Shown here piece after piece: positions 1 to 64,000 of a stretch of DNA of 64,000 nt. The position numbers were made by a program, and so were the translations under genes. Source of the DNA: an uncultured Chloroflexia bacterium (lineage in GTDB: Bacteria > Chloroflexota > Limnocylindria > Limnocylindrales > CSP1-4); NCBI GenBank assembly GCA_963707215.1, contig CAVPPB010000002.1:384001-448000 (forward strand), written 5' to 3'. Numbering within the stretch: position 1 is the first letter of the stretch; every line of letters begins with the position of its first letter. Below the pieces are notes generated by a model. It did no database searches, was not told the origin of the DNA, and was given only the letters and a program-made list of their open reading frames with translations.

Positions 1-1
1 C

Positions 2-556
2 CAGGACGAGGAGGACATCGCCCTCGAGCATGCCGGTGGCTTCCGGATCGTCCGGGCCCCGGCCGGCCGGACCGTCACCGAGCTGGTCGTCGCCGGGGAG
101 CTGGACGCGCTCATCTACCCGGACATGCCGGACCCGCGCGCGCTCGGGGACCGGGTGGTCCCACTCTTCCCGGACGCCAAGCAGGTCGAGATGGAATACG
201 CCCGTCGGACCGGGTTCTTCCCGCTCATGCACACCGTCGTCCTGCGCCGGGAGCTGGACGAGGCCCACCCGTGGGTAGCCCGCGAGCTCCTGGCCGCTTT
301 CGTCACCTCCAAGGACCGGGCGTTCGAAAGGATGGGGGATCCGCGTCGGGTCAGCCTGGCATGGCTGCGGGAGGCGCTCGAGGAGCAGCGGCGGGTCCTG
401 GGTCCGGACCCATGGGCCTATGGACTGCGTCCGAACCGACGGGCGCTCGAGACGATGATCCGCTGGGCGGCCGAGCAGGGCCTGATCGCCGCAAGGTTCG
501 AGCCCGAGTCGCTCTTCACCCCAACGACCCGCGAGGATCTCCCGGCATACGTCTGA
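2..556 (+). CDS. 4,5-dihydroxyphthalate decarboxylase-like / periplasmic-binding-fold protein, 5'-truncated by window edge
   Basis: Frame open from base 2 (..GELDALIYPDMP..). Motifs TGFFPLMHTVVLRRE, HPWVA and DPWAYGLRPNRRALET..EQGL are typical of this family's C-terminus. Confidence 0.7.
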   Translation, partial: QDEEDIALEHAGGFRIVRAPAGRTVTELVVAGELDALIYPDMPDPRALGDRVVPLFPDAKQVEMEYARRTGFFPLMHTVVLRRELDEAHPWVARELLAAFVTSKDRAFERMGDPRRVSLAWLREALEEQRRVLGPDPWAYGLRPNRRALETMIRWAAEQGLIAARFEPESLFTPTTREDLPAYV

Positions 557-600
557 GCCCGGGCCGCCCCGGCTCCCGGTGGCCGGCCCCGGGCCTCTCG

Positions 601-2346
601 TCAGCGGTGAGCGCAGACGACATCGACCAGCGCTGGTCGCTGCTCCTCCAGGACCACCCGGGCGGCTCGTCGGATGGCATCGCCGATGGCATCGGGCCCC
701 TCGATCGGTCCCTCGGCATACCAATCGAAGCCACGGGCGATCGTGGCGAAGTCGGGGGCCGGATCGTCGATGGCGACCCCGACGTGGGCCCTGGCGAGGT
801 CGGTGCCGCGGGCCCGGGCCATCCGGATCTGGTGCTCCCAGTCGTTGAAGTAGGCGCGGTTGTCGTACATCACGACGAGCATCGGGATCCGGTGGGCCGA
901 GGCCACCCAAAGAGCCCCGACGTCGAACATCAGGTCGCCGTCGGGCTGGAGGTCGACGACCAGTCGACCGCTGCCCTTGTGGGCGAGCGCGACGCCGAGC
1001 GAGATCCCGATCTGGGTCGCCGTCCCCTGGCTCCGCCCGGCGTGGCGGTAGCTCCGATCGACGTCCCAGAGTCGAAGCGCCCACTCGCTGGCGGTGCCGG
1101 CCGTGAGGACCCAGTCATGCTCCCGGATCGCCTCCCAGGTCTCGGCTGCCAGGCGCGGTGGGGAGACCGGTCGCTCGTCCCAGCGGCGCCGGGCCGTGGC
1201 CGCCCATCCCGCCCGCGCAGTCGCATGGAGGTCGGCCAGGGCCACCCGACGGGCTTCGCGTTCGGCGGCCCGGCGTTCGCCCTCGGCGGCGATCCGTGCT
1301 GCGACCGACTCGGCCAGTGCAGGCAGCGCGATCGAGCTGTCGGCGATCAGCCTCAGGTCCATCGGGACGGCGGGACCCACGTCGTGGACCCACGAGGAGA
1401 CCTGGAGGTCGTCGAAGCCGAGGCTCACGACCCTGGCGTCGGGGTGGAGCCTCGACCTCGACTCACGGGCGGGCGGGTCGGTGGTCAGCAGGACGCGTGA
1501 CACGTCGCGCATGTCGAGCAGCAGGACCAGATCGGCCTCGCCGATGGCGTCCGTCCCGGTCACGTTCAGGCGATGGGTGCTCGGGACGCTCAGGCGGTCG
1601 TTCGTGTCGATCAGGCCCGCGCCGAGCGTCTCCGCCAGGCGGGGGAGCAGCTCGAAGACGGCCGGATCGCGGCCGGCGAACCCGGACACGATGATCGGTC
1701 GGCTGGCGCCGACGAGCAGGGTCGCCAGCTCCTCGAGGGCGGCCGGGTCGACCCCGATGGGCCTCGCGGGGCCCTGTCGACCCCAGTCGACCGCCGGGAC
1801 CGGGCCATCGAGGGGGCGCTCCTGGAGGTCCGCGTCGAGGGCCAGGTAGACGGGCCCCGTCGGCTCGGCCAGGGCGAGCGAGCGGGCCCGAGCGAAGGCG
1901 GCCGGCATCGCCTCGATCGAGGCCGGCTGGTCATCCCACTTGGTGTACTCCCGGACCGCCGACCCCTGGATGTTGGTGGTGTGGATCCAGTCGATCCACG
2001 GTCGACGTCGGGCCGTGTCCATGGGGCCCGCGCCGCCCAGGACGAGCACCGGGGCGCGGTCCAGGTAGGCCGTGAAGATGCCCAGCGTCCCGTGGAGCAG
2101 CCCGACCGTGTCGTGGAGGATCGCCGCCATCGGCTCATGCGCCGCCTTGGCGTAGCCGTGGGCGATGTTGACGGCCAGCTTCTCGTGGGGGACCAGGATC
2201 ATCTCGGGGGCACCGGCGCGGTTGACGAGGGAGTCGTGAAGCCCCCGGAAGCTGGCTCCCGGGTTCAGGGCCACGTAGCGGATCCCCTGGCCGGCGAGAA
2301 GGTCGACCATCACGTCGGATCCGTATCGCGGGGCGTCGGGTTCCAT
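601..2346 (-). CDS. Thiamine diphosphate-dependent enzyme (benzoylformate decarboxylase/acetolactate synthase superfamily)
   Basis: NPGASFRGLHDSL, HE (catalytic Glu) and ThDP-binding PDGD..(x)n..DN motif; 581 aa. Confidence 0.85.
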   Translation of the reverse strand: MEPDAPRYGSDVMVDLLAGQGIRYVALNPGASFRGLHDSLVNRAGAPEMILVPHEKLAVNIAHGYAKAAHEPMAAILHDTVGLLHGTLGIFTAYLDRAPVLVLGGAGPMDTARRRPWIDWIHTTNIQGSAVREYTKWDDQPASIEAMPAAFARARSLALAEPTGPVYLALDADLQERPLDGPVPAVDWGRQGPARPIGVDPAALEELATLLVGASRPIIVSGFAGRDPAVFELLPRLAETLGAGLIDTNDRLSVPSTHRLNVTGTDAIGEADLVLLLDMRDVSRVLLTTDPPARESRSRLHPDARVVSLGFDDLQVSSWVHDVGPAVPMDLRLIADSSIALPALAESVAARIAAEGERRAAEREARRVALADLHATARAGWAATARRRWDERPVSPPRLAAETWEAIREHDWVLTAGTASEWALRLWDVDRSYRHAGRSQGTATQIGISLGVALAHKGSGRLVVDLQPDGDLMFDVGALWVASAHRIPMLVVMYDNRAYFNDWEHQIRMARARGTDLARAHVGVAIDDPAPDFATIARGFDWYAEGPIEGPDAIGDAIRRAARVVLEEQRPALVDVVCAHR

Positions 2347-2408
2347 GGCGGTCGAGGCCCTCGTTCGGACGGTTGGTGTACCGCTGCATACGCTACCATG
2401 GCGCGGTC

Positions 2409-2966
2409 ATGCGACCGACGCCGCAGCGGCACATCCAGATAGCGATCGAGGTCAACGGACAGGCGGTCGAGCGGACCGTGCCGACCGACCTGCGCCTCAT
2501 CGACCTCCTGCGCGACGATCTAGAGCTGACCGGGACCAAGGAGGGTTGCGCGGTCGGTGTCTGCGGCGCCTGCACCGTCCTCCTCGATGGCCAGCCGGTC
2601 TCGGCATGTCTGCTCCTGGCCGTCCAGGTGGATGGGCGTCGGCTTGCCACGATCGAGGGACTCCGCGCGGAGGACGGGACGCTGACCCCGGTCCAGGCCG
2701 CCTTCATCCGCCACGGCGGCTTCCAGTGCGGGATCTGCACGCCGGGCCAGGTGATGGCCGCCTCGGCCCTCCTCGCCGAGGACCCGACCCCGGATGACGA
2801 TCGGATCCGCGAGTGGATGACCGGCAACCTCTGCCGCTGCACCGGCTACTACGGCATCGTCGCCTCGATCCGTGCCGCCGCCGGGCTGCCACCCCAGCCG
2901 TCGCTCCGGCCGCCAGGACCTGTCGCGCCCCGGGATCCGTCGACGGATGAGAGGGCGGCTGGGTGA
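2409..2966 (+). CDS. (2Fe-2S) small subunit, CoxS/XdhC-type Mo-hydroxylase #1
   Basis: GTKEGCAVGVCGACTV, FQCGICTPG, GNLCRCTGY. Start placed at ATG 2409. Confidence 0.92.
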   Translation: MRPTPQRHIQIAIEVNGQAVERTVPTDLRLIDLLRDDLELTGTKEGCAVGVCGACTVLLDGQPVSACLLLAVQVDGRRLATIEGLRAEDGTLTPVQAAFIRHGGFQCGICTPGQVMAASALLAEDPTPDDDRIREWMTGNLCRCTGYYGIVASIRAAAGLPPQPSLRPPGPVAPRDPSTDERAAG

Positions 2967-3832
2967 GCGGCTTCCGCTACGAGCGCCCCGGAGACCTGGA
3001 GGCAGCACTCGGGCTCCTGGAACGTCACGGTGACGAAGCGCACCTGCTGGCGGGTGGGACGTCGTTCATGCTCCTGTACCGCCAGGGCCTGATCGACCCG
3101 GAGGTGGTCGTCGACCTGGCCGGCGTCGAGTCCCTTCGTGGCATCCGGCGACTCGATGACGGGTCGGTCGAGGTCGGAGCGCTCTGCAGCCTCCGCGAGA
3201 TCGAGACCGACGAGCTCCTCGGCTCGGCCCTGCCGGTCCTCGCCCGGACGGTGGCCCGGGTCGCCACGATCCGCATCCGCAACCAGGCCACCATCGGCGG
3301 GAACCTCGTCCACGCCGATCCGGCCCAGGACCCGCCACCGGTACTGCTGACCCTCGATGCTTCCGTGGTCGTCCGGGGCCCGACCGGTGAGCGGATCCTG
3401 CCGCTCCATGGGTTCTTCGTCGACGTCTTCGAGACGGTCGTCGAGCCCGGTGAGATCGTCACCGCGATCCGGGTTCCCCTCCCGCCGCCCGGGAGCCGGC
3501 TCGGCTACCGCAAGTTCCTGCCGCGGACCGTGGACGACTACGCCACGGTCAGCGTGGCCGGTCGGCTGGACGTCGATCCCGACGGCACGATCAGCGACGC
3601 CCGCCTGTTCCTCGGGGCGGTCGGACCGACGCCGATCCGGGCGACCGCCGCAGAGGATGCCGTGCGCGGCGCTCGGGTCGCCGACCTCGATCCGGCGATC
3701 GTCGGCCCGCTCGTCATCGGATCCGTCGATCCGGTCGACGACGTTCGCGGTTCGGCTGACTACAAGCGCGAGATGGCGGCGGTCTGGGCGGTCCGGCTGG
3801 TGGGTTCACTGTGCTCGGAGAACCCGGCGTGA
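2963..3832 (+). CDS. FAD-binding medium subunit (CoxM/CutM-like), Mo-hydroxylase #1
   Basis: LAGGTS, IRNQATIGGN, DDVRGSADYK; GTGA overlap with upstream gene. Confidence 0.92.
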   Translation: MSGFRYERPGDLEAALGLLERHGDEAHLLAGGTSFMLLYRQGLIDPEVVVDLAGVESLRGIRRLDDGSVEVGALCSLREIETDELLGSALPVLARTVARVATIRIRNQATIGGNLVHADPAQDPPPVLLTLDASVVVRGPTGERILPLHGFFVDVFETVVEPGEIVTAIRVPLPPPGSRLGYRKFLPRTVDDYATVSVAGRLDVDPDGTISDARLFLGAVGPTPIRATAAEDAVRGARVADLDPAIVGPLVIGSVDPVDDVRGSADYKREMAAVWAVRLVGSLCSENPA

Positions 3833-6126
3833 GCACGTCCCGACCGGCGCCGGATGCCGGGACCCTGGAGGCCCTCCGTCGCCCCGAGGAACGGATCGAG
3901 GGCCGGGCGAAGGTGACCGGCGCGGCGCGCTACGCTGCCGATCGCCTCCCGGCGGGCGCCCTGTGGGCCCGGTTCATGGGCAGCCCGCTGCCCCATGCCC
4001 GCATCCGGTCGATCGACGCGAGCCGCGCCCGGGCCATGCCGGGCGTCCACGCCGTCCTGACCGGCGAGGATCTCCGGGGCATCCGGTTCGGACGCCGACT
4101 GCAGGACCGCCCGCTGCTCGCCTGGGACCGTGTCCTGTTCGTCGGGGACCGGCTGGCCGCGGTCGCGGCGGAAACGCCGGAGCAGGCCGAGGCCGCCCTT
4201 GCCGAGATCGAGGTCGATCTCGAGGAGCTGCCGCCTATCCTCGACCTCCGTGACGCACAGGACGACGACGCCCCGGTACTCCACCCGGAGGCTGCCGAGT
4301 ACCGCTACCTCGACGGTGAGCGGCCCGCGGTGCCGCATCCCAACGTCCAGGGACGCCTGACCGTCGACCGCGGAGCCGAGGACCTCGACGCCGTCTTCGC
4401 CGGCGCGGCGGAGATCCACGAGCATCGCTTCTCAACGCCGCGCCAGCACGCCGCCTACATCGAGCCGCACGCAACGGCGGTCTGGATCGATGGGGACGGG
4501 GTCGTCCACGTCATCACCACGAACAAGGCGCCGTACACCCTCCGCAAGCAGATGGCCGCGGCGCTCGACCTGCCGGCTGACCGGATCATCGTCGACGCCG
4601 AGTACATCGGGGGCGACTTCGGCGGCAAGGGCTACTCGATCGACGAGTACGGTTGCTGGGCCCTGGCCAGGGCGACCGGGCGGCCGGTCCGATCGATCAC
4701 CCGCTACGCCGATGAGCTCGGCGCCCTCAACGTGCGGCACGCCTCGGAGATCCGCCTGCGGACGGCGCTCGATGCCGACGGTCGCCTCCTGGCTCACGAG
4801 GCCGTTGTGATCCTCGACGGCGGAGCGTACGCCTCCGCCAAGCCGCTGCCCCACCTGGCCCTGGCCGGCGCCATCGCCAGCCTGGCCGCGTATCGGGTCC
4901 CGAATGCCCGGATCGACGTCCGGACCGTCTACACGAACACCGTCCCCGGCGGCCACATGCGGACCCCCGGCGAGGTGCAGGCGCTCTTCGCAGGGGAGTC
5001 TCATCTCGACGGGATCGCCCGGGCCCGGGGCGAGGACCCGCTGGCCTTCCGCCTGCGCAATGCGGTCACGACCGGCGACGAGGGTGCCGGCGGCCAGCGC
5101 TTCCGGGAGGCGCGCGCGGTCGAGGTCCTGGAGGCCGTGCGGGATGCGCTGCCCTGGGATCGGCCGCTGCCGCCGGACCACGGCCGAGGCGTCGCCCTGA
5201 GTGCCCGTCACGTCGGTGGCGGGAAGATGCCCCTGGCCCTCGTCCTCTCGGCCGACGGCCGCATCGAGGTCCTGACCGGGCTGGCTGACCAGGGTGGCGG
5301 TGCCTGGACGGTCATCGAGCGCGTGCTGGCCGCCTCGCTATCGCTTGACGAGGCTCGGATCACCGTCCGTCACGTTCCGACCAGCGAGTCACCCTTCGAT
5401 CCCGGGATCGGCGGGAGCCGGGTCACGCACATCGCGAGCCGCTCGGCGGAGCTCCTCGCCGACCAGCTCCGCGAGTGGTTGGACGAGCGTCTTCCGGCGG
5501 CGCTCCCGGGCGCGCGGGATGGGGTCGTCCTGCGCGGTGAGCGCTTCGTCGACCGGACGACGGGCACCACCCTCGCGACCTTCGACGAGGTCGTGGCCCT
5601 GGTCGTCCGTCCCGACGAGCCGGTCCGGCTCTCGGCGACCTACGTGACCGAAGCCCACGGCGAGGACGAGGGCGGCGACTATGACTTCGGGGCGTGCGCG
5701 GTCGTCGTCCACGTGGACCGCGCGACGGGCGAGGTCCGTGTCATCGATGCGCTCCTGGTCGCCGACGTCGGGACGATCATCAACCCGGTCGCGCACCGAG
5801 GGCAGCTGGAGGGTGGGTTCATCTTCGGTCTCGGCGGCGCGCTCATGGAGGAGCTCGTCATGGATGGTGGAGCCGTGACGACCCTCAGCCTCGCCGACAT
5901 GAAGATCCCGTCGATCGGGGACGTGCCGCCCCTCCGCGTGGTGGAGTTGCCGACGACCATCGGGCCAGGGGCGTTCGGCGCCAAGATGGCCGGCGAGCTG
6001 ACCAATGCGCCGGTGGCGCCGGCGATCGCCAATGCCGTTGCCGACGCCATCGGGGTCCGCATCGTCGACCTGCCGATCAGCGCCGAGCGGGTCCACCGGG
6101 CGCTTCGGGAGTCCGGGCGCCACTGA
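3829..6126 (+). CDS. Xanthine dehydrogenase-family molybdopterin-binding large subunit #1
   Basis: KVTGAARYAAD, YIEPH, GGDFGGK, GQLEGG, AKMAGE. Active-site loop is HMRTPG, not CODH AYRCSFR. Confidence 0.92.
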   Translation: MSTSRPAPDAGTLEALRRPEERIEGRAKVTGAARYAADRLPAGALWARFMGSPLPHARIRSIDASRARAMPGVHAVLTGEDLRGIRFGRRLQDRPLLAWDRVLFVGDRLAAVAAETPEQAEAALAEIEVDLEELPPILDLRDAQDDDAPVLHPEAAEYRYLDGERPAVPHPNVQGRLTVDRGAEDLDAVFAGAAEIHEHRFSTPRQHAAYIEPHATAVWIDGDGVVHVITTNKAPYTLRKQMAAALDLPADRIIVDAEYIGGDFGGKGYSIDEYGCWALARATGRPVRSITRYADELGALNVRHASEIRLRTALDADGRLLAHEAVVILDGGAYASAKPLPHLALAGAIASLAAYRVPNARIDVRTVYTNTVPGGHMRTPGEVQALFAGESHLDGIARARGEDPLAFRLRNAVTTGDEGAGGQRFREARAVEVLEAVRDALPWDRPLPPDHGRGVALSARHVGGGKMPLALVLSADGRIEVLTGLADQGGGAWTVIERVLAASLSLDEARITVRHVPTSESPFDPGIGGSRVTHIASRSAELLADQLREWLDERLPAALPGARDGVVLRGERFVDRTTGTTLATFDEVVALVVRPDEPVRLSATYVTEAHGEDEGGDYDFGACAVVVHVDRATGEVRVIDALLVADVGTIINPVAHRGQLEGGFIFGLGGALMEELVMDGGAVTTLSLADMKIPSIGDVPPLRVVELPTTIGPGAFGAKMAGELTNAPVAPAIANAVADAIGVRIVDLPISAERVHRALRESGRH

Positions 6127-6174
6127 CGCGGCCGGCGCCGGCCGGCGGCAGGCGTCCCGTGCCGGTCCCGACGA

Positions 6175-6852
6175 TCAGCCCTCGCTGTCCTTCGTTCGCC
6201 GGGAGCGCCGCCGCTGCTCCGGACCCTCCCAGCGTGGTGCCATCCGATGGTCGGTCCGGATCCCAAGGGTGTCGATCAACCGAGCGACCGTGTGGTCGAT
6301 CAGCTGGTCGATCGAGGTCGGGCGATTGTAGAAGGCCGGCGCAGGCGGGAAGATCGTCGCCCCGATCTCGCACGCCTGGACCATCAGCCGAAGATGTCCG
6401 AGGTGGAGCGGGGCTTCCCGGGGCACGAGCACCAGCGGGCGCCGTTCCTTGAGGGTGACGTCGGCGGCGCGTTCGATCAGGTTGTCGCTCGTCGACAGGG
6501 CGATCCCGGACAACGTGCCCATGGAGCAGGGGACCACGATCATCGCGTCGATCGGGAACGAGCCGCTGGAGATCGACGCGGCGATGTCCCCGAAGCGGTA
6601 GCTGACCGAGGCCAGGGCTTCCACGTCACCTGGATCGCGGTCGGTCTCGAGCTGGATCGTCTGGCGGGCGGCTGCGCTCAGGACGAGGTGCGTCTCGACG
6701 TCCTCGAGCTCGGCGAGCGTCTCCAGGAGGCGGATGCCGTAGACGACGCCGCTGGCGCCGGACATCCCGACGACGAGGCGGAACGGCTCGAGCGGACCAC
6801 GGGTGTGTCGAGCCATCGGGCGGCTCGCTGGTCGGGGCTTCTCCTCGGGCAT
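6175..6852 (-). CDS. ubiX: Flavin prenyltransferase UbiX
   Basis: GMSGASG, ISSGS, PCSMGTL, RAADVTLKERRPLVLVPREAP, PAFY. Confidence 0.95.
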   Translation of the reverse strand: MPEEKPRPASRPMARHTRGPLEPFRLVVGMSGASGVVYGIRLLETLAELEDVETHLVLSAAARQTIQLETDRDPGDVEALASVSYRFGDIAASISSGSFPIDAMIVVPCSMGTLSGIALSTSDNLIERAADVTLKERRPLVLVPREAPLHLGHLRLMVQACEIGATIFPPAPAFYNRPTSIDQLIDHTVARLIDTLGIRTDHRMAPRWEGPEQRRRSRRTKDSEG

Positions 6853-7117
6853 GTCTCGATCCTATCCGTCCACACACGAACCTGCGCGGCCGCTGGTGGC
6901 CGATCCACCGGTAGGGACCCGCATTTGCCGGTTGCCAGCCGGCAAGGCTCCATGGTACACATGGTGCGCTGACGAGTGCGACGGTATGCAGCGCTGCGAT
7001 TCGACTGCGTCCGCCGTGCCCGCGAGGAACTCCGGCCGTCGGCCGATCCTCGGGCGGCGGGGAAGGGACCCATCGCTCGATCGCGTCGACCTTCGTCCGG
7101 ACGAGGAGGAGCGTCTC

Positions 7118-8212
7118 ATGCTCGATCGGTTCGGCCGGTCCAGGTGGCTGGCCATCGTCGCGGTCGCGGGACTTGCGGTCGCCGCCTGCACCGGGGGCGC
7201 CACCCCGGAGCCGTCCCCTGAGCCTTCGACCGCTCCGGCGTCGTCCGAGCCGAGCGCGGAGCCGAGCGCCGACCCGAAGGCCGCCCGCGACCAGATCTGC
7301 GCGGAGGCGGCGGCCGAGGAGGGCGAGCTCGTCTACTGGAGCAACTTCGCCAACCCCGACCCCATCCTCGATGCGTTCAGCGAGCAGTACCCGGGGATCG
7401 AGGTCCAGGACCTGGCCAACCACCCGGATGACTTCGTCCAGGCGATGCTGACCGAGCTGTCGGCTGGACGCTCTCCGAGCGCCGACATCATGTACGGCGA
7501 GCTGAACGTCCTGAAGCCGCTCATCGATCTGGGTGCCATCGACGACTCCATCGACTGGGTGTCCTATGGGGTCCCTGAGGAGCTCATCCCGCCCCCGGCC
7601 AATGTCGTCCGCCTCTACCGGATCGCCGGCGGGATCGTCTACAACACCAACAATCACAGCCCCGAGGATCTCCCCGATACCTGGGAAGAGCTCATCGACC
7701 CGCAGTGGGAGAACCAGATCGTCGTCGACCCGCGCGGCCGGCCGTTCGACCAGCTGTCCCTGATCTGGGGCCATGACGAGACCATCGACTACGTCACCCG
7801 GCTGAACGATCTGAAGCCCATCGTCATCAGGGGCGGCACCGCCGGCATGCTGGCCGTCGCCTCGGAGCAGGCGGCCATCACGACCGGTGGCCGCTCGGCC
7901 GAGACGCTCGAGCAGCAGGACGCCGGTGCCCCGCTCGACATCAAGTACCTCGACGTCATCACGACCCTCGACACGTTCAACATGGTGCCGAAGGACGTCG
8001 CCCATCCCAAGGCGGCGATCTGCATGGTCTCGTGGCTAGCCACCGACGGCCAGGCCATCCACGACGAGGCCGAGTTCAAGGCCAACGTCACCGTCCCGCC
8101 GGGCACGCCGGAAGGCGCCGAGTTCTCCGACGTGGTGACGACCGAGGACGCCGAGGCGGTCGGTGCCATCGGCGAGGAGATCGGCGCGATCTTCGCCGGC
8201 ACCGGCGGCTGA
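7118..8212 (+). CDS. ABC transporter substrate-binding lipoprotein (Fe3+/thiamine/polyamine SBP cluster)
   Basis: RBS GAGGAGG before ATG 7118; lipobox VAAC; Pro/Ser linker; EGELVYW, YNT..PDTWEEL, HPKAA. Confidence 0.85.
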   Translation: MLDRFGRSRWLAIVAVAGLAVAACTGGATPEPSPEPSTAPASSEPSAEPSADPKAARDQICAEAAAEEGELVYWSNFANPDPILDAFSEQYPGIEVQDLANHPDDFVQAMLTELSAGRSPSADIMYGELNVLKPLIDLGAIDDSIDWVSYGVPEELIPPPANVVRLYRIAGGIVYNTNNHSPEDLPDTWEELIDPQWENQIVVDPRGRPFDQLSLIWGHDETIDYVTRLNDLKPIVIRGGTAGMLAVASEQAAITTGGRSAETLEQQDAGAPLDIKYLDVITTLDTFNMVPKDVAHPKAAICMVSWLATDGQAIHDEAEFKANVTVPPGTPEGAEFSDVVTTEDAEAVGAIGEEIGAIFAGTGG

Positions 8213-8312
8213 TCCTCCGACCGACGCCTGCCGGGACGTCGGTGCTCGACCATCGCGATGGGGTGGGCCGCCAGGCCCGCCCCATCGTGTCTAGGGAGCG
8301 AGACCCAGGGCC

Positions 8313-9446
8313 GTGATCCAAGTCGACGATCTCTCGAAGACATACCCGAACCAGAAGGTTCCCGCCGTGGACGGGGTGAGCTTCACGGTCCCGCAGGGTG
8401 GCTTCTACACCCTGCTCGGCCCCAGTGGCTGCGGCAAGACGACGACCCTCCGCTGCATCGCCGGGCTCGAGCGGCCCGAGGCCGGGCGGATCCAGCTGGG
8501 CGAGACGGTGGTCGTCTCCGATTCCGTCTACATCCCGACGAACCGCCGGGACATCGGGATGGTCTTCCAGAGCTACGCGGTCTGGCCCCACATGACCGTC
8601 TTCGACAACGTCGCCTTCCCGCTGAAGGTCGGCGGCCGGAAGGTGCCCAGGTCCGACGTCGAGGAGAAGGTCCTCGACGCTCTGGCACTCGTTGGCCTGG
8701 CCGGATTCGAGCGGCGCATGGCGACCCAGCTCTCGGGCGGGCAGCAGCAGCGCCTCTCGGTCGCCCGGGCACTGGTCCGCGAGCCCGACGTCCTGCTGCT
8801 CGACGAGCCGCTGTCGAATCTCGACGCCAAGCTCCGTGAGCGGATGCGGAGCGAGCTCCTGCTCATCCAGCGCCGCGTCGGCATCACGACGCTGTTCGTG
8901 ACCCACGATCAGGTCGAGGCGCTCTCCATGTCCGAGACGATCGCGGTGATGGACCGCGGCAGGATCATCCAGGAGGGTCCCCCACGGGACATCTACCACT
9001 CGCCGGCCAGCGAGTTCGTGGCCGGCTTCATCGGCTCCACGAACCTCCTCCAAGGCACGGTCGGGGCCCGCGATGCCGCCACCGGCCTGGCGTCGCTCCA
9101 GACGCAGGTCGGGCTGCTCCGGGCCGAGGCCGCCGGGCTCTCCGCCGGGGAGCCGGCGGTCGTGGCGATCCGCCCCGAGGACATCGTCCTCCACCGTGGC
9201 GAGCGGCATGGCGGCGACGTTGCCGGCCGAGCTGACGTCCTCACGGGTGAGATCGAGATCGGCCTCTTCATCGGCACCTCGGTCGAGTACCACGTGAAGG
9301 TCGAGGGCGTCCTGATGCAGGCGCGAGTCAACTCGCGGATCGACCTGCGGCCCGGGGACCGGGTCGGGGTCGAGTTCCCGCCGGACGCGGTCCACGCCTT
9401 CCGGATCGAGGGCGAGGCCCAGGGCGCGAACGCCGCCGCCCGATGA
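8313..9446 (+). CDS. ABC transporter ATP-binding protein (PotA/FbpC type, TOBE domain)
   Basis: GPSGCGKT, VFQSYAVWPHM, LSGGQQQR, LLLDEPLSNLDAKLR. Confidence 0.95.
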   Translation: MIQVDDLSKTYPNQKVPAVDGVSFTVPQGGFYTLLGPSGCGKTTTLRCIAGLERPEAGRIQLGETVVVSDSVYIPTNRRDIGMVFQSYAVWPHMTVFDNVAFPLKVGGRKVPRSDVEEKVLDALALVGLAGFERRMATQLSGGQQQRLSVARALVREPDVLLLDEPLSNLDAKLRERMRSELLLIQRRVGITTLFVTHDQVEALSMSETIAVMDRGRIIQEGPPRDIYHSPASEFVAGFIGSTNLLQGTVGARDAATGLASLQTQVGLLRAEAAGLSAGEPAVVAIRPEDIVLHRGERHGGDVAGRADVLTGEIEIGLFIGTSVEYHVKVEGVLMQARVNSRIDLRPGDRVGVEFPPDAVHAFRIEGEAQGANAAAR

Positions 9447-11203
9447 CGGCGCCAGCCGAGACCGCCCCCGCCCGCCCTCGGCGGGTCGCCCGCCGCTCCC
9501 CGATCACCGGTCGGACGATCGCAGTCGTCATCACCGTCCTCATCGTCGTCTACCTCGTGCTCGGCCCCCTGGCGATGCTCCTCTTCTCGAGCTTCCGCCT
9601 GACCGAGGGGAACCTGCCGTTCAGCCCCGACGCGACCTGGACGCTCCAGAACTACGCTGAGGTCTTCCTCTCGGAATCCACCTGGCGCCTGCTCCTGACG
9701 ACGCTGTTCTTCTCCTTCGGCTCGCTGGCGATGAGCTTCACCCTGGCCATCTCGCTGGCCTGGCTGACCGAGCGCACGAACATGCCGTTCCGGAACGTGC
9801 TGTTCGTCCTGGTCGTCGCCTCGATCGGCATCCCCAACGTCGTTCTGGGCATCGCCTGGGAGCTCATCCTCAACCCGGTCAACGGGCTGGTGAACCTGGG
9901 CATCCGCGAGCTGATCGGGTGGGAGGGCCAGGGGCCACTCAACGTCTTCACCCTGCCGGGCCTGATCTTCGTCCAGGGGATCAGCCTCGTGCCCATCACC
10001 TACCTGCTGGTGGCCGCGGCCTTCCGAGCCATCGACATCTCGCTGGAGGACGCCGGCGCGACGTCGGGCGCTGACTTCCGGACGATCGCCCGGCGGATCA
10101 CCCTGCCGCTCCTGCTGCCGGCGCTCCTGTCGGCATTCGTCTACCAGTTCGTGACGGTCATCGAGTCGTTCGACATCCCGTTGATCATCGGGCTGCGCGG
10201 CGGGATCCCGGTCCTGAGCACCCAGATCTACATCACCGCGAGACCGCCGGGTGGCCTGCCCGACTACGGCCTGGCGAGCACCTACAGCATCCTGTTGCTG
10301 GTCGTCGTGCTGCTGCCGCTGCTCTTCTACAACCGCGTCATCGGCCAGAGCGAGCGCTACGCCACGATCACCGGGCGTGGCTATCAGCCGCGCCGGATCG
10401 ACCTTCGTCGCTGGAAGATCCCGGCCATCCTCTTCGGCCTGGCCTTCGCCCTGGTCAGCTTCATCATGCCGGCCCTCACCTTGCTGTGGGCCAGCATCCA
10501 GCCGTACTACGCGGTGCCCAGCTGGGATGCCTTCGGGCGGATCACCTTCGAGGCGTACGCGGAGCTGCTTTCCAGCGACACCTTCCAGCAGGCCGCCCTC
10601 AACACGGTCATCCTCGGCCTGGCCGTCGGCTTCCTGACGCTGGTCCTGGGGACCGTCGTCTCGTGGATCCTGGTCCGGACCCGGAGCCGGGCCCGGGTCG
10701 GCCTCGACTTCCTGGCGTTCCTGCCGCACGCGATGCCCGGCGTCATCATCGGGATCAGCATCCTGCTCATCTACCTCTACGTCCCGATCCCGATCTACGG
10801 CACGCTCTGGATCATCGTGGTGGCCCTGACCACCCAGTACCTGAGCCTCTCGACCAGGCTGATGACCGCCGGTATCGCCCAGGTCAAGCTCGAGCTCGAG
10901 GAGGCTGGCGAGGCCAGCGGGGCCTCCTGGCTGGCGACGATCCGACTCATCGTCCGGCCGCTCGTCTGGCCGGCCGTGCTGAACGGCTTCCTGCTCGTCT
11001 TCCTCCAGGCGATCAAGAACCTCACCCTCGCGCTCATCCTCATCTCGCCGGACGGGGTGGTGCTCTCGACGCTCATCTACCAGTTCTGGGACCGGGCCAA
11101 CACGGCCGGGGCCGGAGCGGTCGGCGTCATCGTCCTGACGATCACCGTGCTCCTGTCGATCGGCCTTCGTCGGGTGAGCATGCGGGCCGACCAGATGGCC
11201 TGA
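9443..11203 (+). CDS. ABC transporter permease (FbpB-type, two TMD repeats)
   Basis: ~12 hydrophobic segments; two EAA loops (LEDAGATSGA, LEEAGEASGA). Confidence 0.92.
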   Translation: MTAPAETAPARPRRVARRSPITGRTIAVVITVLIVVYLVLGPLAMLLFSSFRLTEGNLPFSPDATWTLQNYAEVFLSESTWRLLLTTLFFSFGSLAMSFTLAISLAWLTERTNMPFRNVLFVLVVASIGIPNVVLGIAWELILNPVNGLVNLGIRELIGWEGQGPLNVFTLPGLIFVQGISLVPITYLLVAAAFRAIDISLEDAGATSGADFRTIARRITLPLLLPALLSAFVYQFVTVIESFDIPLIIGLRGGIPVLSTQIYITARPPGGLPDYGLASTYSILLLVVVLLPLLFYNRVIGQSERYATITGRGYQPRRIDLRRWKIPAILFGLAFALVSFIMPALTLLWASIQPYYAVPSWDAFGRITFEAYAELLSSDTFQQAALNTVILGLAVGFLTLVLGTVVSWILVRTRSRARVGLDFLAFLPHAMPGVIIGISILLIYLYVPIPIYGTLWIIVVALTTQYLSLSTRLMTAGIAQVKLELEEAGEASGASWLATIRLIVRPLVWPAVLNGFLLVFLQAIKNLTLALILISPDGVVLSTLIYQFWDRANTAGAGAVGVIVLTITVLLSIGLRRVSMRADQMA

Positions 11204-11217
11204 CCATCCCGGTCGCG

Positions 11218-11258
11218 TTGCACGGCCGGACCATGGTTCGTAGAATGCCGTTGTATAC
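11218..11258 (+). promoter_or_regulatory. Sigma70-type promoter TTGCAC-N17-TAGAAT with overlapping operator (GAATGCCGTTGTATAC)
   Basis: -35 at 11218-11223 and -10 at 11241-11246, 17-nt spacer, upstream of Mo-hydroxylase operon #2. Confidence 0.65.
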
Positions 11259-11307
11259 CGTCATCTCCGGCAGACGGCCGGTCCCCCTCGGCGAGTGAGG
11301 TCGCTCG

Positions 11308-12204
11308 ATGCCCGAACCCCTCGCGCTGTACCAGCCCACCTCGCTCGACGAGGCGGTCGACCTGCTTGCCGATCTGGGTGACGAGGCCAAGGTCATCGCC
11401 GGCGGCACGGCGCTGACGATCATGCTCCGGCAGCGGCTCATCGCGCCGACAGCCCTGATCAGCATCGGTCGCCTGCCCGACCTCGATGCGATCGAGGCAG
11501 AGGAGGGCGGGCTCCGGATCGGGGCGCTTGCCCGCCACCGTGACGTCGAGCACAGCGGGATCGTCGGCGAGCGATGGCCGGTCCTGGCACGGGCGTTCGG
11601 GCTTGTCGGCAACGTCCGGGTCCGCAATGCCGCGACCGTCGGCGGCGTCCTCGCCGAGTCCGACTACGCGTCGGACCCGCCGGCCGTCTTCGTCCTCCTG
11701 GATGCCGAGGTCGAGGTCCGTGGTCCCGGCGGGACCCGGACCATCCCGGCGAGCGAGTTCTTCGTCGCCTTCTACGAGACGGCCATCGAGCCCGACGAGC
11801 TGGTGACCGGCGTCCGGGTGCCGGCCCTGGCGACCGAAGCTGCCGCCGTGTACGAGAAGTTCGTCACCCGCTCCTCGGAGGATCGACCCTGCGTCGGCGT
11901 GGCGGCCCTCGTGGGGCTCGATGCCGACGGTGGCTGCCGCGAGCTTCGGGTCGCCGTGGGAGCCGCCGCCGAGACGCCCCAGCGCTACCCCGACCTGGAG
12001 GCCGAGGCCGCGGGCAAGCCCTTGAGCGACGACCTGATCGCGGGGATCGCCGACGGCTACGCCGAGCGGATCGATCCGCTCGACGACATGCGCGGGTCGG
12101 CTTGGTACCGTCGAGAGGTCACCCGCGTCTGGGTCCGCCGAGCCATCGAGCACGCCGCCGCCGACGCCGGCCGGTCGGCCGGGCCCGAGGCGGCTTCGCG
12201 ATGA
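11308..12204 (+). CDS. FAD-binding medium subunit (CoxM-like), Mo-hydroxylase #2
   Basis: IAGGT, VRNAATVGG, DDMRGSAWYR. Confidence 0.92.
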   Translation: MPEPLALYQPTSLDEAVDLLADLGDEAKVIAGGTALTIMLRQRLIAPTALISIGRLPDLDAIEAEEGGLRIGALARHRDVEHSGIVGERWPVLARAFGLVGNVRVRNAATVGGVLAESDYASDPPAVFVLLDAEVEVRGPGGTRTIPASEFFVAFYETAIEPDELVTGVRVPALATEAAAVYEKFVTRSSEDRPCVGVAALVGLDADGGCRELRVAVGAAAETPQRYPDLEAEAAGKPLSDDLIAGIADGYAERIDPLDDMRGSAWYRREVTRVWVRRAIEHAAADAGRSAGPEAASR

Positions 12205-14528
12205 CCCTCACCTCACATCGGGCCTCCATCGACCCCGGCCGCGGGGGGATGGTCGACGCCGTCGAGCGAGTGACCGGCCGTGTCGCCTATGCGATGGACG
12301 TCCGCCTGCCCGGGATGCTCCAGGCGCGGCTCCTCCGCAGCACGATGCCCCATGCTCGCATCCGCTCGATCGACGTCGCGGCGGCCCGTCGGGTCCCCGG
12401 CGTGGCAGCTGTCGTCACCGGAGCCGACCTCCAGGCGCGCGGCGACCTCCAGGTCTGGTACGGCCCGGTCTTCCGTGACCAGCCGATCCTGGCCATCGAC
12501 AAGGTCCGCTATGTCGGCGAGCCGGTGGTCGCCGTGGCGGCGGTCGACCTCGATGCGGCCCAGGAAGCACTCGACCTGATCGAGGTCGAGTACGAGGAGC
12601 TCCCGGCGGTGTTCACGGTGGAGGACGCCCTGGCGGACGGCGCAGCGCTCGTCCACGAGGAGCCACCGCGGACCGGCCAGACCTTCGCCGATCTCATCAT
12701 CGACGCGCAGGGCGGCACGAACGTCTGCAACCATTTCAAGCTCCGCAAGGGCGACGTCGAGGCCGGCTTCGCCGAGGCCGACGAGATCTTCGAGGACGTC
12801 TACACGAGCCCGCCCGTCCAGCACGTCCCGATGGAGACGCACGTCTGCGTCGCCGACGTCCGGGACGGCCAGGTCACCCTCTGGGACAGTGCCCAGATCC
12901 CGTTCGTGCTCCGCTCGCAGATGGCCGAGATCTTCGGCATCCCCCAGACGAGGGTCAGGGTCATCGTCCCGACCCTGGGCGGCGGCTACGGGGCCAAGTG
13001 CTACCCGAAGCTCGAGCCGGTGACCGCCGCCTTGTCGCTGGTGACCCGCAAGCCGGTCCGCCTCCACCTCAGCCGCGAGGAGGAGTTCGTCACCATCACC
13101 AAGCACGGCGTGCGGATCCGGCTCAGGACCGGGGTGACGCGCGACGGCCGCATCGTGGCCCGGCAGAGCGAGTGCCACTTCAACACCGGTGCCTACGGAG
13201 ACATCGGCCCGCGGTTGATCAAGAACGGTGGCTTCGCGACCGGCGGGCCGCACGCGATCCCGAACGTCTGGGTCGACTCGTACGCCGTCTACACGAACAT
13301 CGTCCCCGCGGGCGCCTTCCGCGGCTACGGGGTCAACCAGGCGGCCTGGGCCTACGAGACCCAGATGGACGTGATCGCCGAGCGCCTGGGCATCGATCCG
13401 CTCGAGCTACGGATGCGGAACCTCCTCGAGGACGGCGACACCGTCATGACCGGCGAGGCGATGTTCGACGCCCACTTCCGCGAGCTCCTCGGCAACGCCG
13501 CACGTTGGATCGGCTGGGCCCCCGCCGAGACCCGTCACGTCGAGGGATCGAAGGCCCGCGCCAAGGGCCTCTCCTGCATCATCAAGGGCACGGTCACCCC
13601 GTCCACCTCGACCGCCTCGGCCAAGCTCAACGAGGACGGCAGCCTCGACGTCCTGACCAGCTCGGTCGAGATGGGCCAGGGGATGCAGGCGTCGATGGCC
13701 ATCCTGGCTGCGGAGCGGCTCGACATCCCGGTCGACGCGGTCAACGTGACCACCCCGGACACCGACGTCACGCCGTACGACCAGCAGACGAGCTCGAGCC
13801 GGACCACCCACGCCATGGGAACGGCCGTGCGCGGGGCGGTCGACGAGATCCGACGCCAGCTCCTGGAGCTTGCGGCCGAAGAGTTGGAGATCGCTCCGGC
13901 TGACCTCGAGATCGCCGCGGGGACGGTCCGGCCGGTCGGCTCGCCGGCCCGGGCGATCGCAGTGGGCGAGCTGGTCCGGCGGAGCCGCTCGGGCAACCTG
14001 CTCGGCAGCTCGACCTTCCGCTCGGAGGGCGGGCTCGACCCCGAGACGGGCCAGGGCATCGGCTCGGTCCACTGGCACCAGGCCGCCGGGGCCGCCGAGG
14101 TCGAGGTCGACCTCGAGACGGGCAAGGTCGACGTCCTCCGCTATCACGCCGGCGTCTATGCCGGCCGGATCATCAACCCGATCCAGGCGGAGCTCCAGAC
14201 CGAGGGCAACGTCGCCTTCGGGATCGGCCAGGCTCTGTTCGAGGAGATGGTCTTCGACGGCGGCCAGCTCCAGAACGGCAATCTTGGCGACTACATGATC
14301 TGCAGCATCGAGGATCTGCCGGAGGTTGCCTCTGGCGTCCTCGAGCACCTCGAGGCGAACGACATCCACGGCATCGGCGAGACGTCGCTGCCGCCGGTCG
14401 CCCCGGCCATCGGCAACGCCGTCTACCGGGCGACCGGCGTCCGGATCGTCGACCTGCCGATCACTCCCGAGAAGATCCTGCGCGGCCTCCGCGACCGTGC
14501 CGCCAGGCAGGAGGGCGAGACCCCATGA
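12201..14528 (+). CDS. Xanthine dehydrogenase-family molybdopterin-binding large subunit #2
   Basis: ATG 12201 overlaps the upstream stop. RVTGRVAY, PMETH, GGGYGAK, AFRGYG, EMGQG, HGIGE. Confidence 0.92.
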   Translation: MTLTSHRASIDPGRGGMVDAVERVTGRVAYAMDVRLPGMLQARLLRSTMPHARIRSIDVAAARRVPGVAAVVTGADLQARGDLQVWYGPVFRDQPILAIDKVRYVGEPVVAVAAVDLDAAQEALDLIEVEYEELPAVFTVEDALADGAALVHEEPPRTGQTFADLIIDAQGGTNVCNHFKLRKGDVEAGFAEADEIFEDVYTSPPVQHVPMETHVCVADVRDGQVTLWDSAQIPFVLRSQMAEIFGIPQTRVRVIVPTLGGGYGAKCYPKLEPVTAALSLVTRKPVRLHLSREEEFVTITKHGVRIRLRTGVTRDGRIVARQSECHFNTGAYGDIGPRLIKNGGFATGGPHAIPNVWVDSYAVYTNIVPAGAFRGYGVNQAAWAYETQMDVIAERLGIDPLELRMRNLLEDGDTVMTGEAMFDAHFRELLGNAARWIGWAPAETRHVEGSKARAKGLSCIIKGTVTPSTSTASAKLNEDGSLDVLTSSVEMGQGMQASMAILAAERLDIPVDAVNVTTPDTDVTPYDQQTSSSRTTHAMGTAVRGAVDEIRRQLLELAAEELEIAPADLEIAAGTVRPVGSPARAIAVGELVRRSRSGNLLGSSTFRSEGGLDPETGQGIGSVHWHQAAGAAEVEVDLETGKVDVLRYHAGVYAGRIINPIQAELQTEGNVAFGIGQALFEEMVFDGGQLQNGNLGDYMICSIEDLPEVASGVLEHLEANDIHGIGETSLPPVAPAIGNAVYRATGVRIVDLPITPEKILRGLRDRAARQEGETP

Positions 14529-15058
14529 CCATGACCGGAGATGTCGGCGGGCCCGCCCCGAGCCCCGTGGACGCCGAGGGCAAGCTCTCTCTGACCCTTC
14601 GGGTCAACGGCCGTGAGCACGTCGTCCGGGCGCGGCCCCACCACACGCTCCTCGAGGTCCTCCGCAACGAGCTCGGGCTGACCGGCCCGAGGGAGGGCTG
14701 CGGGATCGGCATGTGTGGAGCCTGCACGGTCCTGGTCGACGGCCGACCGGTCAGCGGCTGCCTGCTCCTCGCCGGGTTGGCCGAGGGGGTCGACATCGTC
14801 ACCGTCGAGGGCCTGGAGCAACCGGACGGCTCGCTCCACCCGATCCAGCAGGCCTACGTGGACCACACGGCCTTCCAGTGCTCCTACTGCACCCCCGGGT
14901 TCATCCTGGCCACCAAGGCCCTGCTGGACGAGCAGCCGGACGTGTCCCGTGACGAGGCGAAGCGGTACCTCGCCGGCAACCTCTGCCGCTGCGGAAGCTA
15001 CGTCAAGATCCTCGACGCCACCATGGACGCCAGGGAGCGCCTCTCCGCCACCGACTGA
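14525..15058 (+). CDS. (2Fe-2S) small subunit, Mo-hydroxylase #2
   Basis: GCGIGMCGACTV, FQCSYCTPG, GNLCRCGSY. Confidence 0.92.
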   Translation: MTMTGDVGGPAPSPVDAEGKLSLTLRVNGREHVVRARPHHTLLEVLRNELGLTGPREGCGIGMCGACTVLVDGRPVSGCLLLAGLAEGVDIVTVEGLEQPDGSLHPIQQAYVDHTAFQCSYCTPGFILATKALLDEQPDVSRDEAKRYLAGNLCRCGSYVKILDATMDARERLSATD

Positions 15059-15100
15059 CGGCGTCCCGGCGCCGGCCCCCGACGACCGGAGCCCGTCGCC

Positions 15101-16471
15101 TCAGGTCGTGCCGCCGGACCCCTCGCCGCGCGGTCGACGGACGAGCGCGTCGAACGGCGTCCGTGCAGCGACGACAGCCCCGGCGCCCAGCACGATCGCC
15201 ATGACGCCCCAGATCGCCATGACCCCGGTCACGCCGGCGATGGCGCCCATGAGCGAGGGGACGATCAGCAGGGCGCCCCGATTGCCGGTGAGGCGGACAC
15301 CCAGGGCGAGCGCGCGCTCCTGCCGCGGCGAGCGGTTGGCCACCCAGGCGATCGTCATCGGCTGGCCGAGTCCGAGACCGAGCCCGATGAGGATCATGAC
15401 GCCGAAGAGGACGGGGACGGAGCCGATGAACGGCAGCGACAGGATCCCGGCGCCCGCCATCAGCATGCTCGCGGCCAGGAGCCGGTTCCGGCCGAGCAGG
15501 GCGATCAGCTGGGCCATGAAGAGGCGCGAGACCATCGACGAAGCCGCGCGGACCGACAGCAGCAGCCCGACGGTCTCCACCGGCAACCCGGTCGCTTCGC
15601 CGTAGACGGGCAGGTACGCGATCAGGACGTCGACCGAGGAGATCACCGTGATGCTGACCAGCATGGCGGCGGCCATGCCCGGTCGACGGAGCACCGTGGC
15701 CGCCGCCGAGAGGATGCTGGGTGTTCGGCCGGTCGTCGTGCCCGGGTCGGGCGGGCGCGGGCGGCGCCGCGGCAGGAAGAGGGCCAGGACGAAGGCGATG
15801 CCGGTGACCGTGGCCGAGAAGAGGAAGACGGGCGCCTCCGGGTTGTCGGCGAAGATCCCCGACAGCGGTCCATCCGGATCCGTCGCCACTGCCCCTGCGG
15901 CGATGGTCCCGCCAACGAGGAAGGCAGCGATCGCCGGTCCTGCCAGCTGGCCCAGCGACGCGACCGTGGAGTACCAGCCGTAGCGCTGCTCGCGGCCCTC
16001 CCTCGGGCCCCGGTTGGCGATCATCGTCTGGCCGGCCACCAGGTTGGTGATCTGGCCGAAGCCCATGATCGACTGGCTGATGGCGAGGACCACGAGGGTG
16101 CCCGCCGTGGTCGCCACCAGGCTCCCGACGCTGATGATCGCCATCCCGGCGATCAGGAACCGAGCCTCGCCGATGCGGTCGACCCAGCGACCGAGCGCGA
16201 CGGCGGTGAAGACCGGGAGGATCGAGAAGGCCGACTGCACCAGGCCGATCTCGAGCGGACCCGCTCCGAGGCCGATGGCTCGGTAGGTGACCATCGGGCG
16301 GGTCGCCTGGATCGCCGTGACCGACAGGGCCGCGATCGCCAGTTGGAGGGCGAACCAGCGCGCCCAATGCGGATCGACCCGGGAGCTCATCCCGCTCCGC
16401 GCCGGGGTCTCTCCCTCGCCAGCCTCGGCCTCGCCGGTCGGCCCGGGGGCTGGCGAGCCGACCTCAGCCAT
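15101..16471 (-). CDS. MFS transporter
   Basis: 12 TM segments, motif A GRWVDRIGEAR. Start uncertain (16471 or 16390). Confidence 0.85.
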   Translation of the reverse strand: MAEVGSPAPGPTGEAEAGEGETPARSGMSSRVDPHWARWFALQLAIAALSVTAIQATRPMVTYRAIGLGAGPLEIGLVQSAFSILPVFTAVALGRWVDRIGEARFLIAGMAIISVGSLVATTAGTLVVLAISQSIMGFGQITNLVAGQTMIANRGPREGREQRYGWYSTVASLGQLAGPAIAAFLVGGTIAAGAVATDPDGPLSGIFADNPEAPVFLFSATVTGIAFVLALFLPRRRPRPPDPGTTTGRTPSILSAAATVLRRPGMAAAMLVSITVISSVDVLIAYLPVYGEATGLPVETVGLLLSVRAASSMVSRLFMAQLIALLGRNRLLAASMLMAGAGILSLPFIGSVPVLFGVMILIGLGLGLGQPMTIAWVANRSPRQERALALGVRLTGNRGALLIVPSLMGAIAGVTGVMAIWGVMAIVLGAGAVVAARTPFDALVRRPRGEGSGGTT

Positions 16472-16617
16472 CGACCATCGTCCGCCGCCCGGGATCGTGA
16501 CGGGCGCTCGGGTGCCCGGTGCCACGAACGACGCTCGCTGGGTCCGCACGCTGCGGTCCGGCGCCACGGGAGGCTTGGTACACTTCGGTATGCAACACGT
16601 GCAGGGAGCCTGACCGG

Positions 16618-17070
16618 ATGATCCTTGACCAGCAGGTGACGATCCCCGCGCCCGTCGACCGGGTGTGGGACTTCATCATGGACATTCCCGCCGTCAGTCG
16701 TTGCGTTCCCGGTGTCGAATCGTTCGACGCCGTCGATGCGGACACGTTCCAGGGAGCGATGAAGGTCCGCGTCGGGCCGATCGGCGTCCGGCTCCAGGGC
16801 CGCGTCGTCGTCGTGGAGCGCGACCGCGAGCAGCTCCGCTCGGTGTTCGACGTCACGGCTGCAGAGAAGCGGATCGCCAGCACGGTCAATGCCAAGACGA
16901 CGCTCACGCTCGTGCCGAGCGGCGACGACGCGACCGATCTGACGATCCACACCGAGGCGTCGATCCTGGGCAAGCTCGGCGAGTTCGGCCAGGCCGTCAT
17001 GCGGCGCAAGGCCGACCAGGTCGTGGGCGACTTCGCCAAGAACATGTCGAAGGCGATCGAGGCCGGCTGA
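16618..17070 (+). CDS. coxG: CoxG/SRPBCC family protein
   Basis: RBS GGGAG; VWDF..DIPAV..CVPG, KVRVGPI, GKLGEFG; next to Mo-hydroxylase genes. Confidence 0.85.
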   Translation: MILDQQVTIPAPVDRVWDFIMDIPAVSRCVPGVESFDAVDADTFQGAMKVRVGPIGVRLQGRVVVVERDREQLRSVFDVTAAEKRIASTVNAKTTLTLVPSGDDATDLTIHTEASILGKLGEFGQAVMRRKADQVVGDFAKNMSKAIEAG

Positions 17071-17151
17071 GGCTCGGTCGTCGCAGGGTCCCGCGGATCA
17101 CCGACCGGGGATCCGGCCGGGCGATCGCGGATCCCTCCGCCGCCAGATGCA

Positions 17152-17187
17152 CGAACGACCCGCCGCGCTGACGCGGCGGGTCGTTCG
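17152..17187. terminator. Probable bidirectional terminator hairpin between convergent coxG and amidohydrolase genes
   Basis: Perfect 16-bp inverted repeat CGAACGACCCGCCGCG-ctga-CGCGGCGGGTCGTTCG. Confidence 0.7.
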
Positions 17188-17222
17188 CAGTGGAGGAGGA
17201 GCTGCGAGATCGGGCTCCGGAC

Positions 17223-18611
17223 TCAGGCGCCGGATCCGGCCGCCGGCCCGACGCTGGGTCGGACCATGCGGCCCCCGGGCTCGCCGACCAGCGAGCCATC
17301 ACGCATGATCATGCGGCCCCGGATGATGGTGGCGACGGGTGCGCCCTTGGTCTTGTCGCCGTCGAAGGGGGTGACGTGGTTCTTGCTGTGGAGCTCGTCG
17401 TCCCGGATGACCCCCTCCTTCTGCAGGTCGACGATGGTCAGGTCGCCGTCGGAGCCGAGCCGGATGGCGCCCTTCTGGGGGTACATGTCCCAGGTCTTGG
17501 CCGGCCCCTCGGACGAGGCGCGAACGAACTCCTGCAGCGTCATCCGGCCAGCGTTGACGCCATGGGTCAGGAAGTAGCTGACGCTCGTCTCGACGCCAGG
17601 GAAGCCGGAGATCGCCTTCCAGATGTCGTCGTTGAGCTTCTCCTCGGCCGTGTGTGGCGAGTGGTCGGTCGCGATCTGGCTCACCCGGCCGTCACGGAGA
17701 CCCTCGAGCAGGTAGTCGCCATGGCCCTCGCTGCCGTAGCGGATCGGCGGGTTCATCCGCAGTCGAGGACCGAGCGTGGCCATGTCCTCGGCCTTCTTGA
17801 AGACGTAGTGAGCGCCGGTCTCGCAGGTGATGTCGACGCCCTTGCCCCGCCACTCGTCGATCATGTCGAGGCCGTCGCGGCTCGAGAGGTGGAAGATGTG
17901 GATCTTCGTCCCGGTGTGCCGAGCGTAGAGGCCCATCCGCTGGATCGACTCGACCTCCGCCAGGGGCGGACGCGAGTCGACATGAGCGAGCGGATCGTTG
18001 CGCCCCGCCGCCTTGAACTGGCGGATGAGGTGCTGCATGATCTCGTTGTTCTCGGCGTGGAAGCCGATCCGAAGGCCGGTGGCCTGGATCTCGCGCAGGC
18101 CGTCGAGCATCATCCCGTCGTCCGGGGCGGGGATGTTCCCGATCGTCTCGCCCAGGAAGCACTTGTAGCCCACGACCCCGGCCTCGGCCAGTGACCGGAG
18201 GGCCGGGACGCTGTCCTGGACCAGCAGGCCGATGATCCCGAAGTCGACGTATGACTTCTCCTCGGCCAGCTTCCGCTTGAGCTCGACGCCCGCGACGGTG
18301 TCGGTCTTGGGGTTCGTGTTGGGCATCTCGACGACGGTCGTGACGCCACCGAACGCGGCCGCGGTGGAACCGGTCCGCCAGTCCTCCTTGTACTCGAGGC
18401 CCGGCTCACGGAAGTGGACGTGACCGTCGATGACGCCCGGCAGCACGTGCAAGCCGGTCGCATCGAATTCCTCGGCCGCGGTCAGGCCGAGCTGGCCGGG
18501 GGCCGCGATGGCGACGAACTTGCCATCCTTCATGGCCAGGTCGGCCGGGAAGGTGGCGTTCGACGTGACGACGGTTCCACCCTTGACGATCAGATCGACG
18601 GCTTGCGACAT
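17223..18611 (-). CDS. Cyclic amidohydrolase (allantoinase/dihydroorotase/hydantoinase family)
   Basis: PGVIDGHVHFREPG, GGVTTVVEMPN, HAEN, HLSS, NPPIR, ATDHSPH, KGAI..GSDGD. Confidence 0.88.
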   Translation of the reverse strand: MSQAVDLIVKGGTVVTSNATFPADLAMKDGKFVAIAAPGQLGLTAAEEFDATGLHVLPGVIDGHVHFREPGLEYKEDWRTGSTAAAFGGVTTVVEMPNTNPKTDTVAGVELKRKLAEEKSYVDFGIIGLLVQDSVPALRSLAEAGVVGYKCFLGETIGNIPAPDDGMMLDGLREIQATGLRIGFHAENNEIMQHLIRQFKAAGRNDPLAHVDSRPPLAEVESIQRMGLYARHTGTKIHIFHLSSRDGLDMIDEWRGKGVDITCETGAHYVFKKAEDMATLGPRLRMNPPIRYGSEGHGDYLLEGLRDGRVSQIATDHSPHTAEEKLNDDIWKAISGFPGVETSVSYFLTHGVNAGRMTLQEFVRASSEGPAKTWDMYPQKGAIRLGSDGDLTIVDLQKEGVIRDDELHSKNHVTPFDGDKTKGAPVATIIRGRMIMRDGSLVGEPGGRMVRPSVGPAAGSGA

Positions 18612-18737
18612 CTCGTGCTCGTTGCTCCTCTTGGGCCCGGGATGGTGGTCGGCCTTCTCCATCGTCGGGCTCGACGGGGAAGGCTCGGGTCGGCAGTCGC
18701 CGGCCCGGTCATCGGAGGCGCGGTCGTTGGTCCCCCC

Positions 18738-20231
18738 TCACCCCCTTGGATCAGCGGCAGCCGGGTCGAGGATCCAGCCCCACCGCTCACGGCTGGCGCG
18801 CATGTCATCGGCTGTGACGACCGGCGGCGCGAAGCGATCCCGCCATTCCCAGGGGATGGTGGCATCGATGAGCAGGCGGGAGTTGAAGCCCCGCTCGTCG
18901 GGATGGATGGCCGGGTCGAGGGGCCCGCTCCAGGCCCGCCGGACGATGGAGACGTCGCGGGCCGGGTCGGCCCGGGTCATCACCGCCCACATGACGTCGG
19001 TGAGGCTGGTGATGTCGATGTCGGGATCGACCACGACGACGATCCGGCCCGCATAGGCCGAGGTCCCGGTCTGACCGCCCACCATCAGGGCCTGTGTCGC
19101 GTGACCGGGGTAGGCCTGGTCGATCGCGATGACGGTCATCATCCGGTTGCCCGACTCGGGCGGGCACCAGACGCCCGTCACCCGGGGCACCCCGGCCTTC
19201 CGAAGCTGATCCTCGATGAGCGCTGACTTCAGGTAGGCCAGGAAGCGGTTGTCCTCGTGAGGTGGCTTGCCCTGCGGGCAGCCCAGCAGGATGGGGTCGT
19301 CCCGGTGGTAGATCGCCTCGACGTGGATGATCGGCGTGCGATGCTCGCCACTGGCGTAGTAGCCCATCCACTCGCCGTAGGGCCCCTCGTCGTGGACCTC
19401 GTCCGGGTACATCCAGCCCTCGATGGCGATCTCGGCATTGGCCGGGATCGGCAGCCCGGTCTTGCGACCGCGCACGACCTGGATCGGCTCACCGCGGACG
19501 CCACCGGCCCAGGCCAGCTCGCTGACACCGTAGGGGATGCCCTCGGCGCAGGAGGCCATGAACAACAGCGGGTCGGCACCGGCGACCACGACGACCGGGC
19601 AGCGCTCCCCGCGATCGAACCACTGCTCGCGGATCAGCTTCCCGTGCTTCCCGGGGCTGATGTAGATGCCCAGCTCGTCGCGGCTGAAGATCTGATTGCG
19701 GTAGGTCCCCACGTTCACCCAGTCCGAGCCGGGATCCTTGAGGATGTTCATGCTCGCGGTCCCGATGTAGCGGCCACCATCGAGCGGATGCCAGAGTGGA
19801 GTGGGGAAGGCCTCGAGGTCGATCGCGTCGCCCTCGAGGACGTTCTCGAAGATCGGCCCACGCTCCACCTCGACGGGCTCGATCGGGTCAAGGTCGCCGA
19901 GGATGCCCCGCCAGAAACGGGACAGCCCTTCGTGGGTCCCTTCGCTGGCGGGCAGCCCGAGGGTCACCGCCTGGCGGCCCGGGGTGCCGTCGCAGTTGAC
20001 GATGACTCGGTGCCCGGACGGGTAGCCCGGGATGTCATCGAAGATGACGCAGGGCGAGCCCTCGGCATGATCGAGGACCTCGGTGACCTCGCCGATGCCC
20101 GCCTGCCAGTCCACGCCCCTGACGACTCGCAGTTCGCCGAGCGCCTGGACCCGCTCGATCCACTCGCGGGTATCCCGCCACGGGGGTAGGCGCTCGCCGG
20201 ACGCCGCGTCGGGTAGGTCGGTGATGGCCAC
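18738..20231 (-). CDS. UbiD-family prFMN-dependent decarboxylase #1
   Basis: DGGRYIGT, NVGTYR, EGPYGEWMGYY, VVVVDPDID..DVMWA, IDAT. Start GTG 20231 (alternative ATG 20279). Confidence 0.92.
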   Translation of the reverse strand: MAITDLPDAASGERLPPWRDTREWIERVQALGELRVVRGVDWQAGIGEVTEVLDHAEGSPCVIFDDIPGYPSGHRVIVNCDGTPGRQAVTLGLPASEGTHEGLSRFWRGILGDLDPIEPVEVERGPIFENVLEGDAIDLEAFPTPLWHPLDGGRYIGTASMNILKDPGSDWVNVGTYRNQIFSRDELGIYISPGKHGKLIREQWFDRGERCPVVVVAGADPLLFMASCAEGIPYGVSELAWAGGVRGEPIQVVRGRKTGLPIPANAEIAIEGWMYPDEVHDEGPYGEWMGYYASGEHRTPIIHVEAIYHRDDPILLGCPQGKPPHEDNRFLAYLKSALIEDQLRKAGVPRVTGVWCPPESGNRMMTVIAIDQAYPGHATQALMVGGQTGTSAYAGRIVVVVDPDIDITSLTDVMWAVMTRADPARDVSIVRRAWSGPLDPAIHPDERGFNSRLLIDATIPWEWRDRFAPPVVTADDMRASRERWGWILDPAAADPRG

Positions 20232-20399
20232 GGCAGCCTCTCGGGTAGGGTGGTCCCGGCGTCCGCTCGGGAGCGCCATGGGGTGCGCTTGTATGCAGCG
20301 GTATCTTACGGTTCTCCGTACGCTGGGTCAACGGCGCACGGCCGTCATGTCAGCGGCGGGAGTCAGCCCGGCCGCCTCGCCGTACGCATCGAGGACCAC

Positions 20400-21167
20400 G
20401 TGGACCTGGCCGCCCCGATCATCGCGCTGCTCGTGCTCGCGGTCTTCGGTGCGGCCTTCGTCAACGGGATCTTCGGCTTCGGGTTCGCCCTCCTCGCGGT
20501 GGTCGCCCTGGGCATCGCCCTGGGCGCCAAGGAGGGCGTGATCGTCATGAGCCTGCTCACCCCGGTGATGAGCGGGATGCAGCTCTGGCGGTTCCGCGAT
20601 CGGGTCGGGATCTGGTCACGGCTTCGCTGGCTGCTGGCCGGGGCGCTGGTGGGCTCGGTCATCGGCACCCAGCTGCTCGTCGTCCTGCCCGGCTGGGCGA
20701 TCTCGCTGGCCCTCGGCGGCTTCACCGTCTGGTACGTGATCGGCGCCCTGCGACGCGAACGCCCACCCATCCGGGCTGCCGTGGAGCGACGGCTGGCGCC
20801 CGCCGTCGGGCTGGTCGCCGGCATCTCCAACGGGACGATCGGCGCCTCCGGCCCGGTGCTCGGCAGCTACCTCACCGCGATCGGGCTTCGCCGCCAGGAT
20901 TTCGTGGCTGGCATCTCGATCATCTTCTTCGCCATGAGCCTGGCCCGCGTCAGCCTGCTCGGCGCGCTCGGGCAATACACCGTCCCGATCGTCGTCGCGG
21001 CCCTCGTGCTGGTGGTCCCATCATGGGTCGGCCAGCGGACCGGCTTCTGGATGCAGGGCCGGCTCCGGGCGGAGCTCTTCCAGCGGGCCATCCTCGTCGT
21101 CCTCCTGGTGGCCAGCGCGCTGCTGCTGGGCCGTGGGCTGGAGGGACTGCTCCAGGCGCTCTCCTGA
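20400..21167 (+). CDS. TauE/SafE (TSUP) family membrane exporter
   Basis: RBS GAGG then GTG 20400; GIFGFGFAL and GTIGASGP repeats; ~8 TM. Confidence 0.8.
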   Translation: MDLAAPIIALLVLAVFGAAFVNGIFGFGFALLAVVALGIALGAKEGVIVMSLLTPVMSGMQLWRFRDRVGIWSRLRWLLAGALVGSVIGTQLLVVLPGWAISLALGGFTVWYVIGALRRERPPIRAAVERRLAPAVGLVAGISNGTIGASGPVLGSYLTAIGLRRQDFVAGISIIFFAMSLARVSLLGALGQYTVPIVVAALVLVVPSWVGQRTGFWMQGRLRAELFQRAILVVLLVASALLLGRGLEGLLQALS

Positions 21168-21230
21168 CCGGCTGGCGTCGGGTGATCCGTGACGGTCCAG
21201 GCTGACGTCCAGGCTCCGGCCAGGTCTGGT

Positions 21231-21929
21231 CTATCGAGACGAGCCGGCGGCCGACCGCAGGTAGTCGAGGACCTCCTCGAGGGGCACGACGTCGGCGTAC
21301 TTCTGGTCGATGTCGAAGAGGTTGATCGCGTGCGAGGCCTCGTCTCGGTCGAACACGCAGGGCTCGGGCACGACGACCTTGTACCGATAGGCCTTGGCGT
21401 CGACGACCGTCGCCCGGACGCAGCCGCTGGTCGATTCGCCGGCCACGACCACCGTGTCGACGCCCAGCCCGGTGAGCAGCCCGGCCAGCGGCGTGCCCCA
21501 GAACGCGCTCGGCGCGGTCTTGCGGAGGACCACCTCGCCGTCGATCGGAGCGACCTCGTCGACGATCTCGTAGCGGCGTCGCCGGCGGTCGCGGGCCTCG
21601 GGCGAGTCGTCGCCGGGGCCACGCGGATCGCGCCAGCCAGGCATCCCCTCGAGGCCGGTCACGTGGATCACCGGGAGCGCCAGCTCGCGGGTCGTCTCGA
21701 GCAGCCGGGCGATGTGGGGGAGTGCCTCCCAGCCGGCCAGGCCGCACGACCCGGGCCAGGTCGCCAGCGTCTCCAGGAGTGGCTCGGGACGGTCTCCGAA
21801 GACCCACCGGTACAGGTCGACCAGCAGCAGGGCCGGTCGTTGGCCGGTGCCCTTCCTGACCGCCGGCTGGGCCGCCAGCCTGGCGCGGTCCTGGTCCGTC
21901 AGGAAGCGGTCCCAGGGTCGCTCGGTCAT
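21231..21929 (-). CDS. Isochorismatase-family cysteine hydrolase (maleamate amidohydrolase NicF / N-carbamoylsarcosine amidase-like)
   Basis: D-K-C triad: LLVD, KTAPSAFWGT, STSGCVRATVVDA; C-terminal KYADV. Confidence 0.85.
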   Translation of the reverse strand: MTERPWDRFLTDQDRARLAAQPAVRKGTGQRPALLLVDLYRWVFGDRPEPLLETLATWPGSCGLAGWEALPHIARLLETTRELALPVIHVTGLEGMPGWRDPRGPGDDSPEARDRRRRRYEIVDEVAPIDGEVVLRKTAPSAFWGTPLAGLLTGLGVDTVVVAGESTSGCVRATVVDAKAYRYKVVVPEPCVFDRDEASHAINLFDIDQKYADVVPLEEVLDYLRSAAGSSR

Positions 21930-22114
21930 CGTCGGGATCCTCCGTCTGCTGGGTCACGGTCCCGGCGCAGCGCCGCTCCGGGCCTCGCACACGCTTGCAT
22001 ACCGTGGTCGCCATCGTAGCATCGCGATGCCCTTGGTCGGCCCCGTCGACCGTGCTACCTTGCCTCCTGCATGCATGCGTGGACAGGAGTCCGCCGGATC
22101 GCCGGGGTGGTCTG

Positions 22115-22993
22115 GTGACGACGACCCAGAGCCCCGGGGCCCGGCTCCGGGCGCTGCTCGAGCGGCCCGGGATCCTGCTGCTGCCCGGCACGGCCGACGC
22201 CCTCATGGCCCGGGTCGCGGTGGCGGCCGGATTCGAGGCCGTGTATGCGACCGGTGCCGGCATCGCCAACACCCTGCTTGGTCGGCCCGACGTCGGGCTG
22301 GTGACGTTGACCGAGCTGGCCGATCAGGTCGCCCGCATCTGCGATGTCGTCGAGGTCCCCGTCCTGGTCGACATCGACACCGGCTTCGGGAATGCCCTCA
22401 ACGCCCGACGGGCCGTCCGGGCGGTGGAGCGGGCCGGCGCCGCAGGCATCCAGATCGAGGACCAGACGTTCCCCAAGCGCTGCGGGCACTTCGCCGGCAA
22501 GGAGGTGGTCCCGCCGGCGGCGATGCTGGCAAAGCTGCGGGCCGTCCTGGACGCCAGGGCCGACCCGGCCCTGGTCGTCGTGGCCCGGACGGATGCCCTC
22601 GCGGTCGAGGGCTTCGAGGCGTCGATCGATCGGGCGCTCGCGTTCGTCGAGGCCGGCGCCGACGTCGTCTTCGTCGAGGCGCCGACGACGCGCGAGCAGC
22701 TGGCCGAGCTCCCTCGGCGCATCCCGGCGCCGCTCCTGGTCAACGTCGTCGAGGGCGGGCGCACGCCGGTCCTGCCGGCCTCGGAGCTCGAGGCCCTCGG
22801 CTACCGGATCGCCCTCTTCGCCAACACCGCCCTTCGGCTGGCGACCCGGGCCGCCCTCGACGGGCTGCGCGAGCTCCGGGCGACCGGCGACCCCGATCGC
22901 CTGGCCGACCGGGTCCTCGGCTGGGATGACCGTCAGGCGCTCGTCGGGCTGCCGGAGATCGAGGCCCTGGAGGCGCGCTACCCCGATGGCTGA
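22115..22993 (+). CDS. Isocitrate lyase/PEP mutase family lyase (PrpB / 2,3-dimethylmalate lyase-like)
   Basis: DIDTGFG, IEDQTFPKRCGH, ARTDA, GADVVFVEAP. Start GTG 22115. Confidence 0.88.
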   Translation: MTTTQSPGARLRALLERPGILLLPGTADALMARVAVAAGFEAVYATGAGIANTLLGRPDVGLVTLTELADQVARICDVVEVPVLVDIDTGFGNALNARRAVRAVERAGAAGIQIEDQTFPKRCGHFAGKEVVPPAAMLAKLRAVLDARADPALVVVARTDALAVEGFEASIDRALAFVEAGADVVFVEAPTTREQLAELPRRIPAPLLVNVVEGGRTPVLPASELEALGYRIALFANTALRLATRAALDGLRELRATGDPDRLADRVLGWDDRQALVGLPEIEALEARYPDG

Positions 22994-23020
22994 GTCAACA
23001 CGCCGCTTGGAGGGTCCCCG

Positions 23021-24193
23021 ATGACCGACGTCGTTCCTGTCCCCTGCTCCATCCTCCGGGGCGGCACCAGCAAGGGCGTCTTCTTCCGCCACGATGCGCT
23101 GCCGACCGACCGAGCTGCCATCGAGCGGATCCTGCTCGACGTCTTCGGCAGCCCGGACGTCCGCCAGATCGACGGTCTCGGCGGGGCGACGTCGCAGACG
23201 AGCAAGGCGGCGATCGTCGGGCCACCCAGCCGGCCCGACGCCGACATCGATTACACCTTCGCCCAGGTCTCGGTCGTCGACGCGCTGGTCGACTGGGGTG
23301 GCAACTGCGGCAACATCTCGTCGGCCGTCGGGCCGTTCGCCATCGACGAGGGCTTCGTCGCGGCGACCGGGGACAGCACCGTGGTCCGGATCCACAACAC
23401 CAACACGGACAAGATCATCGTGGCCCACGTGCCGACCGACGACGGCCGGGCTCGGGTGGTCGGCGACCTGGCCATCCCCGGCGTTCCGGGGACCGCTCCC
23501 CGGATCCTGCTCGAGTTCACCGATCCGGCCGGCTCGGTGACCGGCCGCCTGCTGCCGACCGGCCGGCCCCGCGACGAGGTGGAGCTGGCCGACGGACGCC
23601 TGCTCGAGGTCTCCGTCGTGGACGCCGCCAACCCGGTCGTCTTCCTGCGGGCGAGCGACCTGGGCTTCGCCGGCACGGAGCTGCCGGCCGAGATCGAGGC
23701 CCGGACGGATGCGACGGCACGGCTCGAGGAGGTCCGTGGGATCGTGGCCGAGTGGCTCGGCATCGTCGACGACCGGAGCGAGGCGACGCGCCGCTCGCCA
23801 GGCCTGCCCAAGGTCGGCTTCGTGGCCCCGCCGGCCGACTACCGGACCACCGAGGGCTCGGACCTGTCTGCCGGGGCGCTGGACGTCGTCGGTCGACTCA
23901 TGTCCATGCAGACGGCCCACCGCTCGTACATGGCGACCGGGGCCATCGCCACGGCGGCAGCCGCCGTCGTTTCGGGGACGCTGGTCCACGAGGCGGCCCG
24001 CCCGGTCGCCCAGCGGCCCGAGCACGATGGCCTGCGGATCGGGCACCCCTATGGGGTCATGGGCACCGTGATCCGCGCCGACGTGACGACCGACCCGCCG
24101 ACGATCCACGGGGTGGCGGTGGCGCGGACGGCCCGTCACATCCTCGACGGGACGGTCTGGGTCCGCCGTCGAGCCGTCGAGGGCGGGGCCTAG
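23021..24193 (+). CDS. PrpF/FldA-family isomerase (2-methylaconitate or 3-methylitaconate isomerase-like)
   Basis: RGGTSKG, RQIDGLGG..SQTSK, GNCGNISSAVGPFA, RTAR. Confidence 0.92.
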   Translation: MTDVVPVPCSILRGGTSKGVFFRHDALPTDRAAIERILLDVFGSPDVRQIDGLGGATSQTSKAAIVGPPSRPDADIDYTFAQVSVVDALVDWGGNCGNISSAVGPFAIDEGFVAATGDSTVVRIHNTNTDKIIVAHVPTDDGRARVVGDLAIPGVPGTAPRILLEFTDPAGSVTGRLLPTGRPRDEVELADGRLLEVSVVDAANPVVFLRASDLGFAGTELPAEIEARTDATARLEEVRGIVAEWLGIVDDRSEATRRSPGLPKVGFVAPPADYRTTEGSDLSAGALDVVGRLMSMQTAHRSYMATGAIATAAAAVVSGTLVHEAARPVAQRPEHDGLRIGHPYGVMGTVIRADVTTDPPTIHGVAVARTARHILDGTVWVRRRAVEGGA

Positions 24194-25191
24194 TAGCGGT
24201 CGAACATCCCCTGGATCCGGTCGGGGTCGCTGGTCGCCGCGAGGCCCAGCCTCAGCAGGATCCGTGCCTTCCACGGCTGGAGGTTGTCGGAGGCGACCCA
24301 GCCCTTGCGGATCAGCCCAGGGCTGCGCACCGCCCGGCCGGACCCGACCCGGGTGCCCTGGCAGACGAGCACCCCGGCCGCGGCGGCGCGGTCCAGCGCG
24401 GCGATCTCATCGGGCGTCGGCCGGCCAGCCCCTGTCCCGGCGCTGACGATGCCCCGTGCTCCCGCCGCGACCGCCGCGTCGATCATCGTCCCGTCGGCCC
24501 CGAGGTACGAGACGACGATGTCCACCCGGGGCAGCTCGCCCAGGGTCTCGAGGTCGAACTCCGTGGCGGTCGTGTGGGGTCGCGCCGGGGCGTGGTAGAA
24601 GACCACCCGGCCATCGTTGTCGGCGTAGCCGAGCGGCCCGAGGTCTCGGGCCTGGAACGTCTCGACCCGGTAGGTGGCGGTCTTGGTCACGTCGCGGGCG
24701 CCGAGGATCGTGTCATTCAGGACGACGAGCACGCCCATGCCCCGAGAGGCCGGGTCGGCCGCGACCCGGACGCCGTTCAGGAGGTTCAGGTACCCGTCGG
24801 CGCTGACCGCGGACGAGGGTCGCATCGCCCCGACGAGGACGACCGGCCGGTCCGTCTTGAGGGCCAGGTGGAGGAAGTAGGCGGTCTCTTCGAGGGTGTT
24901 GGTGCCGTGGGTGATGACGACGCCGTCGGCGCGATCCTCCTCGAAGAGCCCGTGGATGGTGCGGACGAGCTCGACGAGGTCGCCGTCCTTGATCGCCTGG
25001 CTCGGCAGCCGCCGGAACGGGATCTCCTCGACCGTCGCGATGTCGGCGAGCTCCGGGACCCGGGCCACCAGTTCGCCGTCGGCCAGCCGCTGGTTCGCCT
25101 CCAGGTACCAGGCCAGGTCCAGCCGGTCCGTCCCGACCGAATCGATCGTGCCTCCCGTGAGGATCAGCGCCACCCGCGCCCTTCCGTCCAT
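24190..25191 (-). CDS. L-asparaginase/glutaminase family protein (no signal peptide)
   Basis: TGGTI, HGTNTLEETAY, GAMRP, DG..NL, KARILL. Confidence 0.88.
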   Translation of the reverse strand: MDGRARVALILTGGTIDSVGTDRLDLAWYLEANQRLADGELVARVPELADIATVEEIPFRRLPSQAIKDGDLVELVRTIHGLFEEDRADGVVITHGTNTLEETAYFLHLALKTDRPVVLVGAMRPSSAVSADGYLNLLNGVRVAADPASRGMGVLVVLNDTILGARDVTKTATYRVETFQARDLGPLGYADNDGRVVFYHAPARPHTTATEFDLETLGELPRVDIVVSYLGADGTMIDAAVAAGARGIVSAGTGAGRPTPDEIAALDRAAAAGVLVCQGTRVGSGRAVRSPGLIRKGWVASDNLQPWKARILLRLGLAATSDPDRIQGMFDRY

Positions 25192-25195
25192 CCGC

Positions 25196-26515
25196 TCACC
25201 TCCGCTCGTCGGTCCGTGTCCGGGACGCGAGCTCCCGGTCACTGTCGACAATGGTATCCCGTCGCGCTCCGTTGCCCGGCGGATCATCCGCTGATCGGCT
25301 GGTGGCCCACTGGATCCCGACGATCGCGACCGCCGCCAGCACGACGACGGCGATCGCCGGGAACGCGACAGCGAAGCCGGCTCGCTCGATCAGGAGACCG
25401 GCCGCGAGCGGGCCGATGACCAGGGCCAGGTCGGCCACGAAGCGATTCCGACCGACTGCCCGACCCAGCCCGGCGACGCCGAGGTGGTCTCCCAGCAGCG
25501 CCAGCGGCACCCCGTTGCCGACGCGCCCCATGGCGAGCAGCGAGGTCACCAGGACGAACCCGGCCAGGGCATCGACGGCCGGGAAGGCCACAAGGGCCAC
25601 CGCGCAGGACAGCAGCCCCGGGACCAGGATCCGGCGTCGGCCGTAGCGGTCGGACAGCTCGGATCCGACCAGGCTGATGGCGAAGCGGAGGAGCGTCGCG
25701 AACCCCAGGACCATGCCGATGACCGCCGGGCCGAGCCCGATGGCGGTGCCGGCGAACAGGGGTACGGCCGTCTGGACGGCGGCACCGGTGACGAAGAAGA
25801 GGGCGAAGGTCGACCCGTCCACCGCCGCGACGAGCGATCGGCTCGGGCGTACCGGGTCCCCGGACGACTCGGCGCGGTCGCCGACGGGTGACGATCGGCC
25901 GGCGGCGGATGCCGCCGCGGCAGGCGGTCGCCCGGACGCGGCCCGGCCCTCCGACACGACGAAGAACAGCGCCCCGGACAGCGACAGGCCCGCCGCCACC
26001 ATGAAGGCCGCCTGCCAGCCCCACACCGCACTGGCGATCCCGGCGACGGCAGGACTCAGGGTCGACCCTGCCTGGAGCGAGGCGTTGTACAGGCCGAGGG
26101 TGCGTCCCCGGTGGCGGGGATCCGTCGCGGCCATCAGGCTGATGACCGCGGCAACGGCCATCAGCGCGGAACCGACCCCGGCTACCGCCTGGCCGACCAG
26201 CAGCACGATGAACGTCGGGGCCAGGGCGGACCCGAGCGAGCCGACCGCCGCCAGGAGCGCCCCGCTCACCAGCATCCGCGCAGGTCGGATGCGCTCCGTC
26301 AGGACCCCACCGGGGAGGTCGGTGAGCAGCCGGGCGAGGCCCCAGGTCGTCGTCGTGAGGGCCACCATCACGGCGGAGATGCCGAACGCCGACTGGAGCT
26401 CGGGGAGGATCGGCAGGGCGGCGGCCGAGCTGGCCTGGGCCAGGAGGACGGCCCCATAGATGGGGATGGACCGTCCGTCGAGCCGCGGCCGGGTGGTCGG
26501 TTCGTCGGACCCCAT
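25196..26515 (-). CDS. MFS transporter
   Basis: 12 TM, SDRYGRR motif, RGRTLG loop. Confidence 0.85.
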   Translation of the reverse strand: MGSDEPTTRPRLDGRSIPIYGAVLLAQASSAAALPILPELQSAFGISAVMVALTTTTWGLARLLTDLPGGVLTERIRPARMLVSGALLAAVGSLGSALAPTFIVLLVGQAVAGVGSALMAVAAVISLMAATDPRHRGRTLGLYNASLQAGSTLSPAVAGIASAVWGWQAAFMVAAGLSLSGALFFVVSEGRAASGRPPAAAASAAGRSSPVGDRAESSGDPVRPSRSLVAAVDGSTFALFFVTGAAVQTAVPLFAGTAIGLGPAVIGMVLGFATLLRFAISLVGSELSDRYGRRRILVPGLLSCAVALVAFPAVDALAGFVLVTSLLAMGRVGNGVPLALLGDHLGVAGLGRAVGRNRFVADLALVIGPLAAGLLIERAGFAVAFPAIAVVVLAAVAIVGIQWATSRSADDPPGNGARRDTIVDSDRELASRTRTDERR

Positions 26516-26532
26516 CGGCCGCAGCGGCCGGT

Positions 26533-27249
26533 CTAGCGGAGCGCCGTCTCGGCGTACTCCTGGAGTTGCATCCGGACCACGTACTCGCGCGCCGCCATCA
26601 GGTGCCCCTTCGAAGCCCGCTCAGCCGCCTCGGGATCGTGGTTCTCGAGCGCCTCGAGGATCGCCAGGTGCTCGTCGAGGACATGGTGGACCCGGTCCGG
26701 GCTGGCGAACGGCAGGGTGCTGAAGCGACGCACGAAGTCGCGCAGATCACGGGCGACCCTGGCCAGCATCCGGTTCCCCGCGGCGCCGTAGATGACGTCG
26801 TGGAACCGCGCGTTGGCGAGGATGATCTGCTCGCGTCGGTCGGTCTCGGTCGCCTCGCGCATCGATTCGACGATGAGGTGCAGCCGAGCGAGCTCGGATG
26901 GGGTGATGCGGTGGGCCGCCAACCGGGCCGCCAGGGAGTCCAGGGCCTCGCGGAGGATGAAGACGTCCTCGATCTCGCTGGGCTCCGGGGCGTGGACGAC
27001 GATCCCGCGGGCCGGGTCGGCAAGGACGAGGTTCTCCGCCGCCAGCCGCTTCAGCGCCTCGCGGACCGGAGTCCGGCTGACCCCGAACTCGGCGGCGATC
27101 GACAGCTCGATGAGCCGGGTGTCCGGCGCGAGCTCGCCGGAGATGATCCGCTCCTTCAGCTTCCGGTAGACCAGCTCGCTGCTGGGCAGGCCGTCGCTGC
27201 CGGAACGGGGGGCGCGGGTCGATCTGGCGGTGCTTGTCGTCTTCGGCAT
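26533..27249 (-). CDS. GntR-family (FadR/FCD) transcriptional regulator
   Basis: wHTH FGVSRTPVREAL; FCD NARFH..GN..DEH. Start ATG 27249. Confidence 0.92.
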   Translation of the reverse strand: MPKTTSTARSTRAPRSGSDGLPSSELVYRKLKERIISGELAPDTRLIELSIAAEFGVSRTPVREALKRLAAENLVLADPARGIVVHAPEPSEIEDVFILREALDSLAARLAAHRITPSELARLHLIVESMREATETDRREQIILANARFHDVIYGAAGNRMLARVARDLRDFVRRFSTLPFASPDRVHHVLDEHLAILEALENHDPEAAERASKGHLMAAREYVVRMQLQEYAETALR

Positions 27250-27346
27250 CTCATCGCATACAACTGCGTTCGCGCGAGTATAGGGAACGTGGGGTCGGAG
27301 TGCCAGCCCGATTTGGCCATGGCATCGCGCGGTCGTCGTTCCTGCA

Positions 27347-27387
27347 TTGACCGGGCATCGGTGCACCTTTAGAATGCCGCGGCATAC
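27347..27387 (+). promoter_or_regulatory. Sigma70-type promoter TTGACC-N17-TAGAAT with overlapping operator GAATGCCGCGGCATAC
   Basis: -35 at 27347-27352 and -10 at 27370-27375; same TAGAATGCCG context as 11241. Confidence 0.7.
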
Positions 27388-27480
27388 AGTCGCGCTCCAT
27401 CGTTGCGACCGCGCCACCGGAGATCGACCTAGATGCTCCGGCACAGGCGGGCGATGGAGAGCAGCTTGGAGGAGGCATTC

Positions 27481-28557
27481 ATGCGGCGAATCCTGACCCA
27501 CCGATGGCTCGCCATCGCCGCCGCCGGGGCGATCGCCCTCGCGGCGTGCTCATCGGGGGCGACCCCATCGCCGGAGCCCTCCGAGGCCCCGGCCTCGGGG
27601 GCGCCTTCCGAGGCTCCGTCGCCGACACCGACGGAGATGCCCGGTACGAAGGAATTCAAGGTCGGCTTCACGTCGATCGGCTTCTCCAGCACGCCGTTCC
27701 TGGCCGCCCTGGACAGCCTGCGTGACCAGGGCTACACGATCGACACACCGGAGCTGGCCGAGTCCGAGCTCGTCACCGCCGGCACCGCCGCGGGCGACTT
27801 CGCCTTCGGATCGGGCGCCAACAACAGCGTCATGAACGCGATCTCGCAGGGGGCCAATCTCAAGGTCAACGTCGCCCGGGTCGCCAACGAATGGACCCTG
27901 TACGCGCGCAACGACATCACCGAGTGCGCGGGGCTTGCCGGCCGCAAGCTGGCCATCCACAGCGAGGGCGCCGTCAGCACGGCGATGGTCAAGAACTACA
28001 TCGAGGAGAACTGCCCGGGCACCGAGCCCGAGTACGTCGTCATCCCCGGCTCCGAGAACCGGTTGGCGGCACTCCTGGCCGATCAGATCGACGCCAGCCC
28101 GCTCGAGCTGGGTGACTCCCTCGTCGTCGACAACGAGGCCTCGGATCGGTTCAGCCTGCTGGCCAGCTTCGCCGAGGACCTGCCGAGCCTCCAGACCACG
28201 TCCGTGTACGTCAGCGGCGACTTCGCCGAGGAGAACCCGGGCACCGTCTACGCGGTGGTCAAGGCCGTCATCGAGCAGTTCCGCCTGGTCGCCGACGATC
28301 CAGCGTACCTGGCCGAGATCGCCGTCAAGTACGCGCCCGATTCCGTCGATGCCGCCACCGTCGACGAGATCGCCCAGAAGTACGTGGACCTCAAGATGTT
28401 CCCGGTCAACGGTGGCCTGAACGACGACAACCTCACCTACACGGCCGAGTTCTTCGGGCCGGACGGGACCGGCAGCGTCGATCGCGTCCTCGAGCTCGAC
28501 GAGTTCTCGGACCTGTCGTTCCTCAAGGAAGTCCTGAATGAGCTCGGCGTCCAGTAG
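27481..28557 (+). CDS. ABC transporter substrate-binding lipoprotein (SsuA/NMT1/TauA type)
   Basis: RBS GGAGGAGG; lipobox LAAC; LAGRKLAI, RLAALLADQIDA, FAEENP. Confidence 0.85.
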   Translation: MRRILTHRWLAIAAAGAIALAACSSGATPSPEPSEAPASGAPSEAPSPTPTEMPGTKEFKVGFTSIGFSSTPFLAALDSLRDQGYTIDTPELAESELVTAGTAAGDFAFGSGANNSVMNAISQGANLKVNVARVANEWTLYARNDITECAGLAGRKLAIHSEGAVSTAMVKNYIEENCPGTEPEYVVIPGSENRLAALLADQIDASPLELGDSLVVDNEASDRFSLLASFAEDLPSLQTTSVYVSGDFAEENPGTVYAVVKAVIEQFRLVADDPAYLAEIAVKYAPDSVDAATVDEIAQKYVDLKMFPVNGGLNDDNLTYTAEFFGPDGTGSVDRVLELDEFSDLSFLKEVLNELGVQ

Positions 28558-29377
28558 CAGGACGCTGAGCACCGGGGGCGGCTCGGCGAGCCGCCCCCGG
28601 TCTTTCACTGACCGGATCGGAGACTCTGCCTGGACGTGGCGGCTGCTGGTCCTGGCGGTCGTCGCCGTGATCTGGCAGGCCTATGCCGTCGCCGTCGACA
28701 ACCTGCTGATCCCGACGTTCACCGAGACGATCGAGGGCATCGTCACGCTGGTGACGAACCCGGAGACCTACGAGGCCTTCCTCAAGAGCAACCAGGCGCT
28801 GTTCTTCGGGTTCGCCATCTCGCTCGTCCTCGGGATCCTGATGGGGCTCGCCGCGGCCCGCTACCGCAACGTCGAGGGGTTCATCGACCCCTACCTGAAC
28901 ATCCTGCTGGTCACGCCGATGGCCGCCCTGATCCCGATCCTGTTCATGTCCCTGGGGCTGGGGCTCGAGTCCCGCGTGCTGCTGGTGGTCGTCTTCAGCA
29001 TCCCGGTCATCATCGTGAATGCCCGAGCCGGCATCCGCCAGGTCGATCCCGCCCTGATCGAGATGGCGACCAGCTACGGTGCCAACGAGCGCCAGATCTG
29101 GCGCCGGATCCTCCTCCCCGGAGCCCTGCCGGCGATCATGACCGGCGTTCGCCTGGGCGTCGGCCGTGCTGTCACCGGCATGGTCATCGTGGAGCTGCTG
29201 ATGGTCTCCATCGGCATCGGCAACATCATCCTCGAGGCCCGCGGCTTCTTCCGGGCCGGCGAGCTCTACGGCACCGTCGTCCTCGTCGTCATCGAGGCGC
29301 TGATCCTGGTCTCGATCGTCCGCTGGATCGAGCGCCGCCTGGCTCCGTGGGCTCGAGATTCTGCGCTGAGCGAATAG
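28538..29377 (+). CDS. ABC permease (SsuC/TauC type)
   Basis: P(M)AALIP, LIEMATSYGA..ILLPGALP, EL motif. Confidence 0.9.
   Translation: MSSASSSRTLSTGGGSASRPRSFTDRIGDSAWTWRLLVLAVVAVIWQAYAVAVDNLLIPTFTETIEGIVTLVTNPETYEAFLKSNQALFFGFAISLVLGILMGLAAARYRNVEGFIDPYLNILLVTPMAALIPILFMSLGLGLESRVLLVVVFSIPVIIVNARAGIRQVDPALIEMATSYGANERQIWRRILLPGALPAIMTGVRLGVGRAVTGMVIVELLMVSIGIGNIILEARGFFRAGELYGTVVLVVIEALILVSIVRWIERRLAPWARDSALSE
28571..28606 (+). terminator. Terminator-like hairpin directly after the SBP gene, inside the permease 5' end
   Basis: ACCGGGGGCGGCTC-ggc-GAGCCGCCCCCGGT followed by CTTTC. Confidence 0.55.
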
Positions 29378-29386
29378 GGGACTGCG

Positions 29387-30196
29387 ATGATCGAGATCAA
29401 GGGCCTGACGAAGGTCTTCCCCGCGAAGGGGAAGGACGCACCGGTCGAGGCCCTCCGCGACGTGGACCTGACGGTCGAGGACAGCGAGTTCCTGACGATC
29501 CTGGGGCCGTCCGGCTGCGGCAAGACGACGCTCCTGCGGATCATCGCCGGGCTGATCCCCTATGACGACGGCCAGGTCCTCGTGGACGGCAACCGGATCA
29601 CCGGGCCGGGACCCGAGCGGGCCATGGTCTTCCAGAGTTTCGCTCTGATGCCCTGGGCGGACATCCTGACCAACGTCGCCTTCGGCCTCGAGCTTCGCGG
29701 CTCGTCCAAGTCGGTCCGCGAGGCCAAGGCAGAGGAGCTGGTCCAGATGGTCGGCCTCAGGGGCTTCGAGCGACGGCTCCCGGGCGAGCTCTCTGGCGGC
29801 ATGCAGCAGCGCGTCGGACTCGCTCGAGCGCTGGCCGTGGACCCCGACATCCTGCTGATGGACGAGCCGTTCGGGGCGCTGGACGAGCAGACTCGCCGGC
29901 TCCTCCAGGAAGAGCTGCTGGCGATCTGGGAGGCGACGAACAAGACGGTCATCTTCATCACCCACTCGATGGAGGAGGCGGTCCTGCTGGGCGATCGGGT
30001 CATCCTGATGAGCCCGCGGCCGGGCCGGATCGTCGATACCGTCCACGTTCCCCTGGACCGCCCGCGGGCGTCCGCGGTCGACAGCATCGAGGGCTCGGCC
30101 GAGTTCGCCTCGATCACGGCCGACCTCTGGGCTCGGCTCCGTGAGATGCAGACCTTCCGGCGCAAGACCGACGAGACCGAGGGCACGGCCGCGTGA
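29387..30196 (+). CDS. ABC ATP-binding protein (SsuB/TauB type)
   Basis: GPSGCGKT, LMPW, LSGGMQQR, DEPFGALD, PRPGR. Confidence 0.95.
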   Translation: MIEIKGLTKVFPAKGKDAPVEALRDVDLTVEDSEFLTILGPSGCGKTTLLRIIAGLIPYDDGQVLVDGNRITGPGPERAMVFQSFALMPWADILTNVAFGLELRGSSKSVREAKAEELVQMVGLRGFERRLPGELSGGMQQRVGLARALAVDPDILLMDEPFGALDEQTRRLLQEELLAIWEATNKTVIFITHSMEEAVLLGDRVILMSPRPGRIVDTVHVPLDRPRASAVDSIEGSAEFASITADLWARLREMQTFRRKTDETEGTAA

Positions 30197-31047
30197 GCAG
30201 CGTCGCGACGGCCGGCGTCCGCCGGGCCCATCCCCCCTCACCGCGCCCCGGCCAGGGCCTCCGCGACGCCATCGAGAACGCACTGCCGGCGATCGTCTCC
30301 CTGGGCGTCGGTGCGATCCTGTGGGAGGTCGCGGCCCGGGTCTGGGACGTCGCCTTCTTCCCGCCGCTCTCGGTCGTTCTTGGCCGCCTCGTGGAGATGA
30401 TCGGGGACGGGCTGATCATCGAGAGCCTTGCCAACAGCCTCCTGAACCTTGCCCTCGGCTTCGGCTTCTCGGTCGTCGTCGGCGTCGGGATCGGGATGCT
30501 GATGGGCGCCTACCGCCGGGTCGACATGGCCCTCGACGTCTACGTCTACGCGTTGCTGACGGCCCCGTCCCTCGTCTTCGCGCCGATCCTGCTGGCCGTG
30601 TTCGGGATCGATGGGATCCGCTTCGCGGTCATCGGGGTCATCGTCCTGTACTCGATCTTCATCATCATCGTGAACACGACGGCAGCGATCAAGGGAACGT
30701 CGCCGGCGCTCATCGAGATGGGGCGCGCCTACTGTGCCACCGACCGCCAGCTCTTCCGCCGGATCATCCTGCCGGCTGCGCTGCCGCTCATCTTCGCGGG
30801 GTTGCGGCTCGGGATGGCCCGGGCGGTGAAGGGGATGATCAACGGCGAGATGTTCATCGCGGTCGTCGGCCTGGGGGCCGTCGTCCAGAACTCCGGCAAG
30901 CGCTTCGACGCCGCGTCCGTGCTCGCCGTCCTCATCGTGATCATCGTCGTGGCGATGGTCCTCGTGAAGCTCGTCCAGCTCCTTGACGCGCGGGCCACCA
31001 GCTGGCTCCCGTCCACCGCCCGGACGCGGCGCAGGCGCGGCACGTGA
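30193..31047 (+). CDS. ABC permease (SsuC/TauC type), second TMD
   Basis: FFPP, LIEMGRAYCA..IILPAALP, GLRLG. Confidence 0.9.
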   Translation: MSSVATAGVRRAHPPSPRPGQGLRDAIENALPAIVSLGVGAILWEVAARVWDVAFFPPLSVVLGRLVEMIGDGLIIESLANSLLNLALGFGFSVVVGVGIGMLMGAYRRVDMALDVYVYALLTAPSLVFAPILLAVFGIDGIRFAVIGVIVLYSIFIIIVNTTAAIKGTSPALIEMGRAYCATDRQLFRRIILPAALPLIFAGLRLGMARAVKGMINGEMFIAVVGLGAVVQNSGKRFDAASVLAVLIVIIVVAMVLVKLVQLLDARATSWLPSTARTRRRRGT

Positions 31048-31817
31048 GCGAGCGGCTCGCCGGCAAGGTCGCCATCGTCACCGGCGCCGGGCAGAACATC
31101 GGCCGGGCGACGGCCCTGCGCTTCGCCGCGGAGGGCGCGGCCGTCGCGGTCGTGGATCTCGACGAGGGACGCGCGTCCCGCGTCGCCGCTGAGATCGCCG
31201 ACGAGGGCGGCCGGGCGATCCCGGTCGTCGCAGACGTCACCGACGAACCCTCGGTCGAGGCGATGGTCGCCCGGGTCCTCCAGGAGTGGGGTCGCATCGA
31301 CGTCCTCGTCAACAATGTCGCCGCCACCACGAACAAGGGTCTCCTGGACACGACCCTCGAAGAGTGGGACCGGGTCCAGGCGATCACCCTTCGCTCCGCC
31401 TTCCTTTGCGGCAAGCACGTGGCCCGAGCGATGGTCGATGGCGCGGTGAAGGGCGCGATCGTCAACGTCGGATCGACGAGCGGCCACCGGGGCATCCGCA
31501 ACAAGGTCGCCTACGCAGCCGCGAAGGGCGGCGTCAACAACCTCACCCGGGCGATGGCCATGGAGCTGGCACCCCACGGCATCCGGGTCAACACGTTGAC
31601 CCCGACGCAGACCGGCAGTCCGGTCGGCATGGCCGACGAGGACTTCTCCGCCGAACGTGCCGGCGAGGCCAAGGGCATCCCGATCGGCCGGTTCGGGCAG
31701 CCGGGGGACCAGGCCGCGGCCGCGCTCTTCCTCGCCTCGGACGAGGCCGGGTTCGTGACCGGCGCCGACCTGGTCTGCGACGGTGGCCTGCTGGCGATCT
31801 TCCCGAAGTCGAACTAG
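31044..31817 (+). CDS. Short-chain dehydrogenase/reductase
   Basis: TGAGQNIG, YAAAK, GIRVN, DGG. Confidence 0.92.
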   Translation: MSERLAGKVAIVTGAGQNIGRATALRFAAEGAAVAVVDLDEGRASRVAAEIADEGGRAIPVVADVTDEPSVEAMVARVLQEWGRIDVLVNNVAATTNKGLLDTTLEEWDRVQAITLRSAFLCGKHVARAMVDGAVKGAIVNVGSTSGHRGIRNKVAYAAAKGGVNNLTRAMAMELAPHGIRVNTLTPTQTGSPVGMADEDFSAERAGEAKGIPIGRFGQPGDQAAAALFLASDEAGFVTGADLVCDGGLLAIFPKSN

Positions 31818-31896
31818 CCGGCGGCGCTCGGTCCTCCGGCCACGGCGCGGCACGCGCGACCGGTCGGGACCTGCCCCGGCCCGCCTCGGAGACGCG

Positions 31897-32622
31897 TCAT
31901 CCCCCCGAAGCGACTCCCATGTCGCGGAGGAGCCGCCCGTACCCGTCGATCGGGCGGTCGTAGCCGGCCCGGGCCAGGCAGGCCCGGACCTGGGCCTGCA
32001 CGTTGGTGACGACCGGGAGCCCCGTCTCGGTCTCGATCCGGTCGATCACCGAGGTCACGGGGAGGGATCCACAGGGCAGGTAGATGACGTTGCCGTCCGG
32101 GTGGGCGGAGGCCAGGTCGATGGCCTGACGGGCGATGAGGTCCGGGTCCAGCTGGGCGATGTCCCGGTTCCGCTCGATGTCCAGGCTGTCATGGCCGACG
32201 ACCGCGAGCCCCTCGTCCTGGAGCGTCGTGACCCTCCGCTCCGTCTGCTTGACCGGGTAGGGGCTGGCGATCAGGACCCGGGTGCCGTCGACCGCGTCGA
32301 TCGCCTCCAGCTCGGCCTGCAGCGATGTCACGTACGGGCGCGATGTCCGAGCCCCGATCTCGGCGAGCAACCGCTCGTGGCCCGCCTTGCCGTACAGCGT
32401 CACGACCGGGCTCCCGCCGACGTTGATGACGTCGACCCCCTCGTCGTCGAGCTGCTCGACCTTCTCCAGGATCTGGGCATGGGCCCGTTCGAGATCCTCG
32501 TCGCGCAGCCGTCGGACCCCGAGCGAGAAGACAGCCAGCCGGACATCGGGTGGCAGGATCTCGTGCCACCAGACGCCTTCCATCCACATGCTCGGCTCGA
32601 TCCGTCCGATCCAGATCGTCAC
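31897..32622 (-). CDS. Asp/Glu-racemase superfamily protein (maleate isomerase/arylmalonate decarboxylase-like)
   Basis: RBS GGAAGGGAGG before GTG 32622; SPYP, IYLPCGSL, IE..TGLPVVTN, GYGRLL. Confidence 0.8.
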   Translation of the reverse strand: MTIWIGRIEPSMWMEGVWWHEILPPDVRLAVFSLGVRRLRDEDLERAHAQILEKVEQLDDEGVDVINVGGSPVVTLYGKAGHERLLAEIGARTSRPYVTSLQAELEAIDAVDGTRVLIASPYPVKQTERRVTTLQDEGLAVVGHDSLDIERNRDIAQLDPDLIARQAIDLASAHPDGNVIYLPCGSLPVTSVIDRIETETGLPVVTNVQAQVRACLARAGYDRPIDGYGRLLRDMGVASGG

Positions 32623-32919
32623 GGTTCCTCCCTTCCGGGGAGCCTGCGCAGCCCCCGGGATCCGTTGCGTCGGCGATGCTCCATGCAGTAGGATACCAGC
32701 GCATACCGACGCCGACGGACGGGTCTCGGGCCCGCCTGACGCAGGGAGGATGAGCCGCCCAAGGGAGGGCGCTCCAGGTGCGGAGGAGGACCAGCCATCC
32801 CGTGCGGACGACCCTCCGGATGGCCGGTGCACGACCCGGCGACCATGCGACCCGGACCGACGAGTGGCATCCGCTCGCAGCGTCTGCTGCCGCCCCCGGC
32901 GCCTCGCTGACGGCCGCCG

Positions 32920-33786
32920 ATGCCGCCGATCGATCCCAAGCTGATCGCGCTCGTGACGGCGATCTCGTTCGGGCTGAACCCGGTCACCCTGAAGCTGGGA
33001 TTCGGGAAGGGCGGTCGACCCGACACGGCGATGATCCTGGGGCTCTTCATCGCCGTCCCGGCCTACCTCTTGATCCTGCCGCTGGCCGGCGGGCTCCAGT
33101 GGGAGCTGGTGACGGCGGCGGCGCTCTTCGGGTACATCCTGGGCGGCCTGTTCGGGACCGGGATCGGCCGGCGTTGGCTCTACATCGCGATCGATCGGAT
33201 CGGCGCCTCCCCGGCGACCGCCATCAAGAACTCGGCGCCGGTCATCACGACGATGCTGGCAGCCATCGTCTACGCCGAGCCGGTCACCCCGCTCCGCTGG
33301 GCGGCCGTCGGAGCGATCGTCCTCGGCGTGGTCCTGGTGACCTGGAAGCCCGGCTCCGGGGTCAAACGCTGGATCGACATCGGTGTGCTCGCTGCGATCG
33401 GCGCAGCGCTCTCGTACGGCGTCCGACCCCTGTTCCTCAAGTTCGGCCTCGAGGCTGCCGATCTGCCGGTCACGGCTGCCTTTGTCGGCGCGATCGCCGC
33501 GCTCGTATACGCGCTGTCGTTCGGCGACCGAACGGGCCTCCTGCATGCGCACCGTGAGCCCGCGTTCGGCCTGTTCGTCGCATCCGGGCTCCTGCAGGCA
33601 CTCGGGTTCCTGGCGCTCAGTTTCGGCCTCTCGGGAGGTGAGGTGAGCGTCGTCTACCCGGTCACCGCCAGCGCACCGCTGTTCACGCTGGCGTTCACCG
33701 CGATCCTCCTGCGGGGAAAGGAGCAGCTGACCTGGCGGATCGTCCTCGGCGCCGTCGCCGTGGTGCTCGGGGTGATCGCGCTCTAG
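32920..33786 (+). CDS. EamA/DMT family transporter
   Basis: Two EamA repeats, 10 TM, GEVSVVYPV..APLF. Confidence 0.88.
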   Translation: MPPIDPKLIALVTAISFGLNPVTLKLGFGKGGRPDTAMILGLFIAVPAYLLILPLAGGLQWELVTAAALFGYILGGLFGTGIGRRWLYIAIDRIGASPATAIKNSAPVITTMLAAIVYAEPVTPLRWAAVGAIVLGVVLVTWKPGSGVKRWIDIGVLAAIGAALSYGVRPLFLKFGLEAADLPVTAAFVGAIAALVYALSFGDRTGLLHAHREPAFGLFVASGLLQALGFLALSFGLSGGEVSVVYPVTASAPLFTLAFTAILLRGKEQLTWRIVLGAVAVVLGVIAL

Positions 33787-33853
33787 CTTCCGGTCGTCTA
33801 CCCGGGCCGATCCGGAGACCGACCACAAGCCACACGAATCATGGGAGACGCGA

Positions 33854-35296
33854 ATGGCACAGGACCTACGGACATATCTCGATGCGCTTCTCGCTGCGGA
33901 CCCAGATGGCGTCTACGTCGTCGAGGACGAGGTCGACCCGGAGTTCGAGGCGACCGCGATCGTCCACAAGATCCTCAACGACCCGGCCTACCCCCGGTTC
34001 CCGGCCGTGCTCTTCAAGAACGTCAAGGGCTCGCCGGTCCCGCTGATGCTCAACCTCCACGGCACCTACGACCGGGTCGCCCTGAGCATCGGCGCCGACG
34101 TCCACGGGATGGTCGACGAGTACGCTCGCCGCGAAGGTAGCCCCATCCCGACGACGCTGGTCGAGAGCGACCAGGCGCCGGTCCACGAGGTCGTCTGGAC
34201 CGGCGACCAGATCGACATCACCAAGTTCCCGTTCCTCGTCCACCAGGAGCTCGACGCGGGCAAGTACATCACCTCGGCCGCGACGATCTCCCGGGACCCC
34301 GACTCCGGCCGCCTCAACTCGGGCATCTTCCGGCACCAGATCCAGGGCCCCGGACAGGTCGGCTTCATGACCAACCCGGCCCACCACACCTCGTACATCC
34401 TCCGGGCGAACCGGGAGGCAGGCCAGCCGATGCAGGTCGCCCTGGTCATCGGCCACCACCCGGCGATGCTCATGTCGGCGGTCTCGAAGCTGCCGGGCAT
34501 CGGCGGGGAGCTCGAGGTCATGGGCGGCCTCCTCGGCGAGTCGGTCGAGGTCGTCAAGGCCAAGACGGTCGACCTCGAGGTCCCGGCCCGCGCCGAGATC
34601 GTGATCGAGGGCATCGTCGACACCGACCCGGACAAGGTCCAGAACGAAGGACCCTTCGGTGAGTACCCGCTCTACTACACGCGCCTCGGCCCGATGCCGT
34701 GGGTGAAGGTCACCGCGGTCACCATGCGCCGCCAGCCGATCTACGTCGACGTCTTCAATGCCCATCGAGAGCACCTCGTCCTGGGCGCCCTGCCCCGCAT
34801 GGGCTCGATCCTTCGCCGCGTCCGCGACGCGATGCCGACCGTCACCGCGGTCAACCTGCCGCTCATGGGCATCCGGAGCACCCTCTTCATCGCCATGAAG
34901 AAGCGGGTCGAGGGTGAGCCCAAGATCGCGGCCAGCGCGGCCTTCGCGGTCGATCCGATCCTGAAGCACATCTTCATCGTCGACGACGACATCGACGTCT
35001 TCGACAGCGACCAGGTCATGTGGGCCTTCACGACCCGGTTCCAGGGCGACCGCGACCTGATCGTCATGCCCAACTTCCTTGGCGGCCACCTCAACCCGGT
35101 GACCTACGGCTGGCACCGGGAGGAGAAGGGCCCACAGGAGACGAAGATGATCCTGGACTGCACGAAGCCGGCCCCGCCGGTGACATTCCCGCCCGCCTGC
35201 CGGGTCCCCCCGGACGTCGTCGAGCGGGTCCGGCCGGGTCAGCTCCTGAAGCGCGCCACCACGACGGAGGCGCTCTTCAACGAGCCGATGGGCTGA
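33854..35296 (+). CDS. UbiD-family prFMN-dependent decarboxylase #2
   Basis: DLRTYL, DAGKYIT, EGPFGEYPLYY, VDDDIDVFD..VMWA, LDCTKP. Confidence 0.93.
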   Translation: MAQDLRTYLDALLAADPDGVYVVEDEVDPEFEATAIVHKILNDPAYPRFPAVLFKNVKGSPVPLMLNLHGTYDRVALSIGADVHGMVDEYARREGSPIPTTLVESDQAPVHEVVWTGDQIDITKFPFLVHQELDAGKYITSAATISRDPDSGRLNSGIFRHQIQGPGQVGFMTNPAHHTSYILRANREAGQPMQVALVIGHHPAMLMSAVSKLPGIGGELEVMGGLLGESVEVVKAKTVDLEVPARAEIVIEGIVDTDPDKVQNEGPFGEYPLYYTRLGPMPWVKVTAVTMRRQPIYVDVFNAHREHLVLGALPRMGSILRRVRDAMPTVTAVNLPLMGIRSTLFIAMKKRVEGEPKIAASAAFAVDPILKHIFIVDDDIDVFDSDQVMWAFTTRFQGDRDLIVMPNFLGGHLNPVTYGWHREEKGPQETKMILDCTKPAPPVTFPPACRVPPDVVERVRPGQLLKRATTTEALFNEPMG

Positions 35297-35314
35297 GCCC
35301 CGGCCCGACGAAGC

Positions 35315-35348
35315 AGGAAGGCCGCCGGGATGCCCCGGCGGCCTTCCT
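35315..35348. terminator. Terminator hairpin between convergent ubiD#2 and CBS gene
   Basis: AGGAAGGCCGCCGGG-atgc-CCCGGCGGCCTTCCT. Confidence 0.7.
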
Positions 35349-35380
35349 CGTTCCGTCGTCGCCCGGCAGCGGACCCGGGA

Positions 35381-36064
35381 TCAGCCGGGCATCGGTGGGG
35401 GAGCCGACCCCTGCCAGGTCTCGGCGTCGGGCCGAGGCTGGAGCCAGGCGACGTCCGTGTCATCGACGGCCACGACCCCGTCGATCCGCTCGGCCACGCG
35501 GCGAGCTGTCTCGGCAAGCGACTGGTGGGCGACCGTGCCGGCCAGCACGACGACCCCATCCTGGACCGCCACGACCCGCAGCCCGTCCACGGCCCGCAGG
35601 CTCTCGCGGACGATGCCGGCGAGCTCGGCGTCATCGCGGGCGTAGGCCCGGACGATGTCGGCGCGGGTCACGATCCCGATGAGCCGCCCATCCTCGACGA
35701 CGGGCAGTCGGTTGATCCGCCCCTTCTCCATCCGGCTCGCCGCTTCGCCGAGCGGCCGATCCGGGGCGATGCTGACGACCGGCGAGGTCATGGCCTCACC
35801 GGCGTTCCTCGCCCGGACCCGGTTGACCACCGCAGCGTCTTCGTGGGCGCTCAGGAAGGCGAGTGGTCGTCGGCGGCGCTCCGGCGAGCCGGCATCCTTG
35901 GTCAGGAAGTCCGCCTCCGAGACCACGCCGAGGAGCCGCCCGTCCGAGTCGATGACGGGGACGCCGCTTATGCGGTGCTCGACCAGGAGCCGTGCGACCT
36001 CCTTCAGGGATGTCTCGGGGCCCACCGTCAGGACCTGGCTCGTCATCGCGTCGCGGACGTACAT
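35381..36064 (-). CDS. CBS-pair + BON domain protein
   Basis: VRDAMT, HRISGVPV..GVVSEAD, INRLPVV..GIVTRAD, GVVVLAGTV..DGVVAV. Confidence 0.88.
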   Translation of the reverse strand: MYVRDAMTSQVLTVGPETSLKEVARLLVEHRISGVPVIDSDGRLLGVVSEADFLTKDAGSPERRRRPLAFLSAHEDAAVVNRVRARNAGEAMTSPVVSIAPDRPLGEAASRMEKGRINRLPVVEDGRLIGIVTRADIVRAYARDDAELAGIVRESLRAVDGLRVVAVQDGVVVLAGTVAHQSLAETARRVAERIDGVVAVDDTDVAWLQPRPDAETWQGSAPPPMPG

Positions 36065-36161
36065 CGCACACCTCTGATCCGTCGCAGCCATCGTCGCCTG
36101 CGTCGCCTGCGTCTCGCGAGGGCCGTCCGGACCGGCCACCAGGCATCTGTCGAACGGCCAT

Positions 36162-36177
36162 CGGGCCGAACGGCCCG
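36162..36177. promoter_or_regulatory. DevR(DosR)/OsdR-like NarL-family operator palindrome
   Basis: CGGGCCG-AA-CGGCCCG, with degenerate copies at 36120 and 36179, upstream of the CBS-BON gene. Confidence 0.5.
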
Positions 36178-36312
36178 GGGGCCGGTGGACCGGTGGACCC
36201 GGGGCGTCGCTGCGCCGGCCGGCCGGGCTACCGTCCCGGCCCGTATACTACGGTGTACACCGTTTCCCGACGGGGGTGGGTCCGGAGGCGGTCGCCGGAA
36301 CGAGGGACGTCG

Positions 36313-36549
36313 ATGACTGGCCCTGGCGATGACCGGACGGAGATCGAACGCTTCCAGGAGCTCTACCTCGCCGGCGTCATCGAGGGCGTGGCCCTGGTGG
36401 CGGCGGACGCCGAGGCCTGCCCGGCCTGCCTTGTCGTGAGCGACCGACTCTACCTTCCGACGCGGCTGCCACGGTTGCCGATCGAGGGCTGCGACCGTCT
36501 TGCTGGCTGCCGCTGCCGCTACGAGCCCTCGGTCACCGTCTACGAGTAG
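36313..36549 (+). CDS. Small Cys-rich hypothetical protein (CPAC...GC...GCRC)
   Basis: RBS GAGGG, ATG 36313, 78 aa, GC3-rich codons. Confidence 0.6.
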   Translation: MTGPGDDRTEIERFQELYLAGVIEGVALVAADAEACPACLVVSDRLYLPTRLPRLPIEGCDRLAGCRCRYEPSVTVYE

Positions 36550-36605
36550 GTGTCGGACGGATCCTCCGATCCAGGATCCGTCCCGGACGATAGCCGGAGG
36601 GGATC

Positions 36606-37706
36606 ATGAGCAGTTTCGTCGTCATCGGTGGGGGTCTGCTCGGGGCCGCGACCGCGCATCGACTCAGTTCCGCAGGAGCGGACGTGACGATCGTCGAGGC
36701 CGCTGAACCCGGATCCGGGACCTCGGGTCGGACCTTCGCCTGGCTCAATGCCCAGGAGAAGTCACCCGCTCACTACTTCGACCTGAACCGGGCCGGCATG
36801 CGGGCGTACGCGGCGATCCGCGACGAGCTGGGTGACGACAGCTGGTATCACCCGGGCGGCGACCTCGCCATCGGGGTCGGCCCGGCAGCGGCCGGCGCTG
36901 CCGATCGAGCGGCCCGACACGAAGCGCTGGGCTATGCGGTCAGGACCGTCGACCCGGGGGAGCTCGAGGATCTCGAGCCGAACATCCGGCTCGACACGGC
37001 GCTCGACCATGCGATCTTCCTGTACCCCGAGGAGGCCTGGGTCGAGGCCGACGTCCTGGCTCGCCGGCTCGTGGACGCCGCGGTCGGCCTGGGCGCACGT
37101 CTCCTCACGGGCGATGCGGTGGTGGCGTTCGACCGGTCGCCGCAGCGCATCGAGGGCGTCCGCCTACGGTCGGGCGCCCGGCTGACCGCCGACCAGGTCC
37201 TCCTGGCTGCCGGACCGGACTCGGAACGGATCGCCGCGCTGGCCGGGGTCCGGTTGCCGACGTCGCCGACCCCCGGACTCCTGGCCATCACGACTCCCAC
37301 GGCCGCGACCGTCGGTCGGGTCATCCACGCCGGTCAGCTGTCGCTTCGTCCGGAGCCCGGTGGTCGGATCATGCTGGCGTCACGGAGCATCGACGGTCAG
37401 CTCGACAGGGAGGCGAGCACGGTGGCGCTGGACGGTCCGGAATGCTCGGCCCTGCTCGATCTCGCCCGTCGGCTGCTGCCCGGTCTTGCCGACACGCGGA
37501 TCGGCGAGGTCCGCATCGGCCGGCGTTCCGTCGCCGAAGACGGCCTGCCGGTCGCCGGGCCCGCGCCCGATGTGGCCGGCCTCTACCTGCTCGTTTCGCA
37601 CAGCGGGGTGACCCTGACCCCCCTGCTGGGGCGCCTGGTCGCCGGCGAGCTCCTCGACGGAGCGAACGAGCTCCTGGAGCCGTATCGACCCGACCGCTTC
37701 GCCTGA
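36606..37706 (+). CDS. FAD-dependent oxidoreductase (DAO/glycine oxidase family)
   Basis: VIGGGLLG, GTSGRTFAW, DGLPVAG, HSGVTL. Confidence 0.88.
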   Translation: MSSFVVIGGGLLGAATAHRLSSAGADVTIVEAAEPGSGTSGRTFAWLNAQEKSPAHYFDLNRAGMRAYAAIRDELGDDSWYHPGGDLAIGVGPAAAGAADRAARHEALGYAVRTVDPGELEDLEPNIRLDTALDHAIFLYPEEAWVEADVLARRLVDAAVGLGARLLTGDAVVAFDRSPQRIEGVRLRSGARLTADQVLLAAGPDSERIAALAGVRLPTSPTPGLLAITTPTAATVGRVIHAGQLSLRPEPGGRIMLASRSIDGQLDREASTVALDGPECSALLDLARRLLPGLADTRIGEVRIGRRSVAEDGLPVAGPAPDVAGLYLLVSHSGVTLTPLLGRLVAGELLDGANELLEPYRPDRFA

Positions 37707-37755
37707 GTGGTCCATGCCCGAGCCGGAGGACCCGGTCGGGGGCGGCTACGCGCGG

Positions 37756-38829
37756 TCAGCCGGCCGGCTCGGTCCCGACGGGGATGGGAGCACCGATGGA
37801 CGACGCTGGCGTGGCCGATGCCGCATCAGACCCGGGCGCGGTCGGTCGCCAGTGGGGTGCGCTCTCCGGGGGTCGGTAGCGGACCATGCGACCGATCAGC
37901 CGTCGGATCCGGAGTCCCTCCAGCGGCCCCAGGGCGTAGAGCGGCATCGGGGTGAGCCAGACGGCGCTGCCGAGCGACACGGCGTCCGCGCCGGCCCAGA
38001 AGAACTCCCGGCAGTCGTCGAACGTCCGGATCCCGGCCGTCGCGATGATCGGCAGCCGGATGCCGGCGTCGCGTAGCTCCGCCACGACCCGCAGGCCGAT
38101 CGGCTTGATGGCCCGGCCGGAGATGCTCCCGAAGCGATTGCGCATCCACGGCTCGCCGGTCTCCGGGTCGAGCCGGAGCCCCTTGACGGCGTTGATGGCC
38201 GTCACCGCAGCGACCCCGTTGCGCTCGGCGGCACGCGCCTGGGCGACGTAGTCCTCGTCAGGCGACAGCTTGAGGATGACCGGATGACGACTCTGGGGAA
38301 CGGCCCGGCGGAGGACGTCATCGAGGATCGTGTCGAAGGGGAAGTTCACGTTGTGGCACGAGACGTTGAACTCGACCGCGGCGATCTTGCCGGGCGCCAC
38401 GCGTCGGTTGACGGTGTCGACGAGCTGCTCGAACTCGACCGCCGAGAAGCCACCGAGCGAGATGATCCGGTTGAGGTTCGAGGTCCTCGGGAAGTACTCG
38501 TCGAGGTAGGCCTCGATGCCGATGTTGCACCAGCCGAAGGCGTTCATCCAGCCGGCGTCGACCTTGCGGAGGGCCCGGCCGTACAAGCGCAGCATCGCCG
38601 GGAACTCGGTCAGCGACCAGTCCTCTCGAAGGCTGAAGTGTCCCTCGCGCGGCTCGGTCGTCAGGGTCCGCGTCGTCACCGCCCCGAAGCGCTCCAGGGG
38701 GACCCACTGGGCGATCGGGCTCATGCCGTACAGGATCAGCCGGCGCTTCGAGGCGCCGTAGCCGAGCAGGCTGGCCGACGTCAGCAGCCGGTTGCGAAGC
38801 CTGATCCCGTTGAGGTCGATCGTCGGCAT
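37756..38829 (-). CDS. Dihydroorotate dehydrogenase (class 1)-like flavoprotein, divergent
   Basis: LRNRL..SAS, NAFG, EFNVSCHN, KLSP, IN, GSISGRAIKP, GADAV; pyrE nearby. Confidence 0.7.
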   Translation of the reverse strand: MPTIDLNGIRLRNRLLTSASLLGYGASKRRLILYGMSPIAQWVPLERFGAVTTRTLTTEPREGHFSLREDWSLTEFPAMLRLYGRALRKVDAGWMNAFGWCNIGIEAYLDEYFPRTSNLNRIISLGGFSAVEFEQLVDTVNRRVAPGKIAAVEFNVSCHNVNFPFDTILDDVLRRAVPQSRHPVILKLSPDEDYVAQARAAERNGVAAVTAINAVKGLRLDPETGEPWMRNRFGSISGRAIKPIGLRVVAELRDAGIRLPIIATAGIRTFDDCREFFWAGADAVSLGSAVWLTPMPLYALGPLEGLRIRRLIGRMVRYRPPESAPHWRPTAPGSDAASATPASSIGAPIPVGTEPAG

Positions 38830-38879
38830 GGGGGCCTATCGTGGCACGCGCCGAGGGTCCGCGTGGGGCCTCGCCGGGC

Positions 38880-39113
38880 TCAGCCGGCGCGCCAGTCGGA
38901 GGTGATCGATCTCGGCAGCGAGGAGCTCTCGCTGGGCGTCCCACACTCGCGAGCGTAGATCGCCCGCTTCTCGTCGATGATCCGGCGCAGCTCGCGGTAG
39001 CGCGGGGTCGGCGTCGCTCCAGCGCTCACCTTGATCCACAGTCCCTCGAACTCGGCCTGGAGGCCATCGATCTCGGTTCGGAGTGCCTCGCAGTCGGTCG
39101 TTTCGCCAGCCAT
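38880..39113 (-). CDS. Small hypothetical protein (77 aa, coiled-coil-like)
   Basis: RBS GAGGAAG before ATG 39113; plausible codon usage. Confidence 0.55.
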   Translation of the reverse strand: MAGETTDCEALRTEIDGLQAEFEGLWIKVSAGATPTPRYRELRRIIDEKRAIYARECGTPSESSSLPRSITSDWRAG

Positions 39114-39213
39114 GCTCTTCCTCTGTCTCCCGGTCCTGCCCCAGGGCGGCCCAGCTTGGGATGCGATTGTATACTGCCGGAGGCCCGGCCAGCGACCGCC
39201 CAAGGAGGTGCCG

Positions 39214-39555
39214 ATGAGCGAACGATCCTCGTCCCACGGGCTGGCCACGGGCCTGCCCGTGATCTCCCTGGTCGAATGGCATGCGCCCGCCATGAACCCC
39301 GAGGCCGCCCGACGGCTGGCAGCCGACACGACCGAGGCGTTCGAGCGGATCCCCGGGATCATCGAGATCCGCTTCTTCGGAGACTTCGAGAGCGGGACCC
39401 ACTACTACCTCCAGGTCTGGGAGAGTCGCGAAGCCCTCGACGCGTACATGTCCAGCGAGTCCATGTTCCGGATCCGCGAGATCGCCCAGCCGTTCCTCAC
39501 CGACCGCCCGTCACGGCGGTTGTTCGACGACTACTCGGTCAGGCCACGGTCCTGA
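39214..39555 (+). CDS. ABM (dimeric alpha-beta barrel) family protein
   Basis: RBS AAGGAGG; IPGI, VWESREALDAY. Confidence 0.7.
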   Translation: MSERSSSHGLATGLPVISLVEWHAPAMNPEAARRLAADTTEAFERIPGIIEIRFFGDFESGTHYYLQVWESREALDAYMSSESMFRIREIAQPFLTDRPSRRLFDDYSVRPRS

Positions 39556-39595
39556 ACCCGCCAGCGCCGGCGAGCCGGCACGGAGGATCACCACG

Positions 39596-40477
39596 ATGAA
39601 GCTCGGCATCGGCCTGCCCACCTGGACCGGGAACCTGATCGAGCCCGATGCGCTCCTCGCCTGGGCCAGGGCCGCTGACGCGGTCGGGTTCCACGCGGTG
39701 GCGGTCCACGACAAGCCGAACCACGACACGTGGGATCCGCTGGCGACCCTGGCCGCCATCGCCCCCGTCACGGAGCGCGTCCGACTCGTCACCGCCGCCC
39801 TGCTCCTGCCGCCCCGTGATGAGGCGCTCGTGGCCAAGCAGGCGGCCGTGATCGACCGGCTGTCGGGCGGGAGGGTCGACCTGGGGGTCGCCGTGGGCGG
39901 GCGGGCCGACGACTTCGAGCTCCTGGGTCGGACCATGGCCGGGCGCGGTGACCGCTTCGCCTCCCAGCTCGAGCGGCTCCACGAGCTCTGGGCGGCAGCG
40001 CAGGCGACCGCCGAGTCAGGTGCGGCCATGGGTCCGGCGCCGGCCCAACAGCCCCATCCTCGCCTCTGGGTGGGGGGCTACGTCCCCGCGGCGATCGAGC
40101 GAGCCGTGCGCTTCGGCGACGGCTTCCTGTTCGGCGCCCCGGGCGTCGAGATGATGCGGGAGCGGATCCCGGTCATCCGGGAGGCTGCAGCCGCCGCCGG
40201 TCGCGAACCCCTCCCGGTCGCCGGCCTCGCCTACGTCCTCCCGTCGGAGGATCCGGCCGAGGTCGCCGAGGGCGAGCGCCTCCTCCTCCGCTACTACGGC
40301 TCGCTTCGGAAGCCGTTCCGCGAGATGGTCGCGACCGGATCCGGACGGCTCATCGCGGAAACGGCCCACGCCTACGAGGCCGCGGGCGTCGACGTGCTCC
40401 ACCTGGTCCCGGTGATGACCTCCGTGAAGGCGGTCGAGCGTCTCGCGGACGAGGTGCTCCCCGAGTTCGAGCGATAG
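39596..40477 (+). CDS. LLM-class (luciferase-like) flavin/F420-dependent oxidoreductase
   Basis: MKLGIGLP, AD.VGF, DPLATLAAIA..TERVRL, LSGGRVDLGV, LWVGG. Confidence 0.88.
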   Translation: MKLGIGLPTWTGNLIEPDALLAWARAADAVGFHAVAVHDKPNHDTWDPLATLAAIAPVTERVRLVTAALLLPPRDEALVAKQAAVIDRLSGGRVDLGVAVGGRADDFELLGRTMAGRGDRFASQLERLHELWAAAQATAESGAAMGPAPAQQPHPRLWVGGYVPAAIERAVRFGDGFLFGAPGVEMMRERIPVIREAAAAAGREPLPVAGLAYVLPSEDPAEVAEGERLLLRYYGSLRKPFREMVATGSGRLIAETAHAYEAAGVDVLHLVPVMTSVKAVERLADEVLPEFER

Positions 40478-40539
40478 GGAGCCCGGCGCTCGAATATCGT
40501 GGGCGCGCCGGAACCCGCAAGTCAGGAGAGGTCCGACCC

Positions 40540-41091
40540 GTGACGAATGCCGCAGCCACGACCGGGAGCGATGACGCCAGGGCGCAGCTGGGTCGCGACC
40601 TTCTCGACGCTGCGCTGCTGCGGGGCGATTTCGTCCTGAGCTCCGGGGCCAGGAGCGATTACTACCTCGACAAGTACCGTTTCGAGACCCGACCCGAGGT
40701 CCTGCGACGCATCGCCAAGGGATTGGCCGACCTCGTGCCCCGGGACATCGACCGCATCGCCGGTACCGAGCTCGGGGCGGTCGCCCTGGCCACCGCGCTC
40801 GCTCTCGCATGCGACCTGCCGTTCGTCATCGTCCGCAAGGCCGCCAAGCCGTACAGCACGGAGCGGATGATCGAAGGGGAGCTGGCGGCCGGTGATCGGG
40901 TCGTCCTCGTCGAGGACGTCGTGACATCCGGGGCCCAGGCGATCAAGGCCGCCCGGCACCTCCTGGAGGCCGGGGCCGAGGTCGCTCGGATCGTCGCCGT
41001 CGTCGACCGCGAGGAGGGAGGCCAGGCGGCGATGGTCGAGGCCGGGTTCGAGCTCACCTCGCTCTTCACCCGGACCGAGCTCGGCATCTGA
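40540..41091 (+). CDS. pyrE: Orotate phosphoribosyltransferase
   Basis: GDFVLSSG..SDYYLD, IVRK..K.Y, VEDVVTSG, VVDREEG. Confidence 0.92.
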   Translation: MTNAAATTGSDDARAQLGRDLLDAALLRGDFVLSSGARSDYYLDKYRFETRPEVLRRIAKGLADLVPRDIDRIAGTELGAVALATALALACDLPFVIVRKAAKPYSTERMIEGELAAGDRVVLVEDVVTSGAQAIKAARHLLEAGAEVARIVAVVDREEGGQAAMVEAGFELTSLFTRTELGI

Positions 41092-41140
41092 TCGCCGGCG
41101 GGTCTACCGACGCGTGCCGGTAGCGGGGTGACCCGACGCC

Positions 41141-42316
41141 TCAGCGGGTACAGGGCCCCGTGTCGACCGCCGCGGTAGATCCGATCGCCGGAGCGATCGC
41201 CGCCGCGACGTCGGTCGGTGCGAGTGCGTAGCCGATCCCCGCGTCGCGCTTCGCCTCCGCGAAGACGAGCCCGCCTACGGTCCCGTCGGCCAGCATGAAC
41301 GGGCCGCCGCTGTCGCCCTGGTCGACGATCGCCCGCAGCTCCAGGACCTGACGGGTCACGACCCGGTCGTCATAGATGTCCCGGCCGGTCGCGGCCAGCC
41401 GTCGGGCGACGGCGGCTGCCTCGATGACGAGGCCGCCACCACCCGGGTAGCCCAGGGTCGCGCCCTGGACACCCCGATCGGGATCGTCGGCGGCGAACCG
41501 GAGTGCCGGGGCATCAAGGCCCGGCGCGTGGAGCAGGGCCACGTCGAGGGCCGGATCGAACAGCACGGGCACTGCGTCCACGGTCGCCCCACCGAGCCGG
41601 AGCCTCGTCGCGCTCGCGCCGGCGACCACGTGGGCGTTGGTCACGACGAAGCCGTCGGCGATGACGATGCCGCTCCCCACGAGCACGGTGCCGCAGGCGT
41701 TGCTGCTGACCTTGGGGGTCGAGGCCTCACCCGCCGCGCCGATGCGGGCGGCCTCCGGGTCGCTTGGTCGCTCGACCGGCGGCGCGGGCAGTGGCTCGAG
41801 GCCGACGAAGACATCGGGCAGGCCGGTCTCGTCCAGGGCCCGGGCCAGATCTCCGGCGACCTCCGGCGGCGGCGGCAGGAGCAGGCCGGTGAGCCTGGAG
41901 GCGGCCGACCCGGCGGCCTGCTCGGCAAGGCGCGGGAACGGGGCGACGATGAGCAGGCCGACCACGAGCCAGATGACCAGGACACCCTGGATGACGCCGA
42001 CGCCGGCCCCGACCACCTTCTCGGTAGCGCCGAGCAGGCCGTCGCCGAGGGCACGCCCCACGGCCATCCCGGACCGGGCCCCGACGACCTCCCCGAGCCC
42101 GACGGCGAGGATGATCCCGGTGAACACCAGGAGCGCCCGGATCAGGGGATCGACGTCGGCCAGCGGGACCAGCGCCCACGGGAGGGCCCACAGCGCCGCC
42201 ACGAGCCCGAGGACCGCGCCACCGAGCCCGCCCAGCTGGGGCAGCGCCCCCGAGCGGAACCCGGCGATCGCGGCGAGCGCGAGCACGAGCAGGGCCAGCA
42301 GGTCGATCGCGTTCAC
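41141..42316 (-). CDS. MarP-like membrane serine protease (CvpA N-terminus + trypsin domain)
   Basis: 4 N-terminal TMs; TNAHVV, DVALL, GYPGG, GDSGGP. Confidence 0.88.
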   Translation of the reverse strand: MNAIDLLALLVLALAAIAGFRSGALPQLGGLGGAVLGLVAALWALPWALVPLADVDPLIRALLVFTGIILAVGLGEVVGARSGMAVGRALGDGLLGATEKVVGAGVGVIQGVLVIWLVVGLLIVAPFPRLAEQAAGSAASRLTGLLLPPPPEVAGDLARALDETGLPDVFVGLEPLPAPPVERPSDPEAARIGAAGEASTPKVSSNACGTVLVGSGIVIADGFVVTNAHVVAGASATRLRLGGATVDAVPVLFDPALDVALLHAPGLDAPALRFAADDPDRGVQGATLGYPGGGGLVIEAAAVARRLAATGRDIYDDRVVTRQVLELRAIVDQGDSGGPFMLADGTVGGLVFAEAKRDAGIGYALAPTDVAAAIAPAIGSTAAVDTGPCTR

Positions 42317-42398
42317 GATCCCGATGGTCGCACGGGTCGGCGGGGCGCGTCGTGGGGCCGGGTCGAACGTCGGTCCGGGCGCGGTGAGGGCCGGTGCC

Positions 42399-43067
42399 TC
42401 AGGGGATGACGACGCTCACCGGGTCGGCGTCGCCCTCGCCCGCCCGAACGGTGTACCCGCCGGCTGGCAGGCTGCCGAGGTCGACGAGGGTCGCCTTGTA
42501 CACCGCGATGTCGATGCAGGCGACGTCGCGGGCCGCGGATCCCTCGAGCGGGGTCAGGGTGAAGATCGGGCCGTCCCGCTCCACGATGACCGTTGCGAGG
42601 GAGTAGCAGGGCTCGACGCCGCTGATCCATTCGAGCCGGACGACGAGCTGGCCGTCCTCGACCGTCGCGCTGATCGTGTTCACGGCCACCCGGTGGGGAT
42701 CGATGACGCCCGGTACCGGCTCCACGAGCCCGGCCTGCGGCTCACTCGGGATCGATGCCCCGGGGGCGACTGGCGGGCTGGTGACGACGGCGTCCGGCCC
42801 GCCCGGTCCCGGCTCCACGGGCTCGCAGATCGGGGCTGACGGATCCGGTGCCGCCGGCTCACCGTCGGGCGACCCGGGCTGGCTGCAGCCCGCGCCGCCG
42901 TCGCTGGAGGGGCCGCGGTCCTCGGCCCCTCCGCCGGGCCGGGCCCCTGTCCCGTCGGCAGGCCAGGTGAGCGGGTCCGGCGAAGCGAGAGCCGTGCAGG
43001 CGGTCACGACGATGGCGATCGCCAGGAGGAAGCCTGCGACGGCGGCGGGGGCTCGTCGTCCGTTCAT
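42399..43067 (-). CDS. Hypothetical lipoprotein, Pro/Gly-rich N-terminus with Cys-containing beta domain
   Basis: Signal with VTAC lipobox; GVEPC...VACIDIA. Confidence 0.6.
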   Translation of the reverse strand: MNGRRAPAAVAGFLLAIAIVVTACTALASPDPLTWPADGTGARPGGGAEDRGPSSDGGAGCSQPGSPDGEPAAPDPSAPICEPVEPGPGGPDAVVTSPPVAPGASIPSEPQAGLVEPVPGVIDPHRVAVNTISATVEDGQLVVRLEWISGVEPCYSLATVIVERDGPIFTLTPLEGSAARDVACIDIAVYKATLVDLGSLPAGGYTVRAGEGDADPVSVVIP

Positions 43068-43104
43068 GGGCCCCCGACGCGGGTCGGCGGCTCGAGGTTC
43101 CCGG

Positions 43105-43728
43105 TCAGCCGACCTCGGCGAGGGTGTCGACCCGGGCCGGGTGCTGCGCCTCCCAGGCGTCGATGAGGGACGTCTTGTCGAGCAGGTAGCCGAGCTCGTC
43201 GGTGCCGGCCAGCAGCATCATCCGGGCGAACGGATCGACCTCGAACTCGAACGTCGCTCCGTCGGGCAGGAGGACACCCTGCTCGGACAGGTCCACCGTC
43301 AGCTCGGCGTCAGGGTCCGCCTCGACCATCGCGAAGAGGCGGGCGTGGGTCGCCGGGTCGACGACGATCGGCAGCACCCCGTTCTTCAGCGAGTTGTTGC
43401 GGAAGATGTCGGCGAACGACGTCGACAGGATCGCCCGGATCCCCCACGAAGCGAGCGCCCACGGCGCGTGCTCGCGCGATGACCCGGCGCCGAAGTTGTC
43501 GCCGACGAGGAGGACCCGGCGACCGGCCATCCCGGGTCGGTCGAGCACGAACGGCGGATCCTTCAGCGAACCATCCTCCTCGAACCGCCAGTCGCGGAAG
43601 AGGGCCTCGGCCAGGCCGGCCTTGTCGGTGACCTTGAGGTAACGGGCCGGGACGATCTGGTCGGTGTCGACGTTCTCGGCCCGGATGGCCACGACCCGGC
43701 TGGTGAACGCCCCGTACGGCTCGGCCAT
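43105..43728 (-). CDS. leuD: 3-isopropylmalate dehydratase small subunit
   Basis: NVDTDQIVPARYLK, NFGAGSSREHAPWAL, FADIFRNN..KNG. Confidence 0.95.
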   Translation of the reverse strand: MAEPYGAFTSRVVAIRAENVDTDQIVPARYLKVTDKAGLAEALFRDWRFEEDGSLKDPPFVLDRPGMAGRRVLLVGDNFGAGSSREHAPWALASWGIRAILSTSFADIFRNNSLKNGVLPIVVDPATHARLFAMVEADPDAELTVDLSEQGVLLPDGATFEFEVDPFARMMLLAGTDELGYLLDKTSLIDAWEAQHPARVDTLAEVG

Positions 43729-43731
43729 CGC

Positions 43732-45177
43732 TCAGCTCCCCCCGATCCCGGCGGTCGACTCGATGCCGGGCAGCGTCCGCGGATCACTGACGACGCCGTG
43801 GACGGCACTCGCCGCGGCCGTCAGCGGCGAGGCCAGGAGCGTTCGCCCGCCCTTGCCCTGGCGGCCCTCGAAGTTGCGGTTGCTGGTGCTGATGGCGTAC
43901 TGCCCGGGCGACAGCTGGTCGCCGTTCATGGCGATGCACATCGAGCAGCCGGCCTCGCGCCACTCCGCACCGGCCGCCCGGAAGACCTCGGCGAGGCCCT
44001 CCAGCTCGGCCTGCTTCTTCACCTCGGTCGAGCCGGGCACGACCATGACCCGGACGCCCTCGGCGACCCGACGCCCGCGGAGGACCTCGGCCGCCAGGCG
44101 GAGGTCGGAGATGCGGCCGTTGGTGCACGAGCCGATGAAGACGACGTCGACCTTCTGCCCCAGGATCGGCTGGCCGGGGCGCAGGTCCATGTACTCGAGG
44201 GAGCGCTCGAGCGCCCGCCGAGCGGCGGCGTCCTCCTGCTCGTCCGGGGAGGGGACCGCGGCGCTGATCGGGATCCCCATGCCGGGGTTCGTGCCGTAGG
44301 TGACCATCGGCTCGAGGGCTGCCGCGTCGATGACGATCGAGCGGTCGAACTCGGCGTCCTCGTCGGTCGGGAGGGCTCGCCACGACTCGATCGCGGCGTC
44401 CCAGGCGGTGCCCTGTGGGGCGTGGGGCCGCCCGGCGATGAACTCGAACGTCGTGTCGTCCGGTGCGACCAGTCCGGCCCGGGCCCCGCCCTCGATGCTC
44501 ATGTTGCAGATCGTCATCCGCTGCTCCATGGTCAGCGCGCGGATGGCCTCGCCGCGGTACTCGAAGACGTGCCCGGTCCCGCCGCCGATGCCGATCCGGG
44601 CGATGAGGGCGAGGATGATGTCCTTGGCGCTTACGCCTGGCTTCAGCCGCCCGTCGACCCGGACCTCGTAGGTCCTCGGCCGGCGCTGCAGCAGGGTCTG
44701 GGTGGCGAGGACCATCTCGACCTCGCTGGTCCCGATGCCGAAGGCCAGCGCCCCGAAGGCGCCGTGCGTGCTGGTGTGACTGTCGCCGCAGACGATCGTC
44801 ATCCCCGGCTGGGTCAGCCCCAGCTCCGGCCCGATGACGTGGACGATGCCCTGGTGAGGGGAGCCCATCCCGTGGAGCGGGATCCCGAACTCACGGCAGT
44901 TGGCCTCGAGCTGGGCGACCTGGGCCGCCGCCATGGTGTCCAGGATCGGCAGGCTGCGGTCGTGGGTCGGGATCGAGTGGTCGGCGGTGGCGACCGTTCG
45001 TTCGGGGTGGCGGACGCGCAGGCCGCGGGCCCGGAGACCGGCAAAGGCCTGGGGGCTGGTGACCTCGTGGACGAGGTGCAGGTCGATCGCCAGGACCGTC
45101 GGTGCACCTGGGTCCTGGGCGACGACATGGTCGTCCCAGATCTTCTCGACGAGGGTTCGCGGTCGGGTGTCGGACAC
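43732..45177 (-). CDS. leuC: 3-isopropylmalate dehydratase large subunit
   Basis: [53 protein letters not shown]. Start GTG 45177. Confidence 0.96.
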
Positions 45178-45387
45178 GGCGGGGCGACTCGCTGCGGTTC
45201 GAAGGAGCCTAGAGGGTAGCAGAGGCGGTCCGAGCGGCAGGTCCCCCGGCTCCGTCCGGCTCCCGGGGGCGGCCCGTCCGGCCCTTGGCCCGCGGCCCGG
45301 GCTGCGCTTGGCTGGAGCCGTAGCAGCCGGCCGTCGCGACGTCCGTGCCGTCGCCGCGCCCCGCGGTCGCTTCCTGGTGGAGCTCCC

Positions 45388-48054
45388 GTGTTCGAGCTGC
45401 TTGGTCGCCTCGTCGTTCGCCTCCGCCTCCCCATCGTCGTCGCCTGGCTGGTCGCTGCCGCGATCCTCTTCTTCGCCCCGTCGCTGCAGGACGTCGGCAC
45501 GGCCGACGAGTCCAGCTTCCTGCCGCGCGACGTCGGATCGGTCGCGGCCCGTGAGCTGCTGGCCAGGGGCTTTCCGGAGGACGACGCGGTCGGCACGGCG
45601 ACCCTGGTCCTCGTCCGCGAGCCCGGCCCCCTGACCGACGCCGATCGTGCCTACCTCGACGAGCTGGCGGCGTGGCTGACCGACCCCGCTTCGGACCCGG
45701 CCCTGGATGGCGCCGTCAAGATGGTCGTGACGGCCGCGACCCGGCCGGAACGCGCGGCGCTCCTGAGGAGCGAGGACGGCACGACCGAGATCGCGACGAT
45801 CGAGCTGACCGTGCCGGCGTTCCAGGAGCGCGCCAACGAGGTGGTCGCGGCGCTGAGAGCGCGGATCGCCGGGACGGCCCCCGACGGCCTGCGCGTCCAC
45901 GTCACCGGTCAGGCCGCCATCGGCGCCGACTACCTCCGGGCCATCGTCGACGGGACCGACCGGACGACGGTCGTGACGATCGCCCTGGTCATCGTCATCC
46001 TGCTGGCGATCTACCGGGCTCCGCTCGCCGCCCTGGTACCGCTCCTGACGATCGGCGCCGCCTTCCTCGTCGCCCGTGGGCTCCTCGGGTGGCTGGCCCA
46101 GGCCGGCTGGTCGCTGAGCACCCTGATCGACTCCTTCGTCGTCGTCCTCGTCTTCGGCGTCGGAACCGACTACACCATCTTCCTCATCAGCCGCTACCGC
46201 GAGGAGCTGGGCCGGGTCGGCGCAGGTTCGCGGGACGCGGCGGGCCGAGGGATCGCCGCCCGGGTGACCGTGACCCGGATCGGTGCCGTGATCACCGCCT
46301 CCGCGGCCACCGTGGTCGTCGGTCTCAGCGCCATGGTCATCGCCCGGTTCGGGATGATCCAGACGACCGGCCCCGCACTGGCCATCGCTATCGTCGTGGC
46401 CCTGGCGGCGGGCCTGACCTTGGCGCCGGCGCTGCTCGTCCTCTTCGGGCCGGCGCTGTTCTGGCCACGTCACCCCAGGCCCGTCGGCCAGGAGACGGGT
46501 GCCGGCGTCTGGGACCGCGTGGCTGCCGGCATCGTCCGTCGGCCGCTGGTCGTCTCCCTGGTCGTCATCGCCGCCATGGCCCTGCCGATCCTGCTCATCC
46601 CCGGCGCCCGGACCGACTTCGACACGCTGGCCGAGCTGCCGGCCGAGTCGGACGCCCGGATGGGCTTCGACGTCGTGGCCGACCACATGGACAAGGGGCG
46701 GCTCATGCCGATCATCGTCGCCATTCGGACGCCGGCGACCGACCTGACCTCGCCCGACGGCCTGACCGCGATCGCGGCCCTCGGCGATCGCCTGGCCGCG
46801 GTAGACGGCGTGGATTCGGTCCGCAGCCTCGTCAGCCCGACCGGTGAGGGCACCCCGGACGAGATGCGGATCTCGCCGCGCCTGCTCGAGCTGGCCGATG
46901 GGCTCGAGCGCCTGGGGGCTGGTCCAGCGGCGGTCCAGCTCGCCCTGGCCGATCCCGGCGCCGTGGCCGGACTGCGCACGGGACTGGGCTGGCTGGAGGC
47001 CAGGGCCGATGACGTGCCCGCGTTCCGTGCGCTGCCCGGGGCCGGCTCGCTCCGTGCCGACCTCGTGACCCTGACCGCCGCGATGGAGCGACTAGCGGCC
47101 GCCGACGACCCGGCGACGGCTGCCGCCCTGGCCGGCGAGGCGTCCCAGGCCGCCGGGCGGGCTGCAGCGGCCCTCCGCTCGGCTGGCGTGGAGCTGGCCG
47201 GCGATCCCCGCCGCGACCTCTACCTCCCCGATGTCTCGGGGGGCGACGCCGGGGAAGAGCTCGACCGCCTCGTCGGCGAGTTCGTCGGTCCGGACGGGTC
47301 GGTCGGGCGGATCTACGTCGTCGCCGCAGACGACCCCTACTCGACGGTCGCCTTCGAGACGGTCGACCGGCTGCGCGACGCCGTGAGCGGGCAGATCGAG
47401 GGTATGCCCGAGGAGACGACCGTGCTGGTCGGCGGCTCGACCGCCGAGTTCACCGACATTCGGACGACGATGGACGGCGACTTCCGCTCGGTGGCCGTGG
47501 TCACGGTCATCGGCGTCCTGCTCGTCCTTGTCGTGCTCCTGCGGAGCCTGGTGGCCCCGATCTTCCTGGTCGCCACGGTCCTGCTGTCCTACGGCACGAC
47601 CCTCCACGTCGCTGGCGGCCTGTTCGAGGGCGTGCTGGGTCATGGCGGCATGAACTACTTCCTGCCCCTGCTCGTCTTCGTCCTCCTGGTCGCCCTCGGC
47701 TCGGACTACAACATCTTCGTGGTCAGCCGCATCCGCGAAGAGAGCGCCCACCGGCCCATCCGCGACGGCATCCGGGTGGGTGCGGCCCGGACCGGCACGG
47801 TCATCACCTCGGCCGGGATCATCCTGGCCGGGACCTTCGCGGCCCTGATGACGGCGCCCCTGGAGCTGCTCTTCCAGGTGGGCGCGGCAGTCGCCCTCGG
47901 CGTCCTGCTCGACACCTTCGTCGTCCGCAGTCTCCTCGTGCCGGCCCTGATCGCGGTCTTCGGGGACCTGTCCTGGTGGCCCTCCGGATGGCATCGCCGG
48001 CGGCTCCCGCGCGGACGTCGTGCCGAGCTCTCGTCGGCGGGCCGGGGCCCCTGA
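45388..48054 (+). CDS. MMPL family (RND) transporter
   Basis: [18 protein letters not shown] and [17 protein letters not shown] repeats; 888 aa. Confidence 0.92.
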
Positions 48055-48125
48055 CGTCGACCCGATCGCTGCCCGGTCGGCTATCCGACCGCGCCCCCCG
48101 ATGGCTCGATGGTGTCCGCCGGCCG

Positions 48126-48139
48126 GTACCCTCGGGCCA
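48126..48139 (+). promoter_or_regulatory. GTACC-N3-GRGCCA box, copy 1 of 3 (others at 48849-48862 and 49334-49347)
   Basis: GTACCctcGGGCCA / GTACCcatGAGCCA / GTACCttcGGGCCA, one upstream of each unit of the locus. Confidence 0.55.
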
Positions 48140-48201
48140 CATCGCCGCTCCCCACCGGCGGTGTACGAACCCCCCGAGCATCCCGGCTCGAAGGAGACAC
48201 C

Positions 48202-48777
48202 GTGTTCATCCTCTATGCGCTCCTGGTCGGGCTCGTCGTCGGAGCGCTGACGGGGGGCCGACCGGCCCGCCTCGGCTCGCTGGAGATCCGCTGGCCATGG
48301 GTCATCGCCGGCGGACTCGCCGCCCAGCTGATCCTCTTCTCCGAGCCCGTGACCCGGGTCGTGGGCGACGCCGGGCCGCCCCTCTACATCCTCTCGACGC
48401 TGGCGGTCCTTGCTGCCGTCAGCGTCAACCGGCGGATCCCGGGCATCCCCCTGGTGATCGCCGGTGCCGTTTCGAACATGACCGCCATCGTCGCCAACGG
48501 CGGGTACATGCCGACCACGCCTGAGGCCCTGGCGGCCCTCGGCAAGCTGCCTCCGGAGACCTACTCGAACAGCTCGGTGCCGATCTCGCCGATGCTCTGG
48601 CCGCTGACCGACATCTTCGCCATGCCGGCCTGGCTGCCCTTCGCCAACGTCTTCAGCATCGGCGACGTGCTGATCGGGCTCGGCATCGCGATCGCCGTGG
48701 TCGCCACGATGCGCCGGCCGGACGCCGATCCGGTGCCGCCCGGGGCGGCGGCCCCTCCGGGGGTCCTCGTCCCCTAG
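48202..48777 (+). CDS. DUF5317-family membrane protein; putative LspA-like aspartic peptidase
   Basis: RBS AAGGAG then GTG 48202; GG.P.RL..L..RW, N..ANGGYMP, LTDIF, VFSIGDVLI. Family recognised by motif; peptidase role is inference. Confidence 0.75.
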   Translation: MFILYALLVGLVVGALTGGRPARLGSLEIRWPWVIAGGLAAQLILFSEPVTRVVGDAGPPLYILSTLAVLAAVSVNRRIPGIPLVIAGAVSNMTAIVANGGYMPTTPEALAALGKLPPETYSNSSVPISPMLWPLTDIFAMPAWLPFANVFSIGDVLIGLGIAIAVVATMRRPDADPVPPGAAAPPGVLVP

Positions 48778-48930
48778 GGGCACCGACCGACCCTCCCTCG
48801 AGCGGTCGTGGCGCCCCGGTGCACCGGCGAATCGGATCGGGCCCCCCGGTACCCATGAGCCAGTGGCCGCGATCCGGCCGTCACGTAGCGGTCGCCCCCG
48901 AGGGCGACGTCCGCCTTCCGCCGCAAGGCC

Positions 48931-49011
48931 GTCCAGGGCAAACCCGTCGCGAGGCGGGGACGCAAAGCCAGGGATCTTCAAGGACCAACGAAGACCGCCC
49001 GGTTGCCGGAC
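48931..49011 (+). promoter_or_regulatory. Cyclic di-GMP-I (GEMM) riboswitch
   Basis: GTCC-AGGGCAAACCCGTC-GCGA-GGCGGGGACGCAAAGCC...GGTTGCC-GGAC shows GEMM core motifs, a GNRA-capped P2, P3 TCTTC/GAAGA and P1 GTCC/GGAC. Confidence 0.9.
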
Positions 49012-49048
49012 CTACGGTGAGGTCTCGGGGAACGAGAGGTACAGACAC

Positions 49049-49138
49049 GTGAAGGCGAACCTGGCGCGCTTCACCACGGCCGTCGCGCTCCTGGCGTCGA
49101 TGGCCCTCACCCTTGGCGCGGGGATGCGCTGGTGGTAG
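49049..49138 (+). CDS. 29-aa signal-peptide-like micro-protein MKANLARFTTAVALLASMALTLGAGMRWW
   Basis: RBS GAGAGG about 9 nt before GTG; directly under the riboswitch; n-region/h-region layout. Confidence 0.7.
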   Translation: MKANLARFTTAVALLASMALTLGAGMRWW

Positions 49139-49170
49139 CTCCCTAGACGGGAACGACAAGGGAGACGACC

Positions 49171-49245
49171 ATGGACACGCTGAACATCCCCCTCGAGGAT
49201 CGGGTGCCGGCCGTTGGTCCGATGGCCGGTCATCGGTGGAGCTGA
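49171..49245 (+). CDS. 24-aa micro-protein MDTLNIPLEDRVPAVGPMAGHRWS
   Basis: RBS AAGGGAG 6 nt before ATG; C-terminus AGHRWS mirrors AGMRWW of the upstream peptide; absent from the ORF track. Confidence 0.55.
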   Translation: MDTLNIPLEDRVPAVGPMAGHRWS

Positions 49246-49278
49246 TCGCGACGACCGGTCGCGGCGGCCCGCATCGAG

Positions 49279-49307
49279 CGACCGCCGGGCGTCATGCCCG
49301 GCGGTCG
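49279..49307 (+). terminator. Hairpin closing the riboswitch-peptide transcript
   Basis: CGACCGCCGGGC-gtcat-GCCCGGCGGTCG (12-bp perfect stem, no U-tract). Confidence 0.55.
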
Positions 49308-49430
49308 AGCGATTCAGGGGCTGGGACCGGTCCGTACCTTCGGGCCAGTCTCCCGGGGCTCGCTGCGGGCTAGTCTCGAGCCCTCCGGGGCGGTCCGGAC
49401 GACCTGCCCCGAGCCTGCCGTACCAAGGGA

Positions 49431-52001
49431 GTGCCTGTGACCCCGAACCGGGTCATCCGAGCGCGCGCGATCGGGCTGTCCGTCGTCCTGGCTCGCCGCC
49501 CCAGGCTCGAGCCGTCGCAACGCGTCTGGCTGCTGACCATCGGCCTGGCCGTAGCGGCGACGCTCGTGCTCGCGCTGTCCGGCGGCTTCCTGTCCGGACG
49601 GGCGACGTCGGCGATCCCCTGGCCGCTCATCGCCCTGGGGATGTACCTGGCCGAGGTCAAGGTCGTCGTCGTCCACTTCCGTCGCGAGAGCCACTCCTTC
49701 TCGCTGAGCGAGATCCCGGCCGTCATCGGACTCTTCCTCCTGAGCCCCATGGACTACGTGCTGGCGGCGACGATCGGACCGACCCTGGCCTTCGTCTACC
49801 CGGCCCGTCAGCCCTTCATCAAGGCGGCCTTCAACGCCGTCAACTACCTTCTCATCGCCTCGGTCTCGCTGGTCACCTTCCAGATCCTGGCGCCCGGCGG
49901 CGTCGTCGGCCAGCCGGGCGCCCAGGCCTGGCTGGCGGCCTTCGTGGCGATGCTCGTCTCCACGGTCATCAGCAGCCTGACCATCGCCTCGGTCATCACC
50001 CTGTCGGGCGGGGCGCCGCAGTTCCAGAAGATGCCGGAGATGCTCCAGTTCGGCGGTCTCGTGGCGCTCGCCAACACCAGCATCGGTCTCCTTGCCCTCG
50101 CGGTCGTCAGCGTCGACCCGGCCGGCATCTGGCTCCTGATCGTGCCCATCGCCGCGGTCTTCCTTGCCTACCGGGCCTACGTCTCGGAGCGTGAGAAGAA
50201 GGAACGCCTGGAGCTGCTCTACCAGTCGAGCCGCATCCTCCAGCACACGCCCGAGCTCGACGCGGCGCTGATCGCCTTGCTCGACCACGCCCGCGACATG
50301 TTCCGGTCCGAGCGGGTCGACTGCCGTCTCGTGCCGGCGGCCGGGGGGCCCGTCCTGCTGACCCGCTCGCTGCTCGATGTCGAGCCGATCGTCATGGAGG
50401 CCCAGCCCGAGGGTCCGGACGACGAGCTCTCGGCCGTGCTCCAGCAGCGGAGCGACGCCTTCATCTACCGGCCGGAGGCACCGGGCTCCGGGATCCGCCA
50501 GGCGATGGTCGCTCCGCTGGCCGGCGAGGACCGGCCGATCGGCCACCTCATCGTCGCCAACCGGCTGGGGGAGGCCTCCTCCTACGGGGTCGACGACCTT
50601 CGCCTCCTCGAGACGCTCGCCGGGCAGGTGGCCGTCGCCCTCCAGAACGGCCAGCTGGAGCAGTCACTCACGGAGCTGTCCCGGCTGAAGGACGAGCTCC
50701 GTCACCAGGCCTATCACGACTCCCTGACAAGGCTGGGCAACCGGGTCCTCTTCGCCGAGGCCGTCGAACAGAGTCTGGCCGTGGCCTCGGACCTGGAGAC
50801 CGTCGTCCTGTTCCTGGACCTCGACGACTTCAAGATGGTCAACGACACGATGGGTCATGCCGTCGGGGACCGGCTCCTGGGCGTCGTCGCCGAGCGCATC
50901 TCCCGGAGCGTCCGCGAGACCGATGTGGCGGCCCGCCTGGGTGGCGACGAGTTCGCGGTCCTGGTCCACGACCAGCCCGATCTCCGGGTCGCACTGGCCC
51001 TGGCCGGTCGGCTCCGCGAGGAGCTCCATCGTCCCGTCCGCCTGGGTGGCAGCGAGACGGTGGTCGACGTCAGCATCGGGATCGCCGCCGCCTCGAAGGG
51101 CGTCGGCGCCGACGAGCTGCTCCGCAACGCGGACATCGCGATGTACAAGGCCAAGACCGATGGCAAGGGCCGGGTGGCGCTCTTCGACCCGACGATCCAT
51201 GCCGCCATCGTCGCCCGCCATGCCCTCGGGACGGACCTGACCCGGGGGCTCCTGCAGAACCAGTTCGAGCTCTACTACCAGCCGATCGTCGTGCTCGGGA
51301 CGGGATCGATCTCGGGCTACGAGGCGCTGCTGCGCTGGCATCACCCGCAGCGCGGTCTGATCACCCCCGACGACTTCATCCGGGTGGCCGAGGAGACGGG
51401 CTCCATCGTCGACATCGGGGCCTGGGTCCTCCGGGAGGCCTGTGGGCAGGCCACGGCCTGGTCGGCCCTGCCCGGCATGGACGATCGGCTCTCGATCAGC
51501 GTCAACGTCTCGCCGCGCCAGCTCCAGGACCCGGAGTTCGTGGACCTTGTCCTGGGAGTGCTCCGCGAGACCAGCCTTCCGCCCGAGCGGCTCGTCCTCG
51601 AAGTGACCGAGACGGCGATGTTCCAGGACCCGGTCACCGTCGGCGCGAAGCTCGAGGCGCTCCGCGAGGTGGGTGTGCGGGTCGCCCTGGACGACTTCGG
51701 CACCGGCTATGCATCGCTCAGCCATCTCCGCCGGTTCCCGGTCGACATCCTCAAGATCGCCCGCGACTTCGTCGTCGACGCCGACGCCGAAGACGACGCC
51801 TGGGCCTTCGCGGCGGCGATCGTCGCACTGGCCCGGACCCTCCAGCTCCAGGTCGTGGCGGAGGGCATCGAGCAGTCGCGCCAGGTCGAGCGGCTGCGCG
51901 GCCTCGGGTGCCAGCTGGGCCAGGGCTACTTCCTCGCCCGCCCCGCTCCGGCGGCGGTCATCGATGCTTCCATCGGCGCCGTCGGCTCGGCGACGGCCTG
52001 A
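49431..52001 (+). CDS. Membrane (~7 TM) sensor - GAF - GGDEF - EAL diguanylate cyclase/phosphodiesterase
   Basis: Hydrophobic N-terminal ~245 aa; GAF-like segment; HDSLTRLGNR, RETD I-site, RLGGDEF, EALLRW, DDFGTGY, AEGIE. Confidence 0.93.
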   Translation: MPVTPNRVIRARAIGLSVVLARRPRLEPSQRVWLLTIGLAVAATLVLALSGGFLSGRATSAIPWPLIALGMYLAEVKVVVVHFRRESHSFSLSEIPAVIGLFLLSPMDYVLAATIGPTLAFVYPARQPFIKAAFNAVNYLLIASVSLVTFQILAPGGVVGQPGAQAWLAAFVAMLVSTVISSLTIASVITLSGGAPQFQKMPEMLQFGGLVALANTSIGLLALAVVSVDPAGIWLLIVPIAAVFLAYRAYVSEREKKERLELLYQSSRILQHTPELDAALIALLDHARDMFRSERVDCRLVPAAGGPVLLTRSLLDVEPIVMEAQPEGPDDELSAVLQQRSDAFIYRPEAPGSGIRQAMVAPLAGEDRPIGHLIVANRLGEASSYGVDDLRLLETLAGQVAVALQNGQLEQSLTELSRLKDELRHQAYHDSLTRLGNRVLFAEAVEQSLAVASDLETVVLFLDLDDFKMVNDTMGHAVGDRLLGVVAERISRSVRETDVAARLGGDEFAVLVHDQPDLRVALALAGRLREELHRPVRLGGSETVVDVSIGIAAASKGVGADELLRNADIAMYKAKTDGKGRVALFDPTIHAAIVARHALGTDLTRGLLQNQFELYYQPIVVLGTGSISGYEALLRWHHPQRGLITPDDFIRVAEETGSIVDIGAWVLREACGQATAWSALPGMDDRLSISVNVSPRQLQDPEFVDLVLGVLRETSLPPERLVLEVTETAMFQDPVTVGAKLEALREVGVRVALDDFGTGYASLSHLRRFPVDILKIARDFVVDADAEDDAWAFAAAIVALARTLQLQVVAEGIEQSRQVERLRGLGCQLGQGYFLARPAPAAVIDASIGAVGSATA

Positions 52002-52016
52002 GCCGGGAGGTCCGAT

Positions 52017-52047
52017 TTGACGCTCACCCGCGTTCCCCTGCTAGACT
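52017..52047 (+). promoter_or_regulatory. Candidate promoter of the ilv-leu operon
   Basis: TTGACG (52017) and extended -10 TGcTAGACT (52039-52047); the 19-nt spacer is long. Confidence 0.45.
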
Positions 52048-52171
52048 GCGCAGACCACCGCGGGGAGACCGCGGAGGCCGCGCTACGGAGACCAGGGGCT
52101 TGGGTCACTTCTCGGACCGGGATCGCCGCCATGTCGCCATCGTCGTGACCAGCGACGGCCGGCGCGTGCCG

Positions 52172-52300
52172 ATGCCCACCGACTCAGGCCTGATCGACCT
52201 CCCCATCGTCGGCTCGCTCCTTCTCGGGCTCGAGAGCCTTCTCGGGCTCATCACCGGCTCCCGGCGGGAGAACGGAGGGACGCGGAAGACGGGCCGCTAG
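52172..52300 (+). CDS. ilv-leu attenuator leader peptide (MPTDSGLIDLPIVGSLLLGLESLLGLITGSRR...)
   Basis: Dense Leu/Ile/Val codons; stop just before the terminator. May start further upstream (TTG 52100 or GTG 52145). Confidence 0.65.
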   Translation: MPTDSGLIDLPIVGSLLLGLESLLGLITGSRRENGGTRKTGR

Positions 52301-52326
52301 CGCGGACGGAGACCGAAGACCGAAGG

Positions 52327-52354
52327 GACCCTCGCCGGGAGGCGAGGGTCTTTT
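52327..52354 (+). terminator. Attenuator terminator upstream of ilvB
   Basis: GACCCTCGCC-ggga-GGCGAGGGTC-TTTT. Confidence 0.85.
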
Positions 52355-52442
52355 GCATGCCGGGAGACGGCGCCGAACGGCTCGGCGGGTCGACCGGGAC
52401 GGGGCGGGGCCCCGGAGCGGATCGAGAGGGCGGGTGATCACG

Positions 52443-54326
52443 ATGACGAAGGGCGAAGGAGCGGCAAGTCCGGCGCCGCCGGATGCCCCGTCGACGGCGA
52501 CCGGCGGCGAGCGCCGCAGCCACGTCCCAGCGGCCGGGACGGCCCATGCGGCGGCGGTCGAGAAGGCCCAGCGCGACATGCTCCACGAGGCTGCTCCCCG
52601 GAAACGGACCCGGATCGGCGCGGACGTCGTCTGCGAGGCCCTGATCGGCCAGGGCGTCGACGTCTTCTTCAGCTACCCGGGCGGCGTCATCCTGCCCCTC
52701 TACGACGTCCTCGGCGACTACCCGGAACTCCGCCACGTCCTCGTCCGTCACGAGCAGGGCGGCGCCCACGCCGCCGACGGCTACGCCCGGGCCACCGGCA
52801 GGGTCGGCGTCTGCATGGGCACATCGGGCCCCGGCGCCACCAACCTGGTCACCGGCCTGGCCACGGCGATGCTCGACTCGGTGCCGATGGTCGCCATCAC
52901 CGGCAACGTGCCGGGGGCCCTCATCGGCAAGGACGCCTTCCAGGAGATCGACATCACCGGCATCACCCTGCCGATGACGAAGCACAACTACCTGGTCCGC
53001 GACGCGGAGGACCTGCCGCGCGTCCTCGCCGAGGCCTTCCACATCGCCCGCACCGGCCGACCCGGCCCGGTCCACGTCGACATCACCAAGGACGCCCTCC
53101 AGCAGGAGACGGCGGCTCCGCACCCGACGATCGAGGAGGTCAAGGCGGGCCTGCCCGGCTTCCGGCCGACCTTCGACGGCCATCCCCGCCAGATCAAGGT
53201 GGCGGCCCGGGAGGTCGCCTCGGCCCGCCGGCCGGTCATCCTGGCCGGTCACGGCATCCTGATCGCCGGGGCCGAGGCCGAGCTCCTCGAGCTGGCCGAG
53301 AAGGCCCGCATCCCGATCACCTGGACCCTCCTGGGGATCGGCGCCGTGGACGAGACCCACCCGCTCGCCTACGGCTACATGGGCATGCACGGCTGGAAGC
53401 ACGTCAACCGCGCCATCCAGTCGGCCGACCTGCTCATCGCCCTGGGGATGCGCTTCGACGACCGGGTGACCGGCAACGTCAAGACGTACGCCCCGCACGC
53501 CAGGATCATCCATGTCGATCTCGACCCCTCCGAGATCGGCAAGAACGTGGCCGTCGAGGTCCCCATCGTCGGCGACGTCAAGCGCGTCCTGAAGGCCATG
53601 ATCCCGATGATCGACGAGGTCGATCCCGCCGAGCGCGAGGCCTACCTGGCCGAGCTGGCCGAGTGGCGTGAGGAGTCCGAGGGCACCAGCTGGCACGGCT
53701 CGGGCGCCTGGCGCGACGGCTACCTCTCGGCCGACTACGTGATCGAGCGACTCGGTGAGCTGACCGACCATGACGCGACGTACGTCGCCGACGTCGGCCA
53801 GCACCAGATGTGGCTGGCTCGCTACTGCGGCTTCCGGCGGCCCGGCTCGCACCTCTCGTCGGGCGGCCTCGGGACGATGGGCTACAGCATGCCGGCGGCG
53901 ATGGGCGCAGCCCTGGGCCGACCGGACAAGGAGACCTGGGCCATCTGTGGCGACGGGGGCTTCCAGATGACCCTCCAGGAGCTGGCCACCCTGGTCCAGG
54001 ACGACATCCCGGTGAAGATCGCCCTGATGGACAACAAGAAGCTCGGGATGATCCGCCAGTGGCAGGAGATCGTCTACGCGGGCAACTATCACTCGTCGAA
54101 CATGCTGGGGCCCGACTACCTCAAGCTGGCCGACGCCTACGGCATCCCGGGCTTCAAGGCCTCGACGCCCGAGGAGGTCGACCCGGCCATCCGGGCCGCC
54201 CAGGCGGCCGACGGCCCGGCGCTCGTCTGGTTCGAGACCGCCGAGTCGCAGAACGTCTACCCGATGATGCCGGCCGGCAAGGGCCTCTCCGACCTCATCG
54301 AGAAGTGGAACGAGCCCGAGGAATGA
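52443..54326 (+). CDS. ilvB: Acetolactate synthase large subunit
   Basis: YPGG, RHEQG, TSGPGATN, DAFQE, GMHG, RFDDRVTG, DVGQHQMW, GDGGFQM. Confidence 0.96.
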   Translation: MTKGEGAASPAPPDAPSTATGGERRSHVPAAGTAHAAAVEKAQRDMLHEAAPRKRTRIGADVVCEALIGQGVDVFFSYPGGVILPLYDVLGDYPELRHVLVRHEQGGAHAADGYARATGRVGVCMGTSGPGATNLVTGLATAMLDSVPMVAITGNVPGALIGKDAFQEIDITGITLPMTKHNYLVRDAEDLPRVLAEAFHIARTGRPGPVHVDITKDALQQETAAPHPTIEEVKAGLPGFRPTFDGHPRQIKVAAREVASARRPVILAGHGILIAGAEAELLELAEKARIPITWTLLGIGAVDETHPLAYGYMGMHGWKHVNRAIQSADLLIALGMRFDDRVTGNVKTYAPHARIIHVDLDPSEIGKNVAVEVPIVGDVKRVLKAMIPMIDEVDPAEREAYLAELAEWREESEGTSWHGSGAWRDGYLSADYVIERLGELTDHDATYVADVGQHQMWLARYCGFRRPGSHLSSGGLGTMGYSMPAAMGAALGRPDKETWAICGDGGFQMTLQELATLVQDDIPVKIALMDNKKLGMIRQWQEIVYAGNYHSSNMLGPDYLKLADAYGIPGFKASTPEEVDPAIRAAQAADGPALVWFETAESQNVYPMMPAGKGLSDLIEKWNEPEE

Positions 54327-54942
54327 GCGGACGATCCGGCGGCGATCCCGCCACCACCGCATCCGGCCCGACCGCCGCGCCGACCCCGGCGCCGGCCCAC
54401 AGCGCGCCGCCCTCGCGGGCCGTCCCCGGCACGGGCGAGCACCACCGCCACGTCCTGGTGACCGTGGTCATGAACCGGCCCGGCGTCCTGAACCGCGTCG
54501 CCTCGCTGATGCGGGCCCGCAACTTCAACATCGAGTCGCTGGCGGTGAACCACACCGATGATCCCGAGATCAGCCGGATGACGATCACCCTCTACGGCGA
54601 CGACGTGGCCGTAGAGCAGGCGACCAAGCAGCTCTACCGGCTCATCGACGTGCTCAAGGTCCAGGACGTCACCAGCGACCCGACCGTCGAGCACGAGCTG
54701 GCGCTCGTCAAGGTCCGGGCCACCGACCGGGCCCGGGCCGAGGTCCTCAAGGTCGTCGAGCTCTCGAAGGGCCGGGTCGTGGACCTCTCGCCGGACTCGG
54801 TCATCGTCGAGGTGACCGGAACGGAAGCCGAGGTGGACGCGGCCATCGCGCTCCTCCGCGGCTTCGGCATCAAGGAGCTCATCCGGACCGGGACCGTGGT
54901 CATGTCGCGGGGCTCGGGATCCATCGAGGAGGCGATCAAGCG

Positions 54943-54946
<4 letters not shown>
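54323..54946 (+). CDS. ilvN: Acetolactate synthase small (regulatory) subunit
   Basis: [32 protein letters not shown]; ATGA overlap. Confidence 0.94.
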
Positions 54947-55991
<1,045 letters not shown>

Positions 55992-55992
<1 letters not shown>

Positions 55993-57629
55993 TGCCGACG
56001 CCCACTCCCCGTCCGGCCGGGCCGTTCGTGGCCCCCGGCAGCGTCCGCATCTTCGACACGACCCTCCGCGACGGCGAGCAGGCACCGGGCGCCGGCCTGA
56101 CCGCGGCCGAGAAGCTGGAGGTCGCCCGCCAGCTCATGCGCCTCAAGGTCGACGTCATCGAGGCCGGCTTCCCGGCCGCCTCGCCGGGCGATTTCGAGGC
56201 GGTCCGGCGGATCGCCCAGGAGGCCAGGGACGTCGCGGTCGCCGCCCTGGCCCGCTGCCGTGACGGCGACCCACAGCGAGCCATCGACGCCATCAAGGTC
56301 ACCGAGCGGCCGCACCTCCACGTCTTCATCGCGACCTCGGACATCCACCTGAAGCACAAGCTCCGGCTCTCCCGCGACGAGGCCCTGGCCGAGGCGGTCC
56401 GCTGGGTCCGCCACGGTCGCGAGCAGCTCGGCCGTGACGCCGAGATCGAGTTCAGCGCCGAGGATGCCTCGCGGACCGACGTCGAGTACCTCATGCAGGT
56501 CTACGAGGCAGTCGTGGACGCCGGCGCGTCGACGGTCAACATCCCCGACACGGTCGGCTACGCGATCCCCGAGGAGTTCGGCCAGCTCGTCGGCCGGGTC
56601 GTCGACCTGGTCGGTCGCGACGCTACCGTCAGCGTCCACTGCCACAACGACCTCGGATTGGCCACGGCCAACACGCTGGCCGCCGTCCAGGCCGGCGCCC
56701 GCCAGGTGGAGGTCACCATCAACGGTCTCGGCGAGCGGGCCGGCAACGCGTCGCTCGAGGAGGTCGTCATGGCCCTCCGGACGCGGCCCACCCAGTTCCC
56801 CGATCTGGGCAGTCGGGTCCAGACCGAGCAGATCACGGCGGCCAGCCGGCTGGTGAGCTACCTGACCGGCTTCAACATCCAGCCCAACAAGGCGATCGTC
56901 GGCGGCAACGCCTTCGCCCACGAATCCGGGATCCACCAGGACGGGGTCATCAAGAACCCGCTGACCTACGAGATCATGACCCCCCAGTCGGTCGGCCTGA
57001 CCGGCAGCCAGCTCACGATCGGCAAGCTGTCGGGTCGAAAGGGGCTCCAGGCCAAGCTCAAGGCCCTCGGCTACGACATGGACGGCGACCGGCTCGATGC
57101 GCTCTATCGCTCGGCGATCGAGCTGGCCGACCGCAAGAAGGAGGTCACCGAGGCCGACCTGCTCGCGCTCGTCGAGCAGCAGTCCTCGGACGTCCCGGCG
57201 TCGGCCGAGCTGCTCGGCTGGAGCGTCACCAGCTCCAAGGGCGGCAAGGCCACCGGCTCGGTCTCGCTGCTCGTCAGCGGCGAGGAACGGTCGGCGGAGG
57301 CGATCGGCAACGGCCCGGTCAACGCGCTCTACCGCTCGGTCGACGAGGCCGTCGACCCGGTCTTCGGCTGGCATCCGACGCTGACCGAGTACGAGATCAA
57401 GGCCGTCTCTGCCGGCGAGGACGCCCAGGGACAGGTGGTCATCCACTGCCGTCGCTCGACCGACGACGGGCCAGGGGCGCTCGTCGTCACCGGCCAGGGC
57501 CTCTCGACGGACATCATCGAGGCCTCGCTCGACGCCTACCTCGTGGCCGTCAACAAGCTCCGCGGGGCGGAGATCGAGCCGGTCGCCGGGGCCTTCGCCG
57601 CCCAGCGCTCCGCCGAGGGGCTGCCGTGA
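55992..57629 (+). CDS. leuA: 2-isopropylmalate synthase
   Basis: DTTLRDGEQ, HCHNDLGLA, GERAGN, HESGIHQDG; C-terminal regulatory domain GNGPVNA. Confidence 0.95.
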
Positions 57630-58828
57630 GCGACACCGAGGCCGATCTCGCCCGAGGCGCGGCCGGCGCTCCGGCCGAGGCGGCCCCGACCTATCGCATC
57701 GCCACGATCCCGGGCGACGGGGTCGGGCCGGACGTGGTGGCGGCCGCCCGCGCCGTCGTCGACTCGGTGGCGGCCGCCGACGGGTTCGTCGTCGCCTGGT
57801 CGGAACACCTCGTCGGCGGCATCGCCATCGACACCTTCGGGGTGCCGATCCGCGACGAGGACCTGGCCGCCTGCGGAGCCTCCGACGCCATCCTCCTGGG
57901 CGCGGTTGGCGGGCCCCGGTGGGACGACCCGAACGCCAGCGTCCGCCCGGAGCAGGCCCTCTTCGCCCTCCGCGGCGGGTTCGAGCTCTACGCGAACCTG
58001 CGCCCGGTCGCCGTCCACCCGGCCCTTGTCCCCGCGTCGCCGCTCCGCCCGGAGCGCCTCCAGGGCGTCGACGTCCTCATCGTCCGCGAGCTGACCGGGG
58101 GGCTCTACTTCGGGCGCCCGAGCGAGGAGCGAGCGACGCCCCAGGGCCGCGTCGCCGTCGACACGCTCTGGTACAGCGAGGGCGAGATCCGGCGGGTCAT
58201 CCGGCTCGCCTTCGAGCTGGCCCGGGGCCGACGCGGCCGGGTGACCCAGGTCGACAAGGCCAACGTCCTCGCCTCGTCGCGACTCTGGCGCAAGGTCGCC
58301 GAGGAGACCCGGGCCGACTTCCCGGACGTCGAGCTGGAGCACCGCCTGGTGGACGCCGCGGCGATGCTCCTGGTGACTCGGCCGGCAGCCTTCGACGTCC
58401 TCGTCACCGAGAACCTCTTCGGCGACATCCTGTCCGACGAGGCCAGCGTCCTGGCCGGCTCGCTGGGGATGCTGCCGTCCGCCTCGCTGGGGACGCGCGA
58501 GACCGCCCACGGTCGCTTCGGCCTCTACGAACCCATCCACGGGTCGGCGCCGGACATCGCGGGCCGCGACCTGGCAAACCCGATCGGGACCGTCCTGTCA
58601 GCCGCCATGCTCCTGCGCTGGTCGCTCGGCCGGGAGGCTGCCGCGGCCGCCGTCGAAGCCGCCGTGGGGCAGGCCCTCGACGACGGCTTCCGGACCCGTG
58701 ACCTGCTCATCCCGGGTCGCGAGGACGCGGCCGAGGCCGACGGGCTCCGACTCGTCGGGACGACGGACATGACCCGGGCGATCGTCGACCGCATCGCGAT
58801 CCCCCGGCCGGTGCCGGGCGACCGGTGA
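57626..58828 (+). CDS. leuB: 3-isopropylmalate dehydrogenase
   Basis: PGDGVGP, ANLRP, RELTGGLYFG, DKANVL, NLFGDILSDEA, EPIHGSAPDIAG. Confidence 0.96.
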   Translation: MSDTEADLARGAAGAPAEAAPTYRIATIPGDGVGPDVVAAARAVVDSVAAADGFVVAWSEHLVGGIAIDTFGVPIRDEDLAACGASDAILLGAVGGPRWDDPNASVRPEQALFALRGGFELYANLRPVAVHPALVPASPLRPERLQGVDVLIVRELTGGLYFGRPSEERATPQGRVAVDTLWYSEGEIRRVIRLAFELARGRRGRVTQVDKANVLASSRLWRKVAEETRADFPDVELEHRLVDAAAMLLVTRPAAFDVLVTENLFGDILSDEASVLAGSLGMLPSASLGTRETAHGRFGLYEPIHGSAPDIAGRDLANPIGTVLSAAMLLRWSLGREAAAAAVEAAVGQALDDGFRTRDLLIPGREDAAEADGLRLVGTTDMTRAIVDRIAIPRPVPGDR

Positions 58829-58880
58829 CCGGCCGAGCCACGATGCGACCATCCGACGATCCGTGGGAGCCGACCCCGCC

Positions 58881-60607
<1,727 letters not shown>

Positions 60608-60611
<4 letters not shown>

Positions 60612-61156
60612 CCGTGGACACGACGACCGGCAGCGCGACCCCCGGGGCGGCCCTGCGGCTGGTCCGCTGGACCGTCACCTCGGGCAGCAGCACGCAGAGC
60701 CGTGGCGCGGTCGTGCTCCGTGCCGCCGAGCATCGATGGGAGGCGGCTGCCGAGGGCAACGGCCCGATCGACGCCCTCTTCAACGCCGTCGACCGGGCGA
60801 TCGCCGACATCCTGGCCGGCCATCCGAGGCTGCTCGCCTACGACATCCACGCCCTGGCCGAGGGGCCCGACGCCGAGGGCGAGGTGCGGGTCGAGATCGG
60901 CCCTCCGGCCGAGGCCGCCGGGGAGCGCGCGGCCGGCACGTTCACCGGTGTCGCCCGGAGCACGAACATCGTGGCCGCCTCGATCGAGGCCTACATCCAG
61001 GCCCTCGAGGCGCTGCTGGGCCAGGCGCCCTGGGCGGGAGCCGCCGAGGCGGCCGCGGACCGGCGGGGCCGGCCCAGCCCGGACCGCGGCGCCGAGCGGA
61101 CCGAGCTCGACGAGAACGCGGGCGGGATCGACACGACGGACTGGTTCAACCGCTGA
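60608..61156 (+). CDS. Stand-alone LeuA allosteric (dimerisation) domain protein
   Basis: RBS GGAGG, GTG overlapping the cimA stop (alternative GTG 60614); WTVTS..GNGPIDALFNAVD..YDI..G.DA.GEV..STNIV.AS..AY. Confidence 0.78.
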
Positions 61157-61191
61157 CCGGACCAGCGCTGACGACCGCTAGACTCGAGACG

Positions 61192-62040
61192 ATGCCGACC
61201 GAACCGCCGATCGCCTACGCTGGCGAGCCCGGCGCCTTCGCCGAGGACGCCGTCCTGGCCTACTTCGGCGAGATCCCGAGGGTCCCCGTCGGGAGCTTCC
61301 GGGACGTCTTCGCGGCCGTCGAGGATCGCCGGGCCAGCGCCGGCGTCGTTCCCATCGAGAACCTCGTCAACGGGACCGTTCGAGAGAACTACGATCTGCT
61401 GCTGGAGCACGACCTGCGGATCGTCGGGGAGGCGGTGGTTCCGGTCCGTCTCTGCCTGGCCGCGTTGCCGGGTCAGCCGCTCGAGTCGATCGAGCGGGTC
61501 TATTCGCACGTCCAGGCCCTCGGCCAGGCCGAGGTCTTCCTGCGGACCCGTCCGTGGACGCTCCTGACGACGTACAACACCGCCGGCGCCGGCAGGTCGA
61601 TCGTCGAGCGCGGGGAGCGCGGGGCGGCTGCCGTCCTGTCGCCCCGGGCCGCTGCCCTCCTCGACCTCGAGGTCCTCGCGGACGGCATCCAGGCGGTCCC
61701 CGACAATCGGACCCGCTTCCTCGTGCTGGCCCGGCCGGACGCGGTCGTGGCGGCCCGGGTCGGCGAGGCCGCCGCCCACCGGACGACCCTGGTCATCTCG
61801 GTCACCAACGAGCCCGGGACGCTCCTGGCGGTCCTCCGGATCTTCGCCGAGCGCGGCATCAACCTCTCCAAGCTGGAGTCGCGACCGCGCGTCGACCGGG
61901 CCTGGGAGTACGTCTTCTGGATCGACCTCGACGTGGCGGCGACCGACCGGGCCTTCGGTGAAGCGCTGGAGGCGCTCGGTCCGGTCACCACGATGGTCCG
62001 GCTGCTCGGCTCGTACCCGCGGGCCGCCGAGCCCGGCTAG
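61192..62040 (+). CDS. pheA: Prephenate dehydratase (PDT + ACT)
   Basis: GEPGAF, PIEN..G.V, SH.QAL.Q, NRTRF, INLSKLESRP, LGSYP. Confidence 0.92.
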   Translation: MPTEPPIAYAGEPGAFAEDAVLAYFGEIPRVPVGSFRDVFAAVEDRRASAGVVPIENLVNGTVRENYDLLLEHDLRIVGEAVVPVRLCLAALPGQPLESIERVYSHVQALGQAEVFLRTRPWTLLTTYNTAGAGRSIVERGERGAAAVLSPRAAALLDLEVLADGIQAVPDNRTRFLVLARPDAVVAARVGEAAAHRTTLVISVTNEPGTLLAVLRIFAERGINLSKLESRPRVDRAWEYVFWIDLDVAATDRAFGEALEALGPVTTMVRLLGSYPRAAEPG

Positions 62041-62101
62041 CCGAGGGCTTCGGCTGGTCCCGACGCGACCCCCGGGATCACCCGCGGCCCGGGCGAGGTG
62101 A

Positions 62102-62488
62102 TCAGATCGCGCTGGCGCATGCCCGGCACTTCGTGGCGCCCTCGGCGTTGGCCTCCTTGCAGAAGGGGCACTCCTTCGTCGGCGCAGGCGGTGCGTCCTT
62201 GATGAACTGCCGAGCGATCAGGTAGACGACGAAGGCGACGACCACGAAGCTGATGACCGAGTTGATGAACAGGCCATAGCTGATCGCGACCTCGGCCCCC
62301 GCGGAGTCGGTCCCGAGCACGATCTTGAGCTCGGCGAAGTCCACGCCGCCAAGGGCCCACCCGATCGGCGGCATGATGATGTCGTTGACCAGCGAGTTGA
62401 CGACGGCGCCGAGGGCCGTGCCGATGATCACGCCGATGGCCAGGGCCAGGGCGTTCGTCTTGGTCAGGAACTCGCGGAACCCACTCAT
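62102..62488 (-). CDS. mscL: Large-conductance mechanosensitive channel with C-terminal CxxC...CxxC
   Basis: FREF..N..LAIGVIIG, SLVNDIIMPPIG, YGLFIN; CPFC...CRAC tail. Confidence 0.9.
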   Translation of the reverse strand: MSGFREFLTKTNALALAIGVIIGTALGAVVNSLVNDIIMPPIGWALGGVDFAELKIVLGTDSAGAEVAISYGLFINSVISFVVVAFVVYLIARQFIKDAPPAPTKECPFCKEANAEGATKCRACASAI

Positions 62489-62553
62489 CGAACCCTCCTC
62501 CTCTTCCTCGCGCTCATCGACCCGGGTCGACGTCACGACCCGGTCCTGCGGGG

Positions 62554-62958
62554 CTAGTGATCGACCGCGGCTGGCAGGGTCGCGGCTGCGGCGATCCAGT
62601 CGCCGATCTCCTGGGCGGACGGCACCCGACGCACCGTGCCTGGGTTCGCGGCAGCGGCGTCCGCCACCGTCGCGGCCAGGTGCCCGGGGTTGCGCGTCGC
62701 CAGCTCGGTGGGTGACGCGACCCCGGCAGCCCGGAGCAGCTCAGCGTACTCGGGCCCGACGCCCGGCACGCGCATGAGATCCGCCGAGCCGACCCAGCCG
62801 AGCATCGTCGCGTCGCCCACCCCGACCATCCGGGCCAGGGCGGCCCGGCCGGCCCGCGAGGCGCCCTTCTCGAGCAGATCCTCGACCGTGAAGATGCCGA
62901 CCGCGCGGAGGCGCTCGCCGAGTGTCGGTCCGATGCCCTCGATCGAGTCGGCTCTCAC
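62554..62958 (-). CDS. DUF4332-like HhH-domain protein
   Basis: IEGIGP..L...GI.T..DLL, ADLMRVPGVG.EYAELL..AGV, R.PS...W. Confidence 0.8.
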   Translation of the reverse strand: MRADSIEGIGPTLGERLRAVGIFTVEDLLEKGASRAGRAALARMVGVGDATMLGWVGSADLMRVPGVGPEYAELLRAAGVASPTELATRNPGHLAATVADAAAANPGTVRRVPSAQEIGDWIAAAATLPAAVDH

Positions 62959-63070
62959 GGTCGACCTCCGGCCCGAGAGATGGCGAAGGTGACCATTCAC
63001 GGATGATAGGCGGGCGCATCGACCGCCGGGAGGTCCCGCGCGGCGCGGGTCTGCCGACCCGGGATCTCGG

Positions 63071-64000
63071 TCAGTCGGTCTCGACGGAGCGCAGCGTCGT
63101 CCGATGGACCCAGCCGACCGCCTCGTCCGGGGTAAGGACCAGAACGAAGCTGGCCTCCTGGCGGAGGACCTCGACCTCGTCGCCACGGTCGAGCATGCCG
63201 ACCTCCTGGCCCAGGTACTCGTCCGGCTCGCTGGCCAGTCGGACCAGGTTGTAGCTGACGATCCGCCGGTCGACGTCCGGGCCGGGCGGCTCGCGGAAGC
63301 GCAGCGGCTCCCGGTAGCTCCCCACGTCACGCTCCGATCTCGCGCGCGCCTCGCGCAGGGACGGGCGCCGCCAGCGCGGGATCATCGCCTCCTCGAGTGG
63401 CGTGTCGGGCGGCAGCTGGGTCATCGCCAGGCCCCGGCTCTCGACGTACGAGGTCGCCATGCCGGCCGCCCCGGCGGCGACCATCGCCCCACTGGCCGTG
63501 GCGCCGCTCAGGACGGTGCCGCCGAGGGCTGCGCCGCTCGGACCCGCCCTGGCGCCGGAGGCATCCGCCAGGGCCGGATCGAGGTCGCGGCGTCGCCGCG
63601 ACGCAGCGACGAAGAACAGGGTCAGCGCGCCGGCCCCTGCGACGATCACCGCGACCGGCAGGAACGCGACGGGGTCGGGGTCCTGCCCCGGCAGGCCACT
63701 CGTGCCGGTCGATCGACCGGTGGTGCCGCTCCCGCCGCCGCGTCCCGGGACCACCACTGCCGTGTCGCCCGGGCTTGTCGACGGGCGCGGCGAGGGGCTG
63801 GGCGCTGCCGACGGTGAGCCGGCGGGCGGCGGGACGACCACTGCCGGGGACGGCGACGGGGACGGTACCGGGGTCGGTGTCGCGGCCGGGGCAGGAGCCG
63901 CAGCCTTGGGGGTCGGGGTGGGAGCAGGCGTCGGCTTCGGCGTCGGCTTCGGCGTCGGCACGGGCGTCGGCACGGGCGTCGGCTTGGGCGTCGGCTTGGG
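63071..64000 (-). CDS. Pro/Thr-rich membrane-anchored protein with C-terminal SH3-like domain, 5'-truncated by window edge
   Basis: Frame open to the window end; PTPK/PTPV repeats, TM + RRRR, LDRGDEVEVL...GWVHR. Confidence 0.65.
   Translation of the reverse strand, partial: PKPTPKPTPVPTPVPTPKPTPKPTPAPTPTPKAAAPAPAATPTPVPSPSPSPAVVVPPPAGSPSAAPSPSPRPSTSPGDTAVVVPGRGGGSGTTGRSTGTSGLPGQDPDPVAFLPVAVIVAGAGALTLFFVAASRRRRDLDPALADASGARAGPSGAALGGTVLSGATASGAMVAAGAAGMATSYVESRGLAMTQLPPDTPLEEAMIPRWRRPSLREARARSERDVGSYREPLRFREPPGPDVDRRIVSYNLVRLASEPDEYLGQEVGMLDRGDEVEVLRQEASFVLVLTPDEAVGWVHRTTLRSVETD
63928..64000. repeat. 12-bp tandem repeat (GGCGTCGGCwyn) encoding PTPK/PTPV linker
   Basis: About 6 copies visible at the window end. 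Confidence 0.75.

Follow-up and report, generated by a model that had tools for sequence, protein, structure and literature searches.

A conserved gene cluster of DUF5317, riboswitch-linked micropeptides and a membrane GGDEF-EAL enzyme in uncultured Chloroflexota points to a c-di-GMP feedback loop

A DUF5317 gene, a riboswitch aptamer, two micro-ORFs, a hairpin and a gene for a membrane GAF-GGDEF-EAL enzyme lie together on the + strand of the window, the whole 64-kb stretch of Chloroflexia DNA that was analysed, and all of these parts are present beyond chance. They make up one conserved c-di-GMP signalling module of uncultured, Limnocylindria-type Chloroflexota. Comparison of related loci shows that the peptide genes are tied to the DUF5317 gene and, where the riboswitch is present, to the GAF-GGDEF-EAL gene as well. 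It also shows, at the level of sequence, a c-di-GMP-I-type riboswitch that would control a short transcript encoding one or two micropeptides. The clustering of micropeptide, riboswitch, DUF5317 and c-di-GMP enzyme points to an undescribed second-messenger feedback loop. A first-pass annotation had picked out four co-oriented parts, all of which were found on the + strand where it had placed them, and had read them as an agr-like system. One conserved module and peptides under selection survive from that reading; a peptidase is not supported and a released signal is not favoured.

Organization of the locus

The DUF5317 gene (48202..48777, + strand) encodes 191 aa and matches PF17248 with 96.7 bits (cut-off 25). 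Its start was set at GTG 48202 because 49 homologues begin MF[IL]LY at that point; a longer frame from ATG 48109 was dropped. The AlphaFold2 model has five membrane helices (pLDDT 91.5), and the positive-inside rule places the conserved loop of residues 99-152 outside the cell. Seven residues (N92, N99, D137, N149, S152, G154 and D155) are invariant among 50 DUF5317 sequences.

The aptamer (48928..49011, + strand) scores 65.6 bits with RF03167 and 59.6 bits with RF01051, passing both models (cut-offs 59 and 35) as expected of the c-di-GMP-I riboswitch named at first pass, and is the sole above-gathering Rfam match in the window. The best-scoring model is the GGC variant and c-di-GMP is thus a putative ligand, which counts against the main reading. 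Within GACGC-N-AAGCC, the sole position that differs from the GGC variant consensus is an A in the window and in 94/94 of the related aptamers aligned. The linker, or expression platform (49012..49048, + strand), may form alternative hairpins according to RNA folds and contains a Shine-Dalgarno-like GAGAGG (49034-49039, + strand) 9 nt 5' of micro-ORF1.

Micro-ORF1 (49049..49138, + strand) has a GTG start, encodes 29 aa and ends KANLARFTTAVALLASMALTLGAGMRWW; it is made up of a positive N-terminus, a single hydrophobic helix (best 17-residue Kyte-Doolittle window 1.75) and an LGAGMRWW tail. Micro-ORF2 (49171..49245, + strand), preceded by GGGAG at 6 nt, encodes the hydrophilic 24-aa peptide MDTLNIPLEDRVPAVGPMAGHRWS with the tail AGHRWS. 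Both have a putative ribosome-binding site and end A-G-x-R-W-x-stop, as had been described. Contigs from the RNA libraries of two metatranscriptome runs (two studies) are short and cover only the aptamer and ORF1; one matches 48914-49068 with 0 differences and the other 48911-49177 with 7 differences and 1 gap, and they record presence in RNA libraries, not proof of transcription.

A perfect 12-bp hairpin (49279..49307, + strand) stands between ORF2 and the third of the upstream boxes described below, and its position there sets the riboswitch and micro-ORFs apart as a separate unit. It is terminator-like, without a U tract, and the fold of 49240-49330 reaches -60.1 kcal/mol (z -4.34; equally stable shuffles 0/200). 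This hairpin was not among the parts listed in the first-pass annotation. The 14-bp box reported before each unit, GTACCNNNGNGCCA, was recovered with three matches in the window, all on the + strand, against 0.02 expected, and 0/100 shuffles reached three. Copy 1 (GTACCCTCGGGCCA; 48126..48139, + strand) is 63 nt 5' of the DUF5317 start codon, copy 2 (GTACCCATGAGCCA; 48849..48862, + strand) is 66 nt 5' of the aptamer, within a promoter-like element kept upstream of the aptamer in relatives, and copy 3 (GTACCTTCGGGCCA; 49334..49347, + strand) is 84 nt 5' of the GGDEF-EAL start codon. Across the whole 3.26-Mb assembly the box has 15 matches, and a reversed-pattern control has 19.

The enzyme gene (49431..52001, + strand; 856 aa) carries, by Pfam, a GAF domain (50211..50648, + strand), a GGDEF domain (50709..51170, + strand; 144.2 bits) with GGDEF and RxxD letters, the latter as RETD five residues ahead of GGDEF, and an EAL domain (51234..51944, + strand; 240.9 bits) with EAL, DDFGTG and EGIE letters. 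Residues 1-265 were modelled by AlphaFold2 with six to seven membrane helices (pLDDT 84.2), in keeping with the roughly seven-helix enzyme with catalytic motifs proposed earlier. The membrane sensor domain (49512..50126, + strand; residues ~28-232) adopts in this model an ECF-S-component-like fold. The top 15 VIA-align matches are S components throughout (Z 14.8-10.0), led by TmRibU (5kbw_A; Z 14.8, rmsd 3.1, 163 of 170 residues), and the next unrelated match falls to Z 7.9. The domain superposes near full length on RibU, ThiT, FolT, BioY, CbiM, PanT and BtuM, but differs from them in being fused to signalling domains rather than belonging to a transporter. The modelled fold, known for small-ligand binding, suggests a sensor domain with a ligand pocket and agrees with the receptor role first assigned to it. 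At the sequence level, membership of neither PF12822 (1/17 members, E 0.46) nor MASE9 (3/17, E 0.046 or worse) was found, and a literature search returned no publication linking S components to diguanylate cyclase sensor domains. According to the available text of one preprint, HD-GYP and GGDEF-EAL proteins carry MASE9 as a membrane sensor; the domain has an intramembrane hairpin and is suspected of binding a ligand inside the membrane (bioRxiv 10.1101/2021.11.05.467447). The sensor domain is possibly a distant MASE9, which is only a lead.

Conservation of the module across DUF5317 loci

A scan of DUF5317 neighbourhoods, set beforehand as a test of the module, was carried out on 80 loci picked blind to peptides. 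A same-strand, adjoining micro-ORF ending [AGS][AGP]x[RK]W was present in 60/80 (reverse-strand control 1/80), a riboswitch in 55/80, with all 60 riboswitch matches on the DUF5317 strand, and a same-strand GGDEF-EAL orthologue within 1.5 kb in 45/80. The 20 loci in which the motif micro-ORF was not seen count against the main reading; at least three of them have a variant tail missed by the pattern. The enzyme accompanies 45/55 riboswitch-bearing loci and 0/25 riboswitch-less ones, a co-occurrence whose p-value overstates the association because related genomes are non-independent. This association fits feedback of c-di-GMP through the riboswitch, as had been suggested; the ten riboswitch-bearing loci where the enzyme was not found within 1.5 kb count against it. 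Gene order varies, with the enzyme mostly upstream and in about 10 loci downstream as in the window, and linkage of the parts is retained whichever side it is on.

All 88 ORF1 copies (84 loci) lie 29-42 nt 3' of an aptamer, and five additional aptamers in those loci have diverged ORF1 copies behind them. The ORF1 tail G-A-G-x-[R/K]-W is almost invariant. Among 86 sequences, codons of the invariant residues A19, G23, A24 and G25 have 0-0.22 bits of entropy at positions 1-2 and 0.96-1.82 bits at position 3; such codon-position patterns show protein-level selection on the peptide. In 66/86 testable cases ORF1 is succeeded by an ORF2 with the ending G-x-[RK]-W, which mostly overlaps the ORF1 stop or starts within 6 nt of it. 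This C-terminal motif, common to both peptides, forms their conserved core. The number of residues after W runs from 0 to 8, with 18 in one case.

Riboswitch-less DUF5317 paralogues have a peptide as well: a one-helix micro-ORF ending LEAG[RK]RW or GAPxRW was found in 16/23 family-level loci, including a paralogue in the source genome. Across phyla, DUF5317 adjoins c-di-GMP enzymes in 50/80 loci and in 20/28 actinomycete loci (LspA control 0/25), and on the preferred reading would be a general partner of such enzymes. The actinomycete loci have no adjoining motif peptide (0/28; looser screen 0/23), which means that the family as a whole cannot have peptide processing as its task.

Proposed mechanism and competing explanations

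How might peptides of 29 and 24 residues take part in c-di-GMP signalling? The account we prefer, held tentatively and with a little less than even confidence, is that membrane micropeptides under riboswitch control work together with DUF5317 on the sensor domain of the enzyme, with feedback via the riboswitch. ORF1 would sit in the membrane with its N-terminus in the cytoplasm and its G-x-[R/K]-W tail at the outer edge; the conserved GAG-x-[RK]-W does fall at a predicted membrane edge. There the tail could contact DUF5317 at its acidic conserved outer loop (D137 and D155 both invariant), a pocket of the sensor domain, or both. Peptide level would set the balance of the enzyme between c-di-GMP synthesis and breakdown, and c-di-GMP, acting on the riboswitch, would adjust peptide synthesis and close the loop. 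The peptide would be a membrane-embedded partner or tethered ligand, like small membrane-protein regulators of sensor proteins, rather than a diffusible pheromone, and DUF5317 may dock, hold, cut or remove it. This scheme leaves ORF2 unexplained: in the window and many relatives it is a hydrophilic peptide or one of just 9 aa, with GHRW retained, which membrane insertion cannot bring to a site on the outer face.

Co-folding, proposed at first pass for DUF5317 and the peptides, passed its mark for DUF5317 with ORF1 (0.37 against 0.01 for the best of three controls; partner pLDDT at least 59, contacts common to runs at least 69%). The mark is reached by 58/80 solved complexes and 2/110 mismatched pairs, yet scores of 0.60 or less include only 7 of the 80 solved complexes and both passing mismatches, and the calibration set holds no protein under 30 residues. 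Such modelled support for the pairing is weak. Bearing on DUF5317 and peptide alone, it also speaks for a rival arrangement in which the micropeptides are subunits or regulators of DUF5317 alone in a membrane task of its own, such as transport; they would be a c-di-GMP output via the riboswitch, with no feedback through the peptide and the enzyme merely a co-regulated neighbour. The paralogous loci, where DUF5317 and a micro-ORF pair up with neither riboswitch nor enzyme, speak for this, as do fusions of DUF5317 to MFS transporters. We nevertheless regard it as unlikely, given that the enzyme keeps to the riboswitch-bearing form (45/55 against 0/25) and that c-di-GMP enzymes adjoin DUF5317 in another phylum too (20/28). 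That the micro-ORFs are leader peptides or chance frames in structured RNA, with non-functional products, is barely credible. A hairpin may form over the start codon and first codons, and the first 25 nt are near-invariant in many copies, a set selected by that same pattern. However, the third-position pattern at invariant residues favours coding, helix and tail persist in aptamer-anchored samples whose N-termini have diverged, the peptide is also retained in riboswitch-less paralogues, the commonest gene order leaves nothing downstream to regulate, and a hairpin comes after ORF2.

The agr-like proposal would make DUF5317 an intramembrane aspartyl peptidase that cuts after A-G and frees short x-[R/K]-W peptides, with the enzyme's S-component-like pocket sensing them from outside and c-di-GMP providing feedback via the riboswitch. 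Like LspA (signal peptidase II, peptidase A8), DUF5317 is small and polytopic, with two conserved aspartates (D137 and D155, both invariant) about 18 residues apart near the predicted outer edge. LspA is in its top ten VIA-align matches and has higher identities than the others (5dir_A: Z 5.3, rmsd 3.0, 92 residues, 17% identity; 6ryp_A: Z 5.1, 20% identity), although the tool itself rates Z ~5 as noise level for helical bundles. The aligned ranges would put D155 on or beside what we take, from LspA numbering, to be the second catalytic aspartate. Fusions of N-terminal DUF5317 to MFS exporters (113 among the 120 longer relatives listed) recall peptidase-exporter fusions, a tail found on helical and hydrophilic peptides alike would be apt for recognition or cleavage, and S components bind small aromatic ligands. 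Against this, hhalign gave the LspA alignment a probability of 1.3%, a PDB sequence search and Foldseek (best E 3.2) found no match, the source genome already encodes an ordinary LspA, a lipobox cysteine is absent from the peptides and actinomycete DUF5317 loci lack such a peptide. The earlier assignment of DUF5317 as a peptidase is thus not supported. Nor does the conservation pattern favour release of a signal such as GMRWW: the part after W that would give specificity varies and x-[RK]-W is near-constant across species, usually the opposite of pheromones. A secreted agr-like signal is possible but unproven, and we consider the scheme as a whole distinctly improbable. Membrane-active toxins or bacteriocin-like peptides, with DUF5317 as immunity protein or exporter, might be suspected from small, cationic, hydrophobic products with tryptophan-rich tails beside a polytopic membrane protein, and from the tandem copies in some loci (L075, L076, L108 and L123). 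This is a very poor prospect, since the peptides are uniformly hydrophobic rather than amphipathic, are tightly tied to a c-di-GMP enzyme and riboswitch, and belong to a single-copy chromosomal unit retained in some 80 species-level genomes; no mobile elements were seen around it in the loci inspected.

Comparison with known systems

The agr system (AgrD/AgrB/AgrC) groups a small peptide gene with genes for a membrane receptor and a polytopic membrane protein, and its output feeds back on peptide synthesis. The module resembles it in this grouping, but DUF5317 matches PF17248 and no AgrB family in Pfam, the putative receptor is a c-di-GMP enzyme rather than a histidine kinase, and feedback would run via a riboswitch. 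Its peptide core is conserved, not diversified, with no evidence here of processing or secretion. MgrB, a one-helix peptide induced by its pathway, acts on the sensor PhoQ within the membrane and closes a loop. The proposed role of the micropeptide is similar, a pathway-induced single helix acting on a membrane sensor; induction would differ in going through a riboswitch instead of transcriptional control, a GGDEF-EAL enzyme would be the target, and DUF5317 is a third conserved partner.

The first-pass view that the architecture is without precedent is not supported as far as its kind goes. A precedent in kind exists in C. difficile, where a 2026 study in Nat Commun, in its available portion, describes class I c-di-GMP riboswitches that precede small membrane proteins (PMC13724677). 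In the CD1980.2 family, the riboswitch lies directly 5' of a tiny membrane-associated protein, the genes were overlooked by annotation and some paralogues have no riboswitch; the accessible sections report no homologues beyond C. difficile and demonstrate that the switches are OFF switches acting by termination (PMC13724677). As far as those sections go, the C. difficile proteins differ in length (58 aa against 29 aa here) and come from an unrelated lineage, with scattered copies that feed into sporulation (PMC13724677). Compared with that family as so described, the peptide here is locked to DUF5317 and GGDEF-EAL genes and carries an invariant G-x-[RK]-W tail.

Linkage of DUF5317, riboswitch, micro-ORFs and enzyme across loci

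The DUF5317 gene (window 48202-48777, +) matches PF17248 at 96.7 bits (cut-off 25) over profile positions 2-150 of 151. It is followed on the same strand by a c-di-GMP-I-type aptamer at about 48928-49011, two micro-ORFs, a perfect 12-bp hairpin (49279-49307, +; z -4.34) and the gene of a membrane protein with GAF, GGDEF and EAL domains in Pfam (49431-52001, +; 856 aa), hereafter the enzyme. ORF1 (49049-49138, +) has a GTG start and encodes 29 aa that end in KANLARFTTAVALLASMALTLGAGMRWW, and ORF2 (49171-49245, +) encodes MDTLNIPLEDRVPAVGPMAGHRWS. A box common to these units had been remarked in the first-pass annotation and is borne out by counting: the 14-bp element GTACCNNNGNGCCA is present in three copies in the GC-rich window against 0.02 expected, one each 5′ of DUF5317, of the riboswitch with its micro-ORFs, and of the enzyme gene. 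The whole assembly (3.26 Mb, 5 contigs, 84.8% complete) contains 15 matches, and one of them (C2:342832-342845, -; C2 is the contig bearing the window) lies between a paralogous DUF5317 gene and that gene's own micro-ORF. Relatives keep an element G[GT][TG]AC[CT]...GG.[CT]CAT[GT]G 60-75 nt 5′ of the aptamer, and a second conserved block about 24 nt upstream of it. Going by this conservation, the element is read as a putative promoter or regulator site common to the units.

The flanking genes show no tie to the module. An MMPL transporter gene identified by Pfam lies upstream (45388-48054, +), preceded by a gene with a leuC-like translation (43732-45200, -), and translations resembling ilvB, ilvN and ilvC are found downstream (52353-55992, +). 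A match to the animal miRNA mir-598 (49601-49676, +) reaches 26.6 bits against a cut-off of 69 within the GGDEF-EAL coding region and is attributed to chance, given the GC-rich repetitive codons.

Is this arrangement kept elsewhere? Circularity was avoided by using DUF5317 alone as the query, and the best 80 of 556 relatives were retained with 1.5-kb flanks. Among these 80 loci, 60 have an adjacent micro-ORF on the same strand ending in [AGS][AGP]x[RK]W (57 downstream, 3 upstream), compared with 1/80 in a reverse-strand control, and at least three more carry a variant tail, AGAWMRW, that falls outside the pattern. The aptamer is present in 55 of the same 80 (60 matches, all on the DUF5317 strand) and an enzyme orthologue on the same strand in 45 (42 directly upstream, 3 downstream); by eye the enzyme can also be seen in L318, where it is divergent, and directly downstream in L334. 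A scan of DUF5317 neighborhoods had been suggested in the first-pass annotation as a check on its grouping of these parts, and the grouping holds. The enzyme accompanies DUF5317 in 45/55 loci with a riboswitch vs 0/25 without (1 if L334 is included); the genomes are related and not independent, so that a p-value for this contrast is too strong.

The linkage is equally evident from the side of the peptide. Among the matches listed for an ORF1-selected set of 84 loci, 67 have a same-strand DUF5317 gene upstream, its end 197-461 nt from ORF1, and 8 have it elsewhere in the locus. It is unseen in the other 9, of which 8 have ORF1 less than 900 nt from the locus edge. The usual gene order is enzyme, DUF5317, riboswitch, peptides, with the order of the window found in about ten loci among the matches listed. 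The linkage therefore survives rearrangement, which argues for a common function. Public records of the related loci are mostly labeled Candidatus Limnocylindrales, Chloroflexota or uncultured Chloroflexia, and the source of the window is probably a member of this lineage.

Riboswitch-less DUF5317 paralogues in this family of genomes have a one-helix micro-ORF in 16/23 loci, one of them in this genome; it ends in LEAG[RK]RW where it lies downstream and in GAPxRW where it lies upstream. As these paralogues keep the peptide, DUF5317 and peptide form the core pair, and it is the riboswitch-bearing form to which the enzyme is linked. The paralogue of this genome (L153:3910-4470, -, equivalent to C2:342915-343469) is 55% identical and lacks a riboswitch; its downstream one-helix micro-ORF ends LEAGRRWF, and the copy of the 14-bp box (GTACC...GCCA) mentioned above separates the two.

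Beyond these Chloroflexota, DUF5317 was found in 58/121 genomes of an actinomycete class sample (54/117 leaving out four unpublished genomes). The motif micro-ORF was present at 0/28 actinomycete DUF5317 loci from published genomes (reverse-strand control 1), and any small hydrophobic ORF with W in its tail at 0/23. An HD-GYP, GGDEF or EAL gene nevertheless lies within 1.5 kb of DUF5317 at 20/28 actinomycete loci and at 50/80 Chloroflexota-type loci (best 80 of 556), vs 0/25 at size-matched LspA control loci. DUF5317 is thus a general companion of c-di-GMP enzymes, and the peptide a lineage-specific addition. These enzyme neighbors in two phyla provide a first functional context for PF17248. 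The long frames that surround DUF5317 in actinomycetes are not fusions: six of seven scanned held no further domain and one gave a weak DUF3352 match, and they are read as GC-rich DNA that happens to lack stops. Among the longer relatives listed, DUF5317 is fused to MFS exporters in 113/120. This genome encodes such a DUF5317-MFS_3/MFS_1 fusion (684 aa; L152:793-2844, -) immediately 3′ of an HD-GYP (HD_5) gene (L152:2994-3899, -), at about 16.3-19.4 kb of C2.

The riboswitch and its peptides

The aptamer is the sole Rfam match over gathering score in the 64-kb window. It matches RF01051 (c-di-GMP-I, clan CL00126; 59.6 bits vs a gathering score of 35; C2:432927-433010, equal to window 48927-49010) and RF03167, the c-di-GMP-I-GGC variant (65.6 bits vs 59), in agreement with the c-di-GMP-I riboswitch first recognized here from the sequence. 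In the RF03167 consensus the N of GACGC-N-AAGCC, which we take to be the position that names the GGC variant, is G; it is A in the window and in 94/94 related aptamers. For the aptamer of L005, a relative, the call in an equivalent context is plain c-di-GMP-I. To judge from these letters, the ligand is probably c-di-GMP. A literature search of main texts outside subscription journals found nothing on the ligand or genes of c-di-GMP-I-GGC.

Seven aptamers served to build a covariance model for finding aptamers beside ORF1 copies, and among the matches listed the aptamer ends 29-42 nt 5′ of ORF1 in 88/88 copies (37 nt in the window). Five further aptamers in ORF1 loci have diverged ORF1 copies behind them and a sixth is at its locus end. 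A scan with the aptamer core recovered 117 aptamers across many phyla, of which only 10 stand 5′ of a motif micro-ORF, and so the aptamer type is not reserved for the peptide. When sequences are folded singly, hints of alternative hairpins appear around the Shine-Dalgarno site; these folds yielded no ON/OFF rule that fits all loci compared, and the fold of 48925-49085 is not stabler than shuffles (z -0.37). Across 24 distinct variants of the start-codon hairpin, one (L106) has a compensatory-looking change, and L274, L285, L234 and L242 weaken the stem without compensation. With several uncompensated variants among the 24, selection on this hairpin is not claimed.

ORF1 copies were collected by a search for its opening 25 nt in one genome per species, giving at least 119 stretches. 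Among the matches listed, 88 are true ORF1 copies, in 84 loci, and a further 35, the C-termini of acyl-CoA-synthetase-like genes, were removed. At A19, G23, A24 and G25 of ORF1 the entropy of codon position 3 is 0.96-1.82 bits and that of positions 1 and 2 is 0-0.22 (n=86). Variable third positions at invariant residues are the signature of protein-level selection, and on these codon patterns ORF1 is judged to be conserved and coding, with selection on the peptide. The first eight codons are fixed by the search pattern; in aptamer-anchored samples the N-terminus varies (MKATLARF, VKQNLARF, MKARLARL, VKDKLTRI and others), and what is kept is the hydrophobic stretch with its LGAG-x-[RK]-W ending. 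The best hydrophobic window of ORF1 scores 1.75.

ORF2 ends in G-[HQRL]-R-W followed by 0-2 residues. It is present in 66/86 testable cases among the matches listed; in most of them it overlaps the stop codon of ORF1 or begins no more than 6 nt away. Its body takes three forms, an ORF1-like one-helix peptide, a hydrophilic stretch (the form of the window) or just 9 aa, and the tail is kept in all. NCBIfam and Pfam have no family for either peptide. Two or three tandem units of riboswitch and ORF1 (with or without ORF2), about 500-600 nt apart, stand behind a single DUF5317 gene in L075, L076, L096, L106, L108, L123, L340, L365 and L367.

Two metatranscriptome runs, each from a different study, contain short contigs over the aptamer and ORF1 and nothing else. 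Both parts are thus present in RNA libraries, which for contigs falls short of showing transcription. One contig (48914-49068) has no difference to the window, and the other (48911-49177) has seven differences and one gap, and so comes from a relative. Their starts fall within 3 nt of each other (48911-48914), about 15 nt 5′ of the aptamer and about 50 nt 3′ of the second box copy, a weak hint that the common start is the 5′ end of the RNA. Within 48100-49500 no contig extends over the DUF5317 or GGDEF-EAL part, which for contigs carries no weight.

DUF5317, the sensor domain and a proposed loop

Five membrane helices are seen in the DUF5317 model (pLDDT 91.5), along with a conserved loop formed by residues 99-152. 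The positive-inside rule would place this loop and the invariant D137 and D155 on the outer face, and an N-in ORF1 would have its G-x-[RK]-W tail on that side too. Co-folding of the two, advised in the first-pass annotation, leans faintly toward an interaction. The score is 0.37 vs 0.01 for the best of three controls (partner pLDDT at least 59; runs agreeing in at least 69% of contacts), on a scale whose mark is reached by 58/80 solved complexes and 2/110 mismatches, calibrated on proteins of 30 residues or more, and where scores of up to 0.60 account for only 7 of the 80 solved complexes and for both passing mismatches.

The enzyme matches GGDEF (PF00990) at 144.2 bits and EAL (PF00563) at 240.9 bits. 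The GGDEF, RxxD, EAL and DDFGTG letters are all in place, so that the catalytic motifs, described as intact in the initial annotation, do appear to be so. One stretch of the EAL domain reads KIA, where KID is usual. The N-terminal membrane domain (residues about 28-232), here the sensor domain, gives a model (pLDDT 84.2) that superposes on the six-helix fold of ECF-transporter S components. In a VIA-align comparison with 48,161 chains the top 15 matches were all S components (Z 14.8-10.0) over nearly the full length, for example 163 of 170 residues with 5kbw_A (rmsd 3.1), and the next unrelated match had Z 7.9. By sequence the S-component assignment was not recovered: PF12822 matches 1/17 members at E 0.46, and Pfam finds nothing over cut-off, with no family at all for the window's own domain. 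MASE9 (PF20972) matches 3/17 members (best E 0.046) and not the window's own domain, and the nearest ESM Atlas clusters (score 0.91) carry MASE9 on 32%, 11% and 18% of members; a MASE9 relationship is a lead only. S components bind small ligands on the extracellular side, which makes a pocket for a small molecule or side chain plausible in the modeled sensor domain. A c-di-GMP enzyme whose sensor domain has the predicted fold of a vitamin-binding S component makes what MASE-type domains sense directly testable.

How might these parts work together? ORF1 would insert into the membrane, and its tail would dock on the outer loop of DUF5317, on the S-component-like pocket, or on both. The level of peptide would shift the enzyme between c-di-GMP synthesis and breakdown, and c-di-GMP would feed back via the riboswitch. 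The chain as a whole is put forward tentatively, as a possibility just short of an even one. Helix-less forms of ORF2 retain the tail and cannot reach an outer site by insertion, and are left unexplained by membrane docking. In such a loop a second messenger would govern, by way of RNA, a peptide whose target is the very enzyme making and breaking it, and the parts, all of them small, lend themselves to reconstruction in a laboratory host.

A bolder reading, close to the first-pass proposal, casts DUF5317 as the founder of an intramembrane aspartyl peptidase family of LspA-like geometry, which would cut membrane-anchored precursors after G-A-G. The freed x-[R/K]-W would be read on the outer face of the cell by the S-component-fold pocket of the GGDEF-EAL enzyme, in an autocrine or quorum loop with c-di-GMP as output and the riboswitch as feedback arm. 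VIA-align does place LspA among the matches to the DUF5317 model (5dir_A, Z 5.3, rmsd 3.0, 92 residues; 6ryp_A, Z 5.1, rmsd 4.2, 97 residues), with a designed bundle at the top (Z 6.5); a likeness of motifs between DUF5317 and LspA, seen by eye, is not counted as evidence. Profile comparison of DUF5317 (50 sequences) with LspA (19 sequences from related genomes) by hhalign gives a probability of 1.3%, which does not place it in peptidase family A8; the DUF5317 profile has 0 matches to PDB sequences at E up to 10, and Foldseek against the PDB reaches a best E of 3.2. With no clearly related solved structure and this profile probability, a peptidase role is a guess, and the reading built on it is unlikely. 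ESM Atlas returned DUF5317 clusters only. A membrane-embedded ORF1, as in the tentative chain, is preferred.

Known systems and related riboswitch loci

The module is not an agr system: in Pfam the DUF5317 protein matches PF17248 only and no AgrB family, and the linked membrane protein has GAF, GGDEF and EAL domains and no kinase domain. By analogy, it may work in the manner of small membrane-protein feedback regulators of sensors. The nearest precedent is a set of riboswitch-controlled membrane proteins in Clostridioides difficile, which are 58 aa long, are encoded behind class I c-di-GMP riboswitches and reportedly have no homologues outside that species (PMC13724677). In these proteins, the CD1980.2 kind, as in the module, a class I c-di-GMP aptamer leads straight into a small hydrophobic ORF; the two differ in context and lineage as well as in size and sequence, and no partners of the C. 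difficile proteins are known (PMC13724677). The architecture had been taken for an undescribed one. This stands for DUF5317, the peptide family and the S-component-like sensor, on none of which a description was found, but not in kind, where the C. difficile proteins come before it (PMC13724677). Full-text searches of main texts outside subscription journals returned no paper on DUF5317 or the peptide family and none linking an S-component-like sensor with c-di-GMP enzymes, and none on riboswitches of Limnocylindria or Limnocylindrales. The module would be categorically new only if peptide processing and external sensing were shown; a 29-aa membrane peptide family meanwhile joins the few known riboswitch-controlled small proteins.

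Other ORFs also stand behind aptamers of this type. A second aptamer of this genome, outside the window (L001:1501-1589, -, equivalent to C2:474223-474311 of the source assembly G000), matches RF03167 at 67.6 bits. The ORF directly 3′ of it starts MSYWDGTHWERED, has one hydrophobic stretch and differs from ORF1, and a similar ORF lies behind an aptamer in L209. In Chloroflexia-labeled genomes (loci L181, L182, L210 and L256) c-di-GMP-I aptamers precede another small hydrophobic ORF family, of about 30 aa (...HAV..LGVVL.VLLAA....H-stop). Aptamers with the same core are also found 5′ of prepilin-like genes (N-termini ..GFTLIELL..) in L201, L224, L229, L236, L244, L267, L276, L279 and L287, in Solirubrobacterales- and actinomycete-labeled records, and the whole unit is tandemly repeated in L201 and L224.

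Follow-up and report, generated by a model that had tools for sequence, protein, structure and literature searches.

The GxGD aspartyl proteases, represented by presenilin/SPP, prepilin peptidase and FlaK, carry their Asp residues within the membrane or at its cytoplasmic face, and they act on membrane helices or signal-like leaders. Small single-pass membrane proteins can regulate sensors, MgrB with PhoQ being an example, and in exported pre-peptides of the Phr/RRNPP type the signal is made up of the last few C-terminal residues. A further relevant enzyme is the lipoprotein signal peptidase II, LspA (MEROPS A8, Pfam PF01252; structures 5DIR, 6RYO and 6RYP). The accessible portion of PMC6952399 describes a β-cradle and an extracellular loop between H1 and H2 as features of LspA, gives the dyad of the S. 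aureus enzyme as D118/D136 (18 residues apart, as in E. coli), and names 14 highly conserved residues, namely D21, K25, N52, G54, G102, N106, D109, R110, V116, D118, F132, N133, A135 and D136. For c-di-GMP signaling, the accessible portion of the preprint by Galperin and Chou (bioRxiv 10.1101/2021.11.05.467447) describes MASE9 as membrane-embedded input domains of HD-GYP and GGDEF-EAL proteins and proposes intramembrane ligand binding; the term DUF5317 has 0 occurrences in that portion. DUF5317 is a large family (4,657 clusters at 50% identity, E ≤ 0.001) with no published function, and it was not mentioned in any paper of the literature searched. Here, we describe a DUF5317 gene within a window of 64,000 nucleotides, the whole stretch of DNA analyzed, from an uncultured Chloroflexia bacterium (contig CAVPPB010000002.1, positions 384,001 to 448,000).

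The DUF5317 protein and its aspartate pair

The open reading frame at positions 48202..48777 (+ strand) starts with GTG, ends with TAG, is preceded by AGGAG 5 nt upstream and encodes a protein of 191 amino acids. With a score of 96.7 bits (E = 1.7e-27; the Pfam cut-off is 25), this protein belongs to DUF5317 (PF17248), whose profile it spans from position 2 to position 150 of 151; all 67 of the DUF5317 representatives matched the same profile. No NCBIfam entry was matched at E ≤ 1, either by this protein or by the 29-residue peptide described below, and an ESM Atlas search skipping PF17248 clusters yielded no usable match. AF2 models were obtained for the whole protein (pLDDT 87.0) and for a four-helix core, residues 30–175 (pLDDT 94.8). 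Application of the positive-inside rule to the helices of the AF2 model predicted a topology of five TM helices that leaves the N-terminus on the outer side of the membrane and the C-terminus on the inner side.

Both IAGAVSN and LTDIFAMPAWLPFANVFSIGDVLIGLG are present in the translated protein. The first-pass annotation had pointed out two Asp residues 18 apart and had quoted the E. coli motif of LspA; both statements are correct, since the translation contains D137 (codon 48610-48612, in L-T-D) and D155 (codon 48664-48666, in F-S-x-G-D), separated by 18 residues, and K-12 LspA reads GGALGNLFDR..VVD123..FNLAD141. Absence of conservation of the pair had been named as grounds for abandoning the peptidase proposal, and the pair proved to be invariant throughout, being kept by all 43 close homologues, by all 67 diverse representatives (31–55% identity) and, together with S152 and G154, by all 219 full-length members (identity down to 32%). 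This conservation of D137 and D155 is far above chance expectation. N92, N99 and Q42 were each kept in 218 of the 219 full-length members, and of 23 fused forms 22 retain the D...SxGD pattern; the remaining one looks frameshifted. The distance between the two Asp residues varies from 15 to 18 within the family (15 in the MFS-fused paralogue of this genome, 17 in P0262); a spacing of exactly 18 is not a family constant.

A conserved module of micropeptides, riboswitch and c-di-GMP enzymes

A micropeptide gene of the type that we call class A, with a GTG start and a product of 29 amino acids, was located at positions 49049..49138 (+ strand) through tblastn and HMM matches found beside DUF5317 genes. 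The predicted peptide is basic at its N-terminus, continues with a single hydrophobic helix and ends in the tail L-G-A-G-M-R-W-W. The absence of Cys from this product agrees with the earlier description of the neighboring ORF as Cys-less, and its standing as a conserved partner gene was borne out by the relatives, in that a signal-peptide-like micropeptide gene adjoins DUF5317 in 63 of 80 related genome loci and in 114 of 182 loci when distant subfamilies are included. By the criteria used, no adjacent peptide was found in 17/80 close loci and 68/182 overall, many of the contigs being short. In the alignment of 36 class A copies (A5), G23, A24 and W28 are invariant, K2, L5 and R7 of the N-terminus (predicted to be cytoplasmic) are nearly so, and conservation spans the full length; near the outer face, the sole charge kept in every copy is that of R/K27, beside W28. 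Cys is absent from 35 of the 36 peptides, and the single Cys, that of L058, is a residue of the helix rather than of the tail junction. Neither a lipobox nor a Cys for diacylglyceryl modification at +1 was found in the class A peptides, which end in G-A-G-x-R/K-W. The synonymous share of differing codons was 0.42 in frame vs. 0.13 and 0.07 in the other frames; judged by these codon patterns, the micropeptide gene is under coding selection. The conserved Trp is usually followed by 0–4 residues; therefore, a product of cleavage at the junction would be only ~3–6 residues long. One class of peptide carries Pro at the tail junction (A-A-P-F-R-W).

A second short ORF, putatively coding, is present at positions 49171..49245 (+ strand; 24 aa, MDTLNIPLEDRVPAVGPMAGHRWS), where relatives have a class B micropeptide. 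This ORF lacks a hydrophobic helix but retains an A-G-H-R-W tail; L010 and L015 also possess non-hydrophobic ORFs ending in AGHRW or SGHRW, whereas in L021 a complete class B peptide occupies this position. Among the eight alignment columns that best separate DUF5317 proteins by peptide class, four (130, 136, 140 and 144) flank D137, although this comparison is confounded by relatedness. Complex prediction for DUF5317 and the 29-residue peptide, with alignments, gave no verdict, the scores of 0.18 and 0.25 (mark 0.32) applying to a peptide shorter than the 30 residues of the calibration. In the sequencing runs, 20 rows (2 of them RNA) each held a share of 0.19 or less of the sampled words.

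The DUF5317 and micropeptide genes are separated by a c-di-GMP-I clan riboswitch aptamer (48928..49011, + strand; clan CL00126), for which the GGC variant RF03167 was the best Rfam model with 65.6 bits vs. a gathering score of 59 (E = 7.6e-15). The aptamer occupies the same spot in L021, L015 and L010, and the scores of the relatives were 65.0 and 59.4 (RF03167) and 61.7 (RF01051, gathering score 35). A purpose-built covariance model placed the riboswitch in 54 of the 80 related loci (58 matches). Folding of the leader gave a z-score of 0.04, and a scan of 48000-49500 showed no promoter-like site and, on the + strand, no terminator-like site. Further downstream, at 49431..52001 (+ strand), lies the gene of a membrane-anchored GAF-GGDEF-EAL protein of 856 amino acids, which was assigned by Pfam (EAL 1.6e-71, GGDEF 3.8e-42, GAF 6.5e-08) and whose residues 1–250 matched no Pfam family at E ≤ 1. 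Homologues of its EAL part stand beside DUF5317 in 50/80 loci and of its N-terminal membrane part in 42/80, and the module as a whole comes with c-di-GMP enzymes in nearly every case.

The first-pass annotation had noticed the peptide neighbor of DUF5317 but had missed the riboswitch, the GAF-GGDEF-EAL partner, the two further DUF5317 modules that the same genome carries, and the fusions to MFS or c-di-GMP enzymes. DUF5317 paralogues number 2–3 per genome and their contexts differ; a control search also detected the family in Thermus thermophilus and Thermotoga maritima. Half of the longer homologues (11/22) are fused to MFS, and combinations with EAL or HD-GYP/GGDEF also occur among them; in L083 and L085, which are separate assemblies, a single reading frame joins DUF5317 to the N-terminus of a membrane GAF-GGDEF-EAL protein. 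The MFS-exporter fusions are reminiscent of peptidase-transporter fusions. Adjacency of the peptide recurs among subfamilies of DUF5317 that are only 31–45% identical, in several gene orders (with the peptide gene after DUF5317, before it, or before an HD-GYP gene that DUF5317 follows), and it holds behind two riboswitch classes within one genome.

Two other assignments of neighboring genes were set aside. We do not count the MMPL gene upstream (45388-48054) as belonging to the module, since a homologue lies nearby in 0/80 related loci. The small ORF is not taken as a leader peptide of the downstream GGDEF-EAL gene; that gene lies upstream of DUF5317 in most relatives, and in L024 no further gene follows, on the same strand, the peptide gene beside the paralogue.

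Comparison of DUF5317 with LspA

A comparison with Peptidase_A8 (PF01252), the family named for checking the peptidase proposal, gave it no statistical support: the DUF5317 protein scored 13.9 bits (E = 0.065), below the gathering cut-off of 25, with residues 79–169 aligned on profile positions 84–140. In a search of the whole genome the DUF5317 gene reached 12.1 bits vs. 123.9 bits for the canonical lspA, which is on another contig, flanked by ileS and a gene for a pseudouridine synthase. Peptidase_A8 was the only second family matched by more than one DUF5317 member (3/67 at E ≤ 1, best E 0.065). When the profiles were aligned with hhalign, D137 was paired with the Asp of VVD and D155 with that of FNxAD (P = 0.018); the pairing of D155 alone with an Asp of LspA had a P of 0.0056. 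The two-Asp region scored 15.4–19.4 across alignments, in or near the range of a control of 100 column-shuffled LspA profiles (median 13.6, 95th percentile 18.2, maximum 22.6). With the largest alignments (219 vs. 120 sequences), the region scored 15.4 (P = 0.14) and the top match shifted to an unrelated helix, helix 1. Because the larger alignments moved the top match and the two-Asp score fell into the shuffled range, we took the evidence from sequence for a DUF5317-LspA relationship to be at the level of noise. A PDB sequence search returned 0 matches at E ≤ 10, with the single protein and with the 43-row profile alike.

A motif alignment showed that, among the 14 highly conserved residues of LspA, five are identical in DUF5317 (G88, N92, D137, F151 and D155) and two are conservatively replaced (S152 and G154). 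The Asp and Arg at 109 and 110 of LspA correspond to A95 and I96, and D21, K25, N52, G54 and V116 of LspA have no counterparts in this alignment.

When the core model was searched against the PDB with Foldseek (350,542 chains), the first match was indeed LspA, as the first-pass annotation would have it (5dir_C at rank 1, TM 0.45/0.44, with 6ryp and 6ryo_A at ranks 5 and 9), but its E-value of 2.2 is not significant. The full-length model gave 24 Foldseek rows, none an LspA entry and none with E ≤ 0.001, and a second comparison of those 24 chains added nothing further. Upon re-alignment of the core, the three LspA entries ranked 1–3 of 62 (Z 6.2, 6.1 and 5.6) with an rmsd of 2.9–3.1 Å over 91–94 residues, and their identity of 18–21% was the highest among the long structural alignments. 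For the whole-protein model, both LspA cluster representatives were among the 13 chains with Z of at least 5 out of 48,161: 5dir_A (Z 5.1, rmsd 3.2 Å, 93 residues, 19% identity) and 6ryp_A (Z 5.1, 97 residues, 20% identity). Residues 42–181 of DUF5317, which has five helices, align to LspA 54–163 (H2–H4) with Z of 5.1–6.2 and TM of 0.36–0.45. From the aligned ranges of 6ryo_A, D155 falls by arithmetic on D136 of the S. aureus enzyme, the dyad being numbered as in the accessible portion of PMC6952399. Two aligners agree on LspA as the best structural neighbor of the four-helix core, and the modeled core resembles it weakly; a Z of ~6 is in the range that the alignment tool describes as common for helical bundles, and in the wide search helical hairpins and designed bundles scored at least as high as LspA. 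Neither model contains a sheet that could form a β-cradle, and helices 32–45 and 48–74 are joined by 2 non-helical residues. No chain of presenilin, prepilin peptidase or FlaK was among the structure-search matches listed.

Of the original proposal of an LspA-like peptidase, then, the Asp pair, the local motifs and the closest structural neighbor have stood, but it has no statistical support for homology and several LspA features are missing. No similarity score was statistically significant, which counts against LspA homology, and the DUF5317 protein is not an A8 member.

Candidate functions and relation to known systems

Membership in DUF5317, the invariance of the Asp pair, a weak structural likeness to LspA and a conserved gene module are established for this locus. 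Tentatively, and at somewhat less than an even chance, we favor a c-di-GMP feedback module in which micropeptides gated by a riboswitch have DUF5317 as their polytopic membrane partner, whose LspA-like Asp pair processes the peptide. The 29-residue peptide would insert so that its N-terminus stays inside and its C-terminus points outward, and its helix would dock sideways on the helices of DUF5317 in the manner of a signal peptide on LspA. The four C-terminal helices of the DUF5317 model resemble H2–H4 of LspA and would place the Asp pair at the outer membrane face, where it could hydrolyze the small-residue junction of the G-A-G-x-R/K-W tail. Such processing may set the activity or the lifetime of the peptide, which would modulate the membrane domain of the neighboring, sometimes fused, GGDEF-EAL or HD-GYP enzyme, with c-di-GMP governing the supply of peptide via the riboswitch.

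Several observations count against a peptidase, and some of these favor a second explanation, only slightly less probable, in which DUF5317 is a non-catalytic receptor or scaffold for the micropeptide and acts as an input module for c-di-GMP enzymes; the Asp pair would then grip the R/K-W tail, and the likeness to LspA would be an inactive relic or a convergence. Conservation of the peptide from end to end, the predicted cytoplasmic N-terminus included, points to a working subunit of the membrane more than to a signal peptide that is discarded, and Pro at the junction of one peptide class would be unfavorable for many peptidases. The in-frame fusion to the N-terminus of a GAF-GGDEF-EAL protein in two assemblies looks like a sensor input domain; the combinations with EAL, HD-GYP/GGDEF or MFS in longer homologues, the almost constant link of the module to c-di-GMP enzymes, R/K27 next to W28 as the sole invariant charge near the outer face and the class-discriminating columns flanking D137 are in keeping with a receptor. 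However, the strict invariance of D...S-x-G-D, along with that of several Asn in all or all but one of the relatives, fused forms included for the Asp pattern, is what would be expected of an active site, and the closest structure, LspA, is an enzyme. The 17/80 related loci that have no adjacent peptide also speak against a peptidase, as does the small size (~3–6 residues) of the product that cleavage would free.

It is improbable, in our estimation, that the likeness to LspA arose by chance and that DUF5317 represents a new five-helix fold whose Asp residues have a role apart from proteolysis or peptide binding. Every similarity score is under accepted thresholds, helical hairpins and designed bundles equal or outscore LspA in the wide search, and the Asp spacing of the family ranges over 15–18, all of which would suit a chance likeness; yet LspA had been named beforehand and still came out at rank 1 of 350,542 chains with three entries in the top 9, its entries have the highest identity of the long alignments, and the aligned motifs fall on the catalytic motifs of LspA. 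About equally improbable is that DUF5317 acts at the outer face on some other substrate (lipid-linked or envelope, a small molecule or an ion) and merely shares an operon with micropeptides that are independent c-di-GMP-controlled regulators, for although the loci with no adjacent peptide (17/80 close and 68/182 overall, with many short contigs), the differing contexts of the 2–3 paralogues per genome and MFS fusions that could indicate a small-molecule substrate favor it, peptide adjacency persists across subfamilies 31–45% identical, in differing gene orders and behind two riboswitch classes in one genome.

Returning to the peptide-processing partner, its more far-reaching form makes DUF5317 the founder of a group of LspA-related intramembrane aspartyl peptidases acting on micropeptides, gated by two classes of riboswitch, with cleavage at the G-A-G-x-R-W tail and a product, either the processed peptide or its freed tail, that tunes a membrane GGDEF-EAL or HD-GYP enzyme; we regard this form as unlikely. 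If it is true, it would add a peptide feedback layer to c-di-GMP signaling that is widespread in Chloroflexota. An LspA-like peptidase would add a second branch to a protease class at present represented by one essential enzyme and antibiotic target, with gene-encoded micropeptides rather than lipoproteins as substrates, whereas a peptide receptor would provide the first candidate ligands and partners for orphan membrane sensor domains of c-di-GMP enzymes. Either reading joins riboswitches, micropeptides and second-messenger enzymes in a testable three- or four-gene circuit. Because of the weak likeness to LspA, the invariant Asp pair and the conserved module, DUF5317 can be put to the test as a candidate for a new step of peptide handling in c-di-GMP signaling.

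Set against known systems, DUF5317 is like LspA in that its last three helices superpose (Z 5.6–6.2, rmsd ~3 Å), in its two Asp residues 18 apart and predicted to lie at the outer membrane face, and in G-A-x-x-N of the penultimate helix and F-[NS]-x-[AG]-D opening the last one. It differs from LspA in having five helices, the extra one being N-terminal, and a ~33-residue insert ahead of the first Asp, and in lacking the Asp-Arg of GNxxDR, the Asp and Lys of H1 and the Asn and Gly of the cradle. The partner peptide resembles an LspA substrate by its signal-peptide look and an end in small residues, but it has neither Cys nor lipobox. Like the GxGD proteases, DUF5317 has two Asp residues on adjoining membrane segments, the second in a small-x-G-D context (S-x-G-D), whereas those families are much larger or differ in topology. 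The micropeptide is similar to proteins of the MgrB type in its length of ~30 residues, its single helix, its conservation from end to end and the place of its gene next to that of a membrane partner; unlike these, its gene stands behind a c-di-GMP riboswitch and its partner carries a protease-like Asp pair. With Phr/RRNPP pre-peptides it shares a signal-like helix, a very short tail and variable flanking residues, but the module has no RRNPP receptor, the helix and N-terminus are unusually conserved, and the tail would have only ~3–6 residues. Finally, HD-GYP and GGDEF-EAL proteins, the kind of enzyme for which MASE9 input domains are described, are the usual neighbors of DUF5317.

The DUF5317 gene and its micropeptide partner

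The DUF5317 gene (48202–48777, plus strand) has a GTG start, a TAG stop and an AGGAG element 5 nt upstream, and encodes 191 residues. Homologues share the same initial MFILY, in favour of this start over the upstream ATG at 48109. The product matched Pfam DUF5317 (PF17248) with 96.7 bits (cut-off 25); no NCBIfam model matched it, and the term "DUF5317" was absent from papers of the literature searched. At E ≤ 0.001, this large family comprised 2,839 proteins among 8,000 candidates scored, and 4,657 representatives in a library clustered at 50% identity. Directly upstream lies an MMPL-family transporter gene (45388–48054, plus strand), a position that is not conserved (homologue nearby in 0/80 related loci). 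The C-terminal part (about 43732–45200) of a long minus-strand ORF, with its translation judged by eye, looks like the large subunit of an aconitase-family dehydratase (LeuC-like).

Downstream, an ORF at 49049–49138 (plus strand) encodes a 29-residue class A peptide devoid of Cys, VKANLARFTTAVALLASMALTLGAGMRWW. The first-pass annotation had proposed DUF5317 as a peptidase dedicated to the neighbouring Cys-less pre-peptide, and the gene of this peptide is indeed a conserved companion, with homologues directly adjoining DUF5317 genes in relatives and the second paralogue in the source genome. Class A peptides (K-A-N-L-A-R-F...L-G-A-G-x-R-W) were found in 50 of the 80 related genome loci and class B peptides (...L-E-A-G-x-R-W) in 29; one or the other was present in 61 loci, or 63 when two loci with peptides on the other strand are included. 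Neither class was seen in the remaining 17, one of which ends just after the riboswitch. Coding selection acts on the class A frame: the synonymous share of differing codons was 0.42 in frame vs 0.13 and 0.07 out of frame. Among 36 aligned copies, G23, A24 and W28 were invariant, and K2, L5, R7, A19 and G25 nearly so. In distant subfamilies, sampled as 80 metagenome loci, further gene orders recurred, among them an upstream peptide gene (product ending in A-A-P-F-R-W), DUF5317 and then a GGDEF gene, and also peptide, HD-GYP and DUF5317. Overall, 114 of 182 loci with a full DUF5317 domain encode a peptide of class A, B or C on the same strand within 1.7 kb. Since this adjacency recurs across close and distant loci, the pairing is real and old.

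In a second short ORF (49171–49245, plus strand), the class B hydrophobic helix has been lost and the A/S-G-H-R-W tail kept, as in its counterparts in two related loci (L010 and L015), so that three related genera share the feature. The tail looks to be selected on its own; none of the readings of DUF5317 accounts well for its retention on a soluble peptide. Between two and four micropeptide genes occur in some relatives, and two tandem riboswitch copies 3' of one DUF5317 gene in some (L021, 2265–2461; L081, L060, L090 and L075).

Cyclic di-GMP elements, paralogues and fusions

The first-pass description of the neighbourhood recorded the small peptide but overlooked a c-di-GMP riboswitch and enzyme. 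The riboswitch, of the c-di-GMP-I clan (48928–49011, plus strand; best model RF03167, the GGC variant, 65.6 bits vs 59), is placed between the DUF5317 gene and the 29-codon gene. Because it lies immediately 5' of the latter, its first regulated product is the micropeptide and not a protein of ordinary size. It occupies the equivalent position in three close relatives, and a purpose-built model detected it in 54 of the 80 related loci (58 matches). The leader fold gave a z of 0.04, and a plus-strand scan of 48000–49500 revealed no terminator-like site. Downstream of the peptide ORFs, Pfam identified a membrane GAF-GGDEF-EAL protein gene (49431–52001, plus strand), a homologue of which, judged by its EAL part, adjoins DUF5317 in 50/80 loci, mostly immediately upstream. 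In two separate assemblies (loci L083 and L085; 2998–6162, plus strand), a single open frame of 1,054 codons spans DUF5317 and the membrane GAF-GGDEF-EAL protein, with the riboswitch and both peptides upstream on the opposite strand. For membrane sensor domains of such enzymes, MASE9 among them, a bioRxiv report gives the ligand as not known (10.1101/2021.11.05.467447).

The source genome contains two further DUF5317 modules. One, L024, is a stand-alone paralogue with a class B peptide and without a riboswitch. The other, L023 (G000:C2:14000-22000), consists on its minus strand of a c-di-GMP-II riboswitch (6185–6268; 59.6 bits vs 53.5), a 25-residue ORF (5988–6065), an HD-GYP gene (4491–5399) and a DUF5317-MFS fusion (2290–4344). 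Two riboswitch classes, c-di-GMP-I and c-di-GMP-II, would hence gate DUF5317-side micropeptide genes in a single genome. A large putative ORF of 528 residues (6336–7922) lies just upstream of the L023 module. Among 22 longer homologues, 11 were DUF5317-MFS fusions, one combined DUF5317, MFS, HD-GYP and GGDEF, and one DUF5317 and EAL.

The conserved aspartates and the resemblance to LspA

The first-pass annotation had likened DUF5317 to signal peptidase II on account of two Asp 18 residues apart. These are D137, in L-T-D-I-F, and D155, in S-I-G-D-V, and the E. coli K-12 LspA motifs that it quoted, with D123 in VVD and D141 in FNLAD, are likewise correct. Both Asp were invariant in 43/43 close homologues, in 67/67 representatives at 31–55% identity and, with S152 and G154, in 219/219 full-length members; Q42, N92, N99, P104, P142 and P146 were each retained in 218 of the 219. 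The D...S-x-G-D pattern was kept in 22 of 23 longer fused forms, the remaining one looking frameshifted at that point. Spacing varies: 15 in the MFS-fused paralogue of the source genome, 17 in the family protein P0262.

A confident AF2 model of the whole protein (pLDDT 87.0, pTM 0.81) contained helices at 2–16, 32–45, 48–74, 82–98 and 153–170 and a 54-residue loop with short strands; a core model of residues 30–175 alone, from 79 sequences, reached pLDDT 94.8 and pTM 0.86. By the positive-inside rule, the N-terminus and the two-Asp loop are probably outside and the C-terminus inside. In both models D137 just precedes the two-residue strand 139–140 and D155 just follows strand 150–151; pairing of these strands would bring the Asp close together.

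A canonical LspA (123.9 bits) is encoded on contig 1 of the source genome, where ileS and the gene for a pseudouridine synthase flank it, so DUF5317 is an additional protein. Peptidase_A8 (PF01252) scored the DUF5317 protein below threshold (13.9 bits, E 0.065), and was the sole second family matched more than once among the 67 representatives (3/67). Alignment to LspA with hhalign covered the last helix only in a first comparison (probability 6.5%, P 0.0056); a second (2.6%, P 0.018) matched D137 to the Asp of VVD and D155 to that of FNxAD. With 219 against 120 sequences, helix 1 became the top match (score 21.5), and the two-Asp region had a score of 15.4 (P 0.14), within the range of 100 column-shuffled LspA profiles (median 13.6, 95th percentile 18.2, maximum 22.6). 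Sequence and profile searches of the PDB found nothing. These sub-threshold, shuffle-range scores leave sequence evidence for LspA likeness, on its own, at noise level.

Foldseek with the whole model returned no LspA in the matches listed, but the core model placed 5dir_C first in the whole PDB (E 2.2, TM 0.45/0.44), with 6ryp fifth and 6ryo_A ninth, none of them significant. A Foldseek-independent search of 48,161 representative chains with the whole model put both LspA representatives among 13 chains at Z ≥ 5 (5dir_A, Z 5.1, rmsd 3.2 Å, 93 residues, 19% identity; 6ryp_A, Z 5.1, 97 residues, 20%), with identities well above the remaining rows. Long alignments were few in the wide VIA search with the core, and they included 5dir_A (Z 5.8) and 6ryp_A (Z 5.6); the rows above these two were mostly helical hairpins of 45–51 residues. 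Upon re-alignment of Foldseek's 62 chains, the LspA entries took ranks 1–3 (6ryo_A, Z 6.2, rmsd 2.9 Å, 92 residues, 18% identity; 5dir_C, Z 6.1, 94 residues, 21%; 6ryp, Z 5.6), pairing DUF5317 residues 42–175 with LspA H2–H4. The 6ryo_A ranges would set D155 on S. aureus D136 and, by equal spacing, D137 on D118. The alignment tool cautions that Z under 8 is common among helical proteins, so the match is suggestive and not proof. More likely than not, the core is truly LspA-like, with LspA as the nearest PDB match for the last three helices, but the overall architecture differs and DUF5317 falls outside family A8.

Proposed handling of the micropeptide and comparison with LspA

The data fit a c-di-GMP-gated micropeptide module in which c-di-GMP would gate synthesis of the membrane micropeptide and DUF5317 would handle it beside a c-di-GMP enzyme. 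We tentatively favor the possibility that DUF5317 is a peptidase that cleaves the micropeptide. In favor of cleavage are an invariant Asp pair set in motifs like those of LspA, the fact that LspA is the nearest structure, a partner built like a signal peptide whose junction has small residues, and fusion to exporters. That DUF5317 is a receptor, putatively only binding the micropeptide, is only slightly less likely; conservation of the whole peptide, cytoplasmic end included, a very short tail past the junction, Pro in one tail class, and the joining of DUF5317 to an enzyme in the manner of an input domain point this way. Chance resemblance to LspA, with which the noise-level profile scores would be compatible, is unlikely, and it is improbable that DUF5317 acts on a substrate unrelated to the peptide with which its gene is paired.

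The S. aureus LspA is described in PMC6952399 as a four-helix enzyme with a D118/D136 dyad and a beta-cradle, in which 14 residues are highly conserved. Only five of these 14 are identical in DUF5317, and the Asp-Arg of the LspA GNxxDR motif corresponds to A95-I96. In contrast to LspA, DUF5317 has an extra N-terminal helix and an insert of ~33 residues ahead of the first Asp, and lacks the beta-cradle.

Follow-up and report, generated by a model that had tools for sequence, protein, structure and literature searches.

On the forward strand of the window (the whole 64-kb stretch of DNA that was analysed), a c-di-GMP-I-GGC riboswitch aptamer is followed by two micro-ORFs, termed sORF1 and sORF2, and by a GC-rich stem-loop. 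The gene encoding a DUF5317 membrane protein lies 5' of the aptamer, with an MMPL transporter gene further upstream, and the gene encoding a membrane-bound GGDEF-EAL protein lies 3' of the stem-loop. The features are listed below in order of position, each with the evidence on which it is based.

48202..48777, + strand: DUF5317 membrane-protein gene (Pfam PF17248, 96.1 bits against a cut-off of 25, E 2.6e-27)
48928..49011, + strand: c-di-GMP-I-GGC riboswitch aptamer (RF03167, 65.6 bits against a gathering score of 59, E 2.9e-13, covering the full covariance model, positions 1-80)
49034-49039, + strand: SD-like GAGAGG, 9 nt 5' of the sORF1 GTG, within the 3' arm of a small hairpin (sequence)
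49049..49138, + strand: sORF1, GTG start at 49049, 29 codons, MKANLARFTTAVALLASMALTLGAGMRWW, TAG ending at 49138; basic N-terminus, one predicted hydrophobic helix, with small residues along one face, and a putative juxtamembrane A-G-x-[RK]-W (sequence, ORF table and related loci)
49049..49074, + strand: predicted start-codon hairpin GUGAAGGCG-AACCUGG-CGC(G)CUUCAC (MFE folds)
49160..49165, + strand: SD-like GGGAGA for sORF2, 5 nt 5' of its ATG (sequence)
49171..49245, + strand: sORF2, ATG at 49171, 24 aa, hydrophilic, MDTLNIPLEDRVPAVGPMAGHRWS, ending in A-G-H-R-W-S (ORF table and related loci)
49241..49268, + strand: GC-rich stem-loop across the sORF2 stop codon, terminator-like and without a U tract (RNAfold)
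49431..52001, + strand: membrane-bound GAF-GGDEF-EAL protein, 856 aa (Pfam EAL 240.9 bits, GGDEF 144.2 bits, and GAF)

The aptamer is the sole Rfam match in the whole 64-kb window. The sequence-only reading had described a GAGAGG element and a GTG opening a 29-aa ORF at 49049..49138, and had called this ORF the first gene under the riboswitch. Both statements agree with the sequence, in which sORF1 is the first ORF 3' of the GEMM-type aptamer RF03167. The basic n-region and hydrophobic stretch that it described are also present, as K2 and R7 followed by ~17 hydrophobic or small residues. The frame of sORF1 is in addition open from an upstream GTG at 48863, giving a 91-aa ORF (table 11) that spans the riboswitch. 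As the DNA is ~70% GC and the ORF list holds 62 ORFs of at least 20 aa in 6 kb, a 29-codon ORF alone is unremarkable, and the case for a gene rests on its conservation among relatives. A sigma-70 promoter scan upstream of the module gave no match.

Two metatranscriptome contigs from different studies match the locus. One covers positions 48911-49177 with seven differences and one gap, and the other covers positions 48914-49068 with no differences; both start 14-17 nt 5' of the aptamer. These contigs hint weakly at expression and at a 5' end in this position, in which DNA carry-over might also have a part, and they have no bearing on ribosome occupancy. In the DNA runs X1 and X2, coverage of the stretch was limited to short conserved portions.

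Conservation and coding character of the micro-ORFs

A profile made of 10 peptides (A1) was used for a six-frame search of 301 genomes of the class Limnocylindria, and matched 48 of them at E<=0.01. The matches are distributed over 26 of 91 genomes of family f1 in addition to the source genome G000, 19 of 103 genomes of f4 and two of 92 genomes of f3 (both weak), with 0 of 12 and 0 of 2 in f2 and f5, respectively. In all 30 of the best loci, which belong to f1 and f4, sORF1 is intact and free of frameshifts; no insertion or deletion occurs upstream of the Trp, and the peptides differ in length only past this residue. Similarity to relatives at the DNA level spans the aptamer through sORF1, and other genera have a recognisable form of the peptide.

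Alignment of 28 distinct sORF1 peptides revealed that M1, L5, A19, A24, G25 and W28 are invariant, that K2, R7, A16 and L20 are conserved at 90% or more, and that position 27 is either R or K, whereas most positions of the h-region are variable. The sequence-only reading had named two observations that would speak against a gene, namely loss of the ORF among relatives and a C-terminal G-x-R-W no more conserved than the h-region, and neither was encountered. In the 21 sequences of f1, four different codons are used for A24 and three each for A19, L20 and G25. Over codons 9-28 of these sequences, pS is 0.506 and pN 0.220, and the dN/dS ratio, a check that had been proposed along with the ORF, is 0.31, compared to 0.38 in the nine sequences of f4. 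The first eight codons in f1 are nearly nucleotide-invariant, with pS falling to 0.207 in codons 2-8, which indicates that conservation of this segment acts partly at the RNA level. In f4, the sORF1 peptide is kept and the N-terminal codons are different.

The near-invariance of the first eight f1 codons, together with the hairpin predicted at the start codon, would also be expected if sORF1 were non-coding and its open frame arose incidentally from a conserved RNA expression platform. However, synonymous changes abound in codons 9-28 while the amino acids are conserved, the 30 loci are free of indels 5' of the Trp, f4 retains the peptide on other N-terminal codons, and RNAalifold gives just six pairs with no covariation. 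We thus regard a non-coding sORF1 as extremely improbable, and by these sequence patterns the 29-codon ORF looks like a real protein-coding gene.

Counterparts of sORF2 are found in 24 of the 30 loci. In 23 of these 24, the distance from the sORF1 stop to the sORF2 ATG is between -10 and +7 nt, mostly +1 to +7 nt, and in 11 the ATG comes exactly 2 nt past the stop; this spacing points to translational coupling in a termination-reinitiation arrangement. The window is the exception, as its sORF2 is separated by a 32-nt gap and has its own SD. Two forms of sORF2 can be distinguished: a hydrophobic one, e.g. MRRTIRSNAIRVLLALSALASSALVLEAGRRW, and a hydrophilic one that ranges from 11 to 35 aa and is conserved only at its C-terminal [AS]-G-[HQRK]-R-W, after which come 0-2 residues. 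Synonymous variation is seen at the motif codons, where Gly is encoded by all four of its codons, His by CAC or CAT, and Ala/Ser by six different codons. Comparison of sORF1 with the TM-type sORF2 by hhalign gave a probability of 94.6% (E 6.8e-8 over 26 columns), which identifies the hydrophobic sORF2, at the level of sequence, as a paralog of sORF1. By contrast, the hydrophilic sORF2, including that of the window, could not span a membrane, and hence the shared motif does not fit one simple role at the membrane surface. GC-rich hairpins past the sORF2 stop were noticed by eye, uncounted, in about a dozen related loci. With the stem-loop after sORF2, the riboswitch, sORF1, sORF2 and stem-loop look like a self-contained unit.

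Profile search of 1.84e9 metagenome cluster representatives retrieved 145 clusters of the sORF1 family at E<=1e-3, 29 of them at E<=1e-10. Three of the 145 are repeat-protein false positives and were dropped, leaving 142 plausible clusters. The motif is carried by 134 of the 142 representatives, in which the residue preceding the Gly is Ala in 131 and the basic residue is Arg in 94 and Lys in 40. The Trp is followed by 0-3 residues in 99 of the 134, and in a minority of relatives the chain continues for another 7-15 residues. As for the expectation that gene callers would miss such genes, 27 of the 142 representatives have approximately the correct length, whereas 83 are extended upstream through the riboswitch; the genes are mostly miscalled.

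When one genome per species was scanned for the pattern, 60 loci were returned, nearly all in records titled as MAGs of Chloroflexota / Candidatus Limnocylindria, including “Chloroflexi bacterium CSP1-4”. Of 401 genomes sampled across the phylum, eight match at E<=1e-3, and seven of the eight belong to Limnocylindria. Pfam and NCBIfam scans of the sORF1 and sORF2 peptides returned no family at E<=10, and an ESM Atlas search with the homolog P0004 as the query returned only unnamed clusters with scores <0.9. The Flp/Fap pilins (PF04964), defined here by a Pfam match and the G/xxxxEY processing motif, were considered and rejected as relatives of sORF1, as no Pfam family is matched at E<=10 and the GLAEYALIL of the Flp-like genes of G000 is absent from sORF1.

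Riboswitch linkage and RNA folding

In all 21 related loci scanned (20 in one scan, in addition to locus L064), RF03167 is located directly upstream of sORF1; in one of them it scores 57.2 bits, under the gathering score. The distance from the aptamer to sORF1 is ~35-45 nt in related loci, and three loci have tandem riboswitch-sORF modules in two copies. The converse linkage is weaker, with 11 of 40 inspected f1 copies of RF03167 preceding these sORFs. Other f1 copies precede secreted or membrane proteins, which include TadE-like, subtilase, beta-helix/NosD, alginate-lyase-like and carbohydrate-binding proteins, and some precede a different family of hydrophobic micro-ORFs of 35-36 aa. Judged from these neighbours, the RF03167 regulon seen in this one family would comprise envelope and secreted proteins and two kinds of micro-ORF. 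The c-di-GMP-I-GGC variant was reportedly defined by Weinberg et al. in 2017 (PNAS), and we know of no description of its ligand or regulon. A regulon for this variant would provide a lead to its likely ligand class. In one passage of a further report, c-di-GMP-I-GGC is named only as an item among Rfam classes (PMC12452182).

An SD-like element is located 4-9 nt before the sORF1 start in all 29 loci folded. Partition-function folds of these loci gave a mean unpaired probability of 0.27-0.28 for the SD and 0.20-0.22 for the start codon. In single-sequence folds, the GTG resides in a hairpin with codons 8-9, whereas in the f4 folds the SD pairs with codons 8-10 instead. None of the six pairs of the start-codon hairpin in the RNAalifold alignment shows compensatory change, because the columns are invariant, and the hairpin is therefore supported by invariance rather than by covariation. 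Closing of the aptamer makes the SD more open in five and less open in seven of the 29 loci, with no consistent direction. As the SD and the start codon are paired within local helices to which the first 8-10 codons contribute, we read the aptamer as gating translation initiation. In these models the control is probably translational.

DUF5317 and the c-di-GMP-turnover enzymes

The DUF5317 gene has its likely start at the GTG 48202, within a longest ORF that begins at 48109. The protein contains five hydrophobic segments, with the invariant residues N76, N92, D137 and D155, and the motifs NGG.MP and FS.GD at segment ends. In 28 of the 30 sORF1 loci, a DUF5317 homolog is encoded on the same strand directly 5' of the riboswitch. 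The GGDEF-EAL protein of the window has intact GGDEF, EAL and DDFGTGYASL motifs, as judged by inspection. Sequence encoding the C-terminal part of a GGDEF-EAL protein lies upstream of the DUF5317 gene in 22 of the 30 loci, and that encoding the N-terminal part lies downstream in 5 of the 30, including the window. Four of the upstream genes, from two loci per family, were fetched in full, and all four are full-length orthologs of the enzyme gene in the window, with an identity of 52-55% over ~780-836 residues. The genes downstream of the module differ by locus, being GGDEF-EAL, ilvB-like, or infC-rpmI-rplT (the latter in f4).

A second DUF5317 gene of G000 is followed ~150 nt on by MKRIKLETVRVVLVLSALASMALALEAGRRWF, an AGRRW microprotein with no Rfam match at this site; a further family member, MMDRSRRWLPIRTALTLVALTAIALSLQAGMRWH, is encoded elsewhere in the same genome, outside the window. 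Among 14 further DUF5317 loci of the class, six have family sORFs adjacent and eight do not. DUF5317 is present in all 23 f1 genomes and all 16 f4 genomes sampled, compared to sORF1 in 26 of 91 and 19 of 103, respectively, and in 117 of 401 Chloroflexota genomes, a tally that includes the unpublished G536. Outside the class, a similar sORF occurs within 1.5 kb of DUF5317 in 2 of 29 loci (G664 and G478). The DUF5317 link is frequent, not obligatory. In G683, which belongs to another class, a sORF (…LALALGAGTKWG) is followed by a membrane HD-GYP gene (HD_5, 123 bits) and then by DUF5317. Together with the GGDEF-EAL proteins of Limnocylindria, this arrangement indicates that the microproteins and DUF5317 recur beside two kinds of c-di-GMP-turnover enzyme.

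Two candidate relatives of DUF5317 were rejected: signal peptidase II (Peptidase_A8), with an hhalign probability of 0.8%, and prepilin peptidase (Peptidase_A24), with a probability of 0.6% and local similarity confined to 20 columns at the GxGD motif. The DUF5317 profile (A4) had no matches among PDB sequences. A literature search retrieved no mention of DUF5317, and none of Limnocylindria together with c-di-GMP.

Candidate roles and known systems

We consider it probable, from sequence and gene order, that sORF1 and sORF2 are a riboswitch-gated microprotein pair, with sORF1 as a single-pass protein, in a c-di-GMP membrane module that includes DUF5317. In such a module, sORF1 would be the first cistron of the small unit delimited by the riboswitch and the stem-loop. 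Its product would be a membrane microprotein whose helix has a face of small residues (A16, S17, A19, G23, A24 and G25) and ends in the conserved juxtamembrane A-G-x-[RK]-W; because of the positive-inside rule, an N-in, C-out orientation would be expected. The sORF2 peptide, which carries the same ending, would be made by coupled translation in relatives, and the aptamer would most likely gate initiation. The peptides might act at the membrane with the adjacent DUF5317 and a membrane c-di-GMP-turnover enzyme (GGDEF-EAL here, HD-GYP elsewhere), and c-di-GMP or a related dinucleotide might in this way exert feedback control of its own signalling module.

The sequence-only reading had viewed the same peptide as a possible signal peptide with a pentapeptide as its cargo, in which LGA/G is a lipobox variant with Gly for Cys. 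Cleavage by signal peptidase II at this site, or by signal peptidase I after GAG, would free 4-5 residues. The basic n-region and ~17-residue hydrophobic stretch, the small residues G23-A24-G25, the 0-3 residues past the Trp in 99 of 134 representatives and the canonical LspA gene in G000 are all in line with such cleavage. However, cleavage by signal peptidase II depends on prior lipidation of the lipobox Cys in the Lgt/LspA pathway, and LspA requires a diacylglyceryl-Cys. A Cys occurs in 0 of the 134 representatives within the 10 residues ending at the Trp, and the would-be +1 position is Gly (G25) in 28 of 28 peptides. Moreover, the short tail leaves hardly a mature protein after the site, a subfamily extends 7-15 residues past the Trp, and residues A16, A19 and L20 of the h-region are conserved, unlike those of ordinary signal peptides. 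Because a lipidatable Cys is absent and the motif is common to sORF2 peptides that have no hydrophobic segment, the lipobox reading fails, and release of a short peptide by either signal peptidase is very unlikely, though sORF1 may be cut by some other protease. The idea of a signal peptide with a peptide cargo could also be cast in terms of dedicated machinery instead of the lipoprotein pathway. DUF5317 would then be an unrecognised intramembrane (aspartyl-type) protease or peptide handler, with the A-G-x-R-W peptides as substrates and a C-terminal peptide freed under riboswitch control. The tight synteny in 28 of 30 loci, the riboswitch-less pair of DUF5317 and sORF in G000, and the invariant Asn and Asp residues with NGG.MP and FS.GD at the ends of hydrophobic segments would suit such a function, as would the hhalign comparison with prepilin peptidase A24, in which the best local stretch coincides with the GxGD region of DUF5317. 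By the positive-inside rule, the DUF5317 loop and the sORF1 tail should also both face outward. Nevertheless, the profile comparisons with LspA and A24 are non-significant, with no PDB-sequence match, the hydrophilic form of sORF2 would give peptides on the wrong side of the membrane, and many DUF5317 genes have no adjacent sORF, which makes dedicated processing unlikely. Similarly doubtful is the proposal that DUF5317 processes the A-G-x-R-W micro-ORFs while the dinucleotide riboswitch gates the release of G-x-R-W-x or the docking of the tail, thereby tuning the neighbouring membrane c-di-GMP phosphodiesterase/cyclase.

A role of the nascent chains rather than of the finished peptides would be a further explanation of the shared ending. 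As regulatory leader or arrest peptides, both sORFs would place A-G-x-R-W in the ribosome tunnel to control downstream genes or the fate of the mRNA, and the peptides themselves would be functionless. This would account for the position of the motif 0-3 residues from the stop in most representatives, for the hydrophilic sORF2 being conserved only in its last ~7 residues over a length range of 11-35 aa, and for the tight coupling of the two sORFs. Yet the putative target genes downstream vary among GGDEF-EAL, ilvB-like and infC-rpmI-rplT, a GC-rich stem-loop follows sORF2 in many loci (by eye), and tandem modules and riboswitch-less paralogs exist. In addition, selection acts on the hydrophobic helix of sORF1 over its entire length, far past tunnel range, and we find an arrest function distinctly unlikely. 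The short hydrophobic peptide with its basic end also recalls a membrane-damaging small toxin, of type I or holin-like, with its synthesis restrained by the riboswitch. Type I toxin mRNAs typically have structured translation initiation regions, and the initiation region here is heavily structured, with a mean unpaired probability of ~0.2-0.28 for the start codon and SD. Against a toxin, neither an antisense RNA nor any antitoxin feature came to light, the synteny with signalling genes persists across two families, and both the paired second peptide and the motif are foreign to known toxins; a toxin is thus highly improbable.

If the microprotein pair that we favour is translated, it would represent a second, independent case of a tiny membrane protein as the sole cargo of a c-di-GMP-class riboswitch. 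The setting is an uncultured phylum-level lineage, and the architecture would be distinct, a pair of coupled micro-ORFs with a C-terminal motif in common. The module might moreover place DUF5317, a widespread membrane protein, in a functional context for the first time, namely as partner to c-di-GMP enzymes and A-G-x-R-W microproteins. A further lead is the family itself, which would comprise at least 142 clusters, mostly mis-started through the riboswitch by gene callers.

Among known systems, the lipoprotein signal peptides (L-[AS]-[GA]-C; Lgt, LspA and Lnt) share with sORF1 a basic n-region, an h-region and small residues, here in L-G-A-G; they differ from it in having the Cys and a mature protein, and in that the sORF1 motif also ends non-hydrophobic peptides. 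By its covariance-model score, which exceeds the gathering score, the leader of sORF1 falls within the c-di-GMP-I-GGC family (RF03167). MgrB, SafA, AcrZ and KdpF are proteins of 20-50 aa with one helix, encoded beside or with their membrane-protein partners. In size, single helix and location by a membrane-protein gene, sORF1 would be of their type. To our knowledge, none of them is related to sORF1 in sequence, controlled by a riboswitch or paired with a motif-sharing peptide.

By analogy, the closest precedent for the riboswitch-sORF module appears to be the CD1980.2-type family of C. difficile, small membrane proteins encoded behind c-di-GMP-I riboswitches that were reported in 2026 (PMC13724677). 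According to that report, the family members are 58-aa proteins predicted to form a four-helix bundle, have a C-terminal helix, and are sporulation-linked single cistrons under transcription-termination control, with no homologs reported there outside C. difficile (PMC13724677). As far as this description goes, the two systems share a GEMM-I-type riboswitch whose direct cargo is a gene for a small hydrophobic protein, sORF1 being likewise a small ORF with a predicted hydrophobic helix right behind a c-di-GMP-I aptamer. They also have in common multi-copy families, riboswitch-less paralogs in the same genome, and genes that are missed or miscalled by annotation. By the same description, the present system is set apart by a 29-aa single helix, a coupled second micro-ORF and the shared A-G-x-R-W ending, in addition to a probably translational control, the synteny with DUF5317 and c-di-GMP enzymes, and its host in the Chloroflexota (Limnocylindria).

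Apparent rearrangement and variants of the sORF1 module

The position upstream of the DUF5317 gene in the window is taken by a transporter gene:

45388-48054, + strand: MMPL-family transporter gene, 888 aa (398 bits)

In most relatives this position is occupied by the GGDEF-EAL gene, which in the window lies downstream instead (49431-52001, + strand). The locus of the window appears to be rearranged relative to most relatives.

The module itself also varies. Two metagenome proteins of the sORF1 family, P0018 (70 aa) and P0019 (61 aa), carry sORF1 (the 29-aa riboswitch-led micro-ORF) and sORF2 (the second micro-ORF) in a single frame as one protein, which is either a natural fusion or the product of a frameshift or assembly error. 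An extended sORF1 subfamily (metagenome proteins P0002, P0004, P0020, P0078 and P0086, and locus L002 of a related genome) has 7-15 extra residues past the Trp, often ending in ...F(L)GF. In three related loci (L053, L058 and L059), the riboswitch-sORF1 module occurs as a tandem pair with a spacing of ~490-590 nt. Outside the window, the source genome G000 encodes two more microprotein paralogs with the C-terminal motif A-G-x-R-W, the first of which has no riboswitch:

G000:C2:342652-342747, - strand: paralog 1, ~150 nt 3' of the second DUF5317 gene
G000:C2:331474-331572, + strand: paralog 2, 3' of a gene with a YHS/TRASH-like end

Other genes behind c-di-GMP-I-GGC aptamers

A distinct second family of riboswitch-led micro-ORFs, exemplified by MKPAGFAADRATPLAVAVRIAVILFVALAGVASAHP, was found behind 6 of the 40 copies of the c-di-GMP-I-GGC aptamer (RF03167) inspected:

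L021, L025, L026, L027, L028 and L033 (related genomes): micro-ORFs of 35-36 aa, 11-17 nt 3' of other RF03167 aptamers

These micro-ORFs have a basic N-terminal start, a hydrophobic stretch and an A-x-A-like C-terminus (...G[VSA]ASA) followed by 1-2 residues, and from their sequences they look like signal peptides with next to nothing after them; a Pfam scan of three of them (L021, L026 and L027) gave no family.

Aptamer copies in relatives from the same family, f1 (L009, L013, L018, L020, L049, L050 and others), also precede genes other than sORF1. Their products include TadE-like, subtilase S8, beta-helix/NosD, alginate-lyase-like, CBM_4_9 and fn3/purple-acid-phosphatase-N proteins, in addition to an unnamed family beginning M(S)FWDGTHW. 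The second copy of G000 (C2:474223-474311, minus strand) is likewise followed by a protein starting MSYWDGTHW. Taken together, these genes make up an envelope and secreted regulon.

Architectures and neighbors of DUF5317

Many DUF5317 matches in Limnocylindria fall within open frames that span 600-760 aa, and a third such domain of G000 is found outside the window:

G000:C2:16292-18394, - strand: DUF5317 at the N-terminus of a ~700-aa open frame

The remainder of this frame looks like a multi-pass transporter, MFS-like by eye. Comparison of the window DUF5317 (48202-48777) with prepilin peptidases of relatives using hhalign aligned a sole stretch, LPF-ANVFSIGDVLIALGVAI of DUF5317 against the A24 motif IPFGSGAFGLGDVKFLVGAGL, which corresponds to the catalytic GxGD region; the match to the A24 peptidases was not significant (probability 0.6%).

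At locus L162, the gene after DUF5317 encodes a MASE9-GAF-HisKA kinase. A further arrangement comes from a different class of Chloroflexota:

G683:C92:13800-17300 (L235): in this order, an sORF with an AGTKWG end, an HD-GYP-type membrane protein of 444 aa (HD_5) and DUF5317

This gene order ties DUF5317 and the microprotein to a c-di-GMP phosphodiesterase of a second type.
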